From NCBI GenBank assembly GCA_963830065.1, contig CAWHLA010000008.1:1-64000 (forward strand): a DNA stretch of 64,000 nt. Reading direction: 5' to 3'. Each line of letters begins with the position of its first letter. Positions within the stretch are counted from its first letter, which is position 1. Below are positions 1 through 64,000 of this stretch, piece by piece. Both the position numbers and the translations under genes were made by a program. Under the pieces are notes generated by a model. The model was not told the DNA's origin. It ran no database searches and saw only the letters and a program-made list of their open reading frames with translations. Source of the DNA: an uncultured Thermoleophilaceae bacterium (GTDB taxonomy: Bacteria > Actinomycetota > Thermoleophilia > Solirubrobacterales > Thermoleophilaceae).

Positions 1-640
1 GTTCGCCGGGGTCATCGGCCGGGACAGGAGGCCGACCACTTCGACCTCGTCGCCGACCCGGACCGCGTCGAGGAAACCGGGGTCGGTGTCGCCAATGACC
101 CGCTCGACGGAGAGCCGCAGCCGCCCGGACGCCGGTTTCCAGCCGCCGCCGAGGTACAGTTCGCGGACGATCAGCACCGTCACCGCCCGGTCGGTCTTGC
201 GGGCCGGGCCGTACAGGTCGGTCCGGCCCGCCCGGCGGACGGTCGGCGGCTCGTCGATCACCCCGCGGACCTTCGCCACGACCGGGGCCGGGCCGGCGGA
301 ATTGCCGATATCGTCCGCGTCGAAACTGCGGACATGGGTGTGGTGGCGGGCGGCCGCCAGCCCGGCGAAAGCAAACCCAGAGGGCGGCGACCGCGAGGTC
401 CGGCCGCCGGGCGCAGGGCGACGACCCAGGCGACCAGCCCGCCGACGGCGGCCGCCAGCTCGGCGTCCAGCGGCAGCGGCAAGTAGCGGTCGGCGACCAG
501 GCCGGCGGCGACGGCCAGGGCGACCGGCACGAGCAGGGCGCGGGCGAACTCCCGCCACGCCGGCTCGGCCGGCCGCGGCGGGGCGGGGTCGTCCGGCGGC
601 GGGACGGTCGGTTCGGGCGATGTCGTCATCGGTACGCTCG
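1..640 (-). CDS. ComEC/Rec2-like N-terminal (DUF4131-like) fragment. It runs off the window start and is frameshifted.
   Basis: The minus-strand translation [14 protein letters not shown]...[21 protein letters not shown] (TM helices) is followed by ...[12 protein letters not shown]...VRGVIDEPP...[61 protein letters not shown]. This matches the ComEC N-terminal domain pattern. The reading frame switches at least once. Confidence 0.35.
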
Positions 641-677
641 CGCCGCCGGCTGGTCGAACGCGAGTCGTACCTTCTGA

Positions 678-1789
<1,112 letters not shown>

Positions 1790-1793
<4 letters not shown>

Positions 1794-3060
1794 CCTACTC
1801 GACGGCGCGGCCGCGTGGCTCCGCGAGCGGCTGTGGTATCGCCGAGTCGCGGCCGGGTCCGTGGCGTGGGCTCGTGTGGCTCGGCAGCCTCGCATCGGCG
1901 GACGGGCGCAAGGACGCCGACCTGAACGGCGAACTCGTCGGGGCCGACCACCTCGCGTTCTACACCGCCGCCCGGCTGATCCGCGACGGCCGGCCGGAGC
2001 AGCTGTACAACTACGACGTACCTCGACGAGAGTACCAGAGCGAACTCCTCGGCCGTGGGACTGGTGGACGGCGTTCGGGCTACCGCAACCCGCCGTTCTA
2101 CGCGCTGCTCTACCTCCCGACCGCCGGCCTGCCGTTCTACGCCGAGCTGCCGTGTCTGGACCGCGGCAGTCGGCTTCGCGCTGCCTGTCGCGCTCGCGAT
2201 CGTCAGCCTGCCTGCCGGCCGGACCGCACCCGTGGCCGCGCGCTCCCTGTGGGCGCTCACGTTCTACCCGGTGTTCGCGCGCCGATCAGCTTCGGGCAGA
2301 ACACGCTGCTCAGCCTCGGCGATCTTCGCCGGCGTGTACCGCCTGCTCGCGGCGACCGGCCGTTCGCCGCCGGGCTGGTCGCGGGGTTGCTCTGGTTCAA
2401 GCCGCAGCTGCTGCTCGGGCTGTTCGTGTGGTGGGCTGCTCGAATCCGCCGGCATATGGCCGTGCTGGCTCGGGGTGCGCGTCACCGGGGCGGTCCTCGC
2501 GGCGGTCAGTTGGCTCGCGCTGCCGGAGGCGTCGCGGGCGTTCGTCGGGACGCTCCGCGAGAACGTCGGGTTCGGCGGCGAGCAGTGGAACAAGCACACC
2601 CCGCGGGCGTTCTGGCGCGCTGCTCCTGCCGGGCCTGCCGCCGGCGGCGGTGACGCTGAGCTCGCTGACCCGCGGGTGCGTCGTTCGGCTCGCGGCCGCG
2701 GCTCGCTGGCGGTCGCGTGGTCGTCTGGCGCGGCGGACCGGCGGGCCGACCTGCTGTGATGTTCCCCGTCGCCGTGTTCCTGTCGCTGCTGGGCGTCGCC
2801 GCACACGCTCGTCTACGAGTGGGCGCTGCTCGTCGCCGCCGCCGTCCTGTGGTGACCGGTTCCCGCCGCGACTCGCGCGACGTGTGGCTCGTGCCTGTTC
2901 GCGCTGGCGTGGCTGGTGCTGGCCGTCGAGCACGCCGCTGCGCCAAGCTGCAGTTGAACGGTCGTCCCGATGGCCGTGCAGGTCGAGCGTGCCGGTGCTC
3001 GGGTGGGCGTGTCGGCTGGCGCGGCGCGCGGGAGTTGGCGCGGTCGGCGGACCGCGATAG
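1790..3060 (+). CDS. DUF2029 / GT87-like integral-membrane glycosyltransferase-like protein, frameshifted
   Basis: [25 protein letters not shown]...[22 protein letters not shown] and [26 protein letters not shown] hydrophobic segments sit in different frames. The end point is uncertain. Confidence 0.4.
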
Positions 3061-3235
3061 CCGCGACCGTCCGGCGGTCGTCGGGACGTGGCGCACCGAC
3101 AGCTCGCACCGACTGCCGAACCGGCGGCCGGCTCCTTGACCGACCCGCGCGGGGCGCAGAATCCCGACAGTCCGGCCGCACACCGCCCGTGCCCCGCCTC
3201 GCCGGCCACGCCTCCTCCTGACGGACACCGCGGAC

Positions 3236-4491
3236 ATGGCCAGCGGCGCGTCGGCTTGTGGCTGATCGGTGCGTGCGGCGGCGTCGGCAGCACGACCGCC
3301 CTCGGGCTCGCCGCCCTGGCCCGCGGGCTCGACCCCGACGACCGGCCTGGTCACCGCCCTGCCCCAGTTCGCCGGCCTCGACCTCGACGCGCCGGCCGCG
3401 TTCGTCGTCGGCGGGCACGACATCCGGCAGGCGTACTTCCGCCGCGGCCGTCGGCGAACTGCACGCAGCGGTCGAACGTCTTCGACGACCGCACGTCTGA
3501 CCGGCGTGCGACGGCCGACCTGGACGCGTGGTCGGCGAACGTCCGGCCCGGGGTGGTGTACCAGGCCGAACGCCGACGATCGCGGCCCTGGCCGACCGCC
3601 CCGACGTGCGGCCGTGCCGACACGCCGCGCGAGGCCGATCGAGCAGATCCAGGCCGACCTGCAAGGCGTTCCAGACCGCGCACAAGCTCGATCAGGTCGT
3701 GGTGGTGAACGCGGCCTCCACCGAGCCGCCGTTCGAGCTCGGCCGACGAGCACCAGTCGCTCGAGCGGCTCCTGCCGGCGCCTCGACCGCGCCGCGCCCG
3801 CCGGCCCTGCCGACGAGCAGCCTGTACGCCTTCGCCGCGCTCGACGCCGGGTTCCCGTACGTGAACCTCACGCCGTCGCCGCGGGGCGACGCTGCCCGGC
3901 GCTCGAGGAACTGGCCCGCAAGCGCGGACGTGCCGCACGGCGGGCAGGACCTGCAAGACCGGCGAGACGCTGCTGAAGTCGGTGCTGGCCCCGATGTTCG
4001 CCCGGCGGAACCTGCAGGTGCTGAGCTGGGTCGGGCACAACATCCTCGGCAACCGCGACGGGCTGGTGCTGAACGACCCGGAGAACAAGGCGTCGAAGGT
4101 GAAGAGCAAGGACGCAGCTGCTCGCGGAATTGCTCGGCTACAAGCCGCAGTCGCACGTGTCGATCGAGTACATCGAGTCGCTGGACGACTGGAAGACGGC
4201 GTGGGACCACATCCACTTCGAGGGCTTCCTCGGCACGAAGATGACGCTGCAGTTCACCTGGCAGGGGTGCGACTCGCTGCTGGCGGCCCCGCTGGTGATC
4301 GACCTGGCCCGGCTGGCGCTGCTCGCCCAGCGGCGCGGCGAGAGCGGGCTGATGCCGCACCTGGCGTGCTTCTTCAAGAGCCCGATCGGGCGTGGCCGAA
4401 CACGACTTCGGCAAGCAGTTCGCGATGCTGGAAGCAGTACCTGCAAGCGCAGCCGCAGAGACACAGAGGACACGGACGGATGAACGCGTGA
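3236..4491 (+). CDS. myo-inositol-1-phosphate (inositol-3-phosphate) synthase, at least 5 frameshifts
   Basis: VGLWLIGACGGVGSTTALGLAAL, FAGLDLDAPAAFVVGGHDIRQAY, LDQVVVVNAASTEPPFEL, LYAFAALDAGFPYVNLTPSP, MLAPMFARRNLQVLSWVGHNILGNRDGLVLNDPENKASKVKSKD and HVSIEYIESLDDWKTAWDHIHFEGFLGTKMTLQFTWQGCDSLLAAPLVIDLARLALLAQRRGESG are spread over three frames. Confidence 0.65.
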
Positions 4492-4532
4492 TCAATCCGA
4501 TCTGTCTGTCATCCTCGTGTCCTCTGTGACTC
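4456..4532. terminator. Imperfect 19-21-bp inverted repeat with a 27-nt loop at the 3-prime end of the inositol-phosphate synthase gene
   Basis: cacagaggacacggacggatg ... catcctcgtgtcctctgtg. The arms are reverse complements apart from a 2-nt bulge. Confidence 0.3.
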
Positions 4533-4562
4533 CGTGGTCGATCTCGCTTCACGAGACCACTC

Positions 4563-5451
4563 ATGCAACTCGCCTTCAGCACCAACGCCTACCTGAACCA
4601 CTCCTTCGCCGACGCCGTGCACGCGGCTGGCGGCGATCGGCTACCGCGGCGTCGAGATCATGGCCGACGTGCCGCACGCCTGGCCGGCGTACCTGCTCCC
4701 CGAGCAGAAGCAGGCCATCCGCGACGCCCTGGCGCAGAACAACCTGGCGATCTCGAACATCAACGCCTTCATGATGCACGCGGTCAACGACCCCCGGCAG
4801 AAGTACTGGCACCCGTCGTGGATCGAGCCGGACCGCCACTACCGCCAGGTCCGCATCGACCACACGAAGCGGGCCCTGACGCTGGCGAAGGAACTGGGCG
4901 CGACGTGCATCACCACCGAGCCGGGCGGGCCGGTCGAAGGGCGGCCGTGGGCCGAGTGCCTGAAGCTGTTCGTCGAGATGCTCAAGCCGGTCGTCGAGCA
5001 CGCGGAGAAGGAGGGGGTGCTGCTGCTGGTCGAGCCGGAGCCGGACCTGCTGATCGAGACGGCCGACCAGTACCTGGAGTTCGCGGCGACAGATCTCGTC
5101 GCCGTGCCTCGGGCTGAACTTCGACATCGGCCACTCGTACTGCGTCGAAGCGACGACCCGGCCGCGACGGTCCGCCGGCTGGCGAAGCTACATCCGCCAC
5201 GTCCACCTGGAAGACATCGCCGCGACGCGGGTCCACCACCACCTGATCCCCGGCGAGGGCGCGATCGACTTCGGCAGCGACGCTCGACGGCGCTGAAGGA
5301 CATCGGCTACGACGGCTGGGTGACGATCGAGCTGTACACCTGCCACGAGAACCCGGACCACGCCGCACGGACGGCCCGCGAGCGGGTGCTGAAGATCGCG
5401 GAGGACGTCGGGGTTGACGTTGGCGTGATTACTTCGATCGGCACTTCGTAG
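4563..5451 (+). CDS. Sugar phosphate isomerase/epimerase (xylose isomerase-like TIM barrel), frameshifted
   Basis: MQLAFSTNAYLNHSFADAVHAAG, then IGYRGVEIMADVPHAWPAYLLPEQKQAIRDALAQNNLAISNINAFMMH...TLAKELGATCITTEPGG...VLLLVEPEPDLLIET, then DIGHSYCVE...YIRHVHLEDIAATRVHHHLIPGEGAIDFG, then LKDIGYDGWVTIELYTCHENPDHAARTARERVLKIAED, in alternating frames. Confidence 0.6.
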
Positions 5452-6199
5452 CGATCGTGCCGAGCACGGTGCCTTCGCTTCACGCCGTGGCAGCTCGCGC
5501 ACGGCTTCCTCAGGGCGGGCACCACCGTTGCGGCGCCGGACGACCGGCTTGCCGTCCTTCGTCGCCGACCTGTTCGAGGTACGGCCTTGCCGTCCTTCAT
5601 CGCCGTACCGCCAGCTTCTCGAACCCGTCGTCGCCACGTTCTCGTCGCCCTCCGGCTAGCCGAGCGCACGTCGACCAGCCGGACGTAGTGGTGCCCTGCT
5701 TGTTCATCGCGTCGGAACGGCGGCACGCCACGCGTCGCCGTCCGGCGCGTGTCGCTCTGCTGGCGGACGTACGTCTCGGTGATGCCGATGACGGCGGTCT
5801 TGTCGCAGGTCGTCGAGCTTCTTCGCCTCGCTCCTGCGCCCGCTTCACCGCCTCGGGCTCGGCCGGCTCCTTCTGGCCGGTCGGCCACGACGCGACCGCC
5901 CGAGCCGACGCCGATCAGCGACGCTCGACCAACGACGCAGACAGCACGCGAATCCGCCGCATGACATCTCCTGCAACAGGAAAGGGCGATCCGCATGCGA
6001 CCAGTCTGCGGCGTGCTTGATTACGGATGTCAACGTCCTATATCGGCGACACGCCGCACGCGATCTAGCTCGCTCGTCTTCCAGCAGCACTTCGGCGCTC
6101 GAGTCCTCGCGCGTCCTCCAGCCACGCCACGTCGCCGGAGTCCGCGAACCGCTTCACGCCGACCTCCTTGATCGCCGCGTCCGGCACCACCTTCAGCGG

Positions 6200-6924
6200 C
6201 GTGTACCGCGGGTGGTGGCTCTCCTTGTACGGGTCGTTCGCGGGCGGCGTTGTAGCAGCAGATCATCGCCCACCGCGGGTTGTCGCTCCTGTTCTGGTCG
6301 CTGCGGTGCAGCAGGTTCGAGTGGAAGAACAGCGCGTCGCCCGGGTCCATCTCGACGTACACGAGCGGGAACTGCTCCGGCCGCTTCAGCAATCTCCTCG
6401 ACCCGCTCGCGGTCGGCCCCGGCCTGGTCGCCGGTGAGGACGTGGTTGATCCGCCCGCAGTGGTGCGAGTTCTTGATCACCTGCAGGCAGCCGTTCTCCT
6501 TCGTGCACGGATCGACCGCGATGAACACGCTGGTGAGGTCAGCGGGTCAGCACGCCGTTCTGGTACCAGTAGCCGTAGTCCTGGTGCCACGCCCACGCCC
6601 CGCCGACCTTCGCGTCCTTCAGGATCATCTTCGAGTGGTAGTGGTACACCTCGCCGCCGAGCAGCTTCTCGCACGACCGGACCATCCGCTCGCACCGGGC
6701 GAACATGCCGTAGATGCCGTCGCCGGGGTGGTTCCACAGCGACAGCCGCACCACGCCCGCCCTCGCCGTCGGCCCGGCCGAACGACCGCTTGTCGAGTTC
6801 GTTGTCCTCCTTCGCGGACCGCTGGAGCAGGTCGATCTCCTCGGCGTCGAAGAACCCCTTGGCGAGGACGTAGCCGTCGGCGTGGTACTGGCGGACCGCG
6901 GTCGTCGGAGAGGATCGGCGGCAT
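6200..6924 (-). CDS. Phytanoyl-CoA dioxygenase (PhyH) family protein, frameshifted
   Basis: Minus-strand frames carry MPPILSDDR / [154 protein letters not shown] and [48 protein letters not shown]. Confidence 0.6.
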
Positions 6925-7020
6925 GGCGAAACTCCGTGGAAGTGGATGGTCGATTCGCGACGTCGGTTGCGGTTACCATATCCGCAAATCGCGCCCTCCC
7001 CCAACCCGCCAGCGTCACAC

Positions 7021-10000
7021 CATGCGAATCGCTCACTCGTCCTGCTGCTCGTCCTGCTCGCCGCTCGCCGCGCTCGCGGCCGACGCCGCCGCACCCGAAG
7101 CCCGCCGACCGGCCGATCCCGCCGAAGGACGCGCCGCGAAAGATGACCGTGCCCGACGGGCTTCAAGGTCACGCTGTTCGCCGGCGAGCCGGACGTCGTG
7201 CAGCCGATCGCGTTCACGTTCGACGACCGCGGCCGGATGTGGGTCGTCGAGTGCCTCAGCTACCCGAAGTGGCGGCAGGACGGCAAGGGCAACGACCGCG
7301 TCGTCATCCTCGAAGACACCGACGGCGACGGCACGCACGACAAGAAGACCGTGTTCCTCGACAACGGCGTCGAACCTCTCCGGCATCGAACTCGGCTTCG
7401 GCGGCGTGTGGCTCTGCTCGTCGCCGAACCTCGTGTTCGTCCCCGACCTCGACAGGACGACAAGCCGGACGGCCCGCCGGAGGTGATGCTCGACGGCTGG
7501 AACATGAAGGACACCAAGCACAACGTCTTCAACTCCTGCTGGGGGCCGGACGGCTGGCTGTACGGCTGCAACGGCATCCAGGCGAAGGCGTGGGTCGGCA
7601 AGCCCGGCACGCCGGACAAGGACCGCGTCGTACATCGACTGCGGCGTGTGGCGCTACCACCCGACGCGGAAGACGTTCGAGGCGGTCGCCCACGGCACGA
7701 CCAACCCGTTCGGCCTCGACTGGGACGACTACGGCGAGATGTTCATCACCAACTGCGTGATCGACCACCTGTTCCACGTCGTCCCCGGCGGGCACTACGA
7801 GCGGATGTACGGCCAGGACGCGAACCCGCACACCTACGGGCTGATGAAGAGCTGCGTCGACCACAAGCACTGGGCCGGCGGCGACTGGACGAGTTCGCGC
7901 ACGACCGGCGTCGGCGGCGAAGCCGGAGCACTGCGACGCCGGCGGCGGCCACGCCCACAGCGGGCTGCGCGATCTACCTCGGCGACAACTTCCCGGCCGA
8001 GTACCGCAACACGCTGTTCACCTGCAACATCCACGGCAACCGGCTCAACCACGACGGCCTCGAACGCACCAGGAGCGGGCTACGTCGGCGTGCACGCCGC
8101 CGGACTTCCTGTTCGCCAACGACTCGTGGTTCCGCGGCATCTGCGTGAAGGACGGCCCGGACGGCGGGCTGTACGTCAGCGACTGGTGCGACACCGGCGA
8201 GTGCCACAACTACGACATGGCCGACACGACCAACGGCCGCATCTACCGCGTCGTGTACGGCGACGCCGAAGCCGTGGAAGGGCGACGTGTCGAAGCTGAC
8301 CGACGCGGAGCTGGTGAAGCTGCAACTGCACGCCGAACGACTGGTTCGTGCGGCAGGCCCGGCGGGTGCTGCAGGAGCGCGCCGCGGCCGGGAAGCTGGA
8401 GAAGGAGACCGCCGACGCGCTGCGGAAGCTGCTGAAGGACGACCGAGGACGTGCACCTGGAAGCTGCGGGCGCTGTGGGCGCTGCACGCGATCGGCGGGC
8501 TGACCGCGACGGACCTGCGTCGACCTGCTCGCGACACGCCGACGACGACGTCCGGGCGTGGGCCGTCCTGCTCGCCGTCGGAGCCGAGCACGCCGGCGAC
8601 GGAGCTCGTCGAGCGACTCGTCGCAGGCGACCGGCACGGAGGAGTCGCACGTTCGTGCTGCATCGTCGCCGGGGCGCTCCAGCGGCTGCACCGACGCCGA
8701 ACGGCCGCGAGCCTCGCGCGGCCGCCCTGCGTCAAGCGCGAGTCCTCGACACGGACGACCCGAACCTCGCGCTGCTGATGCTGGTACGCGCGTGCAGCAG
8801 GCGGTCGCCAGCACAGACCGAGGAGGCCGACTGGCTCGGCTTCCTCGATCGACGCCGACGCGCACCCGCTCGTCGCCGGCAACATCGCCCGGTACCTCGT
8901 CGCACCGGCCCGGCGACGAGCGCGACGCCCGGCTGACCGTCCTGATCGGCACATGACGCGAAGCACGGCTGCGAGCCGAGTCCAGCTCGACGTCCTGCTC
9001 GGCATCCGCGAAGCGCTCGCCGGGCTGCGCGAGCATCCCGCGCCGGCAGGGCTGGAGGCACGTGTACCCGGCAGCTCGCGCGAGCAGCGACCGCCGGAGG
9101 TCCGCACGCGAGGCCGAGGCGCTCGCCGTGCTGTTCGGCGACAAGGACGCGATCGCCGACGCTCGAAGCCCGCGTCACCGACACCAAGGCGAACCGGCCG
9201 ACGACCGGCGCCGCGGCCGTCGAACTGCTCGCCCGCCGCAAGCTCGCCGGACTTCGCCGACGACGCTCCAGCGGCTTGCTCGACGACCCGGCCGTGCGCG
9301 GCGCCGCGGTCCGCGGCGCTCGCCGCGCTTCCCCGACGCCGACACCCCGGCCGCGATCCTCAAGGCGTACCCGAAGTTCACCGCCGAGCCGAGAAGCCGA
9401 CGCGGTGCAGACGCTCGCGTCGCGCGCCGGCGTGCGCGAAGGCGCTGCTCGACGCCGTCGAGAAGGGCACGTCCCGCGGGCCGACGTGCCGCGTCGTCGC
9501 CGCCCGGCAGGTCCTCGCGCTCAACGACAAGGCGCTGACCGCCCGGCTCGAAAAGGTCTGGGGCAAGATCCGCCCGGCGTCGAAGGAGCGCGCCGCGCTC
9601 ACGAAGAAGTGGAAGGGCGACGCTCACCGACCGACGCGCTCAAGAAGGCCGACTGGCGCAACGGCCGGGTGCTGTTCACCAAGCACTGCGCCGCGTGCCA
9701 CAAGATGTTCGGCGAGGGGGCAGACGTCGGCCCGGAACTGACCGGCTCGCAGCGGACGAACCTCGACTACGTCCTCGAAAACGTCCTCGACCCGAGCGCC
9801 GTCGTGCCCCGCGAGTTCCGGATGATCGAACTTCACCCTCGACCGACGACCGCGCTCGTGTCCGGGCATCGTCCTCCGCGAGACGAAGGACGCGGTGACG
9901 GTCCGCACGACGAACGACACGCGTGATCCTGCCGACGCGCGACATCGACGCGCCGCAAGCCGACGAACGTGTCGATCATGCCCGAGGGGCTGTTCGACCA

Positions 10001-10075
10001 GATGAAGCCCGACGAGGTGCGCGACCTGGTCGCGTACCTGCGGGCGAAGGAACAGGTGCCGATACCGAAGTGAAG
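7021..10075 (+). CDS. PVC-type membrane-bound dehydrogenase domain protein with HEAT repeats and a C-terminal cytochrome c (CxxCH) domain, about 1000 aa, with many frameshifts
   Basis: Signal peptide MRIAHS(L)LLLVLLAA..., then [235 protein letters not shown]-like [18 protein letters not shown], and [62 protein letters not shown] ... [49 protein letters not shown]. This domain architecture is typical of Planctomycetota/Verrucomicrobiota. Confidence 0.7.
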
Positions 10076-10157
10076 TCGAAGCGGCCGCCGTCCAGGCCGG
10101 CAGGCCGGCACGATCCGAAGCTGCCGTTCGCGACTCGCTGTCGTTCGGGATCGCGCC

Positions 10158-11931
10158 ATGCGATCCGCCTGCTCGCCGGAGCTCGTCCATGTTCACCGCT
10201 GCCTGTCCTCGCTCTGCTGTTCGCGCGCTCATGCTCACTCGCCGTCCTCGTTCCCGCCGAGCGGCCCGACCGCCCGCCGCCGGCAAGGCCGGGCGGTCGG
10301 TCGACCGTCGCCACCAACGGCATGGTCGCCACCAGCCACCCGCTCGCGGCCCAGGTCGGCCTCGACGTGCTCAAGAAGGGCGGCAACGCGGTCGACGCGG
10401 CCATCGCCACCAACGCCGCGATGGGCCTCATGGAGCCGATGTCGTGCGGCATCGGCGGCGACCTGTTCGCCATCGTCTGGGACGCCAAGACGCAGAAGCT
10501 CTACGGCCTCAACGCCAGCGGCCGGTCGCCCGTGCAAGGCGACGCTGCGAGTTCTTCGACGAGCAAGGGGCTCGACGGAGATTCCCGACGCACGGGCCCG
10601 CTGTGCTGGTCGGTGCCCGGGTGCGTGGACGGCTGGGACGAGCTGCGGCAGAAGTTCGGCACGCATGCCGTTCGAGGAGCTGCTCGCGCCGAGCATCGCG
10701 CTACGCCGAGAAGGGCGTTCCCGGTGCCGGAGGTGATCGCCGGCTACTGGCGGACGCGCCGAGACGAGCTCGCGACGACCCCGACTGCGGCGAAGATCTA
10801 CCTGCGCCGACGGCCAGTGCCCCGCGGGCCGGCGAGGTGTTCAAGAACCCGCGCCCTGGCCGAGCACCTACCGCGATGATCGCCGAGGGCGGCCGCGACG
10901 CCTTCTACAAGGGCGAGATCGCCGAGAAGCTCGTCGCGTTCTCGGACAGAAGCGGCGGGCTGTTCGCGACGAAGGACTTCGCCGAGCACACGTCCGAGTG
11001 GGTCGAGCCGGTGAAGACGACGCTACCGCGGCTACGACGTGTGGGAACTGCCGCCGCCGGGCCAGGGCATCGCCGTGCTGCAGATGCTCAACCTGCTCGA
11101 ACCGCTACGACCTCAAGAAGCTGGGGCCGACGTCGCCCGACTACTGGCACCTGTTCGTCGAGGCGAAGAAGCTCGCCTACGCCGACCGGGCGAAGTTCTA
11201 CGCCGACCCGCGAGTTCGCCAAGGTGCCGGTCGCCGAGCTGATCTCGAAGGCGTACGCCGACGGAGCGCGCGCAAGCTGATCGACCCGAACGAAGGCGCT
11301 GACCGACGTCCCCGCCGGCGACCCGAAGCTCGGCACGGCCGACACGATCTACCTCTGCGTCGTGGACAAGGACCGCAACTGCGTGTCGCTGATCCAGAGC
11401 AACTACTACGGCTTCGGCTCCGGGCTGCGCGCCCGGCGACCTGGGCTTCGCGCATCCAGAACCGCGGCATGCCTGTTCGCCCTCGACGAGAACGCACGCC
11501 AACCGCCTCGAAGCCGGGCAAGCGGCCGTTCCACACGATCATCCCGGCGATGGTGACGAAGGACGGCAAGCCGTGGTTCACGTTCGGCGTGATGGGCGGC
11601 GACATGCAGCCGCAGGGGCACGTGCAGGTGCTGGTGAACCTGATCGACTTCGGCATGAACGTGCAGGCAGGCCGGCGAGGCGCCGCGGGTCGAGCACGTC
11701 GGCTCGCGCGACGCCGACCGGGCAGCCCGGCGACGCCGAACGGCGGCACGGTCCAGGCCGAGCCGGGCATCCCGGACGACGGTCGTGGAGGAGCTGACGC
11801 GCCGCGGGCACACGGTCGAGCGCGTGCGGCGTCAACGGCGGCGGCTACCAGGGCATCCTGATCGACCCGAAGACGGGCGTGCTGCACGGCGGCAGCGAGG
11901 CCCGCAAGGACGGGCGGCGGTGGGGTATTGA
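10158..11931 (+). CDS. ggt: Gamma-glutamyltransferase, at least 5 frameshifts
   Basis: [180 protein letters not shown](AAVGY*). The C-terminus is only recovered after a 1-nt shift. Confidence 0.7.
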
Positions 11932-11974
11932 GGTAGGCCGTCCGCCGGACTCCGCACTTTTCTGACATAACCCG

Positions 11975-12002
11975 TTGACAACGACGGGGACTCGGGTATC
12001 TT
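11975..12002 (+). promoter_or_regulatory. Sigma-70-like promoter (TTGACA-N16-TATCTT) upstream of the giant secreted-protein gene
   Basis: cccgTTGACAacgacggggactcgggTATCTTccg lies about 90 nt upstream of the ATG at 12094. Confidence 0.35.
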
Positions 12003-12093
12003 CCGCGTCCCGTTCCCGGGATACTACGCCCCTGCCCGCCCGCCGCACCTGCGGTCCGGGCCTGTCCTGAACCCACGGAAGGGCCGGCAGTCC

Positions 12094-15000
12094 ATGCGTA
12101 ACCCCGCTCCCCACCGGCCGATCCGGCCGGCCCTCGGCGTCGAGGCCCTGGAACTCCGGGACGTGCCCGCCGCGTCGCTGGTCGAGCCGTTCCAGCGGGG
12201 GCCGGTCGCCGACCTGCCGGCCGGCTGGCTCCAGTGGTCGTCCGACGGCACCCGGTCGTTCAAGGTCGACCCGACCGCCGCCGGCCTCGGGGACACCGGG
12301 CCAGCTCGCCTCGGCCGGGGCCGCGGCCACCGCCGCCCGGGCCTGGGTGTCCGCCCCGTTCGCCGCCGACGTCGAGACCCGGCCGCCGTCTACCTCAACT
12401 CGACCGTCCCGGTCCAGCTGTTCGTCCGCGGGCAGAACCTCGGCACCACCACGCCGACCTACTACGCCGCGTCCGTGACCCGCGGCGGCGGAGGTCCAAC
12501 TCTCAGGGTCGTGGCGGGCAGGCGACCGTGCTCGGCACCGTCCGAGTCGGCCGAGTACGTCAGCAACCGGTGGGTGCAGGTGAAGCTCCGGGCCGAGGGG
12601 GACACGATCCGCGTCACCCTCCACCGCGGCGACACCAACCAGTACCTCGGGCCGGACGGCAAGTGGGTCCGCGAACTGACCGCCGCGGTCATCGAGGTCG
12701 GACACCGCGATCCGCGACCGGCGGGCAGGTCGGGTTCGCCCGGCCGGCCGGGGCGGCCGGGACGGTCGGCATGGACAGCCTGCGGGTCGGCGCCGGCCGC
12801 GGACACCCGGCGGGCGACCCTGGCCGAGGAGCGGTTCGACCAGCCGCCGGCGGCCGGGCTGCCGGCCGGGTGGTCGCAGTGGGTGGCCGGGGCCGGCCGG
12901 TGACGTACCGGACCGAGGCCGACGAGACGCTCCGGGTGGCCGGGCCGAGCACCGGCGGGGCGGCCCGGGCGTGGTGACCGGACGCGGTCCCGGCCGACGT
13001 CCAGGTGTCGTCGTCGCTGTACGTGGACAGCCTGGTCCCGGCCGGGATGTTCGCCCGCGGCCAGAACCTCGTACACGAACCGGCCGACGCTACTACGGCC
13101 TGTCCGTCACGCCGCGGGCTGGAGGTCAAGCTCGCGAAGGTGGTGAACGGGGCCGAAGACCGTCCTCGGCACCGTCCGGTCGAAGGACTGGGTGAGCGGG
13201 CCGTGGGTGCAGGCGTCGCTGGTGACCAAGGGCGGCCGGCTGCGGGTGCAGGTCTTCCGCTCGGACACCGGGCAGTACCTGCAGCCCGACGGCACGCTGG
13301 GGCCTGGCCCCGGCGTGGGCGCTGACGCGGACCGACACGGCGATCACGGCCGGCGGCCTGGCCGGGCTGACCCGCGGGACGCGGGTACGCCGGGCAGCTG
13401 GTGTTCGACAACTTCATCGTCACCACCGCCCCGGCCCGGGTGACGACCGCCGGCCCGATCCCGACCGAGGGCGGACAAGCCGACGACCCGGTCCGACCCC
13501 GCCGGAAGACCGCCCGACGCCGCCGCCCGCCGCCGACGCCACCCCGACCGCCCGCCAGCCCGACCCCGACGCCCGCCGCCGACCCCGACCCGCCGACCAC
13601 CGGCCCGACGGGCTGCCGGCCGTGCCGCGGCACTACCCGCACATCCGGCTGGCCAACCTCGCCTACTACGGCACCCCGCTCGGGTCGTTCGAGCAGAGCC
13701 TGCTCCGGAACAGCGTCGACCTGGTCATCCCGAACCTCGACTACCTGGACGACATCGCAGCGGTCGCGCCCGAACACCCCGCAGTTCGTCTACACGAACG
13801 TCTCGAACATCTACCTCGGCCTGCTCACCGACTGGCTGGAGTACGCCGACCGCAACCGGCTGACCGCGAGGCGGCGTTCTACCACGTCAACCGGGCCGAC
13901 CCCGTTCAACGGGCTGAGCGCGTCGGCCGTCCCGGTCGAACCGCTTCTGGGGCGTGTACCGCGGGCACCGACGCGGCCGGCTGGGCGAACGTCACCAGCG
14001 ACGCCCGGAACGCGGCCACGACCGTTCGCCTTCGGCCGCGGCCGGCGAGTCGGTGGCGTTCGGCTACACCGAGAAGTTCCGCGAGATCAACGTCGACCTG
14101 CGGTCGGCGGCCGCGGGCGGGTGGAGCGGCGAAGCTGGAGTACGTCACCGCGGTGGACGCCCAGGGGCGGCCGACGGCGTGGGGGACGCTCGCCACTGAC
14201 CTGGCGACGGCACCGACGGGCCTGCGGCGGCGACGGGCAGGTCACGTTCGACCCGCCGCGGGACTGGGTGCCGGCGTCGGTCAACGGCGGCGCCCGGCTG
14301 TTCTACGTCCGGTTCCGGACGACCGCCGGCGGGCACCGCCCCGGTCGCCGTCACCGTGCTCGGCCGGGACTACACGAACGCACGGGGCAGCCGGCGGCAC
14401 CATCCCGGCGTTCGACTCCGCCGCCGACCGGGACGGCGACGGCTACCTGAACGACGCCGAGTACGCCGCCGGCAGGCCGGGGTTCGACGCCCGGTTCGTG
14501 TACGAGAGCCGGCTGATCTACCCGAACTACGGGCCGATGCGGTTCGCCACGAACGTCGCCGACCCCGGCGTTCCGGGCGTGGGCGGCGGACTACCACGCC
14601 CGGATCGCTGGCCGGGCCTGCCGCTGGCCGACGGGTTCTTCGTGGACAACTCGATCGGCCGGCTCGCCGTCGACCCGACCGGGATCAAGGAGTCGCTGAG
14701 CGGCTACGCCGCCGACTACGGGTCGCTGCTCGGGGCGATCAACCGGCGGCTCGGGGCGCGGGAAGTGGGTGATCGCGAACACGGCCGGCGGCGGCGCCGG
14801 CGGCCGAGCCGATCGTCCGGAACGGGGTGTCGTACCTGGAGGAGTTCGCCTGCGGCCGATCAGCGCCAACCACGTCCAGTTCGACGACCTGGCGGCCGAC
14901 GCTGGCGTACCGCCGGCAGCTCTCCGGCGGGAAGGCCTACGAGATCCTGGACAGCCTGCCGGCCGGCGCGGCGACGCGACCGACCCGCGGACCCAGCTGG

Positions 15001-15411
15001 CCACCCTGGCCATGTACTACCTGCTCGCCGACCCGGACCTGTCGTTCCTGATGATGAACGGCGGGAACGAGCCGGCCAGCGGGTGGGGCCGGCACTGGAT
15101 CGGAGGCGGCCACGTACAACGTCGGCCGGCCGACCGGCGGCGCACAAGGTGTTCGCCACCGGGACCGACCCGACCAACGCGCGGCTGGACTACAAGGTGT
15201 ACGCCGCGGGAGTACCAGAACGCCCTGGTGCTGCTACAAGCCGCTCTCGTACACCCGCGGGGTGAACGGGACGATGGCGGACGACACCGCCACCACGCAC
15301 CAGCTCGGCGGGTGGTACCGGCCGCTGCGGGCCGACGGGACGCTCGGGCCGCCGGTGAACAAGGTCACCCTGCGGAACGGCGAGGGGGCGGTCCTGGTGA
15401 GGGCCCCGTAG
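12094..15411 (+). CDS. Large (about 1100 aa) secreted hypothetical protein with a Planctomycete-type N-terminal LGVEALELRDVPA motif, two tandem ~190-aa internal repeats, a Pro/Thr linker and a C-terminal glycoside-hydrolase-like region, with many frameshifts
   Basis: MRNPAPHRPIRPALGVEALELRDVPAASL. Internal repeat: NSTVPVQLFVRGQNLGTTTPTYYAASVTRGGG...RWVQVKLRAEGDTIRVTLHRGDTNQYLGPDGKW versus DSLVPAGMFARGQNL...YYGLSVTRG...WVQASLVTKGGRLRVQVFRSDTGQYLQPDGTL. Pro-rich PTPTPAADPDPPTTGPTG. Then RLANLAYYGTPLGSFEQSLLRNSVDLVIPNLDYLDDIAAVAPEHP...QFVYTNVSNIYLGLLTDWLEYAD and DGDGYLNDAEYAAGRPGFDARFVYESRLIYPNYGPMRFATNV, TQLATLAMYYLLADPDLSFLMMNGGNEPASGWGRHW. Confidence 0.45.
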
Positions 15412-15427
15412 ATGCTGTTTCGCAACG

Positions 15428-15490
15428 CTGAGCGGGGGGCGTCAGCCCCCCGAGGGCGTCTCCCTCGGGGGGCTGACGCCCCCCGCTCAG
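15428..15490. terminator. Perfect 29-bp inverted repeat with a 5-nt loop, a likely bidirectional terminator between convergent genes
   Basis: ctgagcggggggcgtcagccccccgaggg cgtct ccctcggggggctgacgccccccgctcag. It sits immediately after the TAG of the giant gene and at the 3-prime end of the small minus-strand ORF. Confidence 0.5.
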
Positions 15491-15499
15491 GGGTTGTGA

Positions 15500-15691
15500 A
15501 TACGGTTCCAGATCCCGGCGGCGGACTTCGGCGGCCCAGGAGCGGAACACGAGGGCGGCCGCCAGATCGATCAGCCGCGGGTCGTCCTCCGACAGGCCCG
15601 GGTGTTTGGCGGCGAGGAGTCGCAGGAGGGTGGATACGAGCTGCTCCGCCGATTTGGTGGGGATCTCGGTGGTGGCGGTTGTGGTACACAT
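15500..15691 (-). CDS. Small hypothetical protein (about 65-110 aa, C-terminus unclear) with its own strong promoter
   Basis: ATG at 15691 gives MCTTTATTEIPTKSAEQLVSTLLRLLAAKHPGLSEDDPRLIDLAAALVFRSWAAEVRRRDLEP. In the current frame it reads through the 29-bp palindrome. A 1-nt shift would place a TGA just before the palindrome. Confidence 0.3.
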
Positions 15692-15749
15692 CGGGGCACG
15701 GCGGTTCGGCCGCCGCCGGTCGAACCGGCGGGGAATCAGACACCGGTGA

Positions 15750-15778
15750 AGTGTACTCTCGTTTAGTATACGAGTCAA
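15750..15778 (-). promoter_or_regulatory. Sigma-70-like promoter TTGACT-N17-TACACT on the minus strand, driving the small ORF
   Basis: Reverse complement reads TTGACTcgtatactaaacgagagTACACT. It lies in the least GC-rich stretch of the window, about 50 nt upstream of the ATG at 15691. Confidence 0.4.
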
Positions 15779-15816
15779 TGCGGAGTGGACATTTTTTCAT
15801 ATCGGGTTTTCGCGAA

Positions 15817-16085
15817 GTCAGCTCGCAGGGCAGGGAGTCCTCCTTCTTCAGTCCGAAGGGCTGGGAGCCCTCAGCCCAGGGCAAGGGCCGAAGGCCCGCC
15901 GCCCTGGGTCACGGGCACGCCCGCGGCATGCAGCCTGAAGGGCTGCGAGAGCGTCTCCCAGCCCTTCAGGCTGGGGGCGAACGGGTGGCCCGACCCAGGG
16001 CGTTGCCCTGGGCTGAGGGCTCCCAGCCCTTCGGGCTGAAGACTTCCAGCCCTTCGGGCTGAGGGCTCCCTGCCCTTCGGCTGAC
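15817..16085. repeat. Complex nested palindromic element of about 270 bp, possibly MITE/REP-like or a structured RNA
   Basis: The outer arms gtcagctcgcagggcagggag...ccgaagggctgggagccctcagcccagggcaa (15817-15885) pair with ttgccctgggctgagggctcccagcccttcgg...ctccctgcccttcggctgac (16000-16085). The inner hairpin is cagcctgaagggctg cgagagcgtctc cagcccttcaggctg. The palindromic unit agcccttcgggct recurs. Confidence 0.5.
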
Positions 16086-16131
16086 GACCGGAATCCCCCG
16101 CTCGGGGGTTACGAAAGCTCGCAGCAAACCT

Positions 16132-17822
16132 CTACTCCTTCCGCATCGGCAGCCGGAACACGAATCGGGTGCCCTGCCCCGGCTCGCTCGCGGCGGTCAG
16201 GTCGCCGCCGTGCTCGCGGAGGATCTTGCGGCTGACCGGCAGGCCCAGCCCGGTCCCCCGCGCCCCCTTCGTGCTCACGAACGGCTTGAAGATGTCGTCC
16301 AGCTTCTCCGCCGGGATGCCGGGGCCGTTGTCGAGCACGATCACCTTCGGCCCACGCCCCGTCCGGCTCCAGCAGCGCCTGCACCGCCACCTGCGGGGCC
16401 GGCCGGCCCTCGACCGCGTCGAGGGCGTTGCTCACGAGGTTCAGCACCGCCCGGTGGATGCCGTCCGGGTCGCACGGGCACCGCCGGCACGTCCGGCCGC
16501 CGGGCGCCAGTCCAGCGTCGACGCCCGCCGTCGTCGGCCCGGCCGCGGACCATGTCCAGCACGTCCTCGCACAGCGTTGTTCAGGTCGGTCGGCTCGATC
16601 GCCGGCTCGCGCTCCTTCGAGTAGCTGAGCATGTCCAGGATCAGCTCGTCGATCCGGCCCTGGTTCTTCTCGACCAGCTTCCAGCCCTTGCCGAGCAGGT
16701 CCTTGTCGTCCGTCGTCGAGGCCCGTGCGGACCATGTCGCCGCCGAACCGGACGCCCTGCATGATGTTCTTGATGTGGTGCGACAGGGCCGCGATCGTCT
16801 GGCCGACGGCCGCCAGCCGCTCGGCGTTGACCAGCGCCTGGTGGTAGCGGCGTCTCCTCGACCGCCAGGGCCGCCTGGTGGGCGATGGCGACTGGCCAGG
16901 TGCAGGTGGTCCTCGGTGAACTTGCCGGCTCCGGCCGCCGGCGACGAGCTGCTTGAGCGTGCGACTGGGTGTCGAGGAACAGCACGCCGAGCGTCTCGCG
17001 CCGGCCCTTCATCGGCACGCAGATGACCTCGCGGATGTTGTGCCGGTGCGATGCTCTCGCCGCCGCGGAACCGGTCGTCGGCGCGGCGTCGGAGACGAGC
17101 ACGCCCTGCTTCTCCTTCAGCACGTGGTCGACGATCGTCCGGCTGACGGCGAGCTCCTCCTGCCGGCTGCAGCCCCGTCGCGGTAGCGGACGGCCTTCGG
17201 GCATCGAGCTCGCCGGTCCGTCGTCGCGGAGCATGAAGCAGCCGTGGTCGGCGTCGACCGACTTGAGCACCAGGTCCATCACCGGTCGAGCAGCTGGTCC
17301 ACGTCGAGGATGTGGCTGACGGCCTCGGCGGTCTCGTACAGGGCGGCGAGGCTGGCGAGCCGGGTGCGGAGCCAGTCGGTCGCGGCCGTCGTCCGGGCGG
17401 GCGAGGATCTGGCTGCCGGCGTCCGCGCCGACGGTGCGGACGATGGCCGAGGCGACGTCCTGGTCGCGGCCGCGGCGAGCAGCCGGACGCGGCTCGGTCA
17501 GCTCGTCGGCCGCGGGCGTCGTCCCGCGCCGGCGGTGTACATCAGGACCGTCTGGCCGAGCGTGATCGTGGTCGCCGCTGCGGAGCGGGGCGGCCTGGAC
17601 CGGCTGGCCGTTGACGAGCGTGCCGTTGCCGCTGCCGAGGTCGACGAGCTCGGTACCCGCCGCCGGCGGTGGCGCGGAGTTCCAGGTGCCGGCGGGACAC
17701 CTGGGTGTCGTGCAGGGCGACGGCGTTGCGCCGAGTGCCGGCCGACGGTGACGGCGGGGCCGGCCAGGTCGAACTGCCGGCCCTCGTCGGCGCCCTTGAT
17801 GACGATGAGTTTGGGCATCGGC
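16132..17822 (-). CDS. Sensor histidine kinase with an N-terminal FHA domain and a GAF domain (FHA-GAF-HisKA-HATPase_c), frameshifted
   Basis: FHA: MPKLIVIKGADEGRQFDLAGPAVTVGRH...ELVDLGSGNGTLVNGQPVQAAPLRSGD and ITLGQTVLMYT. GAF: VMDLVLKSVDADHGCFMLRDD...ELAVSRTIVDHVLKEKQGVLVSDA...HNIREVICVPMKGRRETLGVLFLDT. HATPase_c: HRAVLNLVSNALDAVEG and MIVLDNGPGIPAEKLDDIFKPFVSTKGARGTGLGLPVSRKILREHGGDLTAASEPGQGTRFVFRLPM. Confidence 0.65.
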
Positions 17823-17829
17823 CGCCCCC

Positions 17830-17863
17830 GTAGGGTGGGCCTCGCGGACTCGGCCCACCCTAC
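17830..17863 (-). terminator. 12-bp stem with a 10-nt loop, between the YcxB-like gene and the kinase gene
   Basis: gtagggtgggcc tcgcggactc ggcccaccctac. Confidence 0.4.
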
Positions 17864-17871
17864 AAGTGCTA

Positions 17872-18276
17872 TCATCTGGGTTCGTCCGACTCTTCGTCGC
17901 GCATCCGCCGGCGGATCGGTTGCAAGAATGACTCCAGTTCCTGGTCGGAGGCGAACGCGTCGCGAGGGACCGCTGTCATGAAATCGGCCAAGTAGATGAA
18001 CACGTGCCCGGGCGCATCCGTGATGCCGGTGACCATGTCCCAGGTTACCGTGAGGAATGCCGACGCGGTGCCGGCTTCGACTCCAGCGTCCGTGACGACT
18101 ATGCGGTACGGCCCGAGTAATATCCGGGCCCCCGGGGCACGGTAGCCGGCTTCCACAGATTGTTTGTACCGCCGGCGGGCCTGATCGGGGTAGACGATCG
18201 CCCACACAGCGAACGGGGTCAGCATCAGCATCGCCATCAGACCCGCGACGGGCGTCGGGGTAGGTTTCGGTATCAA
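17872..18276 (-). CDS. YcxB-like small membrane protein (TTG start)
   Basis: IPKPTPTPVAGLMAMLMLTPFAVWAIVYP (TM helix), then ILLGPYRIVVTDAGVEAGTASAFLTVTWDMVTGITDAPGHVFIYLADFMTAVPRDAFASDQELESFLQ. The frame is intact. Confidence 0.45.
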   Translation of the reverse strand: MIPKPTPTPVAGLMAMLMLTPFAVWAIVYPDQARRRYKQSVEAGYRAPGARILLGPYRIVVTDAGVEAGTASAFLTVTWDMVTGITDAPGHVFIYLADFMTAVPRDAFASDQELESFLQPIRRRMRDEESDEPR

Positions 18277-18446
18277 GGTCGGGCGACACCGACCGTCGCC
18301 GCACAGTGCCAGGCCGGCGAGGACGATCCGACCCGCGCCTGCCTTACCTGCGCGTGGATTAGGGGGCTGAGATCATAGCTGTGCATTGCGGCCGCGATCG
18401 TCTCGCGGAGGGTGTACTCGAACTCGACCCGGGCCAACTCCGCCAT
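18271..18446 (-). CDS. 58-aa ORF whose TGA overlaps the TTG of the YcxB-like gene (TTGA), suggesting coupling or one gene with a shift
   Basis: MAELARVEFEYTLRETIAAAMHSYDLSPLIHAQVRQARVGSSSPAWHCAATVGVARP. Confidence 0.2.
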
Positions 18447-18469
18447 ACTCGTATCCCCCGCGTCATCGT

Positions 18470-19427
18470 TTCCTCGGCGGCAGGAACTGGGTCACGTCCA
18501 GGCCGTCCGGGCCGAGGTGGTGGTCGAGCAGGTCGACCCGGCCGCGGCCCCGCATGCCGAGCCAGCGTCTTGCCCATCTCGTCCCACCAGATCGCCGCCA
18601 GCACGTCCGGGTTGGTCTGCCTTCAGCTCGCGGTACTGGTCCAGCCGCTTGCGGAACGACTCGGCCTCGGCCGCCGGCCAGGCGCAGCTGCTCCGGCCGG
18701 TACGCCGCGGCCTGCTGTTCGAGCTTGTACTTCGTCGCCTCCGGCCTCGCCGGAGCCGCTGGCCGGCCTCCTGGCGGGCCTGGTTCTCCTGGGTGCGGAT
18801 GGCCGTCTGGGCCTGGTTCACCTCCTCGAACGCCGCCCGCACCTCGTCCGGCGGGGCCAGGTAGGTCGACGCTCGCCCGCTGCACCCGACGCCGAGCCGG
18901 TGCGGCTCGACCCGGTCCGGCAGCCGGGCCATGACCCACGGCGGGAGGTGCCGCCTTGCCGGTGAGCAGCACCTCGTCCACCGGCCGGCCGGCGACCCAC
19001 TCGGCGGCCAGCGGCCTCGGCCTCGCGGGCCAGCACCGCGTCCGCCCGGTCCTGGTGGGCGACGTAGTCGTCCAGCTCCCGGTCCGGCTCGTCCGACGGC
19101 GTAGTCGAGGACCAGCCTGACGTTGACGAGGTTCTGGTCGCCGGTGAGGAACTGGCCCGGCGGGGTGCCGGCCGTCCTCGGCGGCGTCCGGGGCGTACCC
19201 GACGTCGAGCTGGCGGACGGTGCGGACCGGACGCGGTCGACGCGGTCGATGCCCCACGGCAGGCCGACCCACAGGCCGGGCCCGGGCCGGGCGACGACCT
19301 CGCCGAACCGGCGGACGACGGCCCGCTCCTCCGGCCGGACCTGCGCGACGCCGGTGGCAGGTACGCCAGGAGGGCGAGCAGCAGGAGGTAGCGGAGGCGG
19401 GGCATGGAACCTAGCAGGGTTATCCAC
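18470..19427 (-). CDS. Band-7/SPFH (HflK/HflC family) protein, frameshifted
   Basis: VAQVRPEERAVVRRFGEVVARPGPGLWVGLPWGIDRVDRV, QFLTGDQNLVNVRLVLDYAVG, AAFEEVNQAQTAIRTQENQARQEA, and a C-terminus AAIWWDEMGKTL...GRGRVDLLDHHLG resembling the HflK tail. Confidence 0.5.
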
Positions 19428-20530
19428 AGTGAGAAGGCGATGACACAGATCCGAGAGGACAGCAGAAGACGAGACAGCTCAAAAGACGAGGGCCGCCCGC
19501 CCCGGCCTCAATGATATTCTCGCTTATCGCGGTCATCTGTCTTCTCATCCGTGGACGATTCGTTGCTACTTCGTCTCCCCGGCTTCGGCGGGTCAGCAGC
19601 AGGTCGAACAGCGGGTGCCGGCTCGAGAGCAGCAGCACGTCGCGGGTCTCGCTCGAGGAGCGTCTGGTACGCCTCCAGCTTCTGCAGGAAGGCGTAGAAC
19701 TCGCGGGTCCTGGCGCGTGGGCCTCGTTGCGGATGCGGTCGGCCTCGACGTCGGCCTGCCCCTCGACCAGCTGCTTGCTCGGCCCTCGGCGTCGGCCTCG
19801 GTCGTGCGGGCCTCGCGCTCGGCCGCGCTGGTGATGTCGGCGGCCCGCTTGCGGCCCTCGCTCTCGTAGTCGGCCACCTTCCGGGCCCGCTCGCTGCGGA
19901 TGCGCTCGGCGATGCTCGCCCGCACCGCCTCCGGGTAGTTGAACCGCCGCAGCCGGACGTCCACCACCTCGATGCCGTAGTCGTCCAGCGGACCGTCTCG
20001 CCGCAGGTCGCTCGGCCGGCCGCCCTCGCCGAGGAGCCGCCCGCCGCAGCCGCTCGGCCGCGGGCGTCGACGCGCCGGCTCGTCGGCCACGCTGATCAGG
20101 TCGTCCAGCGGCATCGTGCTGATGACCGCGCCAGCCGGCCGCTGACCCGCGGGCCGAGGATCTGCCGGGCCTGCTCCGGCGTGCCGACCGTCCGGACGAA
20201 CCGGTCGGCGCCGTCGGCGTCGGGGATCCGCCAGCTGACGAACGCGTCGACGGCGAGCGTCTTGTCGACGGTCTGCCGGCCGGGTCGCGGGTGAGCAACT
20301 CGACGGCCGGCAGGTCGAACGCCTGCAGCCGGCGGTCGAGCCGCTGCACCGACTCGACCGGCCACGGGCACTTGACGTGCAGCCCGGCGTCGGTCGCCCC
20401 GTCGTGGGTGGCGACGGGCTCGCCGAACTGGGTGACGTAGGCGAACTCGGCCTGATCGACGGCGTAGAACGCCGTCCGCGCCACAGCAGGACGGCGAGCG
20501 GGAGGGCGACGAGAGGAGGAAGCGTTTCAT
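19420..20530 (-). CDS. hflC: HflC-like band-7 protein, frameshifted
   Basis: MKRF(LPLVALPLAVLLWRG) signal/TM, FYAVDQAEFAYVTQFGEPV...GLHVKCPWPVESVQRLDRRLQAFDLPAVELLTRD, FVRTVGTPEQARQILGPRVSG, and C-terminus EAYQTLLESSRDVLLLSSRHPLFDLL. Confidence 0.55.
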
Positions 20531-20609
20531 GATGAACACCGAAGAATGGCCACGAAGCAGGCACGAAAGACACCACAAGTAGGAGCAGAGGACGATCCGT
20601 GACCGATTG

Positions 20610-22000
20610 CTACTTCCTGGGTTCTCGGTTCTCCTTTGGGTGTCTGTTCGTGCGCTCGTCGCGGCTATCGTTCCCCGTCGCGTCTGCCGGGCGGCCGGAG
20701 CATCGACGGCGGCAGCGTCTGGCCTCCGGGTCGACCAGCAACAGGTGCCGCCGGCCGGGCAGCTTGTCGGCGTCGATCAGCACCTTGTCCCGCCCGGCCA
20801 GCACGCCGACCGTCGCCTCCCAGTACAGGCGGAAGTCGGTCAGGACCGCCGCGGTGGCCAGCGATCGCTGCTGCCGCTTCGCGTCGATCGCCTTCGCCGC
20901 GGCCGGCCGGTCTGCCCGGCCCGCGACGCGGGATTCCAGCTCGGCCGGCCAGCTCGGCTTCCTCCTGCGAGGCGCAGCTTCGTCGCGGGCGGCGTGCCAG
21001 GCCAGGAAGGCGTCCCGGGCGGCCGCGGCGTCGGCCACCTTCTCGGCGGCGTCGGCCTCGGCCTGGCGGACCGTGCGCGAGGGCCTCCTCCTCCGCCCGC
21101 CGGCGGCGACCGGATGGCGTCGGCCTCGGCCTCGTTGACGAGCCGGTCGCGCTCCTGGATCGCCTCGGCCACGTCGTGGTACGAGCGACCACCTCCGGCG
21201 GCGGGTGCAGGTCGTGCAGCGTCAGCCCGTCGAGGGCGACGCCCAGACCGCGGCCGGCCGCGGTCGGCGCAGCCGCAGTCGAGCGCGCCGGCCTTCGCGC
21301 TCGAACGCGGCCGCGGTCCGGCGGTCAGCAGGTCGAGGAACGGCTCGGCCGGCGACCAGCTCGCGCAGCACCGACTCGGCCGCCGCGCGGATGACGGCGT
21401 CCGGGTCGCGGGCCGCGAACAGGTACACCCGCGGGTCGGCGACGCGGTAGCGGACCGTCGCCAGGACCTCGACCAGGTTGCCGTCGCCGGTGATCATCAC
21501 CGCCTCGTCGGTCAGCCGCGGCGATGCCGTCGGCGTGGGCCGCCGCCACGTCTGGCCCGGTCGACCGCCGGACGCGCCCGGCGGCCGGCCTGCTCCGCCG
21601 TCGCCCGCCGCGGAACGCCGCATCTCCTCGACAGGTCCGGAAGCCGACCTCGACGGTCCGGACCTGCGCCGGTTCAGCTCGACGGCTTCGACCGGCCACG
21701 GCCAGCGCGACGTGCAGCCCGGGCTCGAGGTCGGCGGCGACCGCGCCCGAACCGCCGCACGACGCCGACCTCGTCGCGGCTCGACCTGCACGCAGCCCGC
21801 GACGACAGCCACGCCGAGCGAGCGCGACGGCCGCGACCGCCGCGGCGATCGGCTTCCAGCGGTGGCCGACGCCGTGCAGCAGGTCGTCGACGTCGAGGCG
21901 CGTGTCCAGCCACGCGTCGACGGCCTGGTAGCCGGTCGCGGACGCGGCGACGACGGGCTGGCCGCGGTCCGCTCGAACGCGAGCAGCCGCATCGAGTTCA
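20610..22000 (-). CDS. hflK: HflK-like band-7 protein, heavily frameshifted
   Basis: VVRRFGRG, MITGDGNLVEVLATVRYRVADPRVYLFAARDPDAVIRAAAESVLRELVAGR, IQERDRLVNEAEADAIR, and C-terminus DFRLYWEATVGVLAGRDKVLIDADKLPGRRHLLLVD (HflK tail pattern). Confidence 0.5.
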
Positions 22001-24020
22001 GCAGCACCAGCAGCGAGCCGAGCTGGTGGTACAGGACGGCGGCGAGCGGGGCCGTCTCGTACCAGTCCGGCGACGGCGGCGAACAGCGGCCACAGCCAGC
22101 CGGTCGAGCACGACGCCGACGAGGTTCACGCCGAACGCGAAGACAGAGATGTTCTGGCGGATGATGCGGACCGTCTCGCGCGACAGCCGGACGAGCAGCG
22201 GCAGCGGCCGGAGCGGGTCGCCCATCAGGACGATGTCGCCGGCCTCGGCGGCGATGTCGGTGCCCGGTGCCGATGGCGAGCCCGACGGCGGCGCGGGCCA
22301 GGGCCGGGGCGTCGTTGATGCCGTCGCCGACGAACGCGACTGCGTCGGCAGCGGCGTCAGCCCCGGTCGCGACCCTGCCGACGCTGCGCCGACGAATTCC
22401 GCCTTCTGGCTCGGCAGCAGTTCGGCGTGAACCTCGGTGAGCGGCAGCTGCTCGGCGACCGCCGTGCGCGACGGCGGCGCGGTCGCCGGTCAGCAGCGCG
22501 ACCGGCGCGATGCCCAGGTCGCCGCAGGTCCGCGAGCACGTCCGCCGCCTCGGGCCGGACGCGGTCGCGCGCCCCGATCACGCCCGAGGACGACGCCGTC
22601 GCGCGCGACCAGCAGCGCCGTCTGCCCGGCCGCGTCGAGCCGGTCGAGCGCCGCGATCGCCTCCGGCGGGACCGGCGACGCCCTGCTCCTCCAGCAGCCG
22701 GCGGGTGCCGACCACGACGGCCGCGCCGCCGACGGTCGCCGTCACCCCGCCGCCGGGGTGGGCCTGGAACTCGTCCGCCGGCGTCCAGCGTGCAGGTCGC
22801 GTCCGCGGCCTCGGCGAGGATCAGCCGGCGCCAGCGGGTGTTCGCTCCGCTGCTCGGCGGCCGCGGCGAGCGCGCAGCAGGTCGTCGGCCGTCGCGCCGC
22901 CGAGCGGGACGCACGTCGCCGAGTTCGAGCTGCCCTCGGTGAGCGTGCCGGTCTTGTCGAACGCGAACGCGGTCGACGCCGGCGAGCCGCTCCAGGGCCG
23001 AGCCGCCCTTGATGAGCACGCCGGTGCCGGCGAGCCGGCCGAGGGCCGCGATGACGGCCGCCGGGCGTGGCCAGGATCAGCGCGCACGGGCAGGCCACCA
23101 CCAGCACCGCCAGCGCCGGGTACGCGCCAGCCGCGGCCGCGCCGAGCGAGCGGCCGGGCGCCGGCCCGGCGTGCGGCCACTGGTACAGCACGTTCGCCGA
23201 CGAACGTCAGCGCCGCCAGGGCCAGCACGGCCGGCAGGAAGTAGCGGGCCAGCCGGTCGGCGTAGCGCTCGAGCGGGGCCTTGTCCTTCAGGGCCGCGGC
23301 GGTCAGCTCGATCACCTGCCCGGCGACCGTCTGCTTCGCCGACCTTCTTCGCCTCGACCGTCAGCGCCCCGGACTGGTTGACGACCCGGCCAGGACCTCG
23401 TCGCCCGGCCCCTTGTCCTCGGCAGGCTCTCGCCGGTCAGGGCCGAGGCGTCCACCGCCGACCGGCCGTCGATGACGACGCCGTCGACCGGCACCTTCGC
23501 CGCCCGGCTTGACCACGACCGGTCGCCGACGTGCAGGTCGGAGGTGAAGACGCGGACCTCCTGCGCCGTCGCGCAGCACCCAGCAGCCGCTGCGGGAACA
23601 GTTCGGCGAGCTTGCCGACGGCGCCGCTGGGTGCGGGCGAAGGTGAACGCTTCGAGGCACTCGCCGACCAGGCCGATGAACACGACCTCGGCGGCGACGA
23701 GCGGCTCGTTGATCAGGATGGCGGCGAGGCAGGCGATGGCGAGGGCGAGGTCGGCCCCGATCTGCCCGTCGAGCAGCCCTTCGAGCGACGTGACAGCACG
23801 CGGCGCCGCCGATGACGGCGGCGATCAGGGCGAAGCGGTAGCCGTAGAGCTCGCGGGCCGCCAGGTCGGCAGTTCGAGGCCGAGGCCGGCGAGCCAGCCG
23901 GCGAGGAGCGGCCACAGGTCGGCGACGAGCAGCCCGCCGACGAGGGCGGTGAGCAGGTACAGGGGCGATTCGACCGGCGGGCGAACGGCTCGTCGGCGGG
24001 GTCGAACTCGCGGTGCATGG
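21998..24020 (-). CDS. Heavy-metal/cation-translocating P-type ATPase, many frameshifts
   Basis: N-terminal TM helices LYLLTALVGGLLVADLWPLLAGWL, then DLHVGDRSWSSRAAKVPVDGVVIDGRSAVDASALTGESLP, IELTAAALKDKAPLERYADRLARYFLPAVLALA, LIKGGSALERLAGVDRV...DKTGTLTEGS, GDVDRL, and the C-terminal LSRETVRIIRQNISVFAFGVNLVGVVLD. Confidence 0.65.
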
Positions 24021-24062
24021 GGGCAGTCGGACCGGGCGGCGGCGGGGGGTGGGGCCGCGGTC

Positions 24063-24091
24063 AGGCTACGCCGATGACAGGGGGGTGTCAA
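24063..24091 (-). promoter_or_regulatory. Sigma-70-like promoter TTGACA-N17-TAGCCT on the minus strand, upstream of the P-type ATPase
   Basis: Reverse complement reads cTTGACAcccccctgtcatcggcgTAGCCTga, about 35 nt upstream of the ATPase start. Confidence 0.3.
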
Positions 24092-24125
24092 GAAAACTGA
24101 TGGTGAGGTCGTGGGTACGAGGATT

Positions 24126-24239
24126 CCGACCGCGCAACACCCTCCCTGACGGACGGGCCTCCAACGGCCTGAACGCGGTCCGGGTAAGCCGCGGGAAACC
24201 GACGCGCAACACCCTCCCTGACGGTCGGGCCTCCGACGG
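24126..24239. repeat. Two 41-42-bp direct repeats 30 bp apart, upstream of the ATPase promoter
   Basis: ccgaccgcgcaacaccctccctgacggacgggcctccaacgg (24126-24167) versus ccgacgcgcaacaccctccctgacggtcgggcctccgacgg (24198-24239). They differ by 3 mismatches and 1 indel. A 16-bp perfect palindrome gacgggtcgacccgtc follows at 24235-24250. Confidence 0.55.
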
Positions 24240-24248
24240 GTCGACCCG

Positions 24249-25890
24249 TCACTTCTTCGCCCGCTTGAAGACGAATAACCGCTGCTCACTCCCGGCAGGT
24301 GCGTCGAACCGCGTCGGCCGGGGCTGACCGGGCAGGGCATGGCAGAGTTCCAGGGTATCGCCGTCGAGCCGATAAATCCCCCGGAGCACCGCGTCGTCGT
24401 CGCCTTTCTTGGATGACACCTCCACCATATCGATGGCCGAAGGCACCGCGGTCGGATCGAGCTTGATCGCGGCCTCTCCCTTGGCCTGCCCCTGCCGCAT
24501 CCGGTCCCCGTCTATGACCACCAACCAGTCCTCCCTCCGGACCGGTGTCATCAACTTCCCGTCCTGTGTAAGGGTCACGGTCTCCCAGGTGCCCTGCATC
24601 TGTTCCAGCACCGCCCCCGGGGTCTTGGGCTCCTTCACCCGGCGGTAGGTGTGGACGATCAGCGGCAAGGCGGTCTTGTTCTCCGCCCGGGTGAACCCGA
24701 CCGGCCGCTCCACTTCCGACCGGCCGAACGTGGCGAGCGTCAGCTTGTCCCCGTCGAGCTTGTACCGGCAGAGCATCAGGAAGTTGTCGCCGTAGATGGT
24801 CAGTTCGGCCGGGGTCGCCCGCGGGTTGACGGTGTACGACCGCCGCAGGTGGATGTCGCGGTGGCGGTCGGTGGCCGGTTGTTCCAAGACGGCCCGGCGG
24901 CCGGCGAACGTCAGGTATAGGGGCTTGGCCCCGGACCCCCCGGACGTTGCGCGTCGTCTTTCGTTTGGGACTCCAGCTCCCACGTCCCGCGGAGGGCGGC
25001 GACGGCGTCCTCCTCCTGTTTGAGCATCTTCACGTAGACCGGGTTGGTGAGCCGCTCGGACGCCGGCTTCTCCGGCGGCTCGGCGGCCGCCCCGACGGCG
25101 AGCAGCCCGACCGCCGCGGCCGCCAGCCCGACCGCCGCCCCGGCCGCGAGCTTCTTGACCAGCAGCATGACCGTCGCCTCCCGGGCCAGAGTTTTCACCG
25201 CGGTGGCCGCCGTGCCGCCGGCCGCCGCGACCGCCGCCGCGGCGAGGTCCGCCGGCACCGCCGCCCGCCCGGCCCCGCCGTCCAGGGCGGCCGCCGCGAC
25301 GGCCGGCAGTCCCGCCTTTGTCAGCCGGGCGGCGAGCAGCCGCTTCGCCGTCGCCAGCCGGCTGGACAGGGTGCCGTCCGCCAGCCCGAGCCGGGCGGCG
25401 ACCGCCTTCCGCGGCAGTCCCTCCAGCTCGTGCAGGACCAGCGGCTCCCGGTACTTGTCCGGCAGGGCGGCGAGTTCCCGGTCGAAGGCCGGCCGCCAGT
25501 CCGGGTCGTCCGCCGGCGGGGCGCGGTCCGGCCGGGCCGCCCTCGCTTCCTTCGCCCGCCGCTTCGCGGCCATCGCCTTCGCCTTCAGGGCCACGTGGAC
25601 CGCCACCCCGTAGAGCCAGTTGCCGACCGCCGGCCGGGCCGCCAGCTCGCCGGCCTTCCGGGCGAGCACCAGGAAGGCGGCCTGGAAGGCGTCGTCGGCG
25701 TCGGCCGCGTTGCCGAGCACCCGCCGGCAGACGCCCAGCACCATCGGCCCGTGCCGGCGGACGAGCAGCGCGAACGCCGCCTCGTCGGCCTGCCGGCGCG
25801 AACCGGTCGAGCAGCCGGCCGTCGGGGACGGCGGCGGGGTCGGTCGCCCGGCGGACCAGCCGGGCGACCCCGGCGGACGGGTCGGTCGTC
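24249..25890 (-). CDS. ECF sigma-70 factor with a C-terminal TM segment and a TIGR03067 (Planctomycete lipocalin-like) domain, with one frameshift near 24930
   Basis: Sigma2/4: MVLGVCRRVLGNAADADDAFQAAFLVLARKAGE...PLVLHELEGLPRKAVAARLGLADGTLSSRLATAKRLLAARL. TM: MLLVKKLAAGAAVGLAAAAVGLLAVG. TIGR03067-like: LRGTWELESQTKDD...LTIYGDNFLMLCRYKLDGDKLTLATF...MQGTWETVTLTQDGKLMTP...IDGDRMR...LRGIYRLDGDTLELCHALPGQPRPTRFDAPAGSEQRLFVFKRAKK. Confidence 0.65.
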
Positions 25891-25986
25891 ATACCCGGAT
25901 GTTCCCGGACGGCGGGCGGATCGTCGATGAAAAAGAAAAAGCCCACGGGACGTGCGTCCCGGGGCTTTGGGTGATTCGGTTTCAAC

Positions 25987-26256
25987 TTACGCCGAGGTGG
26001 CCGGGGCTGCTTCCGCCGGCTTGACGTTCACCTTGCGGCCGTTCGAGCTGAAGAAGACGGTCCCGTCGACGAGCGCGAACAGGGCGTCGTTGCTGGCCCG
26101 CTTGACGTTCGCCCCGGGGTGCCACTTCGTCCCGCACTGGGTGACGAGGATGCTCCCGGTGGTGACCGCCTCGCCGGCGTACTTCTTGATCCCGCGCCGC
26201 TGGGCGTTCGAGTCCCGCCCGTTCTTGACCGAGCCCTGGCCCTTCTTGTGTGCCAT
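25987..26256 (-). CDS. rpmA: 50S ribosomal protein L27
   Basis: [69 protein letters not shown]. The frame is intact and no rplU is adjacent. Confidence 0.85.
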
Positions 26257-26340
26257 GTCAGTATCGCCTCCGCTACTGTGTCCGTAGTCGTTGGAAGGAT
26301 TGAGTATTGTAGCGGGGGTGCGGGAAGGGGCAACCCGGCA

Positions 26341-26435
26341 TCCGGGCGAACGGCCGGCGTCAGCCGGCTGGTGCGACCCGGAGCCGCCTGCGCCAAGGGA
26401 AACACCAGCCGGCTGACGCCGGCCGTTCGCCCGGA
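26341..26435. repeat. Perfect 33-bp inverted repeat with a 29-nt loop in the rpmA/argJ divergent intergenic region
   Basis: tccgggcgaacggccggcgtcagccggctggtg ...29 nt... caccagccggctgacgccggccgttcgcccgga. Confidence 0.55.
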
Positions 26436-26532
26436 CATGGAACCCGCATATCTTACCCCGTCGCCCGCCAACCGCCCCCACTTCCCGGCCGGCGTCCTTT
26501 CGACCGGTTGACCCGGCTGATACCATTGCGTC

Positions 26533-27723
26533 ATGAGCGAATGGCACCTCGCCCGCGGCTACCGGTACGCGGGCGTCGTCAGCGGGCTGCGCACCGAACC
26601 CGACCGCCGCGACCTGGCCGTCATCGTCAGCGACACGCCCGGCCGCCGCCGCCGGCGTGTTCACCCAGAACCGCGTGTGCGCCGCCCCGGTGCAGGTCAG
26701 CCGCGAGCGGCTCCCGCGGGCCGACGCCCGCGGCGATCGTCGTCTGCTCCGGCAACGCCAACGCCTGCACCGGCGAGCAGGGGCTGCGCCGACGCCCGCC
26801 GCATGGCCGAACTGGTCGCCGACGAACTCGGCTGCCCGCCGGAGCAGGTGCTCGTCGCCTCGACCGGCGTGATCGGCCGGCCGCTGCCGATGCCGGTGCT
26901 CGAGGCCGGCATCCCGAAGGCGGTCGCGCGCGGCCGCGCCCGGGCCGCGACGCCCTGCGACGACGCCGCCCACGCCATCCTGACCACCGACACCGGCATC
27001 AAGGTCGCGACCGCGGCGAGCTCGACGGCGGTCACGCGTCACCGGGTTCGCCAAGGGGGCGGCGATGATCGGCCCGAACATGGCGACCATGCTCGGGTTC
27101 GTCCTGACCGACGCCGCCGTCGGCCGCGCACGACCTGCACCGCATCCTGAAGGCCGCGCGCCGACGCGAGCTTCAACTGCGTCTCGTCGAGGGCCACACC
27201 AGCACCAACGACACGGTGTTCCTGCTCGCCAACGGCGCCGGCCCGCCGCTCGCCGGGCACGACCTGGCCGCGTTCCGCGACGCGGTCGCCGAGCGTGTGC
27301 GTCGAGCTGGCCCGGAAGATCGCCGCCGACGCCGAGGGGGCCGAGCACCTCATCACGATCGAGGTGGAGGGCTGCCGCGACCGACGCCGAGGCGCAGCAG
27401 GTCGCGAAGACGGTCGCCGACAGCGCCCTGGTGAAGACGGCGGTGTTCGGGGCCGACCCGAACTGGGGCCGGGTCGTGTCGGCGGCGGGGTACGCGGGCG
27501 TGGCGTTCGAGGAGAAGGACCTGTCGCTGTGGATGGGCGACCTGCTGCTGTACCGCGACGGGCACGCCGCTGCCGTTCGACGCGGCCGCCGGCGTCGGCG
27601 TACCTGAAGCACAACCGCGAGGTCCACTTCAGGCTGCGGTTCACCCTCGGCTCCGGCCGCTGCACGTTCTACACCTGCGACCTGACCTACGAGTACGTGA
27701 GGCTGAACGCGGACTACACGACG
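26533..27723 (+). CDS. argJ: Glutamate N-acetyltransferase / ornithine acetyltransferase (ArgJ), frameshifted
   Basis: [227 protein letters not shown]. Confidence 0.7.
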
Positions 27724-27793
27724 TGACCGTGAGCGAGTCGAGTCCGAGCGGACGTCCGCGACCGATGTCGACCTCGGCTCGACGACCTGCGAC

Positions 27794-28690
27794 ATGACCC
27801 CTCATCGAACTCGACGCGATCACCCGCACGTTCGGCACGTTCACCGCGCTGCACGACGTCACGCTGTCGCTGCCGCCGGGGCGGGTCGGGCTGCTCGGGC
27901 CGAACGGGGCCGGCAAGTCCACGCTGCTCAAGATCCTGATGGGGCTGCTCCCGCCGTCGCGCGGCACCGGCCGCGTGCTCGACCAGCCGACCTCGGCGGC
28001 GACCGCGACGCCGAGGGCAACTGGCGGCTGCGGCGGCTCATCGGCTTCATGCCCGAGGCCGACGCGCTCGTGCCCGGGCTGACCGGCGTCGAGTACGTCG
28101 CCCTGGCCGGCGAGCTGTACGGCATGCCGCGCCGGCAGGCCCAGCGCCGGGCCCACGAGGTGCTGTCGTACCTCGAACTGGAGGAGGCCCGCTACCGCCG
28201 CTCGAGGAGTACTCCGACCGGCATGAAGCAGCGGGCGAAGCTGGCCCAGGCGCTGGTCCACGACCCGCCGGTGCTGCTGCTCGACGAGCCGACCAGCGGC
28301 CTCGACCCGGCCGGCCGCGACGCCATGCTGCGGCTGGTGCCGCGCGCTCGGCACGCGACCACGGCAAGTCGGTGCATGCTCTCCACGCACCTGCTGGCCG
28401 ACGTGGAGGCGGTGTGCGAGCGGGTGGTGATCCTGGCCGGCGGGCGGGTCCGCGGGCAGGGGACGGTCGAGCGAGCTGTGCGCCCGCCGGCAGGACCGCT
28501 ACCGCTTGCGGGTGCAGGGCGACCCGGCCGCGTTCCGCGACGAGCTGGCGGCCGAGGGCGTGACGGTGCTCGGCCGACAACGGCCAGGGCGAGTGGCGGG
28601 TGGCGGTGCCGGCCGGCTGGTCGAACCTGGCGTTCTTCAAGCTGGCCGACGTGAACGACGTGGTCATCCGCGCGCTGCTGCCGCGACGAC
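27794..28690 (+). CDS. ABC transporter ATP-binding protein, frameshifted
   Basis: [63 protein letters not shown] (Walker A), then [43 protein letters not shown] (signature/Walker B). Confidence 0.6.
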
Positions 28691-28728
28691 GAGACGCTGG
28701 AGGAGCTGTTCCTCCGGACGGTGGCGAG

Positions 28729-29265
28729 TTAGCCGGACGCTGAGCAGCGAGCGCGAGCCGTCGCTGCTCGACGTCGCGGCTGACTCGCCGCTACCGACGC
28801 CGATGCCCGCGCACACCGACACCCTGTTGCGCTACCGCCCGTGGCGCGGCACGCTGCACGGGCCGCTGTGCGCGGCCGTGGCGATGGCCCGGGTGTCGCT
28901 GCGGCTGCATGTTCCGCCGCCGGCTGTTCTGGGGGCTGTTCGCCCTCGGCCTGCTCGTGTTCTTCTTCTTCTTCTACGGCCAGTACCTCGTCGTCTGGAT
29001 CACGCAACCAGCTCGCCGACCGAGACCGTGCCGGTTCGCCGGCATCCCGGTGCACGCGTCGACGACCTGACGAAGTTCCTCGACCGGCTCGCCCTGAACG
29101 GCACCGCCCACACGTTCGGCAACTTCATCTGGTTCGAGGGGTACGTGCGTCGTGATCGTGCTGGCCCTGGCCGGGTCGGTGCTGGTCGGCAACGACTTCT
29201 TCCACGGCAGCCTGCCGTTCTACCTGTCGAAGCCGATCGGCCGGTGGCACTACGTCCTCGGCAGC
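28729..29265 (+). CDS. ABC-2-type permease fragment, frameshifted and cut off mid-gene at the junction
   Basis: LLRYRPWRGTLHGPLCAAVAMARVSLRLH, RLFWGLFALGLLVFFFFFYGQYLVVWITQ, IVLALAGSVLVGNDFFHGSLPFYLSKPIGRWHYVLG. No plausible continuation follows ~29265. Confidence 0.4.
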
Positions 29266-29486
29266 GACACCAACGGCGCCACAGGGGCGGCGATCAGCAC
29301 CAGGAACTCGGTTACCGCCTCCAGGTCGAGCTGCCCGGTCGACTCCAAGTGATCCACGTACGCGAGCACCACCTCGGCCAGGTCGACCTCGAGCAGGTCG
29401 ACCTCGTCGCGCAGGACGAGCGACAGCAGCAGGTCGAACGGGCCGTGGAAGACCTCGAGGTCGAGGTCGATGGAGGCGAGCGCCAC
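29265..29486 (-). pseudogene. scpA: N-terminal fragment (about 72 aa) of segregation/condensation protein ScpA, truncated at the junction
   Basis: MALASIDLDLEVFHGPFDLLLSLVLRDEVDLLEVDLAEVVLAYVDHLESTGQLDLEAVTEFLVLIAA. The expected LLELKSR continuation is then replaced by unrelated sequence (PVAPLVSLPRT*). No other frame restores ScpA. Confidence 0.55.
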
Positions 29487-29496
29487 GACGGGCAGC

Positions 29497-30486
29497 TTAG
29501 GCCGGGGGTCCGACGCCCATGGCCCGGCGCACGTCGCCGAGCGTGTCCGAGGCGATCCCCCGGGCGCGATCAGCGCCTTCGCGCAGCGCTCCCTCCAAGG
29601 CTTCCTCGTCGGGCCGCAGCTCCAGGTAGCGCACCCGCACGGGTTCGAGGAGCGCGATCAGCTCCTCGGCAACCGCAGATTTGAAGTCTCCGTAGCCGGC
29701 GCCGTTGAACTCTTCTTCGATAGCCGAGGGGTCGATCCCTCGCACGACAGCCAGCACCTCGATCATGTTCGAGATGCCGGGCTTGTCCGGCGCGCGCACG
29801 ACCTCCCGCCCGGAGTCGGCCACCGCGCGCTTGAGCTTCTTGCGGATGGCGTCCGGCTCGTCGTCCACGAAGACCAGGCCCTGCTCGGTGCCGACGGTGG
29901 TGGACATCTTCCGCGTGGGCTCCTGCAGGTCCATTATCCGGGCGCCCACGCCGGGTATGCGGTGCTCGGGCACCACCAGCACCTCCCCGTACGTCGCGTT
30001 GAAGCGCAGCGCGATGTCGCGCATCAACTCGACGTGTTGGCGCTGGTCGTCGCCCACCGGCACCTCGTGCGCGCGATAGGCCAGCACGTCCGCGGCCTGG
30101 AGCACCGGGTAGAGGAACAGCCCGGCCGAGACGAGCTCGCGCTGCTGGGCTGACTTCTCCTTGAACTGATGCATCCGGTTGAGATCGCCGTGCGCGGTGA
30201 CCGAGCTCAGGAGCCAGCACAGCTCGGTGTGCTCGTGCACGTCGCCTTGCCGGAACAGGATGCAGCGCGCTGGGTCCAGGCCGGAGGCCAGGAGCATCGC
30301 GGTCGTGTCGTACACGCGCGAGCGAAGCTCGGCGGGGTCGTAGGGCACCGTCGTCGCGTGCAGGTCGACGATGCAGTAGATCGCCGGGTCGCCGCGGTCC
30401 TGGCCCTCCACGTACTGGCGGATGGCGCCGAGGTAGTTGCCCAGGTGCTTGCGCCCCGTGGGCTGGATGCCGCTGAAGATCTTCAA
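29497..30486 (-). CDS. trpS: Tryptophan--tRNA ligase
   Basis: MKIFSGIQPTGRKHLGNYLGAIRQYVEGQD...KMSTT (KMSKS-like). Intact 329 aa. Confidence 0.9.
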   Translation of the reverse strand: MKIFSGIQPTGRKHLGNYLGAIRQYVEGQDRGDPAIYCIVDLHATTVPYDPAELRSRVYDTTAMLLASGLDPARCILFRQGDVHEHTELCWLLSSVTAHGDLNRMHQFKEKSAQQRELVSAGLFLYPVLQAADVLAYRAHEVPVGDDQRQHVELMRDIALRFNATYGEVLVVPEHRIPGVGARIMDLQEPTRKMSTTVGTEQGLVFVDDEPDAIRKKLKRAVADSGREVVRAPDKPGISNMIEVLAVVRGIDPSAIEEEFNGAGYGDFKSAVAEELIALLEPVRVRYLELRPDEEALEGALREGADRARGIASDTLGDVRRAMGVGPPA

Positions 30487-30509
30487 GGAGGCGCCAGTCT
30501 AGGCGCGGC

Positions 30510-32141
30510 TCAGGCCTTGGCCCCGGCCTCCTCGGTCTCCAGCTCGCCCTCCTCCAGCCGCGTTCGCAGCACCTTCTTGTCGAACTTGCCGACGCTGGTC
30601 TTCGGCACCTCCTCGATGAAGGCGAACTGCTCGGGCAGCCACCACTTGGCCACCCGCTCGGCCAGGTGCTCGCGCAACTGATCGGCGGAGGGTGACTCGC
30701 CCTCCTCGCACACCACGCAGGCCAGCGGGCGCTCCGACCAGCGCTCGTCCGGCCGCGCGATCACCGCCGCCTCGGCCACGCCGGGGTGCGACATCAGCTC
30801 GTTCTCCAGGTCGACCGACGAGATCCACTCGCCGCCCGACTTGATCACGTCCTTGGAGCGGTCGGAGATGCGGATCGTGCCGCGCTCGTCGATCGAGGCA
30901 ACGTCGCCGGTGCGCAGCCAGCCGTCATGGAACTTCTCCGCGCCGGCCGGGTCCTCGTAGTACTCCGAGCAGATCCACGGCCCGCGGATCTCCAGCTCGC
31001 CGGTCTGCTCGCCGTCGAAGGGCAGCGGCTCGCCCTGCTCGTCGCAGATGCGGATGTCCAGCAGCGGGAGCGGGTGTCCGGCGGTGGCGCGCTGCTCCCA
31101 GTGCTCCTCGCCCTCGGCGTCGGGCAGCGGATGGGCCACCGAGGCCAGCGGGCTGGTCTCGGTCATCCCCCACGCCTGCACGATCCTCATTCCGTGGCGC
31201 TCCTCGAACTGCTCCATCAGCGAGCGCGGCACGGCCGAGCCACCGCAGGCCACGATCCGGATGCTGGACAGGTCGGGCTGGTTCTCGTCGGCGTAGCGCA
31301 GCAGGTCGAGCCAGATGGTCGGCACGGCGCCGGCCACGGTCACCTTCTCGTTCTCGATCAGCTTGGCCAGCGGCTCGGCCTGGAGGAACTGGCTGGGCAT
31401 CACCAGGTCGGCCCCCATGAGCATCGCCCCGTGGGCGAGGCTCCAGGCGTTGGCGTGGAACATCGGCACGACCGGCATGACGCGGTCGCCGCGCGACACC
31501 CCGAGCCCGTCGGCCAGGCCCGTCGCGAGCGCCTGCAGCAAGGTCGATCGGTGGGAGTAGAGGACGCCCTTTGGGTTGCCGGTGGTGCCGCTCGTGTAAC
31601 ACAGCCCCGCCGCCTGGCGGTCGTCGATCTCCGGGTAGTCGAAGCCCTCGTCGCCCTCCTCCAGCAGCTCGTCCATCGTCATCGCGTTGGGAAGGGAGCC
31701 GGTCTCCGACCCGCCCATGACCACGAAGCGCTCGACGGTGTCGAAGCTCTCGGCGTGCTCTGACAGGGCGTCCACCAGCAGCGAGTCGACCAACACGACC
31801 TTGTCCTGGGCGTGGTTGGCGATGTAGGTGAGCTGCTGGGCGAACAGGCGGATGTTCAGCGTGTGAAGCACCGCGCCCATCGTCGGGATGGCCAGGTAGG
31901 CCTCCAGGTGGTGCTGGGAGTTCCACGCGAAGGTGGCCACCCGGTCGCCGGGCTCGACACCCAGTGACTTCAGCCCGGCGCAGAGCCGGTCCACCCGCCC
32001 CGCGAGCTCGCCGAAGGTGGCGCGCTCGGTCCCGTCCGCGGTGAGCGTCGCCACCTCGGCGTCGGCGTGGAAGGTCCGCACCCGCTCCAAGATGTGCTGG
32101 ACGGTCAACGGGTGATCGTGCTGCATCAGCCCCTCGAGCAT
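30510..32141 (-). CDS. Long-chain-fatty-acid--CoA ligase (AMP-dependent synthetase)
   Basis: Intact 543 aa with ...[18 protein letters not shown]... and C-terminal ...GKFDKKVLR. Confidence 0.85.
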
Positions 32142-32149
32142 GCGGCCGT

Positions 32150-33793
32150 ATGATGCCCCACATGACGCTCTCGTACTCGCACGGGGTGTCCGAGACTCCC
32201 CTCCTCGGCGAGACCATCGGAGAGAACCTCGAGCGAACCGTCGCGCGGGATACCGAGGCGGACGCGCTGGTGGTCCGCCACCAGGACGTACGGATGACCT
32301 ACGGCGAGCTGAACGCCGAGGTCGACCGCTTGGCGCGCGCGCTGATGTCCGCGGGGCTGAAGCCGGGCGACCGAATGGGCATCTGGGCGCCCAACTGCGT
32401 CGAGTGGGTCCTCGTCCAGTACGCGAGCGCCAAGGCGGGCGTGGTGCTCGTCAACGTCAACCCGGCCTACCGCACCAGCGAGCTGGAGTACGCCCTGCGC
32501 CAGTCCGGCTGCCGGATGCTGGTGTCGGCCACCGGGCACAAGACCTCGGACTACCGGGCGATGGTGGGCGAGGTGCGAGACGGGCTCGACGCGCTCGAGC
32601 GCGTGGTCTTCACCGAGACCGGCGACTGGGAGGAGCTGCTCGCCGAGGCCGACGAGGTGAGCGAGGACGAGCTGCGCGAGCGCTCCGGGTCCCTGTCGGC
32701 CGACGAGGCGATCAACGTGCAGTACACGAGCGGCACCACCGGCTTCCCCAAGGGCGCCACGCTGTCGCACCACAACATCCTCAACAACGGGTTCTTCGTG
32801 GGCGAGCTGTGCGGATACACGGCCGACGACCGCGTATGCATCCCGGTGCCGTTCTACCACTGCTTCGGCATGGTCATGGGCAACCTGGGCTGCACCTCGC
32901 ACGGCGCCTGCATGGTGGTGCCGGAGGGCGGCTTCGAGCCCGAGGCCACGCTGGCCGCGGTGGCCGAGGAGCGCTGCACCTCGCTGTACGGGGTGCCCAC
33001 CATGTTCATCGCCGAGCTGGGGCTGGCGAACTTCGGCGACTTCGACCTGGCCAGCCTGCGCACCGGGATCATGGCCGGCTCGCCCTGCCCCACCGAGGTC
33101 ATGAAGCAGGTGGTCTCCGACATGCACATGGAGGAGGTGGCCATCTGTTACGGCATGACCGAGACCTCCCCGGTCTCCACCCAGACCCGCGCCGACGACC
33201 CGCTGGAGAAGCGCGTCGGGAGCGTCGGCCAGGTGCACCCCCACGTGGAGGTCAAGGTGGTCGACCCCGACACCGGCCAGACGGTGCAGCGCGGCGAGAC
33301 CGGCGAGCTGTGCACCCGCGGCTACTCGGTGATGCTCGGCTACTGGGACGACCAGGAGCGCACGGCGGAGGCCATCGACTCCGCCCGCTGGATGCACACC
33401 GGCGACCTGGCCACGATGGACGACGAGGGCTTCGTCAACATCGTCGGGCGCTCGAAGGACATGATCATCCGCGGCGGCGAGAACATCTACCCGCGCGAGA
33501 TCGAGGAGTTCCTGCACACCAGCCCCGAGGTCTCCGACGTCTCGGTCATCGGCGTGCCCGACGAGCGCTACGGCGAGGAGATCATGGCCTGGGTGATCCT
33601 GGTCGAGGGCTCCTCGGCCGACGAGGACGCGCTACGCGACTTCTGCCGCGAGAAGATCGCCCACTACAAGGTGCCCCGCCACGTGAAGCTGGTCACCGAG
33701 TTGCCGATGACGGTCACCGGCAAGGTGCAGAAGTACAAGATGCGCGAGCAGGCGATCGAGGAGCTGGGGCTGAAGGAGGCCGCGACCGCCTAG
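32150..33793 (+). CDS. Acyl-CoA synthetase (AMP-binding)
   Basis: Intact 547 aa with [23 protein letters not shown] and ...[11 protein letters not shown]. Confidence 0.85.
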
Positions 33794-34203
33794 TGCATCC
33801 AGGGGGCGTAGGAGAGCCCGACGATCGCGCCGTCGGCCGAGAGCAGACGGGCCACGGTCTGGCCCCAGGGCTCGGTGCGGGTGTCGTGCAGCAACTCGAA
33901 GCCCTGCTCCTCCAGCTCGGCAGCTCCGGACGCCACCGCGTCGGCGGTCTCGACCTCGAACTCGATGCTCACCTGAGGGACGGTGATGCCCTCGGGCCAG
34001 GTCTCGCTGCCGAAGCACGCCTCAGCCGCCTGGGAGAGCGGCCAGACGCCGAAGTGCCTGGTGCCCTCGACCTTCTCGCTGTGCCAGTAGCCCTGGGGAT
34101 CGTCGCCGTCCAGGGGCAGGCCCAGGGCCTCGACGTACAGCTTGCGGCTCTCAGGGGGGTCCGCGGCGATCGGGCTCACGCTTGATACGAAGAGAATGTT
34201 CAT
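33790..34203 (-). CDS. VOC/glyoxalase-family small protein
   Basis: [55 protein letters not shown]...[60 protein letters not shown]. Confidence 0.6.
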
Positions 34204-34209
34204 GAGCAC

Positions 34210-35001
34210 ATGGAAGCGGTTACGGGCCGAGCGGTCTTGAAGGAAACGGACACCTACGTCGAGCTCCCGCCGCCCACCCCGCTGCGCGGGTCGATCGCCT
34301 GCCTGTGGATGCGCCGCGGCGACGGCGAGACCGTGCGGGTGCTCCCCGACGCCTGCGTGGACCTGGTGTGGCGCGCGGGCTCCGGCGCGATGCTCGCGGG
34401 CCCCGACACGGGGCCCGCACTGGCACCGACCCGCGAAGGCCAGGCGATCGCCGGCGTTCGCTTCCTGCCCGGCGCCGGCGGCTCCGCTCTGGGCCTCCCC
34501 CTCGACGAGCTGAGCGACCGGCGCGTGGGCCTTGAGGAGGTGGGGCTGGACCCCGACAGGCGCCTGAGCGGCGACCTCGACCCCTGGGACGCGCTCGGGC
34601 TGCTGGCCGGGGTGGCCACGCGGCTGGCCGCCTCCAGGGCTCCCGACCGGGCCGTGCAACAGGCGACGCTGCGGCTGCTGGACCCGCGCCAGCGGGTGGA
34701 GTCGCTCGCCGGGGACCTCGGCCTCAGCGAGCGCCAGCTGCGCCGCCGCTGCCGAGCCGGGGTGGGCTACGGGCCCAAGACGCTGCAGCGCGTCCTGAAG
34801 CTGCGCCGCTTCCTGCGCACCGCCGCCGGCGACCTCGGCCGCGCGGCGCTCGACGCCGGCTATTCCGATCAGGCCCACCTCACGCGCGAGTGCCGGCGGC
34901 TCACCGGGCTGTCTCCCGCGCTCCTTCGGGCAGCGAGCGGGCCCGCTCGGCCAGCTGCGCGCGCTCGGGCTGGTTGTTCGTTAGCGCCGCCGCGCGCTTG
35001 A
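34210..35001 (+). CDS. AraC-family transcriptional regulator (DUF6597-like N-terminal domain plus HTH)
   Basis: ...VRVLPDACVDLVWRAG...LGLSERQLRRRCRAGVGYGPKTLQRVLKLRRFLRTAAGDLGRAALDAGYSDQAHLTRECRRLTGLSPAL. Confidence 0.75.
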   Translation: MEAVTGRAVLKETDTYVELPPPTPLRGSIACLWMRRGDGETVRVLPDACVDLVWRAGSGAMLAGPDTGPALAPTREGQAIAGVRFLPGAGGSALGLPLDELSDRRVGLEEVGLDPDRRLSGDLDPWDALGLLAGVATRLAASRAPDRAVQQATLRLLDPRQRVESLAGDLGLSERQLRRRCRAGVGYGPKTLQRVLKLRRFLRTAAGDLGRAALDAGYSDQAHLTRECRRLTGLSPALLRAASGPARPAARARAGCSLAPPRA

Positions 35002-36184
35002 GCTCGATCCGGGCCTCGTCGTAGCGCCCGAGGCGGGCCAGCAGCTCGCCGCGCACGCTGGGCAGCAGGTGGTACCCGTCCAGGGCGGGCTCGCCGCTCA
35101 GCTCGTCGACCAGCGCCAGGCCGGTCTCCGGCCCGAAGGCCTGGGCCAGCGCGACCGCGCGGTTGAGCTCCACGACGGGCGAGCCGGTCAGCGCCGCGAG
35201 CTGCTCGTACAGGGCGGCGATGCGCGTCCAGTCGGTCTGCTCGGGCGTGCGGGCGCGGGCGTGGCACGCGGCGATGGCGGCCTGGAGCTCGTACGAACCG
35301 GGCTCGCCGCCGAGGTCCTCGGCGCGGTCGAGCGCCTTCAGGCCGCGCCCGACCAGCACCCAGTCCCACCGCCCCCGGTCCTGGTCGGCCAGCAGCACGG
35401 GCTCGCCGCCCGGGCCCACACGGGCCCGGATGCGCGAGGCCTGGATCTCCATCAGCGCGACCAGCCCGTGCACCTCGGCCTCGCGCGGGGTGAGCTCGGC
35501 GAGCATGCGCCCCAGGCGCAGGGCGTCCTCCACCAGCCCGGGGCGCATCAGGTCGCCGCCGGCGGTGGCCGAGTAGCCCTCGTTGAAGACGAGGTAGATC
35601 ACCTCCAGCACGGAGGCCAGGCGCTCGTCGAGCTCGTCCGGGCCGGGCACCTCGAAGGGCAGCTCGGCGTCGGCCAGCGTCTTCTTGGCCCTCACGATGC
35701 GCTGGGCCAACGTCGCCTCGGGGACCAGGAAGGCGCGGGCGATCTCCTTCGTGGTCAGGCCGCCCATCATCCGCAGCGTCAGCGCCACGCGGGCCTGGGT
35801 GGGCAGCATCGGGTGGCAGGTGGTGAAGATCAGGCTGAGCAGGTCGTCGCCGATGTGGTCGTCGGCGGCCGCGGCCAGGTCGGGGTCGGCGCCGCCCCGG
35901 TCCAGCTCCAGCTCGCGGCCGAGCTGCTCGTGCTTTCGCTCGGCCATCTTCTGGTGGCGCAGGCGGTCGATGCCGCGGTGCTTCGCGGTGGCCATCAGCC
36001 AGGCGCCGGGGTTCTCCGGCACGCCCTCGCGCGGCCACTGCTCCAGCGCCGCCACGAGCGCCTCCTGGGCGAGGTCCTCGGCCAGGCCCACGTCGCGCAC
36101 GGTGCGGGCCAGGCCCGCGATCAGCCGGGCGGACTCGATCCGCCAGACCGCCTCTACGGCACGGTGAGCGTCAGGGGACCCCAA
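34901..36184 (-). CDS. SigJ-like ECF sigma factor (about 420 aa, sigma-70 regions 2 and 4 with a C-terminal extension)
   Basis: AVEAVWRIESARLIAGLARTVRDVGLAEDLAQEALVAALEQWP...PGAWLMATAKHRGIDRLR...LTLRMMGGLTTKEIARAFLVPEATLAQRIVRAKKTLADA. Confidence 0.75.
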   Translation of the reverse strand: MGSPDAHRAVEAVWRIESARLIAGLARTVRDVGLAEDLAQEALVAALEQWPREGVPENPGAWLMATAKHRGIDRLRHQKMAERKHEQLGRELELDRGGADPDLAAAADDHIGDDLLSLIFTTCHPMLPTQARVALTLRMMGGLTTKEIARAFLVPEATLAQRIVRAKKTLADAELPFEVPGPDELDERLASVLEVIYLVFNEGYSATAGGDLMRPGLVEDALRLGRMLAELTPREAEVHGLVALMEIQASRIRARVGPGGEPVLLADQDRGRWDWVLVGRGLKALDRAEDLGGEPGSYELQAAIAACHARARTPEQTDWTRIAALYEQLAALTGSPVVELNRAVALAQAFGPETGLALVDELSGEPALDGYHLLPSVRGELLARLGRYDEARIELKRAAALTNNQPERAQLAERARSLPEGARETAR

Positions 36185-36209
36185 GGCCCCCTGACGCTAG
36201 ATCACCGGG

Positions 36210-36640
36210 CTAGGCGTTCTGCTCGGCCTGGGCGCGCAGGCGCTCCTCCTGCTCGCGCAGCTCGGGCGTGTACTCGTCGCCGAAGTCCTCGGCCTCGAAG
36301 ATCTGGCGGATCTCGATCTCGCCGTCCTGCTCGTCGGCCGGGTTGGGGCAGCGCTTCATCCACTCGATGGCCTCCTCCCAGTCCTTGGCCTGGATCACCC
36401 AGTAGCCGGCGATCAGCTCCTTGGTCTCGGTGAAGGGGCCGTCCACCACGGTCCGCTCATCGCCCGAGAACTTGATCCGTGCGCCCTTCGAGCTGGGGTG
36501 CAGGCCCTCGCCGGCCAGCATCACGCCGGCCTTGACGAGCTCCTCGTTGAACTTGCCCATCTCCGTGAGCATCTTCTCGCTGGGCATCACGCCCGCCTCG
36601 GAGTCCTCGTTGGCCTTGACCAGAACCATGAATCGCATTG
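36210..36640 (-). CDS. YciI-like (YCII-related) protein, the usual partner of this sigma class
   Basis: MRFMVLVKANEDSEAGVMPSEKMLTEMGKFNEELVKAGVMLAGEGLHPSSKGARIKFSGDERTVVDGPFTETKELIAGYWVIQAKDWEEAIEWMKRCP. Confidence 0.75.
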
Positions 36641-37297
36641 ACAGCTCCTCTCGTAGATTGCCCTTCAGTGACGCGTCGAACGAGCGAGCACAGTTTCGAC
36701 ACACCTCACGGGGAATCGGTCGCCCGGCTGTTCGCGGCGCCGGATCCGCGCGGTGCGCTGGTGCTGGGGCACGGCGCCGGGGGCGGGGTCGAGGCGCCCG
36801 ATCTGGTGGCGGTCACCGAGGCCGCGGTGGCGGAGGGCTTCAGCGTGGCGCTGGTCCTCCAGCCCTACCGGGTGGCCGGGAAGAAGTCCGGGCCGGTGCC
36901 GGCCAAGCTGGACGAGGCGTGGGCCGCGGTGGTGGGCGAGCTCGCCTCGGGGAAGCTGGCGGGCGTGCCGCTGGTGACCGGCGGGCGCTCCGCGGGCGCC
37001 CGCGTGGCCTGCCGGACCGCCGCGCAGACCGGGTCAGCGGGCGTGCTGTGCCTCGCCTTCCCGCTCCAGCCCCCGCCGCGTGCGGGAAAGCCACCGGGGC
37101 CGACCCGCATCGACGAGCTGGAAGCGGTCTCGGTCCCGGTGCTCGTGGTGCAGGGCGAGAGCGACCGGTTCGGGATGCCGGAGCCCGCTCCGGGACGCGA
37201 GGTGGTGCAGGTGGCGGGTGACCACGGGCTCAAGAAGGACACGCCCGCGGTGGCTGCCGCGGTCACGCGCTGGCTGGCTGCACGCGTGCCTGCCTAG
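36638..37297 (+). CDS. Alpha/beta-hydrolase fold protein (dienelactone-hydrolase-like). The start is uncertain.
   Basis: ALVLGHGAGGGVEAPDLVAVTEA...LVTGGRSAGARVACRTA...VLVVQGESDRFG. Confidence 0.6.
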   Translation: MTAPLVDCPSVTRRTSEHSFDTPHGESVARLFAAPDPRGALVLGHGAGGGVEAPDLVAVTEAAVAEGFSVALVLQPYRVAGKKSGPVPAKLDEAWAAVVGELASGKLAGVPLVTGGRSAGARVACRTAAQTGSAGVLCLAFPLQPPPRAGKPPGPTRIDELEAVSVPVLVVQGESDRFGMPEPAPGREVVQVAGDHGLKKDTPAVAAAVTRWLAARVPA

Positions 37298-37306
37298 TCT
37301 GCGGGC

Positions 37307-37765
37307 ATGGCCTACACCACCGCAGAGGGGCAGCAAGAGCTGCTCGACACCCTGGGCGAGGCGACCTCGCAGCTCGGCCGCGCCCTGGGGTCGCTCGGCG
37401 AGGCCTACGAGAAGCTCGACGAGCAAACCGCCGATCGCCTCGAGGAGGAGCTGTTCGGGCCGGCCCAGCGCGCCTTCGGGCGCGTGCAGCGCGTGTACTC
37501 CGGGTTCGCCGGCCGCCACGGGCTGAACGCCCGGGGCTTCAGCCCCGAGTCCGCTGGTCTGCCCTCCACCGGCGCGGCCGGCTTCATCGAGGAGGCGGTG
37601 TTCGCCCTCAACGAGGCCGCGGCCTCCCTGGTCACCCTGCAGGAGTCCGAGCCCTGGACCGAGGTGGCCGACGAGGAGCTCCGCGCCGGCGTGGCCGAGA
37701 TCCGCCAGCTGGTGGACGACCTGCCTCAGCAGGCCCGCGGCCTGGTCCGCACCCTCGGCCGCTAG
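37307..37765 (+). CDS. Hypothetical helical protein, 152 aa
   Basis: Intact ORF with compositionally normal codon usage. No recognisable family. Confidence 0.4.
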   Translation: MAYTTAEGQQELLDTLGEATSQLGRALGSLGEAYEKLDEQTADRLEEELFGPAQRAFGRVQRVYSGFAGRHGLNARGFSPESAGLPSTGAAGFIEEAVFALNEAAASLVTLQESEPWTEVADEELRAGVAEIRQLVDDLPQQARGLVRTLGR

Positions 37766-38614
37766 GTGCTCCGGCTCGCCGCGGCGGGCCTGACCTGCTT
37801 CCTGTTGGCGGGGTGCGGCTCGGGGGAGGCTCCCCCGCCCCCGCCCAAGCCGGAGCGGGCGGCGGCGCCGCTGTGCTCGAAGCTGCGTACGCGGGTCACC
37901 GGCCGCGTAGAGAGCCCGGCCGCCACCGAGCTGTCGGGCCTGGTGGCCTCGCGCACCAAGCCCGGACTGCTGTGGACCCACAACGACTCCGGTGACAGCG
38001 CCCGTCTCCTCGCCGTCGGCGTGAACGGCCGTCCCCGGGGTGAGCTGCAGGTCCCGGGCGCCGAGAACGTGGACTGGGAGGACATCGCGGCCCGAGGAGA
38101 CACGCTGTTCGTGGGCGACATCGGCGACAACGACTCGCAGCGCCCGCAGATAACCGTCTACCGGGTTCGCGAGTCCGGCGCCGCTGCGGGACGGCTGGAC
38201 CTGCGCTACGCCGACGGCGCCCACGACGCCGAGACCCTGCTTGTCGATCCCGTCGACGGCTCGGTGGCGGTGGTGACCAAGAGCTTCGGGGGCGAGAACC
38301 GCGTTTACACGGCGCGGGGGACCACGCTCCGCCGCGGCCCCTTGGTGCCGGTGACGCCCGGCGAGGCGGTGACCGCCGGCGACGTCTCCGCTGATGGCCG
38401 CACGATCGTCCTTCGCAGCTACGACCGGGCGCTGGTGTGGACACGGCGCAAGAGCGAACCGCTCGCCAAAGCCCTCTCCCGCAAGCCGTGCGTCGCCGGC
38501 GCCGACCTGGTGGGCGAAGGCCAGGGGGAGGCGCTGGCGCTGGCCGCGGACGGCCGGTCGTTCTTCACGGTCGCGGAGGGAAGGCGACCGCCGCTGCGGC
38601 GTTACACCCCCTAG
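37766..38614 (+). CDS. Secreted lipoprotein (lipobox LLAGC), hypothetical, possibly beta-propeller/phytase-like
   Basis: MLRLAAAGLTCFLLAGCGSG...ELSGLVASRTKPGLLWTHNDSGDSARLLAV...DWEDIA...LFVGDIGDN. Confidence 0.55.
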   Translation: MLRLAAAGLTCFLLAGCGSGEAPPPPPKPERAAAPLCSKLRTRVTGRVESPAATELSGLVASRTKPGLLWTHNDSGDSARLLAVGVNGRPRGELQVPGAENVDWEDIAARGDTLFVGDIGDNDSQRPQITVYRVRESGAAAGRLDLRYADGAHDAETLLVDPVDGSVAVVTKSFGGENRVYTARGTTLRRGPLVPVTPGEAVTAGDVSADGRTIVLRSYDRALVWTRRKSEPLAKALSRKPCVAGADLVGEGQGEALALAADGRSFFTVAEGRRPPLRRYTP

Positions 38615-39808
38615 TCGTCCTCGGCCGGAAACAGCCAGGTGGCCAGCCGCGGTGCGCGATGCAGCAGCGAGGCCCGCGTGACCGAGGTGGCGCCGAAGCG
38701 GTCGCGGACCTCGTCGAGCACGTGGTCCAGCACGTCGCCGTGACGCTCATCGATCGGAAGCTGCAGCTGACGGCTCCCGGACTGGAGGTTGCTGACGGTG
38801 ACGCCGACCATCGTAAGCCCCCGCTCCTCGATCAGCTCTCGCTCGGCGGCCAACAGCGTGCGCATCTCCGCCAGCACGGCGCTGGTGGCCGAGGTCGGCG
38901 CGGGGAGGGTGTGTGAGCGGGTCGCGCGGCCGAAGTCGCCGAAGCGCATGCGCAGGACCACCGTCCGCCCCGCCCTGCCCTTCGCGCGCATGCGGCGCGT
39001 GACGCGGTCGACCAGCGCGAGGACCGTCGCGTCCAGCGCCTCGGGCTCGAACCGCCTCGTGCCGATGCGCGCACTGCGAGCCCACCGAGCGCCGCCGCGG
39101 GGTGCGCTTGACCGGCCGCGGATCGCGGTTGTGCGCCAGGGCGTGGAGCTTGCGGCCGGCCCCGCGTCCCACGAGCTCCACGAGGCGGCTCTCCGGCAGG
39201 CGTGCCACCTCGCCCACGGTGCGCAGGCCCACGGCGTGGAGCTTCTCCGCGGTGGCCGGCCCGACGCCCCACAGCGCCTCGGCCTCCAGCGGGTGCAGGA
39301 ACTCCAGCTCCCTGTCGGGCTGGACCACCAGCAGCCCGTCGGGCTTGGCCTGGCCGCTGGCGACCTTGGCCAGGAACTTGGTGCGCGCCACACCCACGGT
39401 GATGGGCAGGCCGATGCGCTCGCGCACGTCGCGCCTCAGCTGCTGCGCGATCTCGGTCGGGGTGCCCTTGATGTGCTCGAGCCCCCGAGCGTCGAGGAAC
39501 GCCTCGTCGATCGACAACCGCTCGACTGTGGGAACCGCGTCCTGGAACAGTCCGGCCACCGCCTCGCCGGCCTCCACGTAGGCGTCGAAGCGCGGCGAGA
39601 CCACGATCGCCTGGGGGCAGAGCTCGCGCGCACGCCGCCCGCCCATCGCCGAGCGGACGCCGAACGCCCGCGCCTCGTAGGAGGCGGCCATGACCACCCC
39701 GGGGCCGACGATCACCGGCTTGCCGCGCAGGCCCGGGTCGTCGCGCTGCTCCACCGACGCGAAGAAGGCGTCGAGATCGGCGTGGAGCACCGAGGCCTGG
39801 GCTTGCAC
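38611..39808 (-). pseudogene. dinB: DNA polymerase IV (DinB) with a single frameshift near 39100-39390 (real pseudogene or indel error)
   Basis: GTG start. MQAQASVLHADLDAFFASVEQRDDPGLRGKPVIVG...ERLSIDEAFLD...LPITVGVARTKFLAKVASGQAKPDGLLVV...WGVGPATAEKLHAVGLRTVGEVA. It then continues in another frame: GTRRFEPEALDATVLALVDRVTRRMRAKGRAGRTVVLRMRFGDFGRATRSHTL. Confidence 0.6.
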
Positions 39809-39821
39809 GAACGTATGTTCG
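39808..39821. promoter_or_regulatory. Cheo-type LexA/SOS box CGAAC-N4-GTTCG, abutting the dinB start codon
   Basis: cgaacgtatgttcg sits in the 78-bp divergent region between dinB and the RibD_C-family gene. Confidence 0.5.
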
Positions 39822-39885
39822 CACAGGTCCCCCGCTCGCGGAAGCGGCTACAAATCCAACGACAAGCGAGAGGAAGGAGCACCCC

Positions 39886-40518
39886 ATGACACTCGCCCGA
39901 GTCCACAACTTCTCCATCTCACTCGACGGCTTCGGCACCGGTGAGGGCCTGAGCCAGGACGCGTACTTCGGCCACGCCGGCGAACGGCTGCACGAGTGGA
40001 TGTTCGCCACCCAGTGGTGGCAGGCGGGTGGCAGCGCCGGCATCGACGACGCCTTCACCCAGCGGTTCAGCCCGGGGATCGGCGCGGAGATCATGGGTGC
40101 GGGCAAGTTCGGCGCGCCGGGATGGCAGGAGGACCCGGACTGGAAGGGCCCGTGGGGTCCCAACCCGCCGTTCCACACGCCGACCTTCATCCTCACCCAT
40201 CACCCGCGCCCGTCGGTCGAGATGGAGGGCGGCACGACGTACCACTTCATCGACGCGTCGCCTGCCGAGGCGCTCGAGACGGCGCGCGAGGCTGCGGGCG
40301 GCCAGGACGTTCGCCTCGGCGGCGGTCCCAGCATGATCCGCGACTTCCTTGCCGCGGGGCTCGTCGACCACATGCACGTCGTAGTGGTCCCGATCCTGCT
40401 GGGCCGGGGCGTGCGCCTATGGGACGGGCTGGAAGGCCTCGAGAACGACTACGAGATCGAGGCCATCTCCTCGCCCAGCGGGGTCACGCATGTGACCTTC
40501 ACCCGTGCGGCTCGCTAG
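39886..40518 (+). CDS. Dihydrofolate-reductase-family protein (RibD C-terminal domain)
   Basis: MTLARVHNFSISLDGFGTGEG...HTPTFILTHHPRPS...VRLGGGPSMIRDFLAAGLVDHMHVVVVPILLG. Confidence 0.75.
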   Translation: MTLARVHNFSISLDGFGTGEGLSQDAYFGHAGERLHEWMFATQWWQAGGSAGIDDAFTQRFSPGIGAEIMGAGKFGAPGWQEDPDWKGPWGPNPPFHTPTFILTHHPRPSVEMEGGTTYHFIDASPAEALETAREAAGGQDVRLGGGPSMIRDFLAAGLVDHMHVVVVPILLGRGVRLWDGLEGLENDYEIEAISSPSGVTHVTFTRAAR

Positions 40519-42080
40519 AGCGCGCCGCTGGCCGCTGCAGGGTTCTCCTGCGCGCGGTCCGGGTCGCCGGGGTTCTCGTCCCGGCGGGTCTGGCGAACGA
40601 CCGGCTTCTTGGCCGCACCGGCCTCGTCGAGGCGGCGCACCGGCGTGGTGTGCGGGGCGGTCTGGGCGATCGTGGGGTCCTCGGCCGCCTCGGCCAGCAG
40701 GTCGCGCATCGCGTCGGCGAAGTGGTCGAGGCGGTCGCGCGGCTCGGTCTCGGTCGGCTCGATCATCAGCGCCTCGTCCACCAGGAGCGGGAAGTACACC
40801 GTGGGCGGGTGCACCTCGTGGTCGAGCAGGCGCTTGGCGATGTCCAGCGTCTTGATCCCCAGCTTCTCCTTGGCGCCCTTGCCACTCAAGACGAACTCGT
40901 GCATGCAGTGGCGGTCGAAGGCGATCGGCAGGTACTCGCCGATCCCGTCCTCGGCCAGGCGGGCCTTCAGGTAGTTGGCGTTCAGCACCGCGAGCTCTGA
41001 GACCTCGCGCAGGCCCTCGGCGCCCAGCGAGCAGATGTAGGCGTAGGAGCGCACGAACACCCCGAAGTTGCCCTGGAACCCGCGCATCTTTCCGATCGAC
41101 TTGGGCCGGTCGTGATCGAGGTCGAAGGCGGGCCCGGCCCCGTTGGAGCTCGAGGTGCGCACCACTTGCGGCACGGGCAGGAAGGGCTCGATCCGATCGG
41201 AGACCGCGATCGGCCCGGCGCCCGGGCCACCGCCGCCGTGGGGCTGAGTGAAGGTCTTGTGCAGGTTGTAGTGGACGATGTCGAAGCCCATGTCGCCCGG
41301 CCGCGAAACGCCCATCACCGCGTTCAGGTTCGCCCCGTCGTAGTACAGCGTCCCCCCCACCCCGTGCACGATCTCGGCGATCTCCTCGATGTTCGAGTCG
41401 AACAGCCCCAGCGTGTTGGGGTTCGTGAGCATGAGGCACGCGACGTCCTCGTCGGCCTTCTCGCGCAGGTCGTCCAGGTCGACGCCGCCGTCCTCGGCGG
41501 TGCCCACCTTGACCACCTCGTACCCGGCCATGGTGACCGTGGCCGGGTTGGTGCCGTGCGCGGTGTCGGGCGTCAGGACCTTGGTCCTCGTCTCGCCGCG
41601 GTCGGCGTGGTAGGCGCGGGTCAGCAATAGGCCCGCCAGCTCGCCGTGGGAACCCGCTGACGGCTGAAGCGACACGTGCGGCAGCCCGGCGATCTCCGCC
41701 AGTGCCCCCTGCAGGTTGAACATCAGCTCCAGCGCCCCCTGGGCGTGCTCGGGCTCCTGGAGCGGGTGCAGCCGCGCGTGCCCGGGCAGGGCGGCCACCC
41801 GCTCGTGCAGCTTGGGGTTGTGCTTCATCGTGCACGAGCCGAGCGGGTAGAAGCCCTGGTCGAGGTGGAAGTTCTTCCGCGAGAGCGTCACGTAGTGGCG
41901 CACGATCTCGGGCTCCGAGACCTCGGGGAGGTCGGCCGGCTCGGTGCGCCGCGCCCACTCGGGCAGCAGCTCCTCCACCGGCGTCTCGGGCACGTCCTGC
42001 TTGGGGGGCGTGAAGGCCCGGCGTCCCTCGCGGGAGCGCTCGAAGATCGTGATCGTGTCCTCTACCGCCGGGACGCTCAC
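40515..42080 (-). CDS. gcvPB: Glycine dehydrogenase (decarboxylating) subunit 2
   Basis: GTG start overlapping the gcvPA stop (GTGA). VSVPAVEDTITIFERS...SCTMKHNP...NLHKTF... Confidence 0.85.
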   Translation of the reverse strand: MSVPAVEDTITIFERSREGRRAFTPPKQDVPETPVEELLPEWARRTEPADLPEVSEPEIVRHYVTLSRKNFHLDQGFYPLGSCTMKHNPKLHERVAALPGHARLHPLQEPEHAQGALELMFNLQGALAEIAGLPHVSLQPSAGSHGELAGLLLTRAYHADRGETRTKVLTPDTAHGTNPATVTMAGYEVVKVGTAEDGGVDLDDLREKADEDVACLMLTNPNTLGLFDSNIEEIAEIVHGVGGTLYYDGANLNAVMGVSRPGDMGFDIVHYNLHKTFTQPHGGGGPGAGPIAVSDRIEPFLPVPQVVRTSSSNGAGPAFDLDHDRPKSIGKMRGFQGNFGVFVRSYAYICSLGAEGLREVSELAVLNANYLKARLAEDGIGEYLPIAFDRHCMHEFVLSGKGAKEKLGIKTLDIAKRLLDHEVHPPTVYFPLLVDEALMIEPTETEPRDRLDHFADAMRDLLAEAAEDPTIAQTAPHTTPVRRLDEAGAAKKPVVRQTRRDENPGDPDRAQENPAAASGAL

Positions 42081-43417
42081 GCCGTCACCCCCTCGCGGGC
42101 GGCCACCGCAGCCAGCGCATCGATCTGCTCCTTCGTGCGGCGCTCGGTGATCGCCACCAGCAACCCGTCCTCGTACTCCGGCAGGACGCCGCGCAGCGGC
42201 AGGCCGGGGTTGATGCCGGCGTCGCGAGCGCGCGCGAGGAAGGAGTCCAGGTCGGGCACCCGCACGGCGAACTCGCGCACGACCGGTCCCGGGTTGATCT
42301 GCTCGAAGTCGAGGACCGAGCGCGCGTAAGCGGTGCGCTGGAGCATCAGCGTGGAGAGCTCCACCAGGCCCTTGCGGCCCAGCCACGAGAGGTACACAGT
42401 GCCCGCCAGCGCGTTCAGCGCCTGCGAGGTGCAGATGTTGTGCGTGGCCTTCTCCCGGCGGATGTGCTGCTCGCGCGTCTGAAGGGTCAGCACGAAGCCA
42501 CGCTTGCCGTCGACGTCGCGGGTCTCGCCGGCGATGCGGCCTGGCATCTTGCGCAGGAAGCGCTCCGAGGCCGCGAAGAAGCCGAACGATGGCCCGCCGA
42601 AGTCCAGCCGGTTGCCCAGGGTCTGCCCCTCGCCTACGCAGATGTCCACGCCGCACTCGCCGGGCGGCTTGAGGATGCCCAGCGGCAGCGGATCGGCGGC
42701 GCACACGAACAGCGCGCCGGTGGACTTGGCCGTCTCGCTCAGCGAGGCGAGGTCCTCGACCGTGCCCAGGAAGTTCGGGTACTGCACGAACACAGCGGCG
42801 GTGTCGTCGTCCACGGCGTCGGCCAGAGCGGGGCCGTCGGTGGCGGCTTGGGAGTCCAGGCCCACCTCGACGATCTCCATGCCGTAGCCGGCGGCGTGCG
42901 TGGCCAGCGCCGCGCGCGAGTGGGGATGCATTCCGCGCGAGACCACCAGCTTCGACTTCTTCGTCTCGAGCTTGGCCAAGTATCCCGCCGCGGCCACGGC
43001 GGAGGGGCCCTCGTAGACCGAGGCGTTGGACACCGGAAGCCCGGTGAGCTCGGAGATCATCGTCTGGAACTCGAACATCACCTGCAGCCCACCCTGGGAG
43101 ATCTCGGGCTGGTAGGGCGTGTAGGGGGTTAGGAACTCCGAGCGCTCGACGAGGCTGTCGATCAGCGCCGGCACGTAGTGGTCGTACATCCCCGCTCCGA
43201 GGAAGGTGACCTCGGCGTCGGCGTGGCGGTTGCGCGCGGCCAGTGCGGCCAGGTGGTCCAGCACCTCCTGCTCGGCCATGCCCTCGGGCAGGTCGATCGG
43301 GCGCCCCAGGCGCACCGACTCGGGGATGGCCTCGAAGAGGTCCTCCACCGAGTCGACGCCGATGGCGTCGAGCATCTCGCGGCGATCCGCGTCGGTTGCA
43401 GACGTGTAACGGCTCAC
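42077..43417 (-). CDS. gcvPA: Glycine dehydrogenase (decarboxylating) subunit 1
   Basis: MSRYTSATDADRREMLDAIGVDSVEDLF...YTPYQPEISQG... Intact 446 aa. Confidence 0.85.
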   Translation of the reverse strand: MSRYTSATDADRREMLDAIGVDSVEDLFEAIPESVRLGRPIDLPEGMAEQEVLDHLAALAARNRHADAEVTFLGAGMYDHYVPALIDSLVERSEFLTPYTPYQPEISQGGLQVMFEFQTMISELTGLPVSNASVYEGPSAVAAAGYLAKLETKKSKLVVSRGMHPHSRAALATHAAGYGMEIVEVGLDSQAATDGPALADAVDDDTAAVFVQYPNFLGTVEDLASLSETAKSTGALFVCAADPLPLGILKPPGECGVDICVGEGQTLGNRLDFGGPSFGFFAASERFLRKMPGRIAGETRDVDGKRGFVLTLQTREQHIRREKATHNICTSQALNALAGTVYLSWLGRKGLVELSTLMLQRTAYARSVLDFEQINPGPVVREFAVRVPDLDSFLARARDAGINPGLPLRGVLPEYEDGLLVAITERRTKEQIDALAAVAAREGVTA

Positions 43418-43449
43418 AGGCGGACTACGAAGTTAGCGGCAGGTAGGGC

Positions 43450-43836
43450 TCAGGCCGCGGGCCAGAAGTCCTTCACCAGCTCGCCGTCGCCCTCGTGGCG
43501 AGGGCCGAAGGCCAGCAGCTCCAGGCCCTCGGAGCCGGCCTCGAACGCGCGCGTGACATTCGGCGCCACGCGGATCGCGTCCATCGCGTCGAGGTCGATG
43601 ACCTCGTCGTCGAGCTTGGCCCGGCCGCTGCCCGAGAGCACCACGTAGATCTCCTCGGCGTTCTCGTGCTTGTGGCCAAAGCCCTGGCGCTGGTCGGGGC
43701 GCACCACGTGGTAGGAGAGGCCTGTGTTCTCGGCCTCCATGTCCTTCGTGGCAAAGCGCGCCTCCTGGCGCTCACCGAACCCGAAGTCCGGCGCGGAGTC
43801 CTTCACTTCCTTGAGGTTCTTGTGCGTGTAAGCCAT
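43450..43836 (-). CDS. Cupin-domain protein
   Basis: ...GFGHKHENAEEIYVVLSGSG... Confidence 0.7.
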   Translation of the reverse strand: MAYTHKNLKEVKDSAPDFGFGERQEARFATKDMEAENTGLSYHVVRPDQRQGFGHKHENAEEIYVVLSGSGRAKLDDEVIDLDAMDAIRVAPNVTRAFEAGSEGLELLAFGPRHEGDGELVKDFWPAA

Positions 43837-43837
43837 T

Positions 43838-44191
43838 TCAGTACCTCCCGCTGATTCGATCCCAGGCGCTCCGCAGCTTGCGGGTCAGCTCGCCCTCGGT
43901 GGCATCGGCGGGGTCGGCCCCCATGGCCGCCGGGTTCTCGCTGGGCTCGGGCAGCTGCTCTGCCTCTTCGTAGGTCAGATTCAGCTCTACCCCGTTCTCG
44001 AAGAACCCCTTCACCTGAGGGGCGTCGACGAAGTGGTGCTTCTCGCCCTCGATCACCAGCCCGTCGAAGATGTCGGCCTCCTCGTCGGCCAGAACGTGCT
44101 TCAGCTCTCCGCAGCGCCGGCCGTCGGTGCAGTAGACGGGGACGCCCTCGGCGACCGCCAGATAGGAGGTCGGCGCTCCGAGGTCAGCCAC
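43838..44191 (-). CDS. Small acidic hypothetical protein (PRC-barrel/DUF2171-like)
   Basis: YLAVAEGVPVYCTDGRRCGELKHVLADEEADIFDGLVIEGEKHHFVDAPQVKGFFENGVELNLTYEEAEQLP. Confidence 0.45.
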   Translation of the reverse strand: MADLGAPTSYLAVAEGVPVYCTDGRRCGELKHVLADEEADIFDGLVIEGEKHHFVDAPQVKGFFENGVELNLTYEEAEQLPEPSENPAAMGADPADATEGELTRKLRSAWDRISGRY

Positions 44192-44573
44192 TGAGCAGCT
44201 TCTTGTAGGCCTCGACGTCGAGCAGGTCGTCGACCTCGCCGGTGTCGCTGAGCTTCACCTTGACCATCCAGCCGTCGCCATAGGGGTCGCCGTTGATGTT
44301 CTCCGGCGAGTCACCAAGAGTCTCGTTCACCTCGACGATCTCTCCCGACAGGGGCGCGAACACGTCGGAGACGGCCTTGACCGACTCGACCTCGGCATAC
44401 GCCGAGTCCTTGCCGACCAGGGCGCCCACCTCGGGCGGGTCGAAAAAGACCACCTCGCCGAGCGAGTCCTGCGCATACCAGGTGATCCCGAAGACGGCCT
44501 CGTCGCCGTCGATCCGGGCCCAGTCGTGCTCGGGGTGGTACTTCAGGTCCTCGGGGTAGCTCTCGTCGGCCAT
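44184..44573 (-). CDS. gcvH: Glycine cleavage system H protein
   Basis: ...YAEVESVKAVSDVFAPLSGEIVEVNETL... The lipoyl-lysine motif SVKA is present. Confidence 0.9.
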   Translation of the reverse strand: MADESYPEDLKYHPEHDWARIDGDEAVFGITWYAQDSLGEVVFFDPPEVGALVGKDSAYAEVESVKAVSDVFAPLSGEIVEVNETLGDSPENINGDPYGDGWMVKVKLSDTGEVDDLLDVEAYKKLLSG

Positions 44574-45648
44574 CTACTCCTCGCTCTTGCTGTACAGGGG
44601 CTTGGTCTTCACCTCGGCGGCGCGCGGCTTGCCCCGCACGTCGACCTCGATCTCGGTTCCGGGCTCGGTGGCCGCGCGGGGTAGGTAAGCCATGCCGATG
44701 CCCTGCTCCAGGCAGGGGGACTTGGTGCCGCTGGTGACGACGCCCTCGCCCGCGGGGGTCTTCACCGGATTGCCCTGACGGGGGATGCCGGGACCGGTGA
44801 AGGCGAAGGGCGCCAGGAGGTCGTCGGTCTCGTCGGGCAGCGCGTCGGCGCCGATGAAGCCGGTCTCGCGCTTGCAGGCCCACCCCAGCCCGGCTTCGAT
44901 CGGGTTGCGGTCCTCGGACAGGTCGTTGCCGTAGAGGTGGAAGCAGACCTCCAGGCGCAGCGTGTCGCGCGCCCCCAGGCCGACGGGGGTCACGCCCGCG
45001 TCCATCAGGGCGTCCCAGACCGTGACCGCGCCGTCGGGCGGGATCATCAACTCCACGCCGTCCTCGCCGGTGTAGCCGGTGCCGCAGACCAGCACCTCCT
45101 GACCGACGACGGTGAGCGTGTCCGTGCGCATGCGCTTGGGAAGCTCGCCCTCGCTCAGGCGCTCGACGATCCCGCGCGCCTCCGGGCCCTGCACGGCGAG
45201 CATGGCGTAGTCGGCGTGCGCGTCGCGAACCTCCACGTCGAACCCCTCCGCGTGCTCGGCCAGCCAGGCATGGTCGCGCTCGTGATTGGAGGCGTTGGTG
45301 ACCGTGAGGTAGCGATCGGGGCCCAGCTTGTAGGTGAACAGGTCGTCGAGCACGCCACCGTCCTCGCGGCACAGAACGGAGTACTGGGCGCCGCCCTCCG
45401 CGAGCTTGGCCAGGTCGTTGGACAGCACGTGCTGAAGGAAATCCTGCGAGCCCGGGCCTTCGGTCACGACCTCGCCCATGTGGGACACGTCAAAGACCCC
45501 GGCGCCGGTGCGCACCGCCTTGTGCTCGGGCCCGATCCCCTCGTACTGCACCGGCATCTCCCAGCCGGCGAAGGGAACCAAGCGGGCGCCCGCGGCCTGG
45601 TGGCGCTCGAACAGGGGCGTCCGCCGCAGCGTGTCCGTGGCGGAGGTC
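44574..45648 (-). CDS. gcvT: Aminomethyltransferase (glycine cleavage T protein), probable TTG start
   Basis: [59 protein letters not shown]. Confidence 0.85.
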
Positions 45649-45681
45649 AAGGCGTCGGAGGCTACAGGCGGTCCGGCGGGG

Positions 45682-47640
45682 CTAGCGCGAACGCCAGTAG
45701 CGCCGCCGCGGATCGCGGAGGACCATCTCCGCGTTGCGGTCGTTGCGTTCGCCGAGGCCGCCACCCTCGGTGTTGGACTGGCGGTCCGGGTCGTTCCAGG
45801 CCAGCACCCGCGAGAGCGAGGCCAGCTGCGTGTTCGAGTATCCGTTGACCGCGGCCGGGTTGGTGGTCGGCGGAGGGGTCCCGATCGGCGCGCCGGAGTT
45901 GAGCATCGTGCCGAAGATCGACAGCGTGCCGTCGCGGTTGTCGAGGACGTCGATCAGGCGGCTCTGCTGCGGGAAGTCCACGTGCGAGGCGGTGTTGACC
46001 TCCCAGAAGCCCCCGCGCCGGTCGCGCCGGGTCCACGGCTTGAGGTCGTTGTGGTGGGTGTGGCCCGAGACGTAGGCCACCACGTTGGGGAAGCGCAGGA
46101 GCAGGTCTCGCATGCTGCGGTCGCCCCGCAGGCCCAGGTGCATCGGCGTCGACGCGCGCGGGTCGCGGTCGCAGCCGGGGTTGGTGGCGTCGGTGCACTT
46201 GCCCGCCTCCTCGTCGGGGGTCGTGTTGTCCATCGTCCCCAGCGTGTGGTGCGCGTAGACGACGATGAAGCGGTCGGGGTCCCGGTCGCGCACTACCTGG
46301 CCACTGCGCAGCACCTCGTAGGAGGAGCTGCGATCGAGCTCCTCCTCCAGCCAGCGGTACTGCGGGTCGTCGACGTTGCCCGAGGCCCCTCCGCCCTCGG
46401 CCACCGAGTCGACCGAGATGAGGCGAAAGCGCCTGCGCGGGGAGAAGCTGTAGTAGCTCGCGGTGCCGTTCGAGGCGGCCTGCTCGGAGGGCGACACGTG
46501 GCCGAAACCGTGGCTCGCGTCCTCGGAGCCGTGCAGCTGCTTGTACTCGGCCTTGGAGACGGGCTTGCGCGTCGGGTCCGGGGGCGTGCGGCCTGCTCCC
46601 CCGAGCAGCCTGGAGAGGAAGTCCGGGTTGCTGAACTGCTCGAAGAGCTGGGTGGTGCTCTGTCCGCGAACCGAGTTGGGGTCGAAGTCGGCCGAGGGGT
46701 ACACCTTCAGACAGCCGGTGGCGATCGACTGGAACAACTCGGAGCTGGCCGGGGCGTTGCCCTGCAGCAGGCCGTCGTGGTTGCCGCGCGACGTGTACCA
46801 GGGGACCACCAGGCCGCGGGCGTTGAAGGGCCGCTGCGCGCGGTTCATCAGGCCGGCGTAGCGGGGGAAGGCCGCGTAGTTCCCGCCGCCGATGGCGCGG
46901 TCGGGGTCCCAGAAGCCCTGGAAGCGGGAGGGCGGGGCAGTGGGGTAGTCGCCGTAGTCCTGGACCCCCGTGTACCGGCGGGCGGCCACGTCGGCGTTCA
47001 GGCGCTGCTTGGTCGCGTCATCGGTGGCGCAGTCGTTCTTGGGCGACAGGGACTGGCCCGTGAACGGGTCGATGAAGCCGCCGTTCATGATCCCGACGAT
47101 CCACTTGGTCTCGTTCTGCTGCTGGTTGTCGGCCAGGTCGCCGGTGGTGATCGCGTAGTCCAGCCGCGCGCGCCTGCCGCGCCGTCCGCGCACCTTGCTG
47201 GTGCGGTTGCGGTTGATGTTGCGGATGATCGAGTCGAAGACGTACGGGCCCAGCGCCTCCATCGGCCGCCACGCAGCCGTCAGCGGCGGGCCGGCCGGAT
47301 CGACGAACTCGACCCGCGCGGGCGACATCTCGTCGGCCAGCTGGGGATCGGTGATCTGGGCGAAGAAGCCGATCGACTGGCGGCGCCGCTGGCGGCCGCG
47401 CCGCGCCCCGGCCAACCGCGTACGTCGCACCACGAAGCGCTCGCCGCGGCCCGCTACCAGCGGCTCGAATGCGCCGCCGCCGGAAGGCCGGATGGTCTCG
47501 AAGACCGTCGAATGGCCGGCGGGGTCGGCTGCGGCGGGGGCCGAGGCGGCCAGGGCGGCGACGGCTGCGAGCACAACGGTCGGGAGCGACCGGGCCGGTC
47601 GCGAGCGCGGGTCCCTCCTCACGGCGGGCGATGGTCTCAC
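45682..47640 (-). CDS. Secreted metallophosphoesterase (Actinobacteria-type phosphoesterase family)
   Basis: Signal peptide [22 protein letters not shown]. ...GDLADN...SRGNHDG...GHTHHND. Intact 652 aa. Confidence 0.75.
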
Positions 47641-47674
47641 ACGTCTCGCCGACCGGCCAGCCCCAACCGTCGGC

Positions 47675-49251
47675 TCAGCGGATCAGCCTCAGCAGCCGGT
47701 TTCCGCGCGTGAGGTTCCCGGCGCGGTCGCGCACCCGGACCAGTACCCGTACCCGCCGCTTGCGGCGCAGGGCGCGCCGCAGCACCCTCGCCGAGCGGGA
47801 GGTGAAGCGCAGCCGCAGGCGGGCAGTGCGGTTGGCCCTCACCGAGCCGGTGCGCTGGCGCAGCGTGATCTTGCGCTGTCCACGCTTGATGTTCAGGCGG
47901 CCGCCGATCCGGTAGGAGCACGGCTCGCTGCAGCGCATCCGCACGATCACGCCGCGTTTGCGCAGGGGGCGCTGGCGGCGGCCGGTGCGAAGGCCAAGGA
48001 CCGGCGGGGTCGCGTCGAGCGCGGCCGCGCCGCCTACCCCCGGGGGCGGTGGCAGTGGGCGCGCGGTGTTGCACGCCGAGCTCCCGTCGGTCAGGCGGGA
48101 GACCGTGCCCGTGGCGAGCTCCGCCACGTACACCCGCGCGCAGGCGTCCTCGCCGAACGAGGCCACGTTGAGGTCGGGCCGGTCGAGGATGAGGGCGTCC
48201 CCACCGCCGGAGGGCACGTTGAGCCGGCGTACCTGGCTGTGGCAGTAGTCGGAGTACACGTAGCGGCCATACAGCTCCTCCAGCGAGCTGTCGCGCACCA
48301 CGTACCCGCCGGTCACCGCGCGGCAGGGCGAGGGCCGGGCGTCACAGACGTGGATCGGAGCGACGTAGGCGCCGCCGCTGAGGGGACAGAGTGTCTCGTC
48401 GATCGGGTACCGCAGGTTCCCCTCGCACAGGCTCCAGCCGAAGTTGCGCCCGCGCCCGGAGCCCTGGGTGCGGGCGTGGAGGTCGATCTCCTCAACGCGG
48501 TTCTGACCCACGTCGCCCACCAGGAGGTCGCCGTCTGGCGGTCGAGGCTGAAGCGATACGGGTTGCGAAACCCGTAGGACCAGATCTCGGCTCGCGCCCC
48601 GGCCGCGCCGACGAAGGGGTTGTCGCCGGGGACCGTGTAGGACGCTCCGCCCGACTGCCGGGGGTCGATCCTGAGGATCTTGCCCAGCAGCGATCCCGGG
48701 TTCTGGGCGTTGTGGTCGGGGTCGCCGCCGCTGCCGCCGTCCCCCACACCGATGTAGAGGGCGCAGCGTCGAACTGCAGCTGACCGCCGTAGTGGTTGGG
48801 GTACTTCGGATGCGAGATCTCCATCACCGGGCGCCGGGTGGCGGCGCTTGCGGTGTCGGCCGACCCACCCGAGCTGCGGAACTCGTCAACGCGGATCGGT
48901 GGACAGCGATTGGAGTCGGTCGTCGAAGCGGGGCAGCTGGAGGTCGCGCCCGTGCCCGCCGCCGTGTAGTAGGCGTAGAAGCGCCCGGTGGTGGCGTAGT
49001 CGGGCGCGAGGGCGATGGACAGCAGGCCGCCCTCGCCGATGCCGGCCTCGACCAGGCTGGTGATGTTCAGGAAGTCCGCGGACTGCTCGACGCCGTTCTT
49101 CACCAGTCGCACGCGGCCGTCGCGCTCGACCACCATCACGCGGCCCAGGTCGCCCGGCGGGGAGATGGCGAAGATGGGCTGGTCGAAGCTGCCCGGCGGC
49201 AGCAACGGCTAGGAGGGCCAGGAGGGCGAAACGGCGCACGACAGGGGACAC
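47675..49251 (-). pseudogene. PQQ-dependent sugar (glucose/sorbosone) dehydrogenase with three single-base frameshifts (at ~49195, ~48750, ~48530)
   Basis: Signal MSPVVRRFALLALLAVAAAG. LPPGSFDQPIFAISPPGDLGRVMVVERDGRVRLV...ISHPKYPNHYGGQLQF. VGDGGSGGDPDHNAQNPGSLLGKILRIDP...YGFRNPYRFSLDRQT. LLVGDVGQNRVEEIDLHARTQGSGRGRNFGWSLCEG...YVYSDYC. Each junction is consistent with a 1-nt indel in a G run. Confidence 0.6.
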
Positions 49252-49301
49252 CTCACCAGCTATCGACGGCTGGCGCGCCGGTCCTTAAAGATTGGGCCGC
49301 G

Positions 49302-50390
49302 CTAGTCCTTGAGGAACGACGGTATGTCGATCTCGTCGTCCGGGATCTCCAGCGAGGAGCGCTGGCGATCGTCCATCGCCACGTCGCGCCGGCGGGGCTC
49401 TCGGCGGCGACCGGTGGAGTCCTCGGTGAACATCGGCCCGGTAGACATGCCCTCGAAGCCGGTTGCGATGACCGTGACCCGGACGGCGTCGCCCAGGTCG
49501 TCGTCGACCACCGCGCCGAAGATGATGTTCGACTGCGAGTCGGCGGCCTGCTGGATGATCTCCGCGGCCTCGTTGACCTCGAACAGGCCAAGGTCCCCAC
49601 CGCCGGTGATGTTCAGCAGGATGCCCGTGGCGCCCTCCACCGACTGCTCGAGCAGCGGGCTGGAGATGGCGTGCTTGGCCGCCTCGGCCGCGCGGTTCTC
49701 GCCGCCGGCCTCGCCGATGCCCATCAGCGCCGATCCGGCCTCGTGCATGATCGTGCGCACGTCGGCGAAGTCGAGGTTGATGACGCCGGGGATGGTGATC
49801 AGGTCGGTGATGCCCTGGACGCCCTGCCGCAGGACGTTGTCGGCCTCGCGGAAGGCCTCGAGGATGCTCGTGCGGCGCTCGACTACCGCGAGCAGCTTCT
49901 CGTTCGGGATCACGATCAGGGTGTCCACCTGCTCGCGTAGGCGCTGGATGCCGTCCTCGGCCTGGCGGCTGCGCTGGGCGCCCTCGAAGGCGAAGGGACG
50001 GGTGACCACGCCCACGGTGAGCGCGCCGATCTCCTGCTTGGCCACCTCGGCGATGACCGGAGCGGCGCCGGTGCCGGTTCCGCCGCCCTCGCCCGCGGTC
50101 ACGAACACCATGTCCGCGCCCTTGAGCGACTCCTTGAGCTCGTCGCGGCTTTCGTTGGCCGCGCCGTAGCCCACTTCGGGGTTCGCGCCGGCGCCGAGGC
50201 CGCGCGTGAGCTGGTCGCCGATCTGCAGCTTGATGTCGGCGTCGCACATCTGCAGCGCCTGGGCGTCCGTGTTCACCGCGATGAACTCCACGCCCTTCAG
50301 GCCAGCGTCGACCATGCGGTTGACCGCGTTGATGCCGCCGCCGCCTACGCCGACGACCTTGATCACTGCCAGGTAGCTACCCGTGTCCAC
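49302..50390 (-). CDS. ftsZ: Cell division protein FtsZ
   Basis: [16 protein letters not shown]...[22 protein letters not shown]. Intact 362 aa. Confidence 0.95.
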
Positions 50391-50539
50391 TCCCCTGGTC
50401 CTTCCCGTTGGGGCTCAAGTGCTCATCGAGGGTTTCCGGACTCCCATCGATACCGCAAAGTCCGCACTGTAGGCGGAATTCGGCGGAGGTGTCAAACCTC
50501 CTGCGCAACGAATCTTGCGTGACGTCCGGTGCTCAGCCT

Positions 50540-51571
50540 CTATCCAGGGTCTAGAGTTGACCCACTCTCGACCTGAGGTTGAGTCTCTGGCGTCGCCTGC
50601 GGCTGCGGCTGCGGTGCCGCCTGTGGTCCCGCTTGTGGTGCCACTTGTGGTGCCGGATCAGGCTCTGCGCCCGGGACCGCCGGCTCCTCTGTCTGTTGGG
50701 GCTCCGGGAGGCCTCCCGCCACGGGACGCTCGGGCAGCCGCACGTCGACGTACTCCGCGCCGTGGGACTTGGAATCGGCCAGCACCGCCACCGCCGCCGC
50801 CCACTTGGCGCGCAGGCGGGCCTGGGAGCCGAGGACCACGTCCGGGCCCTTGCGCAGCACGGCCACCAGCCCCCGGTCGCTGCGCTTGATGGCGGTGATG
50901 CGGCCCAGCAGCGCCGGGGGCGCCGCACCCGCCACGCCCACCAGCGCCTTGTCCACCTCGGGCAGGCGGAGCTTGCCTCGCAGGCCGCGGAGCACAGTGC
51001 CGTCCGCGGAAACCGGGAGCCGATCGCCGCCGCTGCCGACCAGGGCGACCGGGCGGCGCTCGACGGCCTCGATGCGCACCCCGTGGGGGAAGTCGGTCGT
51101 CACCCGCAGCTCGTTGACCACCGCCCAGGCAGCCGCCGCCTCGATCAGGCGCTCGCGCTCGACGTGAAGGGTGGTCATGTCCCGGGCGGCGGAGGTGAGC
51201 GCCTCGCGCACCTTCGGGGCGTCGCGGGTGGTCAGGCCGCTCACCTGCACCCGCTCGATGGCCACGAGCGAGGAGTCGCGCAGCCAGAAGAAGTAGACGC
51301 CGCCGACAACGGCGGCCACCAGCAGCGCCACCGCGAGGCGGCGGCGCAGGCGCGCCGGGATGCTCAGCACGAAGAAGGGGACGATCCGGGGGATCCGGAT
51401 CAGCCGGCCGGCAACGGCGCCGGCGGCGCTCTTCACGAGTGAATCTCCTGGTTCATCGCATCCCGCATCGGCTATCAGCAGGTTCGATCCCGGGCCCCTG
51501 TCTCCTACCTCGGCGAAGTGGTCAGGCCTGCGCCTCCAAACGGTCGGCCAGCCGGTCGACGTCGCCGGCAC
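50540..51571 (-). CDS. ftsQ: Cell division protein FtsQ (POTRA-containing) with a Pro/Gln-rich C-terminal repeat tail. The start may be internal (~51440).
   Basis: TM helix LAVALLVAAVVGGVYFFWL. VAIERVQVSGLT...VLGSQARLRAKWAAAVAVL. Tail APQVAPQAGPQAAPQPQPQ encoded by tandem ctgcgg / ttgtggtgcc repeats. Confidence 0.7.
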   Translation of the reverse strand: MPATSTGWPTVWRRRPDHFAEVGDRGPGSNLLIADAGCDEPGDSLVKSAAGAVAGRLIRIPRIVPFFVLSIPARLRRRLAVALLVAAVVGGVYFFWLRDSSLVAIERVQVSGLTTRDAPKVREALTSAARDMTTLHVERERLIEAAAAWAVVNELRVTTDFPHGVRIEAVERRPVALVGSGGDRLPVSADGTVLRGLRGKLRLPEVDKALVGVAGAAPPALLGRITAIKRSDRGLVAVLRKGPDVVLGSQARLRAKWAAAVAVLADSKSHGAEYVDVRLPERPVAGGLPEPQQTEEPAVPGAEPDPAPQVAPQAGPQAAPQPQPQATPETQPQVESGSTLDPG

Positions 51572-52838
51572 CCAGGGTCAGCAGCACGTCGCCCTCCCCC
51601 AGGCGCTCGCGCAGCACCTGCTCGGCGTCGTCCATCGTGGGCAGCCACCACACCGGCCGGCCGTGGGCCGCGTCGGCGGTGGTGCGCGCGACGGTCAGAC
51701 CCGATACGCCGGGGTAGTCCTCCGCCAGCTCGCGAGCGGGGTAGACGTCCAGCACCACCACCACATCGGCCAGCGCCAGCGCCTGCCCGAACTCGCGCGC
51801 CAGCTCCCGCGTGCGCGAGTAGAGGTGCGGTTGGAAGCAGGCCACCAGCCGGCGGGGCTCGAGCGTTCGGGCAGCCTCCAGCGTCGCCCTGACTTCGGTG
51901 GGATGGTGCGCGTAGTCGTCGAAGATGCGCGCGCCCGAGGCCGTGACGCCGCGCTCCTCGAAGCGCCGGGCGGTGCCCGCGAAGTCCTCCAGCGTCGGCG
52001 CGGCCTCCGCCAGCGGCACCCCCGCCTCGCGGCACGCGGCCAGGGCGGCCAGGGCGTTCAGCACGTTGTGCTCCCCGGGGGCGCGCAGCCGGACGGGCAC
52101 GCCCTCGACCGTGAAGCTCGAGCCGAGCGGGAGCAGCTCGACACCCTCCGCTCTCAGCTCGCCCTCGCCCGCGCCGTAGGTCAGATCGGCCTCCAGCCCC
52201 GCCCTGGCCCAGGCGATCCTCGTCTTCGCCGGCGCGGCGAACTCCTCGAACGCCTCGCGCAACCCGCGCGGCGAGCGGTAGGTGGCGTGGTGGTCCAGCT
52301 CCATGTTGGTCACCACCGTGACCTCGCGGCCCAGCTTGAGGAACGAGCGATCTGACTCGTCGGCCTCCACCAACAGCCACTCCCCCGCGCCCCAGGCCGC
52401 GTTGGTGCGGGCGGCGCGAAGCTCGCCCCCCACGAGGTAGGCCGGCTCACGGCCGCAGCGCAGCAGGACGTGGGCGGCCATCGCGGTGGTGGTGGTCTTG
52501 CCGTGTGTGCCGGAGATCGCGATCGTGCGCTTGAGGTGTGTCAGCTCGGCCAGCAAGTCGGCACGGTGGAGCACCTTGCGCCCCTCGTCACGGGCGCGCA
52601 CGAGCTCGGGGTTGTCCTCGGCGATGGCGGTGGAGACCACCACCTCGGCCCCCTCGGGCAGGTTCGCGGCGTCGTGGCCGATGGCCGGCTCGATCCCGAG
52701 GGCGCGCAGGCGCTCGGTGTAGGAGGACTCCGAGCGGTCGGACCCACTCACCTCGGCGCCGAGGGTCTGCGCCACCAGCGCGAGGCCGCTCATTCCGGCG
52801 CCGCCGATGCCCACGAAGTGCAGGCGGCGGCCGTTCAT
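51522..52838 (-). CDS. murC: UDP-N-acetylmuramate--L-alanine ligase
   Basis: MNGRRLHFVGIGGAGMSGLA...ISGTHGKTTTTAM. Confidence 0.9.
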   Translation of the reverse strand: MNGRRLHFVGIGGAGMSGLALVAQTLGAEVSGSDRSESSYTERLRALGIEPAIGHDAANLPEGAEVVVSTAIAEDNPELVRARDEGRKVLHRADLLAELTHLKRTIAISGTHGKTTTTAMAAHVLLRCGREPAYLVGGELRAARTNAAWGAGEWLLVEADESDRSFLKLGREVTVVTNMELDHHATYRSPRGLREAFEEFAAPAKTRIAWARAGLEADLTYGAGEGELRAEGVELLPLGSSFTVEGVPVRLRAPGEHNVLNALAALAACREAGVPLAEAAPTLEDFAGTARRFEERGVTASGARIFDDYAHHPTEVRATLEAARTLEPRRLVACFQPHLYSRTRELAREFGQALALADVVVVLDVYPARELAEDYPGVSGLTVARTTADAAHGRPVWWLPTMDDAEQVLRERLGEGDVLLTLGAGDVDRLADRLEAQA

Positions 52839-53905
52839 CCCGCCAGCCGCAGCAGCTCGTCGGCCACCCGCTCCGCGGCGTCGGGCCGCGAGGCGCGGCG
52901 GGCCGCGTGGGACATCTCCGCGAGCTTTGAGGGTGAGCTGAGCAGCGCGCCCACCTCCCGCGACAACCTCGACGCGTCGAGCTCTGAGTCGGGCACCACC
53001 ACTGCCGCCCCCGCCTCGGCCATCAGCTTGGCGTTGCGAGTCTGGTGGTCGGCCGAAGCGTGCGGGTAGGGCACCAGGACCGCCGGCAGGCCCGCCGCGG
53101 CCACTTCCAACACCGAGCCGCCGGCACGAGCCACGGTCAGGTCCGCGGCGGCCAGCGCGTCGGCGAAGGGCTTGATGTAGGCCGACAGGTGGTAGTGGCC
53201 CGGGCTTCCCAGCTTGCTCAGGCGCGCGGCCAAGTCGTCGTAGTCGCGGCGCCCCGAGGCGTGCAGGATCGCGCAGGGCGCTGCCGCACCGAAGGCCTCG
53301 ATGGATGCCTCGTTCAGCGTGCGGGCGCCGATCGACCCGCCGAAGACCAAGAGGCAGGTCTCCTCGGCGCCGATGCCAAAGCGGCGACGCGCGGCGTAGC
53401 GGTCGGCCTCGTTCGTCCCCACGGGCAGGGGACGCCCCGACACCACGAAGCGCGGCTCGTCCCGGCCCTCGAGCGGAAAGGCCAGGAACACCCGCTTGGC
53501 CAGCGGCGCGAGCAGGCGGTTGGAGATGCCCAGGTGGCTGTCGGCCTCCGTGAGCACGAGTGGCTTGCGCAGCGCGGCCGCTGCGAGGCCGACAGGGCCC
53601 GCGACGTAGCCGCCTCCGCCCATCACCGCGTCCGGGCGCAGCCGGCGTAGCAGCTTGACCGACGTCCCCAGCGCCCCCACCGCGAGACCCACCGCCCGCG
53701 CCGCGCGCAGCGGGTTGGTCCGGTCGATGCCGGCCACCTTCAGCGAGTGCAGCGGGTATCCGGCGGCGGGCACGAGCTCGGCCTCGGCCCGCTCCCCGCC
53801 GATGAACTCGACCTCGGCGCCCCTACTGCGCAGCGCGTCGGCGACCGCCAGTGCCGGTACGACGTGCCCCGCCGTCCCGCCCGCGGCTATCACGACCCTT
53901 GGCAT
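52835..53905 (-). CDS. murG: Undecaprenyldiphospho-muramoylpentapeptide beta-N-acetylglucosaminyltransferase
   Basis: MPRVVIAAGGTAGHVVPALAVADAL. Confidence 0.9.
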   Translation of the reverse strand: MPRVVIAAGGTAGHVVPALAVADALRSRGAEVEFIGGERAEAELVPAAGYPLHSLKVAGIDRTNPLRAARAVGLAVGALGTSVKLLRRLRPDAVMGGGGYVAGPVGLAAAALRKPLVLTEADSHLGISNRLLAPLAKRVFLAFPLEGRDEPRFVVSGRPLPVGTNEADRYAARRRFGIGAEETCLLVFGGSIGARTLNEASIEAFGAAAPCAILHASGRRDYDDLAARLSKLGSPGHYHLSAYIKPFADALAAADLTVARAGGSVLEVAAAGLPAVLVPYPHASADHQTRNAKLMAEAGAAVVVPDSELDASRLSREVGALLSSPSKLAEMSHAARRASRPDAAERVADELLRLAG

Positions 53906-55082
53906 CGCGCCCTCCGTCGATGGCTCTCAGGATGGGCTTCCGCTGGGCCCCGCCGACCCGCCCGCCGGTCGCCGCCACGTTGAGCAGGATCCCCATCGCC
54001 CCCAGCAGCACGATCAGGTTCGTCGAGCCGTACGAGATGAAGGGCAGCGGCACGCCGGTGAGCGGCATGAGCCCGAGCACCGCGAAGAAGTTCAGCGTGG
54101 CCTGGCAGAGGATGAGCGAGGTGATCCCGGCGGCGAGCAGCTTGGCGTAGCGGGTCTGGGCGTGCTTCGCGGTGCGCAGCCCCGCGTAGCCGATCATCGC
54201 GTAGAGGAACACCACGCCGAGGATCCCGAGCAGCCCGACCTCCTCGCCGATGATGGCCAGGATCATGTCCGTGTGGGCCTCGGGCAGGTAGAAGATCTTC
54301 TGGACCGACTCGCCCAGCCCGACGCCGAAGAAGCCGCCCGACCCGATCGCCGTCAGCGCCTGGACCGCCTGGAAGCCGGCCCCGCCCGCGTCCGAGAACG
54401 GGTCGAGGAAGCTGGTCAGGCGCTCGCGCCGGTAAGGCTCGGCCAGCGCCAGCATCAGGGCCGCGCCGGCCAGCGCGCCGCCGATCAGGGCGAGGTTGCG
54501 GATGGGCGTGCCGGCAGCGATCAGCAGCGCGCCGATGGAGAAGCAGACGACCATCGTCGTCCCCATGTCCGGCTGCTTCATCAGCAGCGCACACGCCGCG
54601 GCCACCACCAGCAGCAGCGGCTTGAACAAGCCCTTGACGGTCTTCACGGCCCACGGCCGCGAGGCCAGCAGGAAGGCGGCGTACAGGATCAGCGAGACCT
54701 TCAACAGCTCGGATGGCTGGAACTGGAGGGGCCCCGGGCCGATCCAGCGCGTGGCGCCGTTCACGGTCACGCCGATCCCCGGGATCATCACCGCGATGCA
54801 GAGAGCGAATGACGCAGCCAGGGCCACGCCGGTGAAGCGCCGTGCCACCGCCGCCCCGTGGCGGGCCAGGAAGTGCAGCGCCCCGAGGCCGAGCAGCCCG
54901 AAGATCAGGTAGCGCTTGAGGTAGAAGGACGGGTCGCCCGAGCCCTGGAGCAGCGACTCCGCCGACGAAGCGGAGTAGACCATCACCGCCCCCACGGCGA
55001 GCAGGCACATGGTGGCGGTGAGCAGGATCGAGTACTCGACTGGGCGCTTCGCCGATCGCTTCTTGCTCGCCGCCCGGGCCAT
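53823..55082 (-). CDS. ftsW: Peptidoglycan glycosyltransferase FtsW (SEDS family)
   Basis: ...QPSELLKVSLILYAA...GGFFGVGLG... Confidence 0.85.
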   Translation of the reverse strand: MARAASKKRSAKRPVEYSILLTATMCLLAVGAVMVYSASSAESLLQGSGDPSFYLKRYLIFGLLGLGALHFLARHGAAVARRFTGVALAASFALCIAVMIPGIGVTVNGATRWIGPGPLQFQPSELLKVSLILYAAFLLASRPWAVKTVKGLFKPLLLVVAAACALLMKQPDMGTTMVVCFSIGALLIAAGTPIRNLALIGGALAGAALMLALAEPYRRERLTSFLDPFSDAGGAGFQAVQALTAIGSGGFFGVGLGESVQKIFYLPEAHTDMILAIIGEEVGLLGILGVVFLYAMIGYAGLRTAKHAQTRYAKLLAAGITSLILCQATLNFFAVLGLMPLTGVPLPFISYGSTNLIVLLGAMGILLNVAATGGRVGGAQRKPILRAIDGGRDAKGRDSRGRDGGARRTGTGGRRRAAQ

Positions 55083-55112
55083 CCGGGCCTACTTCTACGC
55101 CCGACCCCGGAC

Positions 55113-56342
55113 TCATCCCCGCTCGGAGACCAACTCGCGGAAGTGGGCGCCGCGCTCCTCGTAGTCCGCGTACTGGTCGTACGACGCGCAGGCGGGCGAC
55201 AGCAGCACGACCTCCCCGGGGCCCGCCGCCCGCGCCGCGACGTCCACCGCGGTCGCTAGATCCCCGCACCGATGTATGGGCGCGGCTCCGTCCAAGTCGG
55301 TGGCCAGCTCGTCCTCGGCCTGCCCGATCAGATACAGCGCCCGGCAGCGGCCGGCTGCTTCGCGCAGCCCGCGGAAGCCGCCCCCTTTGAGGCTCCCGCC
55401 CAAGATGGCGTGGACGCCGCCGGGGAACGCAGTCAGGCCCCGCACCGCCGAAGCGACGTTGGTGGCCTTGGAGTCGTTGACGTACACCACGCCGTCCACC
55501 CGACCGACCTCCTCGAGCCGGTGAGGCACACCTGCGAACTCGCGCAGCGCCTCGCGCACGGCGGCCTCGTCCACCCCCATCCCGCGCGCGGCCGCCGTGG
55601 CGGCGCGAGCGTTCTCCAGGTTGTGCTCGCCTCGCAGGGCCAGGTCCTCGGCGCGGATGTCGTCGGCGAAGCTGACCCGCCGAGCGCGGCCGGGGATGTC
55701 CAGGCCCGGCGGCACCACCGCCAGGTCCTCGGAGCCCTGGTTGGCGAAGGCCCGCAGCTTGGCCTCGCGGTAGCGCTCGAGCGTGTGGTGGCGGTCCAGG
55801 TGGTCGGGCTCGAGGTTCAGAAGCACCGCGCACTCGGGCTTGAACGCCGTCGTGTCCTCGAGCTGGAAGCTCGAGCATTCGCACACCACGGTGGCCGCGG
55901 CATCGAGCTCGCCCACCAGCGAGCCCACCGCGGTCCCGACGTTCCCGGCCACCGCGACCGGCTGTCCGGCGGCCTCGTAGATCGCGCCGAGCAGGGACAC
56001 CGTCGTCGTCTTTCCGTTGGTGCCGGTGACCGCGACGAAGCGGTTGGGCAGCAGCCGCCAGGCGAGCTCGAGCTCGCCGTACAGCGCCAGGCCGCGCTCC
56101 AGGGCCCCCGCCACCACCGGTGCCTCGCGCGGGACACCGGGGCTCTTGACCACGGTGGCCACCCGGTCCAGCAGCTCGGTGCCGTCTGTGCCGGCGTGGG
56201 TCTCGACCCCCTCGACCGGCTCCGCGAACCCCGAGTCGGTGGCGATCACCTCGCCGTGCTCGCGGAGCATGGCCGCGGCGGCGCGACCCGAGCGCGCCAG
56301 GCCCACCACCAGGTACGGGCCGGGCGGGAGCGCCGGCCTCAC
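55113..56342 (-). CDS. murD: UDP-N-acetylmuramoylalanine--D-glutamate ligase (GTG start overlapping the mraY stop)
   Basis: YLVVGLARSG...VTGTNGKTTTVSL. Confidence 0.8.
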   Translation of the reverse strand: MRPALPPGPYLVVGLARSGRAAAAMLREHGEVIATDSGFAEPVEGVETHAGTDGTELLDRVATVVKSPGVPREAPVVAGALERGLALYGELELAWRLLPNRFVAVTGTNGKTTTVSLLGAIYEAAGQPVAVAGNVGTAVGSLVGELDAAATVVCECSSFQLEDTTAFKPECAVLLNLEPDHLDRHHTLERYREAKLRAFANQGSEDLAVVPPGLDIPGRARRVSFADDIRAEDLALRGEHNLENARAATAAARGMGVDEAAVREALREFAGVPHRLEEVGRVDGVVYVNDSKATNVASAVRGLTAFPGGVHAILGGSLKGGGFRGLREAAGRCRALYLIGQAEDELATDLDGAAPIHRCGDLATAVDVAARAAGPGEVVLLSPACASYDQYADYEERGAHFRELVSERG

Positions 56343-57313
56343 GTGGACTGCTGGTAGAGCGTGAACCCGATCGCGCTGCAGATCGCCGCCACGATCCAGA
56401 AGCGAAGGATGATCTTCGTCTCCGACCAGGCCATCAGCTCGAAGTGATGGTGGATCGGGGCCATCAGGAACACGCGCTTGCGGAAGCGCTGGAAGGCGAA
56501 CACCTGGATCGCCACCGACAGCGCCTCGATCACGAAGATGCCGCCGATCAGCACCAGTAGCACCTCGGTCTTGGTCATCACCGCAAGCGCGGCCACCGCG
56601 CCGCCCAGCCCCAGCGCCCCGGTGTCCCCCATGAACACCGACGCCGGGAACGAGTTGAACCACAGGAATCCGACGCACGCGCCGACCAGCGCGGCGCACA
56701 GCAGCGCCAGGTCCTCCTGGCCGCTGGTAATGAACGTCATCCCCGTGTACGCCAGCAGGACGATCGCCGCGCAGCCGGCCGCCAGCCCGTCGAGGCCGTC
56801 GGTCAGGTTCACGCCGTTGGTCGCCCCGGCCAGGACCAGGAAGATGAACACCGGGTACAGCAGCCCGAGGTCGATCGAGGCGTCGACCACCCGCAGGCGC
56901 AGCGTGTCCTCGAGGCCGACGTACTGAGTGGCCATGAGCCACAGGCCGATGGCTATCGCCGCCTGGGCCAGCAGCTTGGTGCGGCCCGATATTCCCAGCG
57001 AGCGCTTCTTGCGCTGCTTGGTGAAGTCATCGGCGAAGCCGAGCGCCCCGCAGAGCACCGCGGTCCCGAACACGGCAAGGCTCACCGCGCGGTACTGGCT
57101 AAGCATCAGGAACGGAACGGCGAAGGCGACGAAGATCACCAGCCCACCCATGGTCGGCGTGCCCGCCTTGCCGTGGTGGCCCTCGGGGCCCTCCTCGCGG
57201 ATGTGCTGGCCGAACTCCCGCAGCCGCAGCTGCTCGATGAACTTGGGCCCCAGGAACATGCAGATGAGCAGCGAGGCCATCCCCGCGATCAGGATCTCGC
57301 CCATCCCCCTCAC
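56339..57313 (-). CDS. mraY: Phospho-N-acetylmuramoyl-pentapeptide transferase
   Basis: ...NGVNLTDGLDGLA...PIHHHFE... Confidence 0.9.
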   Translation of the reverse strand: MRGMGEILIAGMASLLICMFLGPKFIEQLRLREFGQHIREEGPEGHHGKAGTPTMGGLVIFVAFAVPFLMLSQYRAVSLAVFGTAVLCGALGFADDFTKQRKKRSLGISGRTKLLAQAAIAIGLWLMATQYVGLEDTLRLRVVDASIDLGLLYPVFIFLVLAGATNGVNLTDGLDGLAAGCAAIVLLAYTGMTFITSGQEDLALLCAALVGACVGFLWFNSFPASVFMGDTGALGLGGAVAALAVMTKTEVLLVLIGGIFVIEALSVAIQVFAFQRFRKRVFLMAPIHHHFELMAWSETKIILRFWIVAAICSAIGFTLYQQST

Positions 57314-58611
57314 GAGCCCAGCACCCGTTCGAGGCCGACCGAGCGCGAGCCCTTGATCAGCACCCGGTCGCCCGGGCGGCTGAGCTCGTCGAGCAGCCCG
57401 GCCGCCTCCTCGGGCTCCCCGACCGAGTGCGCCTCGCCCTCGAAGCCCTCGGCGTACGGGAGCGCCTCGCGCCCCACCGTGACGAGCACGTCGACCCCCT
57501 CGTCGGAGGCGTGACGGCCGATCTCCCGGTGGAAGTCAGCGGCGTCGGGGCCCAGCTCGGCCATCTGACCGAGGACCGCCAACCGCCGCTGCGCCGAGCT
57601 GCGGGCCAGGTGCGATAGCGCCGCGCGCATCGACATCGGGTTGGCGTTGTAGCAGTCGTTGACCACGGTAACCCCGCCGGGGAGCTCGACGATCTCCCCG
57701 CGCATGGACGAGAAAGCAGGCTCCACCGGGCCCTCCGGGGTGATGTCGAGCGCCCGCGCCGCGGCCACCCCGGCCAGCATGTTGAGCAGGTTGTGGGGCT
57801 CCTCGAAGGCGGGCTCGAGCACCATCCGCTCCCCACGGGCCTCGACCTCCGCCCTTCCGCCCTCGAAGGAGATCAGCGACACGTCGCCGCCCGGTCCGAA
57901 GGTCCAGTTGTCCAGGTCGTCGCGGCGGTGGGCATCCAGAAGCGGCTCCTCGGCCGGCAGGACGCAGCTCGCGCCCGGCTGCAGGTCGCGCACCAGCTCC
58001 GCCTTGGCCGCGGCCACGCGCTCGACCGTGCCCAGGAGCTCGAGGTGCACCGGCCCCACGTTCACGATCACGCCCACGTCGGGCTCGGCCACCGCGACCA
58101 GCTCGGCGATCTGCTCCTCGCCGCGCATGGCCATCTCGAGCACCAGCGCCTCCGTCTCGGGCGGCGCCTCCAGGATCGTCAGCGGCAGCCCGATCTCGGT
58201 GTTGAGGTTCTGGCGGTTGGCGTGGGTGCGCAGGTGCGGAGTGAGCAGCGCGAGCAGGATGTCCTTCGTCGACGTCTTGCCGGTGGAGCCGGTGATGCCG
58301 ATCACCCGCGCGCCGAGCTCGCGGCGCCACGCGCGCGCGAGTGCCTGCAGCGCCGCAAGGGGGTCCTCGGTGGTGAGCACGGTGCCCGCCAGCTCGGCGT
58401 GGCTCGGCGTGACCAGCGCTCCCCACGCCCCCTGCTCCAGCGCTCGCGCGGCGAACTCCCCGCCGTCGTTGTTCTCGCCTCTGAGCCCCACGAACAGGTC
58501 GCCGGGGCCGGCTTCGCGGGAGTCGATCACCGCCCGCTCGGGGCCCGGCGCGCTCGCGTCTCCGCGTAGCGCCGCCCCCGTCGCCTCCGCCACCCAGCCG
58601 GCTGTCTTCAT
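57310..58611 (-). CDS. murF: UDP-N-acetylmuramoyl-tripeptide--D-alanyl-D-alanine ligase
   Basis: MKTAGWVAEATGA...ITGSTGKTSTKD. ATGA overlap with murE. Confidence 0.85.
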   Translation of the reverse strand: MKTAGWVAEATGAALRGDASAPGPERAVIDSREAGPGDLFVGLRGENNDGGEFAARALEQGAWGALVTPSHAELAGTVLTTEDPLAALQALARAWRRELGARVIGITGSTGKTSTKDILLALLTPHLRTHANRQNLNTEIGLPLTILEAPPETEALVLEMAMRGEEQIAELVAVAEPDVGVIVNVGPVHLELLGTVERVAAAKAELVRDLQPGASCVLPAEEPLLDAHRRDDLDNWTFGPGGDVSLISFEGGRAEVEARGERMVLEPAFEEPHNLLNMLAGVAAARALDITPEGPVEPAFSSMRGEIVELPGGVTVVNDCYNANPMSMRAALSHLARSSAQRRLAVLGQMAELGPDAADFHREIGRHASDEGVDVLVTVGREALPYAEGFEGEAHSVGEPEEAAGLLDELSRPGDRVLIKGSRSVGLERVLGS

Positions 58612-60083
58612 CGCAGCCGCTCCCGGAGTGCCTCGCGGGCCACGGTCACGTCGTCGAAGGGCTCCTTGCGGCCGTTCTCGAACTCCTGGCCCTGCTCGTG
58701 GCCCTTGCCGGCGATCACCACCACGTCGCCGTCCTGCGCCTCGGCGATCGCGCGGCCGATGGCACGGCGGCGGTCGGTCTCGCGCTCGGCGTCCGGCCCG
58801 GCGCCCTCCATCACCTGGTCGACGATCGCTTCCGGATCCTCCGAGCGCGGGTTGTCGGAGGTCACCAGGACGCGGTCGGCCAGCTCCCGCGCAGCGGCGC
58901 CCATCAGCGGCCGCTTGGCGGTGTCGCGGTCGCCGCCGGCTCCGAACACCACCGCCAGCCTCCCGTCGGTCACCTCGCGCGCGGCGCGCAGGACGTTGTC
59001 CAGCGAGTCGGGCGTGTGCGCGTAGTCCACCAGCACGCCGAAGGCCTGACCCTCGTCGACCGGCTCGAACCGCCCCGGCACCCGCCCGAATCCCTCGAGC
59101 GCTTCTCCGGCGGCCCGCAGGTCGGTGCCCAGCGCGTGCACGGCCGCCAGCGCGCACAGGGCGTTCTGGACGTTGAACAACCCCGGCAGGGGAACGCGCA
59201 GCCCCAGCTCGCCCTCCGGAGTGACGCAGGTGAAGGTTGAGCCGGTGAGGTCGAAGCGGACGTCGCGCGCGTGGAAGTCGGCCTCGCGGTGCACGCCGAT
59301 CGTGGTCGACTCGACCTCGCTCGCGATCCGCCGCCCGTACTCGTCGTCCACGTTGACCACCGAGGAGGGGCCGGAGGCCACGTCCGCCCGGCGCGAAGCG
59401 CCCAGCTCCGGCTCGTCGAACAGACGCCGCTTCGCCGCGAAGTAGGCGTCCATCGTGTCGTGGAAGTCCAGGTGGTCCTGGGTGAGGTTGGTGAACACGC
59501 GAACCGCGAACGTGATCCCGCCCGCCCGGCCCAGGTCCAGCGCATGGGAGGAGACCTCCATCGCGCACGCTTGGTCGCCGTCGGCGAGCATGCGGGCGAA
59601 GGTGGCCTGGAGGTCCACCGCCTCCGGGGTGGTGCGCTCGACCTCCTCCTCGCGACCGCCCACCACGCTCTTGACCGTGCCCAGCAGCCCGCACTGGGTG
59701 CCGGTCTTCTCCAGCAGGTGGCGAACCAGGAACGCCGTGGTGGTCTTGCCGTTGGTGCCCGTGATCCCGACCACCTTCAGCCGGGCCGTCGGGTCGCCGT
59801 GGAAGGCCGCCGCGGCGGGGCCCATCGCCTCGCGCACGCTGGGCACGACCACCTCGGGCACCCCGAGGTCGAGCGGCCGCTCGCACACCAGCGCCGCTGC
59901 CCCGCGCTCCACGGCGTCGGGCGCAAAGTCGTGGCCGTCGGCCCGAAAGCCCGGCACACAGAAGAAGAGGGCCCCGGGACGCACGGCGGCGCTCGAGTAC
60001 GCCAGGGCCGTGATGTCGACCGGCGGCACCCCGGGCCCGAGGAGCTCGCGCAGGTCCACCGCGGGTGAGTCTAGGCGGGTCAC
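58608..60083 (-). CDS. murE: UDP-N-acetylmuramoyl-L-alanyl-D-glutamate--2,6-diaminopimelate ligase
   Basis: ...ITGTNGKTTTAFL...DNPR... Intact 491 aa. Confidence 0.9.
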   Translation of the reverse strand: MTRLDSPAVDLRELLGPGVPPVDITALAYSSAAVRPGALFFCVPGFRADGHDFAPDAVERGAAALVCERPLDLGVPEVVVPSVREAMGPAAAAFHGDPTARLKVVGITGTNGKTTTAFLVRHLLEKTGTQCGLLGTVKSVVGGREEEVERTTPEAVDLQATFARMLADGDQACAMEVSSHALDLGRAGGITFAVRVFTNLTQDHLDFHDTMDAYFAAKRRLFDEPELGASRRADVASGPSSVVNVDDEYGRRIASEVESTTIGVHREADFHARDVRFDLTGSTFTCVTPEGELGLRVPLPGLFNVQNALCALAAVHALGTDLRAAGEALEGFGRVPGRFEPVDEGQAFGVLVDYAHTPDSLDNVLRAAREVTDGRLAVVFGAGGDRDTAKRPLMGAAARELADRVLVTSDNPRSEDPEAIVDQVMEGAGPDAERETDRRRAIGRAIAEAQDGDVVVIAGKGHEQGQEFENGRKEPFDDVTVAREALRERLR

Positions 60084-60092
60084 CGGCGCTTT

Positions 60093-60134
60093 ACGGACTT
60101 TGTCCCGGCCGCCACGGACTTGGCCCCGGCCGCC
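60093..60134. repeat. Tandem 21-bp near-identical repeat in the 224-bp murE-ftsI intergenic region
   Basis: acggactttgtcccggccgcc / acggacttggccccggccgcc. The same gap holds the hairpins cgtgtg-tgtggcg-cacacg (60228-60246) and gcgcccccc-ctcagc-ggggggcg (60298-60322). Confidence 0.35.
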
Positions 60135-60307
60135 AGGCCGCGGGTCCTGTCAGCGGAATGTTCCTTGCACTCGTGCCCTTCGGGCACGGGCAAGTTGCTT
60201 CCGCTGCCACCCGCGGAAGGGGCGTGTGTGTGGCGCACACGTTTCCGCAAACTCGTCAGTCGGCTGAGGACTTTTTCGGAGGGTGTGCGCGGTTCCCGCG
60301 CCCCCCC

Positions 60308-61948
60308 TCAGCGGGGGGCGATCTTCAGGTAGGGCAGCGCGAAGTCCATGATCTGCTCGAAGGCCGGGGCGGCGACCGTGCCGCCGAAGATGTCGCCCTT
60401 CGGCTCGTCGACCATGACGGCCACCAGGAGGCGCGGGTCGCCGACCGGCGCGTAGCCGATGAACGAGGCCACGAACTTGTCCTTGGAGTAGCCGCCGCGG
60501 GGGTCGGCCTTCTCGGCCGTGCCGGTCTTGCCGGCCAGGCGATACCCCTTGACCTTGGCCTCCTGAGCGGTGCCGCCCGGGCCGAGGACGCCCTCCAGCA
60601 TCGACGAGACCCGGCCGGCGGTGCGCTTGGAAAGCACCCGCCACCCCTGCCGGCCGTTGCCCTGAACGATGTAGGGCGCGTGGGCGACGCCGCCGTTGGC
60701 GATCGCCGAGTAGGCGGTTGCCATCTGCACCGGGGTGACGGCGATGCCCTGGCCGATCGGCAGGTTGCCCATCGACGAGCCCGAGTACTGGCTCGGCTTG
60801 GGAACGATGCCCGTGGCCTCGCCCGGCAGGTCGACGTTCGTGCCCTTGCCGAAGCCGAAGCGCCGCACCCAGCGGTCGAAGCGCTCGGGGCCCAGCTCCA
60901 TGCCGATCTTCACCGAGCCGACGTTCGACGACTGGGCCAGGATGTCCCCCACCGTGAGCGTCACCTGCCCGCGCGGATGGGACTCCTTGATCTCGCGGTC
61001 GGCCACCTGCAGCGTGGGCGGCAGGTCGAACTCGGACTGTGGCTCGATCAGCTTCTCCTCCAGCGCGCCGGCGACCGTGAAGGGCTTGAAGGTCGAGCCC
61101 GGCTCGTAGTTGGCCGCCACCGCCCGGTTCTGGCGGGCGTAGGCCGGGGCCTCGCCGACGTCGTTGCCGTCCACGCGCGGCCAGTTGGCCAGCGCCAGCA
61201 CCTGGCCGCTGCGCGGGTCCATGACCATCGCGGTCGCCCCCCGCGGGCGGTACTTCTGCCCCACCTGTCCCAGCACCGTCTCGGTGCGGGCCTGGATGGC
61301 AGCGTCGAGCGTCAGGCGCAGGTTGCGGCCCGCGCGGGAGCGCTCGGTCTCGACGATCTGGACCGGCTCGCCCATCGCGTCCTTGACCAGGCGGCGCTTG
61401 CCGTCCTCGCCGCCGAGGGTTCGCTCGCGTGACTGCTCGAGGCCCGACAACCCGTACCCATCGGTGCCCACGCTGCCCAGCAGCTGGGAGGCCAGCGCCC
61501 GCTGCGGATAGGTGCGCCGCGGCTCGGAGACCGTGCCGATCCCCTCCAGCTTGAGCTTCTTGATCCGGTCGCCGTTCGCCGGGTCGAGCTTGCGCTTGAG
61601 GTAGACGAAGCCGCTCTTCTTGTCGGCCAGCTTCTCCAGCAGATCCTGCTCGGGCAGGCCGACCAGTGGGGAGAGCTTCTCCGCCATCTTGGAGGGCTCT
61701 TTGATCAGGAACGGGTTGGCGAACACGGTCACCGCCTCCTCGGAGACGGCGAGCTCCACCCCGTGACGGTCGAAGATGGTGCCCCGCCGGGCGGGCACGT
61801 CGAGGTCCTCGACCTGCTGGCTGACCGCGCGGTCCGACAGCTCGCCGGCCTTGACGGTCGAGAGCCAGGTGGCGCGGACGACGGCGAGGGCGAGGAGGGC
61901 CAGGAAGAGCGCGAAGAGCAGGCCGATGCGGCGCTCGAGGAGTTGCAA
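60308..61948 (-). CDS. ftsI: Penicillin-binding protein / peptidoglycan D,D-transpeptidase FtsI
   Basis: ...STFKPFTVAGALEE...SSN...KTGTA. Confidence 0.85.
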   Translation of the reverse strand: MQLLERRIGLLFALFLALLALAVVRATWLSTVKAGELSDRAVSQQVEDLDVPARRGTIFDRHGVELAVSEEAVTVFANPFLIKEPSKMAEKLSPLVGLPEQDLLEKLADKKSGFVYLKRKLDPANGDRIKKLKLEGIGTVSEPRRTYPQRALASQLLGSVGTDGYGLSGLEQSRERTLGGEDGKRRLVKDAMGEPVQIVETERSRAGRNLRLTLDAAIQARTETVLGQVGQKYRPRGATAMVMDPRSGQVLALANWPRVDGNDVGEAPAYARQNRAVAANYEPGSTFKPFTVAGALEEKLIEPQSEFDLPPTLQVADREIKESHPRGQVTLTVGDILAQSSNVGSVKIGMELGPERFDRWVRRFGFGKGTNVDLPGEATGIVPKPSQYSGSSMGNLPIGQGIAVTPVQMATAYSAIANGGVAHAPYIVQGNGRQGWRVLSKRTAGRVSSMLEGVLGPGGTAQEAKVKGYRLAGKTGTAEKADPRGGYSKDKFVASFIGYAPVGDPRLLVAVMVDEPKGDIFGGTVAAPAFEQIMDFALPYLKIAPR

Positions 61949-61949
61949 G

Positions 61950-62573
61950 CTAGCCGGTGCCCGGGGTGGCGGTTGCGGGCGGCGCCGGCGTGGACGGTGC
62001 CGGGGGCACGGCCGGGGCCTGCGGCGTGGTCACCGGCGCGGGACTCGGGGTGGCTACCGGCGCGGGCGTCGTCGCCGGCGCCGGCGTGGGCGTCGTGGTC
62101 GGCGCCGGAGTAGCGACCTGGGTGGGAGCGGGCTGCTCAGCCTTGGCGGGTTGCCTCAGGTTGGCCAGCGCGCGCTTGGCGTTTCGGTCGGAGACGTCCT
62201 TGAAGCGCACGTCGCCCGGAGAGGGCAGGACCAGCCCGCGCTGCAGAGCGGCCTTCTGCACGCGTTCGCTGGACCCGAGGCGCGCCAGTTCGCCGCGAAG
62301 CCGCGCGTTCTCGCGCGAGACCGCTTCCGACTGCTCGCTGGTGACGGCGATGCTCCGGTTGAGCCGCAGCAGGTCGACGTTGAAGAACACGATGCCGGCC
62401 AGCAGCACCCCCACCAGCGCGATCCAGGCGCGTCCCTGGAGCAACGCGTCGAGCACGCTCTCTCCGCGGGCGCGCACCGCGCGCGGGACGTCGCGCGGCG
62501 GAGCGATGCGGGACCGCGGACGGCGGACCGGGCGTGGGGCGACGGCGGCGCCGGCGCGAGCGGTGCGGGCCAT
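61950..62573 (-). CDS. ftsL: FtsL-like septum protein with a Pro/Thr/Ala-rich C-terminal tail
   Basis: TM helix AWIALVGVLLAGIVFFNV, a coiled region, then PAPTTTPTPAPATTPAPVATPSPAPV. Confidence 0.55.
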   Translation of the reverse strand: MARTARAGAAVAPRPVRRPRSRIAPPRDVPRAVRARGESVLDALLQGRAWIALVGVLLAGIVFFNVDLLRLNRSIAVTSEQSEAVSRENARLRGELARLGSSERVQKAALQRGLVLPSPGDVRFKDVSDRNAKRALANLRQPAKAEQPAPTQVATPAPTTTPTPAPATTPAPVATPSPAPVTTPQAPAVPPAPSTPAPPATATPGTG

Positions 62574-63547
62574 CAGGAGGTCTCCCCCGCGGCGAGCTTG
62601 CGGCCCACGCGCAGGCGGCCACTTCGCGCGCGCGGGTTGTCGGCCACCTCACCCGGGCTGGGCGCGATGGCGCGGCCGGTCAGCACCTCGGCCTCCGGCT
62701 CGCGGCCGCAGGCGCAGATGGGGAAGTCGGGCGGGCAGATGCACCCCCGGGCGCGGTCGGCCAGGAAGCGCTTGACCCGACGATCCTCCAGCGAGTGGAA
62801 GGAGATCGCCGCCACCCGGCCGCCGGGGCGGAGCAGGCCGAAGGCGACGGGCAGCGCGCGATCGAGCTCGGCCAGTTCGTCGTTGACCGCGATCCGCAGC
62901 GCCTGGAAGACCCGGCGCGCGGGATGGCCGGCCCCGAAGGCGCGGCGGGCAGGCGCCGGGACGGCGGCCTCGATGGCCTCCACCAGCTCGCCCGTCGTCT
63001 CGATGGGCGCGTTCTCGCGCCGGCGGGCGATCTCGCGGGCGATCCGCTGCGCATGGCGCTCCTCGCCGAAGGTCCGGAACACCTGAGCCAGGCGGCCGGG
63101 CTCGAGCTCTGCCACCAAGTCGGCCGCCGTGGGTCCCTCCGTGGGATCCATCCGCATGTCCAGCGGCGCGTCGTAGGAGTAGGAGAAGCCGCGCTCGCGC
63201 GCGTCGAGCTGCATCGACGACACGCCCAAGTCGAACAGCACCAAGTCGGCCTCGAGGCCCTCGTCGGCCAGCTCCTCCAGCCCTTCCGCGTAACTCGCGC
63301 GCACGAAGCGGGTCTCGCAGACCACCTCGCCGGCCAACTCCTCGAAGCGCTCCTCGGCAGCCGGATCGCGGTCGATCGCCACCAGCGTGCCGGTGGGCCC
63401 GATGCGGTCGGCGATCAGGCGGGAATGGCCGCCCGCGCCGAAGGTGCAGTCGATCACGGTGTCACCCGGTCCGGGGTCGCCGAGCTCGATCACCTCGGCG
63501 GCCAACACGGGCACGTGCGTGCGCGTCATGTCAAGAAGGATTGCCAA
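62573..63547 (-). CDS. rsmH: 16S rRNA (cytosine1402-N4)-methyltransferase
   Basis: HVPVLAAEVIELGDPGPGDTVIDCTFGAGGHS. Confidence 0.9.
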   Translation of the reverse strand: MAILLDMTRTHVPVLAAEVIELGDPGPGDTVIDCTFGAGGHSRLIADRIGPTGTLVAIDRDPAAEERFEELAGEVVCETRFVRASYAEGLEELADEGLEADLVLFDLGVSSMQLDARERGFSYSYDAPLDMRMDPTEGPTAADLVAELEPGRLAQVFRTFGEERHAQRIAREIARRRENAPIETTGELVEAIEAAVPAPARRAFGAGHPARRVFQALRIAVNDELAELDRALPVAFGLLRPGGRVAAISFHSLEDRRVKRFLADRARGCICPPDFPICACGREPEAEVLTGRAIAPSPGEVADNPRARSGRLRVGRKLAAGETS

Positions 63548-63965
63548 GACTCTCCGTCAGCTCCCCGATGTGCTCGTCGAGTGACTGCTGCTCGGCTTCC
63601 CAGCGCCCCTTGTCCCAGAGCTCAAGGTTGTTGCCCACGCCGGCCACGACGACCTCACGCTCGAGCCCCGCGTGCGTCATGAGCTGGGCGGGGATGGTGA
63701 CCCGGCTGGCCTTGTCCATCTCCAGGTCCCAGGAGTTGCCCTGGTAGTAGCGCGCGACGCGCTTGCGCTCGGCCCCGAGCGGGTTGAGGCCGGAGAGGGC
63801 GGCGGTCACGGTCTCGTCGTGGGCCTGCGGCGTCCACACGGCCACGCAGGCCTCCGAGTCCTTGGAGAGAACCAGTCCATCGGCGAACGCGGCGCGGTAG
63901 CGAGCCGGAATGCTCAGCCTGTTCTTCGCGTCCAGCGAATGCTCGAAGTGGCCCCGGAATGCCAA
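63531..63965 (-). CDS. mraZ: Transcriptional regulator MraZ
   Basis: MAFRGHFEHSLDAKNRLSIPARYR...RVTIPAQL. Confidence 0.9.
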   Translation of the reverse strand: MAFRGHFEHSLDAKNRLSIPARYRAAFADGLVLSKDSEACVAVWTPQAHDETVTAALSGLNPLGAERKRVARYYQGNSWDLEMDKASRVTIPAQLMTHAGLEREVVVAGVGNNLELWDKGRWEAEQQSLDEHIGELTESLGNPS

Positions 63966-64000
63966 CCGTCCTCCGTCAGCGAAGCGTTGGACCGGAGTGG

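Follow-up and report, generated by a model that had tools for sequence, protein, structure and literature searches.

What fills the gap at positions 15412-16131 of this 64-kb stretch of DNA (the whole of which is called the window below), where a plus-strand gene and a minus-strand kinase gene converge on strong palindromes? A sequence-only reading had singled out three unusual features, namely a perfect hairpin, a small promoted ORF and a complex nested palindrome. All three are present in the sequence, and both palindromes lie far above chance. We consider it probable, with good confidence, that the gap is made up of members of two unrelated dispersed palindromic repeat families and one orphan ORF. 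The palindromes are repeats of the REP/MITE type, new members of an already known kind, and the region is largely ordinary, save for the tie of a catalogued candidate-sRNA motif to a mobile repeat.

Layout of the gap, its flanking genes and the orphan ORF

The features of the gap and its borders are the following, with the strand where there is one.

15365..15691, minus strand: orphan ORF of 108 codons (MCTTTATTEIPTKSAEQL...), with its ATG at 15691
15409..15411, plus strand: stop codon (TAG) of the gene preceding the gap, a gene riddled with frameshifts
15414..15506: P1-type palindromic repeat, from inverted repeat, fold and family membership
15721..15820: 100-nt stretch with the highest AT content in the window (49% GC)
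15750..15778, minus strand: candidate sigma-70-like promoter match TTGACT-N17-TACACT (9 of 12 consensus positions)
15803..16123: full predicted long hairpin (RNA fold), enclosing the 15817-16085 element of the sequence-only reading
15845..16043: 199-nt core common to the dispersed family, TCTTCAG...CTGAAGA(C), from alignment to family copies
15849..15908, minus strand: left inner arm, Acido-Lenti-1-like two-hairpin module (covariance-model scan, 23.5 bits)
15931..15973: central hairpin, its 3-nt loop enclosed by 20-nt arms that are 95% complementary (inverted-repeat search)
15994..16038, plus strand: right inner arm, Acido-Lenti-1-like module (covariance-model scan, 31.0 bits, model positions 1-46)
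16010..16080, plus strand: three tandem 23-nt units (repeat search)
16078..16115: partial second P1 right arm with flank, GGCTGACG[ACCGGAAT]CCCCCGCTCGGGGGTTACGAA (repeat comparison, alignment score)
16132..16134, minus strand: stop codon of the FHA-GAF histidine kinase gene, identified from orthologues

Frameshifts are numerous in both genes flanking the gap, which falls within the error-prone first 29.6 kb of the window, where a frameshift occurs every 200-400 bp, probably as a result of long-read sequencing errors. The last plus-strand gene before the gap has no match in a Pfam scan. The plus-strand region upstream contains DUF7133 and gamma-glutamyltranspeptidase pieces, and the giant secreted-protein gene that had been proposed there is not established as a single gene. 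As for the kinase gene (~16132-18040, minus strand), it is readable only with at least 10 frameshifts; judged by its orthologues, it does encode the FHA-GAF-histidine kinase that had been suggested.

The small ORF crosses the whole P1 palindrome and overlaps the convergent gene by a further 47 nt. Only its first 66 codons (15494-15691), upstream of the palindrome, show a coding signal, and a weak one, whereas its last ~42 codons are read-through of P1. An exact-protein look-up returned nothing, Pfam nothing credible, and no homologue was found in a k-mer/HMMER search of 5.8 billion proteins, in viral contigs, or by phmmer against 1.84 billion representative proteins, where a single spurious repetitive protein came up. 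The promoter-like pattern was observed at one site, against 0.1 expected. Thus, the ORF and the TTGACT-N17-TACACT pattern exist, but calling them a strongly promoted gene is an over-reading, given the partial consensus match, the lack of homologues and the weak coding signal. Similarly, the patch around the pattern, described as the only AT-enriched one, does have the lowest 100-nt GC content of the window, but the window has further dips at 53-56% GC. The ORF may be a gene that is short, restricted to its lineage or degraded; the palindrome or sequencing errors would hide where it really ends.

Two dispersed families of palindromes

The perfect hairpin with a 29-bp stem reported to follow the plus-strand gene was found where it had been placed, starting 17 nt past the stop codon. 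Its 29-nt arms (15428-15456 and 15462-15490), each of which contains GAGCGGGGGGCGTCAGCCCCC, enclose a 5-nt spacer and are flanked by ~13 nt of weaker pairing, giving the whole P1 hairpin. Folding of both palindromes had been proposed, and here the RNA fold of 15412-15510 lies at -90.4 kcal/mol, far below that of shuffled sequences (-44.5 +/- 3.6 kcal/mol; z = -12.7). This palindrome had been presented as a curiosity in its own right. It proves to be a copy of another widespread repeat family, unrelated to that of the large element.

P1 comprises REP-like stem-loops and is found widely among environmental bacteria. Its arm was detected at 120 or more metagenome loci and in 22 stretches of viral contigs; searches of sequenced plasmids and phages gave no match. 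The conserved arm is 27 nt long, and the contigs that carry it, some of them viral, span 47-76% GC. The 29-bp palindrome is a head-to-head dimer of P1, with the conserved arm GGCGAGCGGGGGGCGTNAGCCCCCTGA and a variable spacer. Family-wide, 109 of the 190 P1 arms are paired, with spacers of 13-193 nt, and no obvious target-site duplications were seen at the dimers. All five paired copies whose context could be classified lie between convergent genes, and at one locus (L038) a P1 copy is located 3 nt past the stop of the orthologous kinase gene. The partial P1 arm on the kinase side of the gap (score 35, null maximum 28) abuts the large element, between the 23-nt repeat array and the kinase stop.

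The complex nested element described at 15817-16085 is equally real. Whichever strand is folded, the stretch 15800-16131 forms a single long hairpin (-252.8 and -263.2 kcal/mol; z = -15.7 and -14.7). One end of this hairpin lies ~10 nt past the kinase stop, the other ~25 nt upstream of the promoter-like site. The element is short and non-coding and has terminal inverted repeats in the form of 60-nt arms (15845-15904 and 15983-16042) that are 83% complementary, with many nested pairs besides. No coding signal was found in any frame of the palindrome, which supports the earlier suspicion that the ORFs predicted in it are spurious. The unit CAGCCCTTCGGGCTG occurs five times in the element with at most one mismatch; when up to two mismatches are allowed, it has eight matches in the whole window, against 0.42 expected. 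The left inner arm carries an 18-nt insertion inside the loop of its first hairpin. The right arm is lengthened past its canonical terminus by the tandem 23-nt units, each composed of an 8-nt linker and the stem-loop CAGCCC-TTCG-GGCTG, and the same 23-nt duplication is present at locus L019.

The 64-kb window harbours one copy of this element. A copy count had been proposed as a check for the source genome; related genomes were found to contain further copies. One 25-mer pattern from the element identified 37 loci in four genomes: 31 in Fimbriiglobus SMAG_U873, three in SMAG_U13660, one in SRP302895_co1_12 and two in bacterium SCN18_71_11. The Fimbriiglobus genomes are three MAGs, and many of the 37 loci are at contig ends. 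Full-length copies in these MAGs and in the SCN18 bacterium are 69-81% identical to window positions 15845-16043, and in an alignment of 26 copies, 13 of the 61 predicted base pairs show compensatory changes. Among the 23 copies placed in their gene context, 19 lie between two called genes (seven convergent, ten tandem and two divergent pairs), one overlaps a called ORF and three have no called gene on one side. Several copies are found 4-8 nt after a stop codon, their orientation to the neighbouring genes varies, and those genes are ordinary planctomycete genes. The Acido-Lenti-1-type core is absent from the viral contigs, and a single partial variant of it was found in the P1-bearing metagenome loci. 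A literature search for palindromic repeats of Gemmata or Gemmataceae brought up nothing specific.

We propose that the nested palindrome (~270-320 bp) belongs to a repeat family of Gemmata-like (Gemmataceae) planctomycetes, as a copy that has decayed and been rearranged. In its core, a central hairpin is flanked by two-hairpin arms in inverted orientation, the arm sequence being that catalogued by Rfam as Acido-Lenti-1. Copies of the family build up in intergenic DNA, typically a few nucleotides past stop codons. The window copy would have settled next to the kinase stop, beside and possibly inside the older P1 hairpin, and may have gained its tandem stem-loop units through local duplication.

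Mobility of the core and other explanations

Evidence of mobility comes from the sister copies. Homology among family copies ends 35-55 nt beyond the core. In one sister subfamily, B, 5 of the 11 copies have direct repeats of 7-10 nt exactly at their outer inverted repeats, as compared with a maximum of 5 nt among 110 mismatched pairs used as a control; three further cases of target-site duplication were recognised by eye. The outer inverted repeats of subfamily B (TGCTCTGTTGAAA...) have GCT(C/T)TGTTGAA in common with the verified IS903 end, a short match of 10 of 11 nt for which shuffling gives a p value of about 0.006-0.013. IS903 transposition is known to make 9-bp target duplications. Judged from its sequence, subfamily B is a MITE, because it combines IS903-like terminal inverted repeats with target-site duplications of 7-10 bp. 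In the sister genomes, the core is packaged between such repeats and has transposed, leaving duplications of ~9 bp, as a non-autonomous MITE presumably moved in trans by a DDE transposase of the IS5/IS903 type. A matching transposase of the IS5/IS903 group would be bounded by TGCTCTGTYGAAA. No full-length IS with matching ends was present in ~1.2 Mb of fetched loci, and none of the transposase, RAYT and group II intron families, among the best 25 of 157 families, was matched by at least two of 132 neighbouring ORFs. The earlier suggestion of a REP/MITE-like mobile palindrome is thus borne out by a core that is multi-copy and dispersed in related genomes, with terminal inverted repeats and target-site duplications on sister copies.

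The window copy would have reached the gap in the way that the sister subfamily has spread. For this copy we infer transposition from its relatives, because no convincing target-site duplication flanks it and its outer arms have no significant IS903-like similarity. The 9-nt repeat AGCTCGCAG (15820-15828 and 16117-16125) was considered as a duplication and rejected, as its left copy is within a paired stem; by our own estimate, the chance of such a flanking repeat is ~0.17. The outer arms and the P1 flanks resembled IS903-like ends by eye, and this resemblance failed shuffle tests, with p >= 0.05 in 23 of 24 comparisons of the outer arms with IS903-like repeats.

The sister genomes contain the core in several different inverted-repeat chassis, and one sister copy (L030) consists of nothing but the core, with no outer inverted repeats around it; a different, REP-like route of spread is therefore conceivable for the core. 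A bolder proposal, which we regard as improbable, is that the core is a mobile module that recognises structure and enters existing palindromes at their centre. Its candidate hosts would be the IS903-like chassis, two or more further inverted-repeat chassis of the sister genomes and, in the window, the P1 hairpin 3' of the kinase gene. In this proposal the 27-nt P1 arm, conserved over hundreds of environmental and viral contigs that differ greatly in GC content, may be the recognition site of a second protein system, and Acido-Lenti-1 would not be an sRNA but a signal of mobile DNA shared across the PVC superphylum (Planctomycetes, Verrucomicrobia, Chlamydiae and relatives such as Lentisphaerae).

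Alternatively, the repeats might be REPs or REPINs spread by RAYT, an HUH/Y1 tyrosine transposase acting on single-stranded hairpins, with the IS903-like chassis being incidental. GC-rich stem-loops, inverted dimers with variable spacers, tandem arrays and positions 3' of genes all speak for this possibility (cf. PMC3733652), as do the occurrence of the core in several chassis and once alone, and the P1 dimers devoid of obvious target-site duplications. However, no GTAG or CGTC tag was found in the CAGCCC-TTCG-GGCTG unit or in the P1 arm, and no Y1 transposase family was matched by at least two of the 132 neighbouring ORFs among the best 25 of 157 families. Furthermore, the 7-10-bp duplications of subfamily B are not of the kind that HUH single-strand transposition makes. 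Transposition by that mechanism, as in IS200/IS605, generates no target-site duplications. We therefore consider RAYT-driven spread improbable.

Less probable still is a functional Acido-Lenti-1 sRNA gene acting in trans, formed by the element as a whole or by each arm, with the copies making up a gene family. Both window arms align over the full model (Rfam RF01687, positions 1-46), with its two hairpins and conserved GGCU junction; their scores, 31.0 and 23.5 bits, are both under the gathering threshold of 37 bits. By cmscan, the 31.0-bit arm has no non-canonical pair and the 23.5-bit arm has one, in its second hairpin. Sister copies reach 37.9-47.2 bits: 14 arms in Fimbriiglobus loci pass the threshold (37.9-39 bits), as do both arms of an independent metagenome copy, L046 (47.2 bits), which sits inside IS903-like inverted repeats. 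The stem-loops have C(UUCG)G-type loops, and the base pairs covary. The motif was graded a probable RNA by Weinberg et al. 2010 (PMC2864571), without experimental proof there, and was described as a candidate trans-acting sRNA of unknown function in Acidobacteria and Lentisphaerae. Nevertheless, the element is strand-symmetric, its arms are arranged -/+ and both strands fold equally well, so that a DNA palindrome would be expected to covary just as well. The transposon-type inverted repeats and target-site duplications of sister copies also argue against an sRNA gene family, as do the placement of copies in any orientation to their neighbours, often 4-8 nt from stops, and the arms not being framed by a promoter or terminator. 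At curated thresholds, Rfam gave nothing in the whole window, nor did the tRNA/tmRNA scan, and a permissive Rfam scan yielded Acido-Lenti-1 and obvious false miRNA-hairpin matches only. The structured RNA that had also been suggested thus retains nominal support, in that the arms resemble Acido-Lenti-1, but they do so below threshold and in a strand-symmetric element.

It is very unlikely that the hairpins are locus-specific structures that evolved in place, be it as a bidirectional terminator or as a kinase terminator or insulator. Their positions, 17 nt past one stop and ~10 nt past the other, and their extreme folding energies would suit such a role. Yet both sequences belong to dispersed families found at unrelated loci, and a locus-specific origin is contradicted by these copy counts. 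Moreover, three orthologous kinase genes, at 82-85% nucleotide identity, lack the large element; their loci share the kinase gene alone with the window, and no true empty site was obtained. No terminator-like site was detected in 15300-16300, where neither hairpin is followed by a U-tract. An origin of the element as a large Rho-independent terminator of the kinase gene, one of the options first offered, is not supported, given the orthologues and the missing U-tract. A secondary role as a 3' hairpin is possible: if transcribed as 3' UTRs, such stable hairpins might stop or stabilise the convergent transcripts. Finally, it is hardly credible that the palindromes are artefacts of an error-prone long-read assembly, as might be suspected from the dense frameshifts and from the nanopore-style assemblies of related contigs, since the same repeats recur in many independent short-read assemblies (k141 MEGAHIT and SPAdes NODE contigs) with conserved architecture and compensatory changes.

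Returning to the dispersed-repeat interpretation, the window hairpins are selfish or structural repeats. Annotation should mask them instead of listing them as genes or RNAs, and the ORFs predicted in them are spurious. Gemmataceae genomes harbour several families of very stable hairpin repeats directly past stop codons, at which short-read assemblies break. In this phylum, about whose terminators little is known, the repeats could act as structures at 3' ends. Acido-Lenti-1, a candidate sRNA since 2010, behaves here as the inner arm of a palindromic repeat that transposes as a MITE in one subfamily or more, and a testable reinterpretation of this motif follows.

Comparison with known systems

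REPs are short stem-loops with an unpaired GTAG or CGTC tag; they are extragenic, mostly 3' of genes, and often form inverted dimers (Di Nocera et al. 2013, PMC3733652). P1 is likewise extragenic, 3' of genes and frequently paired in inverted dimers. P1 and the 15-nt CAGCCC-TTCG-GGCTG unit both resemble REPs as GC-rich stem-loops in head-to-head dimers with variable spacers, in their tandem arrays and in their position downstream of convergent or tandem genes. Unlike REPs, the P1 arms are unusually conserved across contigs of very different GC content, including viral ones.

The 46-nt Acido-Lenti-1 module consists of CCYAGNGC-loop-GCNCTRGGCT, a linker and a short stem with a UUCG-like loop, and the window arms are built alike. 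Acido-Lenti-1 is multi-copy and clustered, as here, and its seed alignment contains -/+ inverted pairs of ~185 nt in Lentisphaera, the size of our core. In contrast, the window arms are sub-threshold and the left one bears an insertion. The published description does not present the motif as part of a transposon, whereas here, in Gemmataceae, two copies of it in inverted orientation always enclose a central hairpin.

IS903, of the IS5 family, is 1057 bp long, with 18-bp inverted repeats (GGCTTTGTTGAATAAATC) and a 9-bp duplication, which the 7-10-bp repeats flanking subfamily B fit. Unlike for IS903, no cognate transposase was found, and the window's outer arms are devoid of IS903-like ends.

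Known bacterial MITEs include the Correia elements of Neisseria, ERIC, RUP and Nezha. The repeat described here is unrelated in sequence to any named MITE and differs in its modular internal build of REP-like stem-loops and in a core that occupies several inverted-repeat chassis, and the window copy differs also in having no recognisable transposase-type ends or duplication. What it has in common with them is a size of ~190-320 bp, a non-coding and highly self-complementary sequence, tens of dispersed copies in intergenic positions, often at gene 3' ends, and, in the sister copies, terminal inverted repeats with target duplications.

Layout of the gap and quality of the sequence

The three features that a sequence-only reading placed between the two stop codons, a 29-bp palindrome, a small ORF and a nested palindrome, are all present, and the folding that it proposed found both palindromes far more stable than shuffles. 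The 29-bp palindrome folds at -90.4 kcal/mol versus -44.5 +/- 3.6 for shuffles, and 15800-16131, with the larger element, is predicted to fold on each strand into one long hairpin composed of the arms, central hairpin and tandem units listed below (-252.8 kcal/mol on one strand and -263.2 kcal/mol on the other, with z near -15).

Features of the gap and its upstream flank
7198-8145 and 9923-11277, plus strand: parts of a DUF7133 protein and of a gamma-glutamyltranspeptidase, upstream of the gap
15409-15411, plus strand: stop of the left-hand gene, left border of the gap
15428-15456 / 15462-15490: 29-nt perfect inverted repeat, 5-nt spacer (inverted-repeat search)
15691 to 15365, minus strand: small ORF of 108 codons, running through the palindrome
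15778-15750, minus strand: TTGACT-N17-TACACT (consensus match), within the AT-rich patch described below
15845-15904 / 15983-16042: 60-nt arms (inverted-repeat search)
15931-15973: central hairpin (inverted-repeat search)
16010-16080: three tandem 23-nt units (repeat search)
16132-16134, minus strand: stop of the histidine kinase gene, right border of the gap

The AT-rich patch has the lowest GC content of any 100 nt in the window (49%) but is not the only one, as other dips reach 53-56%. The 'giant gene' described upstream does not appear to be one gene; the plus strand there carries the DUF7133 and transpeptidase pieces. Over roughly the first 29.6 kb, coding phase as judged by GC3 and codon log-odds changes at intervals of 200-400 bp on each strand, and intact ORFs of 1-2 kb are found from 29.7 kb to 64000. 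The kinase gene is readable only with at least 10 frameshifts, and it is also split in orthologues on nanopore-style contigs. Long-read indel error, or low coverage over this stretch, is the probable cause of these frameshifts, and genes called within 1-29600 are not reliable. Sequencing error is not the source of the palindromes, because the same families are present in many short-read assemblies. A contig of Fimbriiglobus (L023) matches positions 27798-29263 at 82.5% identity.

As for the 'strongly promoted' small ORF, the ORF and TTGACT-N17-TACACT exist, but the promoter amounts to a consensus match. No homologue was found by exact-protein look-up or among 5.8 billion proteins, 1.84 billion representatives, Pfam and viral contigs; phmmer against the representatives returned a single, spurious repetitive protein. 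With a codon-usage log-odds model trained on the intact genes of the window, 15494-15691 scores best among six frames in the ORF's frame (+0.21 per codon). This score exceeds those of 99.4% of wrong-frame windows and ranks at the 6.7th percentile among true genes; within the palindrome, the ORF scores -0.34. In our reading, the ORF may be a coding segment that is specific to the lineage and either short or degraded; its apparent C-terminus would be palindrome read-through, possibly due to indel error.

The larger element and its mobile relatives

The larger element is a repeat with dispersed copies. In a scan of one genome per species, a 25-nt degenerate pattern taken from its repeated unit matched 37 loci, of which 31 belong to one Fimbriiglobus MAG, 3 to another, 1 to a third and 2 to a 71%-GC bioreactor bacterium. 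Many matches fall at the ends of contigs, and many form -/+ pairs spaced by about 145 nt. The unit common to the loci is 15845-16043, 69-81% identical to full-length copies (BLAST). Alignment of 26 copies revealed nearly invariant core termini (TCTTCAGCCCGAAGGGCTGGGAG...CTCCCAGCCCTTCGGGCTGAAGA), a hairpin CCCRGGGC-N4-GCCCYGGG in each arm, variable spacers, a central hairpin in two covarying versions and compensatory changes in 13 of 61 consensus pairs. An asymmetric 18-nt insertion in the left arm unites the window copy with L016 and L030 in one subfamily, which spans three genomes. We also observed that more than one kind of inverted-repeat chassis carries the core, several in all. Tandem duplication of the terminal 23-nt stem-loop unit occurred independently in L019 (6162-6207) and in the window (16010-16080), two different genomes, which suggests slippage-prone ends.

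Between two called genes lie 19 of 23 copies (7 convergent, 10 tandem, 2 divergent); one of the others overlaps a called ORF and three have no called gene on one side. Several copies lie 4-8 nt past a stop codon, a pattern that the window copy fits, since its hairpin ends about 10 nt past the kinase stop. The neighbours are ordinary planctomycete genes, e.g. DUF1559 and DUF1501, and no transposase family recurs among the best 25 of 157 families in 132 neighbouring ORFs.

Homology among copies stops 35-55 nt beyond the core. In subfamily B, a set of sister copies of about 256 nt, the outer 35 nt are inverted repeats starting TGCTCTGTYGAAA. Exact direct repeats of 7-10 nt directly at the element boundary flank 5 of 11 such elements, the longest among 110 mismatched flank pairs being 5 nt; three further cases in sister copies were found by eye. 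IS903 target duplications measure 9 bp. The IS903 end GGCTTTGTTGAATAAATC, which matches IS903-annotated plasmid DNA, bounds a 1057-bp element as an inverted repeat and shares GCT(C/T)TGTTGAA with the subfamily-B end (shuffle p about 0.006-0.013). Given these repeats and ends, subfamily B is a MITE, a non-autonomous transposon, plausibly of IS5/IS903 ancestry. Among the alternatives originally offered, the 'REP/MITE-like mobile palindrome' is thus supported by dispersed copies and a mobile sister subfamily. The window copy's outer arms have no significant similarity to subfamily-B ends or IS903 in shuffle tests, and no credible target-site duplication was found around it; we infer that it, too, transposed.

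In L142, L081, L015 and L032 (P1, described below, and subfamily-B copies), locus-specific flanks are mutually inverted, so that the palindrome reaches past the family-conserved arms. Such flanks may stem from insertion into palindromes that were already there, or from copying of one arm onto the other.

The P1 palindromes and the kinase 3' end

The 29-bp palindrome is a member of a second repeat family, P1. Copies have the conserved arm GGCGAGCGGGGGGCGTNAGCCCCCTGA in common and differ from locus to locus in the spacer and, in many cases, in additional flanking pairing. Scanning metagenomes with GAGCGGNGGGCGTNAGCCCCC gave at least 120 loci, with GC contents of 47% to 76% among the matches listed. 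Among 190 arms, 109 have an inverted partner at a distance of 13-193 nt. P1 occurs in 22 stretches of viral contigs and had no match in sequenced plasmids and phages. A homologue in a Fimbriiglobus locus carries compensatory C-to-A changes in its two arms. All five classifiable paired copies have convergent genes on either side, in many cases with a stop codon 4-20 nt away. P1 behaves like REPs as defined by Di Nocera et al. (PMC3733652) but lacks a GTAG or CGTC tag.

Metagenome contig Ga0307374_10000101 (L041, 1440-2340) carries a tandem array of six 137-nt repeats, all on one strand. Every repeat has one P1 arm and, judged by eye, other short stretches that could form hairpins; P1 units are thus found in arrays as well as in inverted dimers. 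A second perfect palindrome in the window (26341-26435; 33-nt arms, 29-nt spacer) represents a third family, P2 (GAACGGCCGGCGTNAGCCGGCTGG), whose homologues lie in L019 (4417-4485), L016 (59-82) and L033 (822-845); P2 and P1 have the core GGCGTNAGCC in common.

Kinase orthologues of 73-77% amino-acid identity are named Urbifossiella, Gemmata and Zavarzinella. In three orthologue contigs (74-85% nucleotide identity), which have no other synteny with the window, the larger element is absent downstream of the kinase from all three and a P1 palindrome is present in one. It follows that the hairpins are variable insertions rather than conserved components of this locus; they may act as terminators. 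In L038, P1 lies 3 nt past the orthologous kinase stop. Between the larger element and the kinase stop, 16078-16115 carries a significant partial match to the P1 arm and its flank (score 35 versus a null maximum of 28). Probably, a P1 hairpin once stood at the kinase 3' end, as in L038, and the larger element now adjoins or lies inside it.

Relation to Acido-Lenti-1

In the Rfam scan that had also been proposed, run permissively, both window arms align to the full 46-nt Acido-Lenti-1 model (RF01687), but at 31.0 and 23.5 bits they fall below its 37-bit threshold. Fourteen arms in Fimbriiglobus loci exceed it. L046, an unrelated metagenome contig, has a -/+ pair at 47.2 bits within a 251-nt element with IS903-like ends as in subfamily B; its second stem-loop sequence covaries. 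A shorter variant in L152 (1540-1655; 27.4 bits) has Acido-Lenti-1-like hairpins outside, small stem-loops inside and the opposite dimer orientation.

Weinberg et al. (PMC2864571) described Acido-Lenti-1, a motif without known function, as probably an sRNA; it occurs in Acidobacteria and Lentisphaerae, sometimes near group II introns. As the element is strand-symmetric, covariation is no guide to whether it is an RNA structure or a DNA palindrome. Its transposon features speak for DNA, and we consider a structured RNA very improbable. The seed coordinates in the same paper comprise tandem arrays and -/+ pairs spanning about 185 nt, the size of the core described here. Two such inverted pairs in Lentisphaera araneosa (NZ_ABCK01000016.1, 15912-16096 and 16151-16336; PMC2864571, supplementary file 183) match the Gemmataceae core in size and arrangement. 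On this basis, the composite element may have arisen before Planctomycetes and Lentisphaerae diverged, or it may be passed from one group to the other.

Follow-up and report, generated by a model that had tools for sequence, protein, structure and literature searches.

The 64,000-nucleotide stretch of DNA analyzed here (the window) contains a junction at 29263/29285 that is almost certainly a technical artefact linking two sequences that are unrelated. Taxonomy and composition change where sequence accuracy changes and where two genes, an ABC-2 permease and scpA, are broken. The left block is related to Gemmataceae and the right block to Solirubrobacterales, and the joined sequences probably derive from high-GC soil-type metagenomic data. 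The original prediction, which was made from the DNA letters and favored a chimeric assembly or a concatenation over a biological insertion, is borne out in this respect, as accuracy, taxonomy, tetranucleotides and genes all break together. The features on both sides of the junction are listed in Table 1.

Table 1. Positions and strands of the two blocks, their genes and the bases between them (window coordinates).
Feature	Position	Strand	Description
Left block	1–29263		Low-accuracy Gemmataceae (Planctomycetota) chromosome segment; genes recognizable only after frame stitching
Left-block genes	within 1–29263		ComEC-like DUF4131, aroB, GT87, inositol-1-P synthase, TIM-barrel isomerase, PhyH
Left-block genes, continued (1)	within 1–29263		PVC-type haem dehydrogenase, GGT, large secreted protein, FHA-GAF histidine kinase
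Left-block genes, continued (2)	within 1–29263		Two Band-7 proteins, P-type ATPase, ECF sigma with TIGR03067, L27, argJ
Left-block genes, continued (3)	within 1–29263		ABC ATPase, ABC-2 permease
ABC transporter ATP-binding gene	27800–28730	+	Several frameshifts; 308-aa stitched product, TIGR01188 at 1.4e-55
ABC-2 permease	28803–29263	+	First ~155 of ~270 codons, in four frame segments; cut at the junction
Orphan bases GCGACACCAACGGCGCCACAG	29264–29284		Effectively 17–21 nt; compared with L081 and L082 (permease) and L083 (scpA)
Right block	29285–64000		Clean Solirubrobacterales (Thermoleophilia, Actinomycetota) chromosome segment
scpA	29285–29486	-	N-terminal 67 codons only; 98.5% identity to ScpA residues 1–67
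trpS	29497–30486	-	Intact, first complete right-block gene; TIGR00233 283.7 bits, cut-off 176.75
Right-block genes	29285–64000		trpS, two acyl-CoA ligases, regulators, dinB-like gene, gcvPB/PA/T, ftsZ-ftsQ, mur/fts dcw cluster to mraZ

The permease on the plus strand and scpA on the minus strand had both been predicted to be cut mid-gene, and the ends of homology agree with this. Gemmataceae DNA homology runs to 29263, within the permease, Solirubrobacterales DNA homology begins at 29285, within scpA, and the truncation of both genes confirms a break near 29,270. The permease reads ...FYLSKPIGRWHYVLG on its plus strand, its homology stops at 29262–29263 with the end ...YLSKPIGRWHYVLG at 29262, and ~115 codons are missing. 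Its homologues reach 83% identity when the frame-stitched query is used, and one of them is a Gemmataceae bacterium by its NCBI name; all of them go on past ...GRWHYVLG with KCLAIG.... Two contigs carry Gemmataceae-type permeases that continue beyond the window break with KCLA(I/V)G..., one from JGI (L081) and one from ENA (L082; ERZ25039485 contig_5801, 3.8 Mb). Their nucleotide alignments to the window end at 29261 and 29263, respectively, and each contig then carries the remaining permease. The window is 86–88% identical to L082 at the nucleotide level over 26482–29263, and the ABC ATPase gene upstream of the permease is syntenic with the same contig. A full-length permease homologue of 270 residues (P0020) aligned to the window only through its own residue 111. 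The permease frame is thus lost at the junction as predicted, yet the gene is already broken before the junction, as single-base insertions upstream scatter it over four reading-frame segments.

On the right side, the minus strand from 29486 to 29286 encodes residues 1–67 of the 240-residue ScpA of a close relative at 98.5% identity, and the fragment covers positions 4–64 of the 246 positions in the ScpA profile. It starts at 29486 with MALASIDLDLEVFHGPFDLL...TEFLVLIAA, after which unrelated residues follow; the open frame crosses the orphan bases into the permease and reaches a chance stop at 29250. About 72 residues of scpA had been thought to remain; the truncation itself holds, but only 67 residues are homologous and the rest is orphan sequence. 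The whole window lacks the 173 C-terminal scpA codons and the entire scpB gene. In blastn comparisons with ~60 Solirubrobacterales relatives, whose loci were taken from the trpS search, nucleotide similarity ends in every case at 29285–29287.

Relatives of the right block provide the natural continuation of scpA. A search with TrpS returned a match that is 100% identical over 77% of the query and lies on a 17.5 kb contig (L083; ENA ERZ25039591 contig_59858). This contig is 98.1% identical to the window over 29285–39755 and 98.5% identical over 39837–40516, and it extends 6.3 kb past the window homology with the remaining scpA (240 aa), scpB and further genes. Since a 98%-identical contig runs into intact scpA and scpB, the natural neighbor of the scpA fragment is the rest of scpA. 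The same order, trpS-scpA-scpB, is found on a 394 kb ENA/NCBI contig (L084), and in a representative GTDB locus (L007) trpS is followed directly by a 245-residue scpA and then by scpB. A reference genome with the same adjacency as the window had been named as something to look for, and the opposite was found in L083. A second contig of the same assembly as L083, contig_59856, encodes an FtsZ identical to that of the window and is 98.5–98.8% identical to window positions 44976–55388. The closest TrpS homologues are 92% identical, and those named by source are Thermoleophilaceae or Solirubrobacterales. The trpS search of GTDB representative genomes gave at least 80 loci, nearly all labelled Solirubrobacterales or Thermoleophilaceae, with a best identity of 76% among the GTDB matches listed. 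Among the matches listed, none of these Solirubrobacterales loci, at least 80 in number, has genes of the other block as neighbors.

The predicted abrupt junction is real, although it is not a flush join, as about 17–21 nt at 29264–29284 belong to neither side. Direct comparison of these orphan bases with the natural continuations in L081, L082 and L083 gave only chance-level similarity. Neither the missing part of the permease nor the missing part of scpA occurs elsewhere in the 64-kb window, in agreement with the claim that no other frame restores either protein. A single border lies within the window, and the window start falls inside the Gemmataceae block. A 51-mer spanning the junction was not found in GTDB representative genomes, JGI metagenomes or IMG/VR, and a 51-mer from the right flank was not found in JGI metagenomes. 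Exact-protein matches were absent for the 78-residue chimeric scpA open reading frame, for trpS and for the neighboring 543-residue acyl-CoA ligase.

Features of a biological insertion were sought at the border. No tRNA or tmRNA is present in the window, and no Rfam family is matched. Searches for microhomology, a target-site duplication and direct or inverted repeats at the border gave only matches of 70–80% identity, which is the chance level that would be expected for 72% G+C DNA. No integrase, transposase, relaxase, phage gene or recombinase was identified by Pfam and NCBIfam scans of the frame-stitched left block, at a sensitivity lowered by the frameshifts; the stretches scanned were those other than two short stitched runs in 6898–9437 and the stitched stretch 26251–27565. 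The stitched-protein scans and the tRNA, Rfam and repeat searches all support the original observation that no IS element, integrase, tRNA or target-site duplication marks the boundary.

The gene content and relatives of the two blocks identify their separate origins, as had been proposed from a Planctomycete-like left side and an Actinobacteria-like right side. The nearest relatives are Gemmataceae and Zavarzinella for the left block, and Solirubrobacterales and Thermoleophilaceae for the right block. For a second left-block protein, too, the best relatives that carry a name are from Zavarzinella, Gemmataceae and other Planctomycetota. Family scans of the left block used frame-stitched pseudo-proteins. 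The stitched PVC-type dehydrogenase matches TIGR02604 above cut-off with 349.5 bits over profile positions 2–366 of 367, and its domain is spread across six frame segments from 7161 to 8269. TIGR02603 reaches 61.1 bits, slightly below its 68.15-bit cut-off; stitching recovered no more than the first 60 of the 134 profile positions, which accounts for the shortfall. A TIGR03067 domain is fused to an ECF sigma factor, and the left block also carries a ...ALGVEALELRDVPA N-terminus; the left-side content read from the letters is thus recovered in full, with TIGR02603 remaining below cut-off. TIGR02604, TIGR03067, L27, GGT and DHQ synthase are the families that stitched left proteins match at full length and with high scores. 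With L27, aroB and argJ among its genes, the left block is an ordinary slice of Gemmataceae core chromosome and not a mobile element.

The right-block content was also read correctly. The dcw cluster has the order mraZ-rsmH-ftsI-murE-murF-mraY-murD-ftsW-murG-murC-ftsQ-ftsZ without ftsA and is a classical actinobacterial cluster, gcvT is accompanied by split gcvPA/gcvPB, and a perfect Cheo box lies at 39808–39821. The right block is collinear with GTDB Solirubrobacterales loci.

Base composition is nearly the same in the two blocks, with a G+C fraction of 0.723 on the left and 0.716 on the right, and at ~0.72 on both sides the break is invisible from base composition alone. Tetranucleotide usage resolves it. 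Correlations are 0.957 and 0.958 within the halves versus 0.897 between them, and on the first principal component the six left chunks and the seven right chunks (13 in total) are completely separated. The largest distance between neighboring chunks falls at 28–30 kb. For comparison with references, the analysis was restricted to parts of the window that are non-homologous to those references. Positions 1–26000 correlate at 0.976 with the Gemmataceae contig L082 and at 0.92–0.93 with Solirubrobacterales loci, and positions 41000–64000 correlate at 0.953 with L082, 0.985 with L084 and 0.983 with L083. The comparison of composition that had been recommended for the two halves thus separates them cleanly, each half being nearest to references of its own lineage. 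A secondary distance peak occurs near 12 kb. A second join at this position was considered and rejected, since along the first principal component the left chunks stay in one cluster, and a secreted protein of high G+C is encoded there.

The 29263/29285 junction also marks a change in sequence accuracy. Because third codon positions are ~95% G+C when the DNA as a whole is 72% G+C, the frame can be followed directly from the sequence, and a simple HMM of GC3 phase was used to count coding segments and same-strand frame switches. In 1–29263 it finds 117 coding segments with a median length of 149 nt and 83 same-strand switches (28.4 per 10 kb), and in 29285–64000 it finds 34 coding segments with a median length of 970 nt and 6.0 switches per 10 kb. 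Six clean reference loci give 5.2–7.1 same-strand switches per 10 kb, and this baseline is the rate of gene boundaries. The related ENA contigs are intermediate, with 15.9 switches per 10 kb in L082 and 10.9 in L083. Under the same HMM, an additional short-read locus with a lower G+C content had 0 switches.

The left-block frame switches fall within genes, and homologous proteins align to the block in two or three successive frames. Alignment of the final 459 nt of the left block with the intact short-read open reading frame of L081 shows seven gaps, and all seven are single-base insertions in the window. The gap sites in the comparison with L082 comprise 27 at which the window carries an additional base and eight at which it lacks bases. 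The errors are thus biased to insertions, they are not confined to homopolymers, and their density is roughly one indel per 65–200 nt. Of the 11 genes in the right block's first 11 kb, 10 are intact and collinear with L084, and the sole lesion is one frameshift in the dinB-like gene.

The left-block pattern is the signature of consensus or sequencing error and not of gene decay. Pseudogenization is not indicated by the lesions, which are overwhelmingly single-base indels with few in-frame stops and few large deletions. GC3 within the left-block frame segments stays near 0.9–1.0, and the full-length family matches of the stitched proteins indicate that the coding sequence is intact apart from the indels. 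Accuracy is a property of the data and not of the cell, and as it changes at the base where the genes are cut, the two sides have separate technical histories. An indel-rich left block beside a clean right block is explained only by a technical origin. The original prediction did not include this argument, the strongest one available, that single-base indels fill the left half and not the right.

Three readings in which the adjacency is genuine were weighed against an artefactual join. The original prediction had held in reserve a remarkable inter-phylum transfer of ~29 kb. In such a history, end joining at a double-strand break in a Solirubrobacterales scpA would have captured a piece of Gemmataceae core chromosome of at least 29 kb, which would since have been decaying. 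The cut flanks without a target-site duplication and the ~20 filler bases do superficially resemble non-homologous end joining, and G+C is similar on both sides, but we regard this history as very unlikely. Decay is difficult to reconcile with lesions that are almost solely single-base indels, amounting to at least 83 frame switches with few large deletions or in-frame stops, or with the retention of codon bias (GC3 near 0.9–1.0), full-length family matches and a tetranucleotide usage that is still Gemmataceae-like. The transfer would also have destroyed scpA, which is intact in a 98%-identical relative, and its cargo would be core genes without mobility genes. The contrast between an error-ridden left block and a clean right block that begins immediately at the junction further opposes it. 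The idea that a mobile element or genomic island was inserted here, carrying the permease-side DNA, has equally little to recommend it. A horizontally acquired island would share with the window an abrupt change of composition and a sharp border in phylogenetic affinity; however, stitched left-block scans show no integrase, transposase, relaxase or phage gene, the border has no tRNA and no direct or inverted repeat, and the cargo would consist of core housekeeping genes, including ribosomal protein L27, aroB and argJ, delivered at the cost of scpA. The foreign side differs in sequencing accuracy as well, which is not a biological property.

It could also be argued that the adjacency is true and belongs to one genome, with a left part that is merely badly sequenced or polished and an apparent taxonomy that is misleading. 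Assemblies of the relatives do vary in quality between contigs, as the frame-switch rates of L082 and L083 illustrate. Poor polishing, however, cannot truncate two genes and delete 173 codons of scpA together with ~115 codons of the permease, nor can it alter nearest relatives or lineage-specific families such as TIGR02604 and TIGR03067, and the probability of this reading is close to nil.

An artefactual join therefore remains the preferred explanation, and its possible routes can be outlined. The two pieces would be consensus sequences of a Gemmataceae chromosome, at low accuracy, and of a Solirubrobacterales chromosome, at high accuracy, each ending at an arbitrary point inside a gene, with ~20 noisy bases between them. 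Separate contigs or records, for example those of one bin or assembly file, may have been laid end to end without a spacer; alternatively, a long-read assembler or a chimeric read may have linked contigs of low and high coverage. Both routes are compatible with the arbitrary cuts, the orphan bases and the lack of any sequence in common. If the join is an artefact, end-to-end concatenation is the somewhat more probable route and an assembler or read chimera comes close behind it; we lean slightly to concatenation because an assembler would have had to drop the well-supported continuation of scpA for a weak link. For a random join, the near-equal G+C across the junction is slightly surprising, but it would follow from binning by composition or from high-GC taxa being abundant in soil.

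The window resembles chimeric contigs and contaminated bins, the problem that GUNC and CheckM were built to detect. As in such sequences, two lineages occur on one sequence with an abrupt switch in taxonomy, k-mer usage and inferred coverage or accuracy, and genes are cut arbitrarily at a border without biological features. As for the sequencing technology, the left block resembles a low-coverage long-read consensus, in which dense single-base indels break genes into short frame segments, and the related ENA contigs with Flye-style names (L082 and L083) exhibit a milder form of the same indel problem. The left-block errors are insertion-biased and not homopolymer-limited, however, and errors of this kind would not be expected from polished Nanopore assemblies. 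Most of the GTDB relatives are Nanopore MAGs from Microflora Danica, and the soil assemblies of that project were made with Flye plus one round of Medaka (PMC12313526); GUNC is a tool cited in the same source.

If true, the join would represent an extraordinary transfer of core chromosome between phyla, and the evidence is strongly against this. The significance of the junction is instead limited to quality control. Inferences of gene neighborhood, operon structure or transfer drawn across 29.2–29.3 kb would be wrong, and at the indel density observed every gene call in 1–29263 is unreliable. The jump observed here in how densely GC3-phase frame switches occur, which coincides with the jumps in taxonomy and k-mer usage, amounts to an inexpensive way of testing high-GC data for chimeric joins without reads.

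The Solirubrobacterales-type species of the right block is also represented in an independent ENA assembly, ERZ25039591, by contigs L083 (contig_59858) and L085 (contig_59856). These two contigs share 98.1–98.8% nucleotide identity with the right block, and L085 encodes an identical FtsZ; on sequence comparison, their source and the right block belong to the same species. The ERZ25039591 contigs are broken at positions corresponding to 40516 and 44976 of the window, not at 29285.

The left block (1–29263) carries indel errors in which insertions predominate. Relative to L081, a Gemmataceae-type JGI contig (Ga0562381_06172), all seven gaps are insertions in the window, and relative to L082, a 3.8-Mb Gemmataceae contig from ENA (ERZ25039485 contig_5801), an extra base is present at 27 sites and a base is missing at eight. 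Several of these indels are other than homopolymer extensions, and such an insertion-biased error profile is unusual. L082 itself exhibits 15.9 same-strand frame switches per 10 kb, and its published gene calls, such as protein record P0032, are partly out-of-frame translations; at 7612–10935, argJ is split over two calls and the permease is frameshifted. In L081 (3617–5330), an IS630-like element (HTH_23/DDE_3) interrupts the homologous ABC-2 permease after residue 191, at a position different from the window's break, and this interruption is unrelated to that break. Scanning of the stitched translation of the large secreted protein in the left block yielded no Pfam or NCBIfam match; its gene coincides with a secondary tetranucleotide-distance peak near 12 kb.

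Features in the two blocks
Feature	Position	Basis or contents
Large high-GC secreted protein	11977–15419	N-terminus ...ALGVEALELRDVPA
trpS–gcvPB interval	30500–40500	Two acyl-CoA ligases, AraC/DUF6597 regulator, sigma-70/DUF6596 factor, YCII, hydrolase, dinB
dinB-like Y-family polymerase gene and LexA box (right block)	38614–39821	IMS domain
RibD_C-like gene	39886–40518	Divergent from dinB-like gene

The Cheo-type LexA box that the original prediction placed on the right side is indeed present, as a perfect match (CGAACGTATGTTCG, 39808–39821) adjoining the start codon of the dinB-like gene. A single frameshift near 39042–39068 splits this gene; the right block is otherwise clean. The divergent gene is not lexA but RibD_C-like.

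An interval of ~10 kb separates trpS from gcvPB. Among the matches listed, this interval has no nucleotide similarity in GTDB Solirubrobacterales relatives, and most of it is present in L083 and L084, ENA contigs from closer relatives; it is therefore, by these comparisons, a lineage-specific block.
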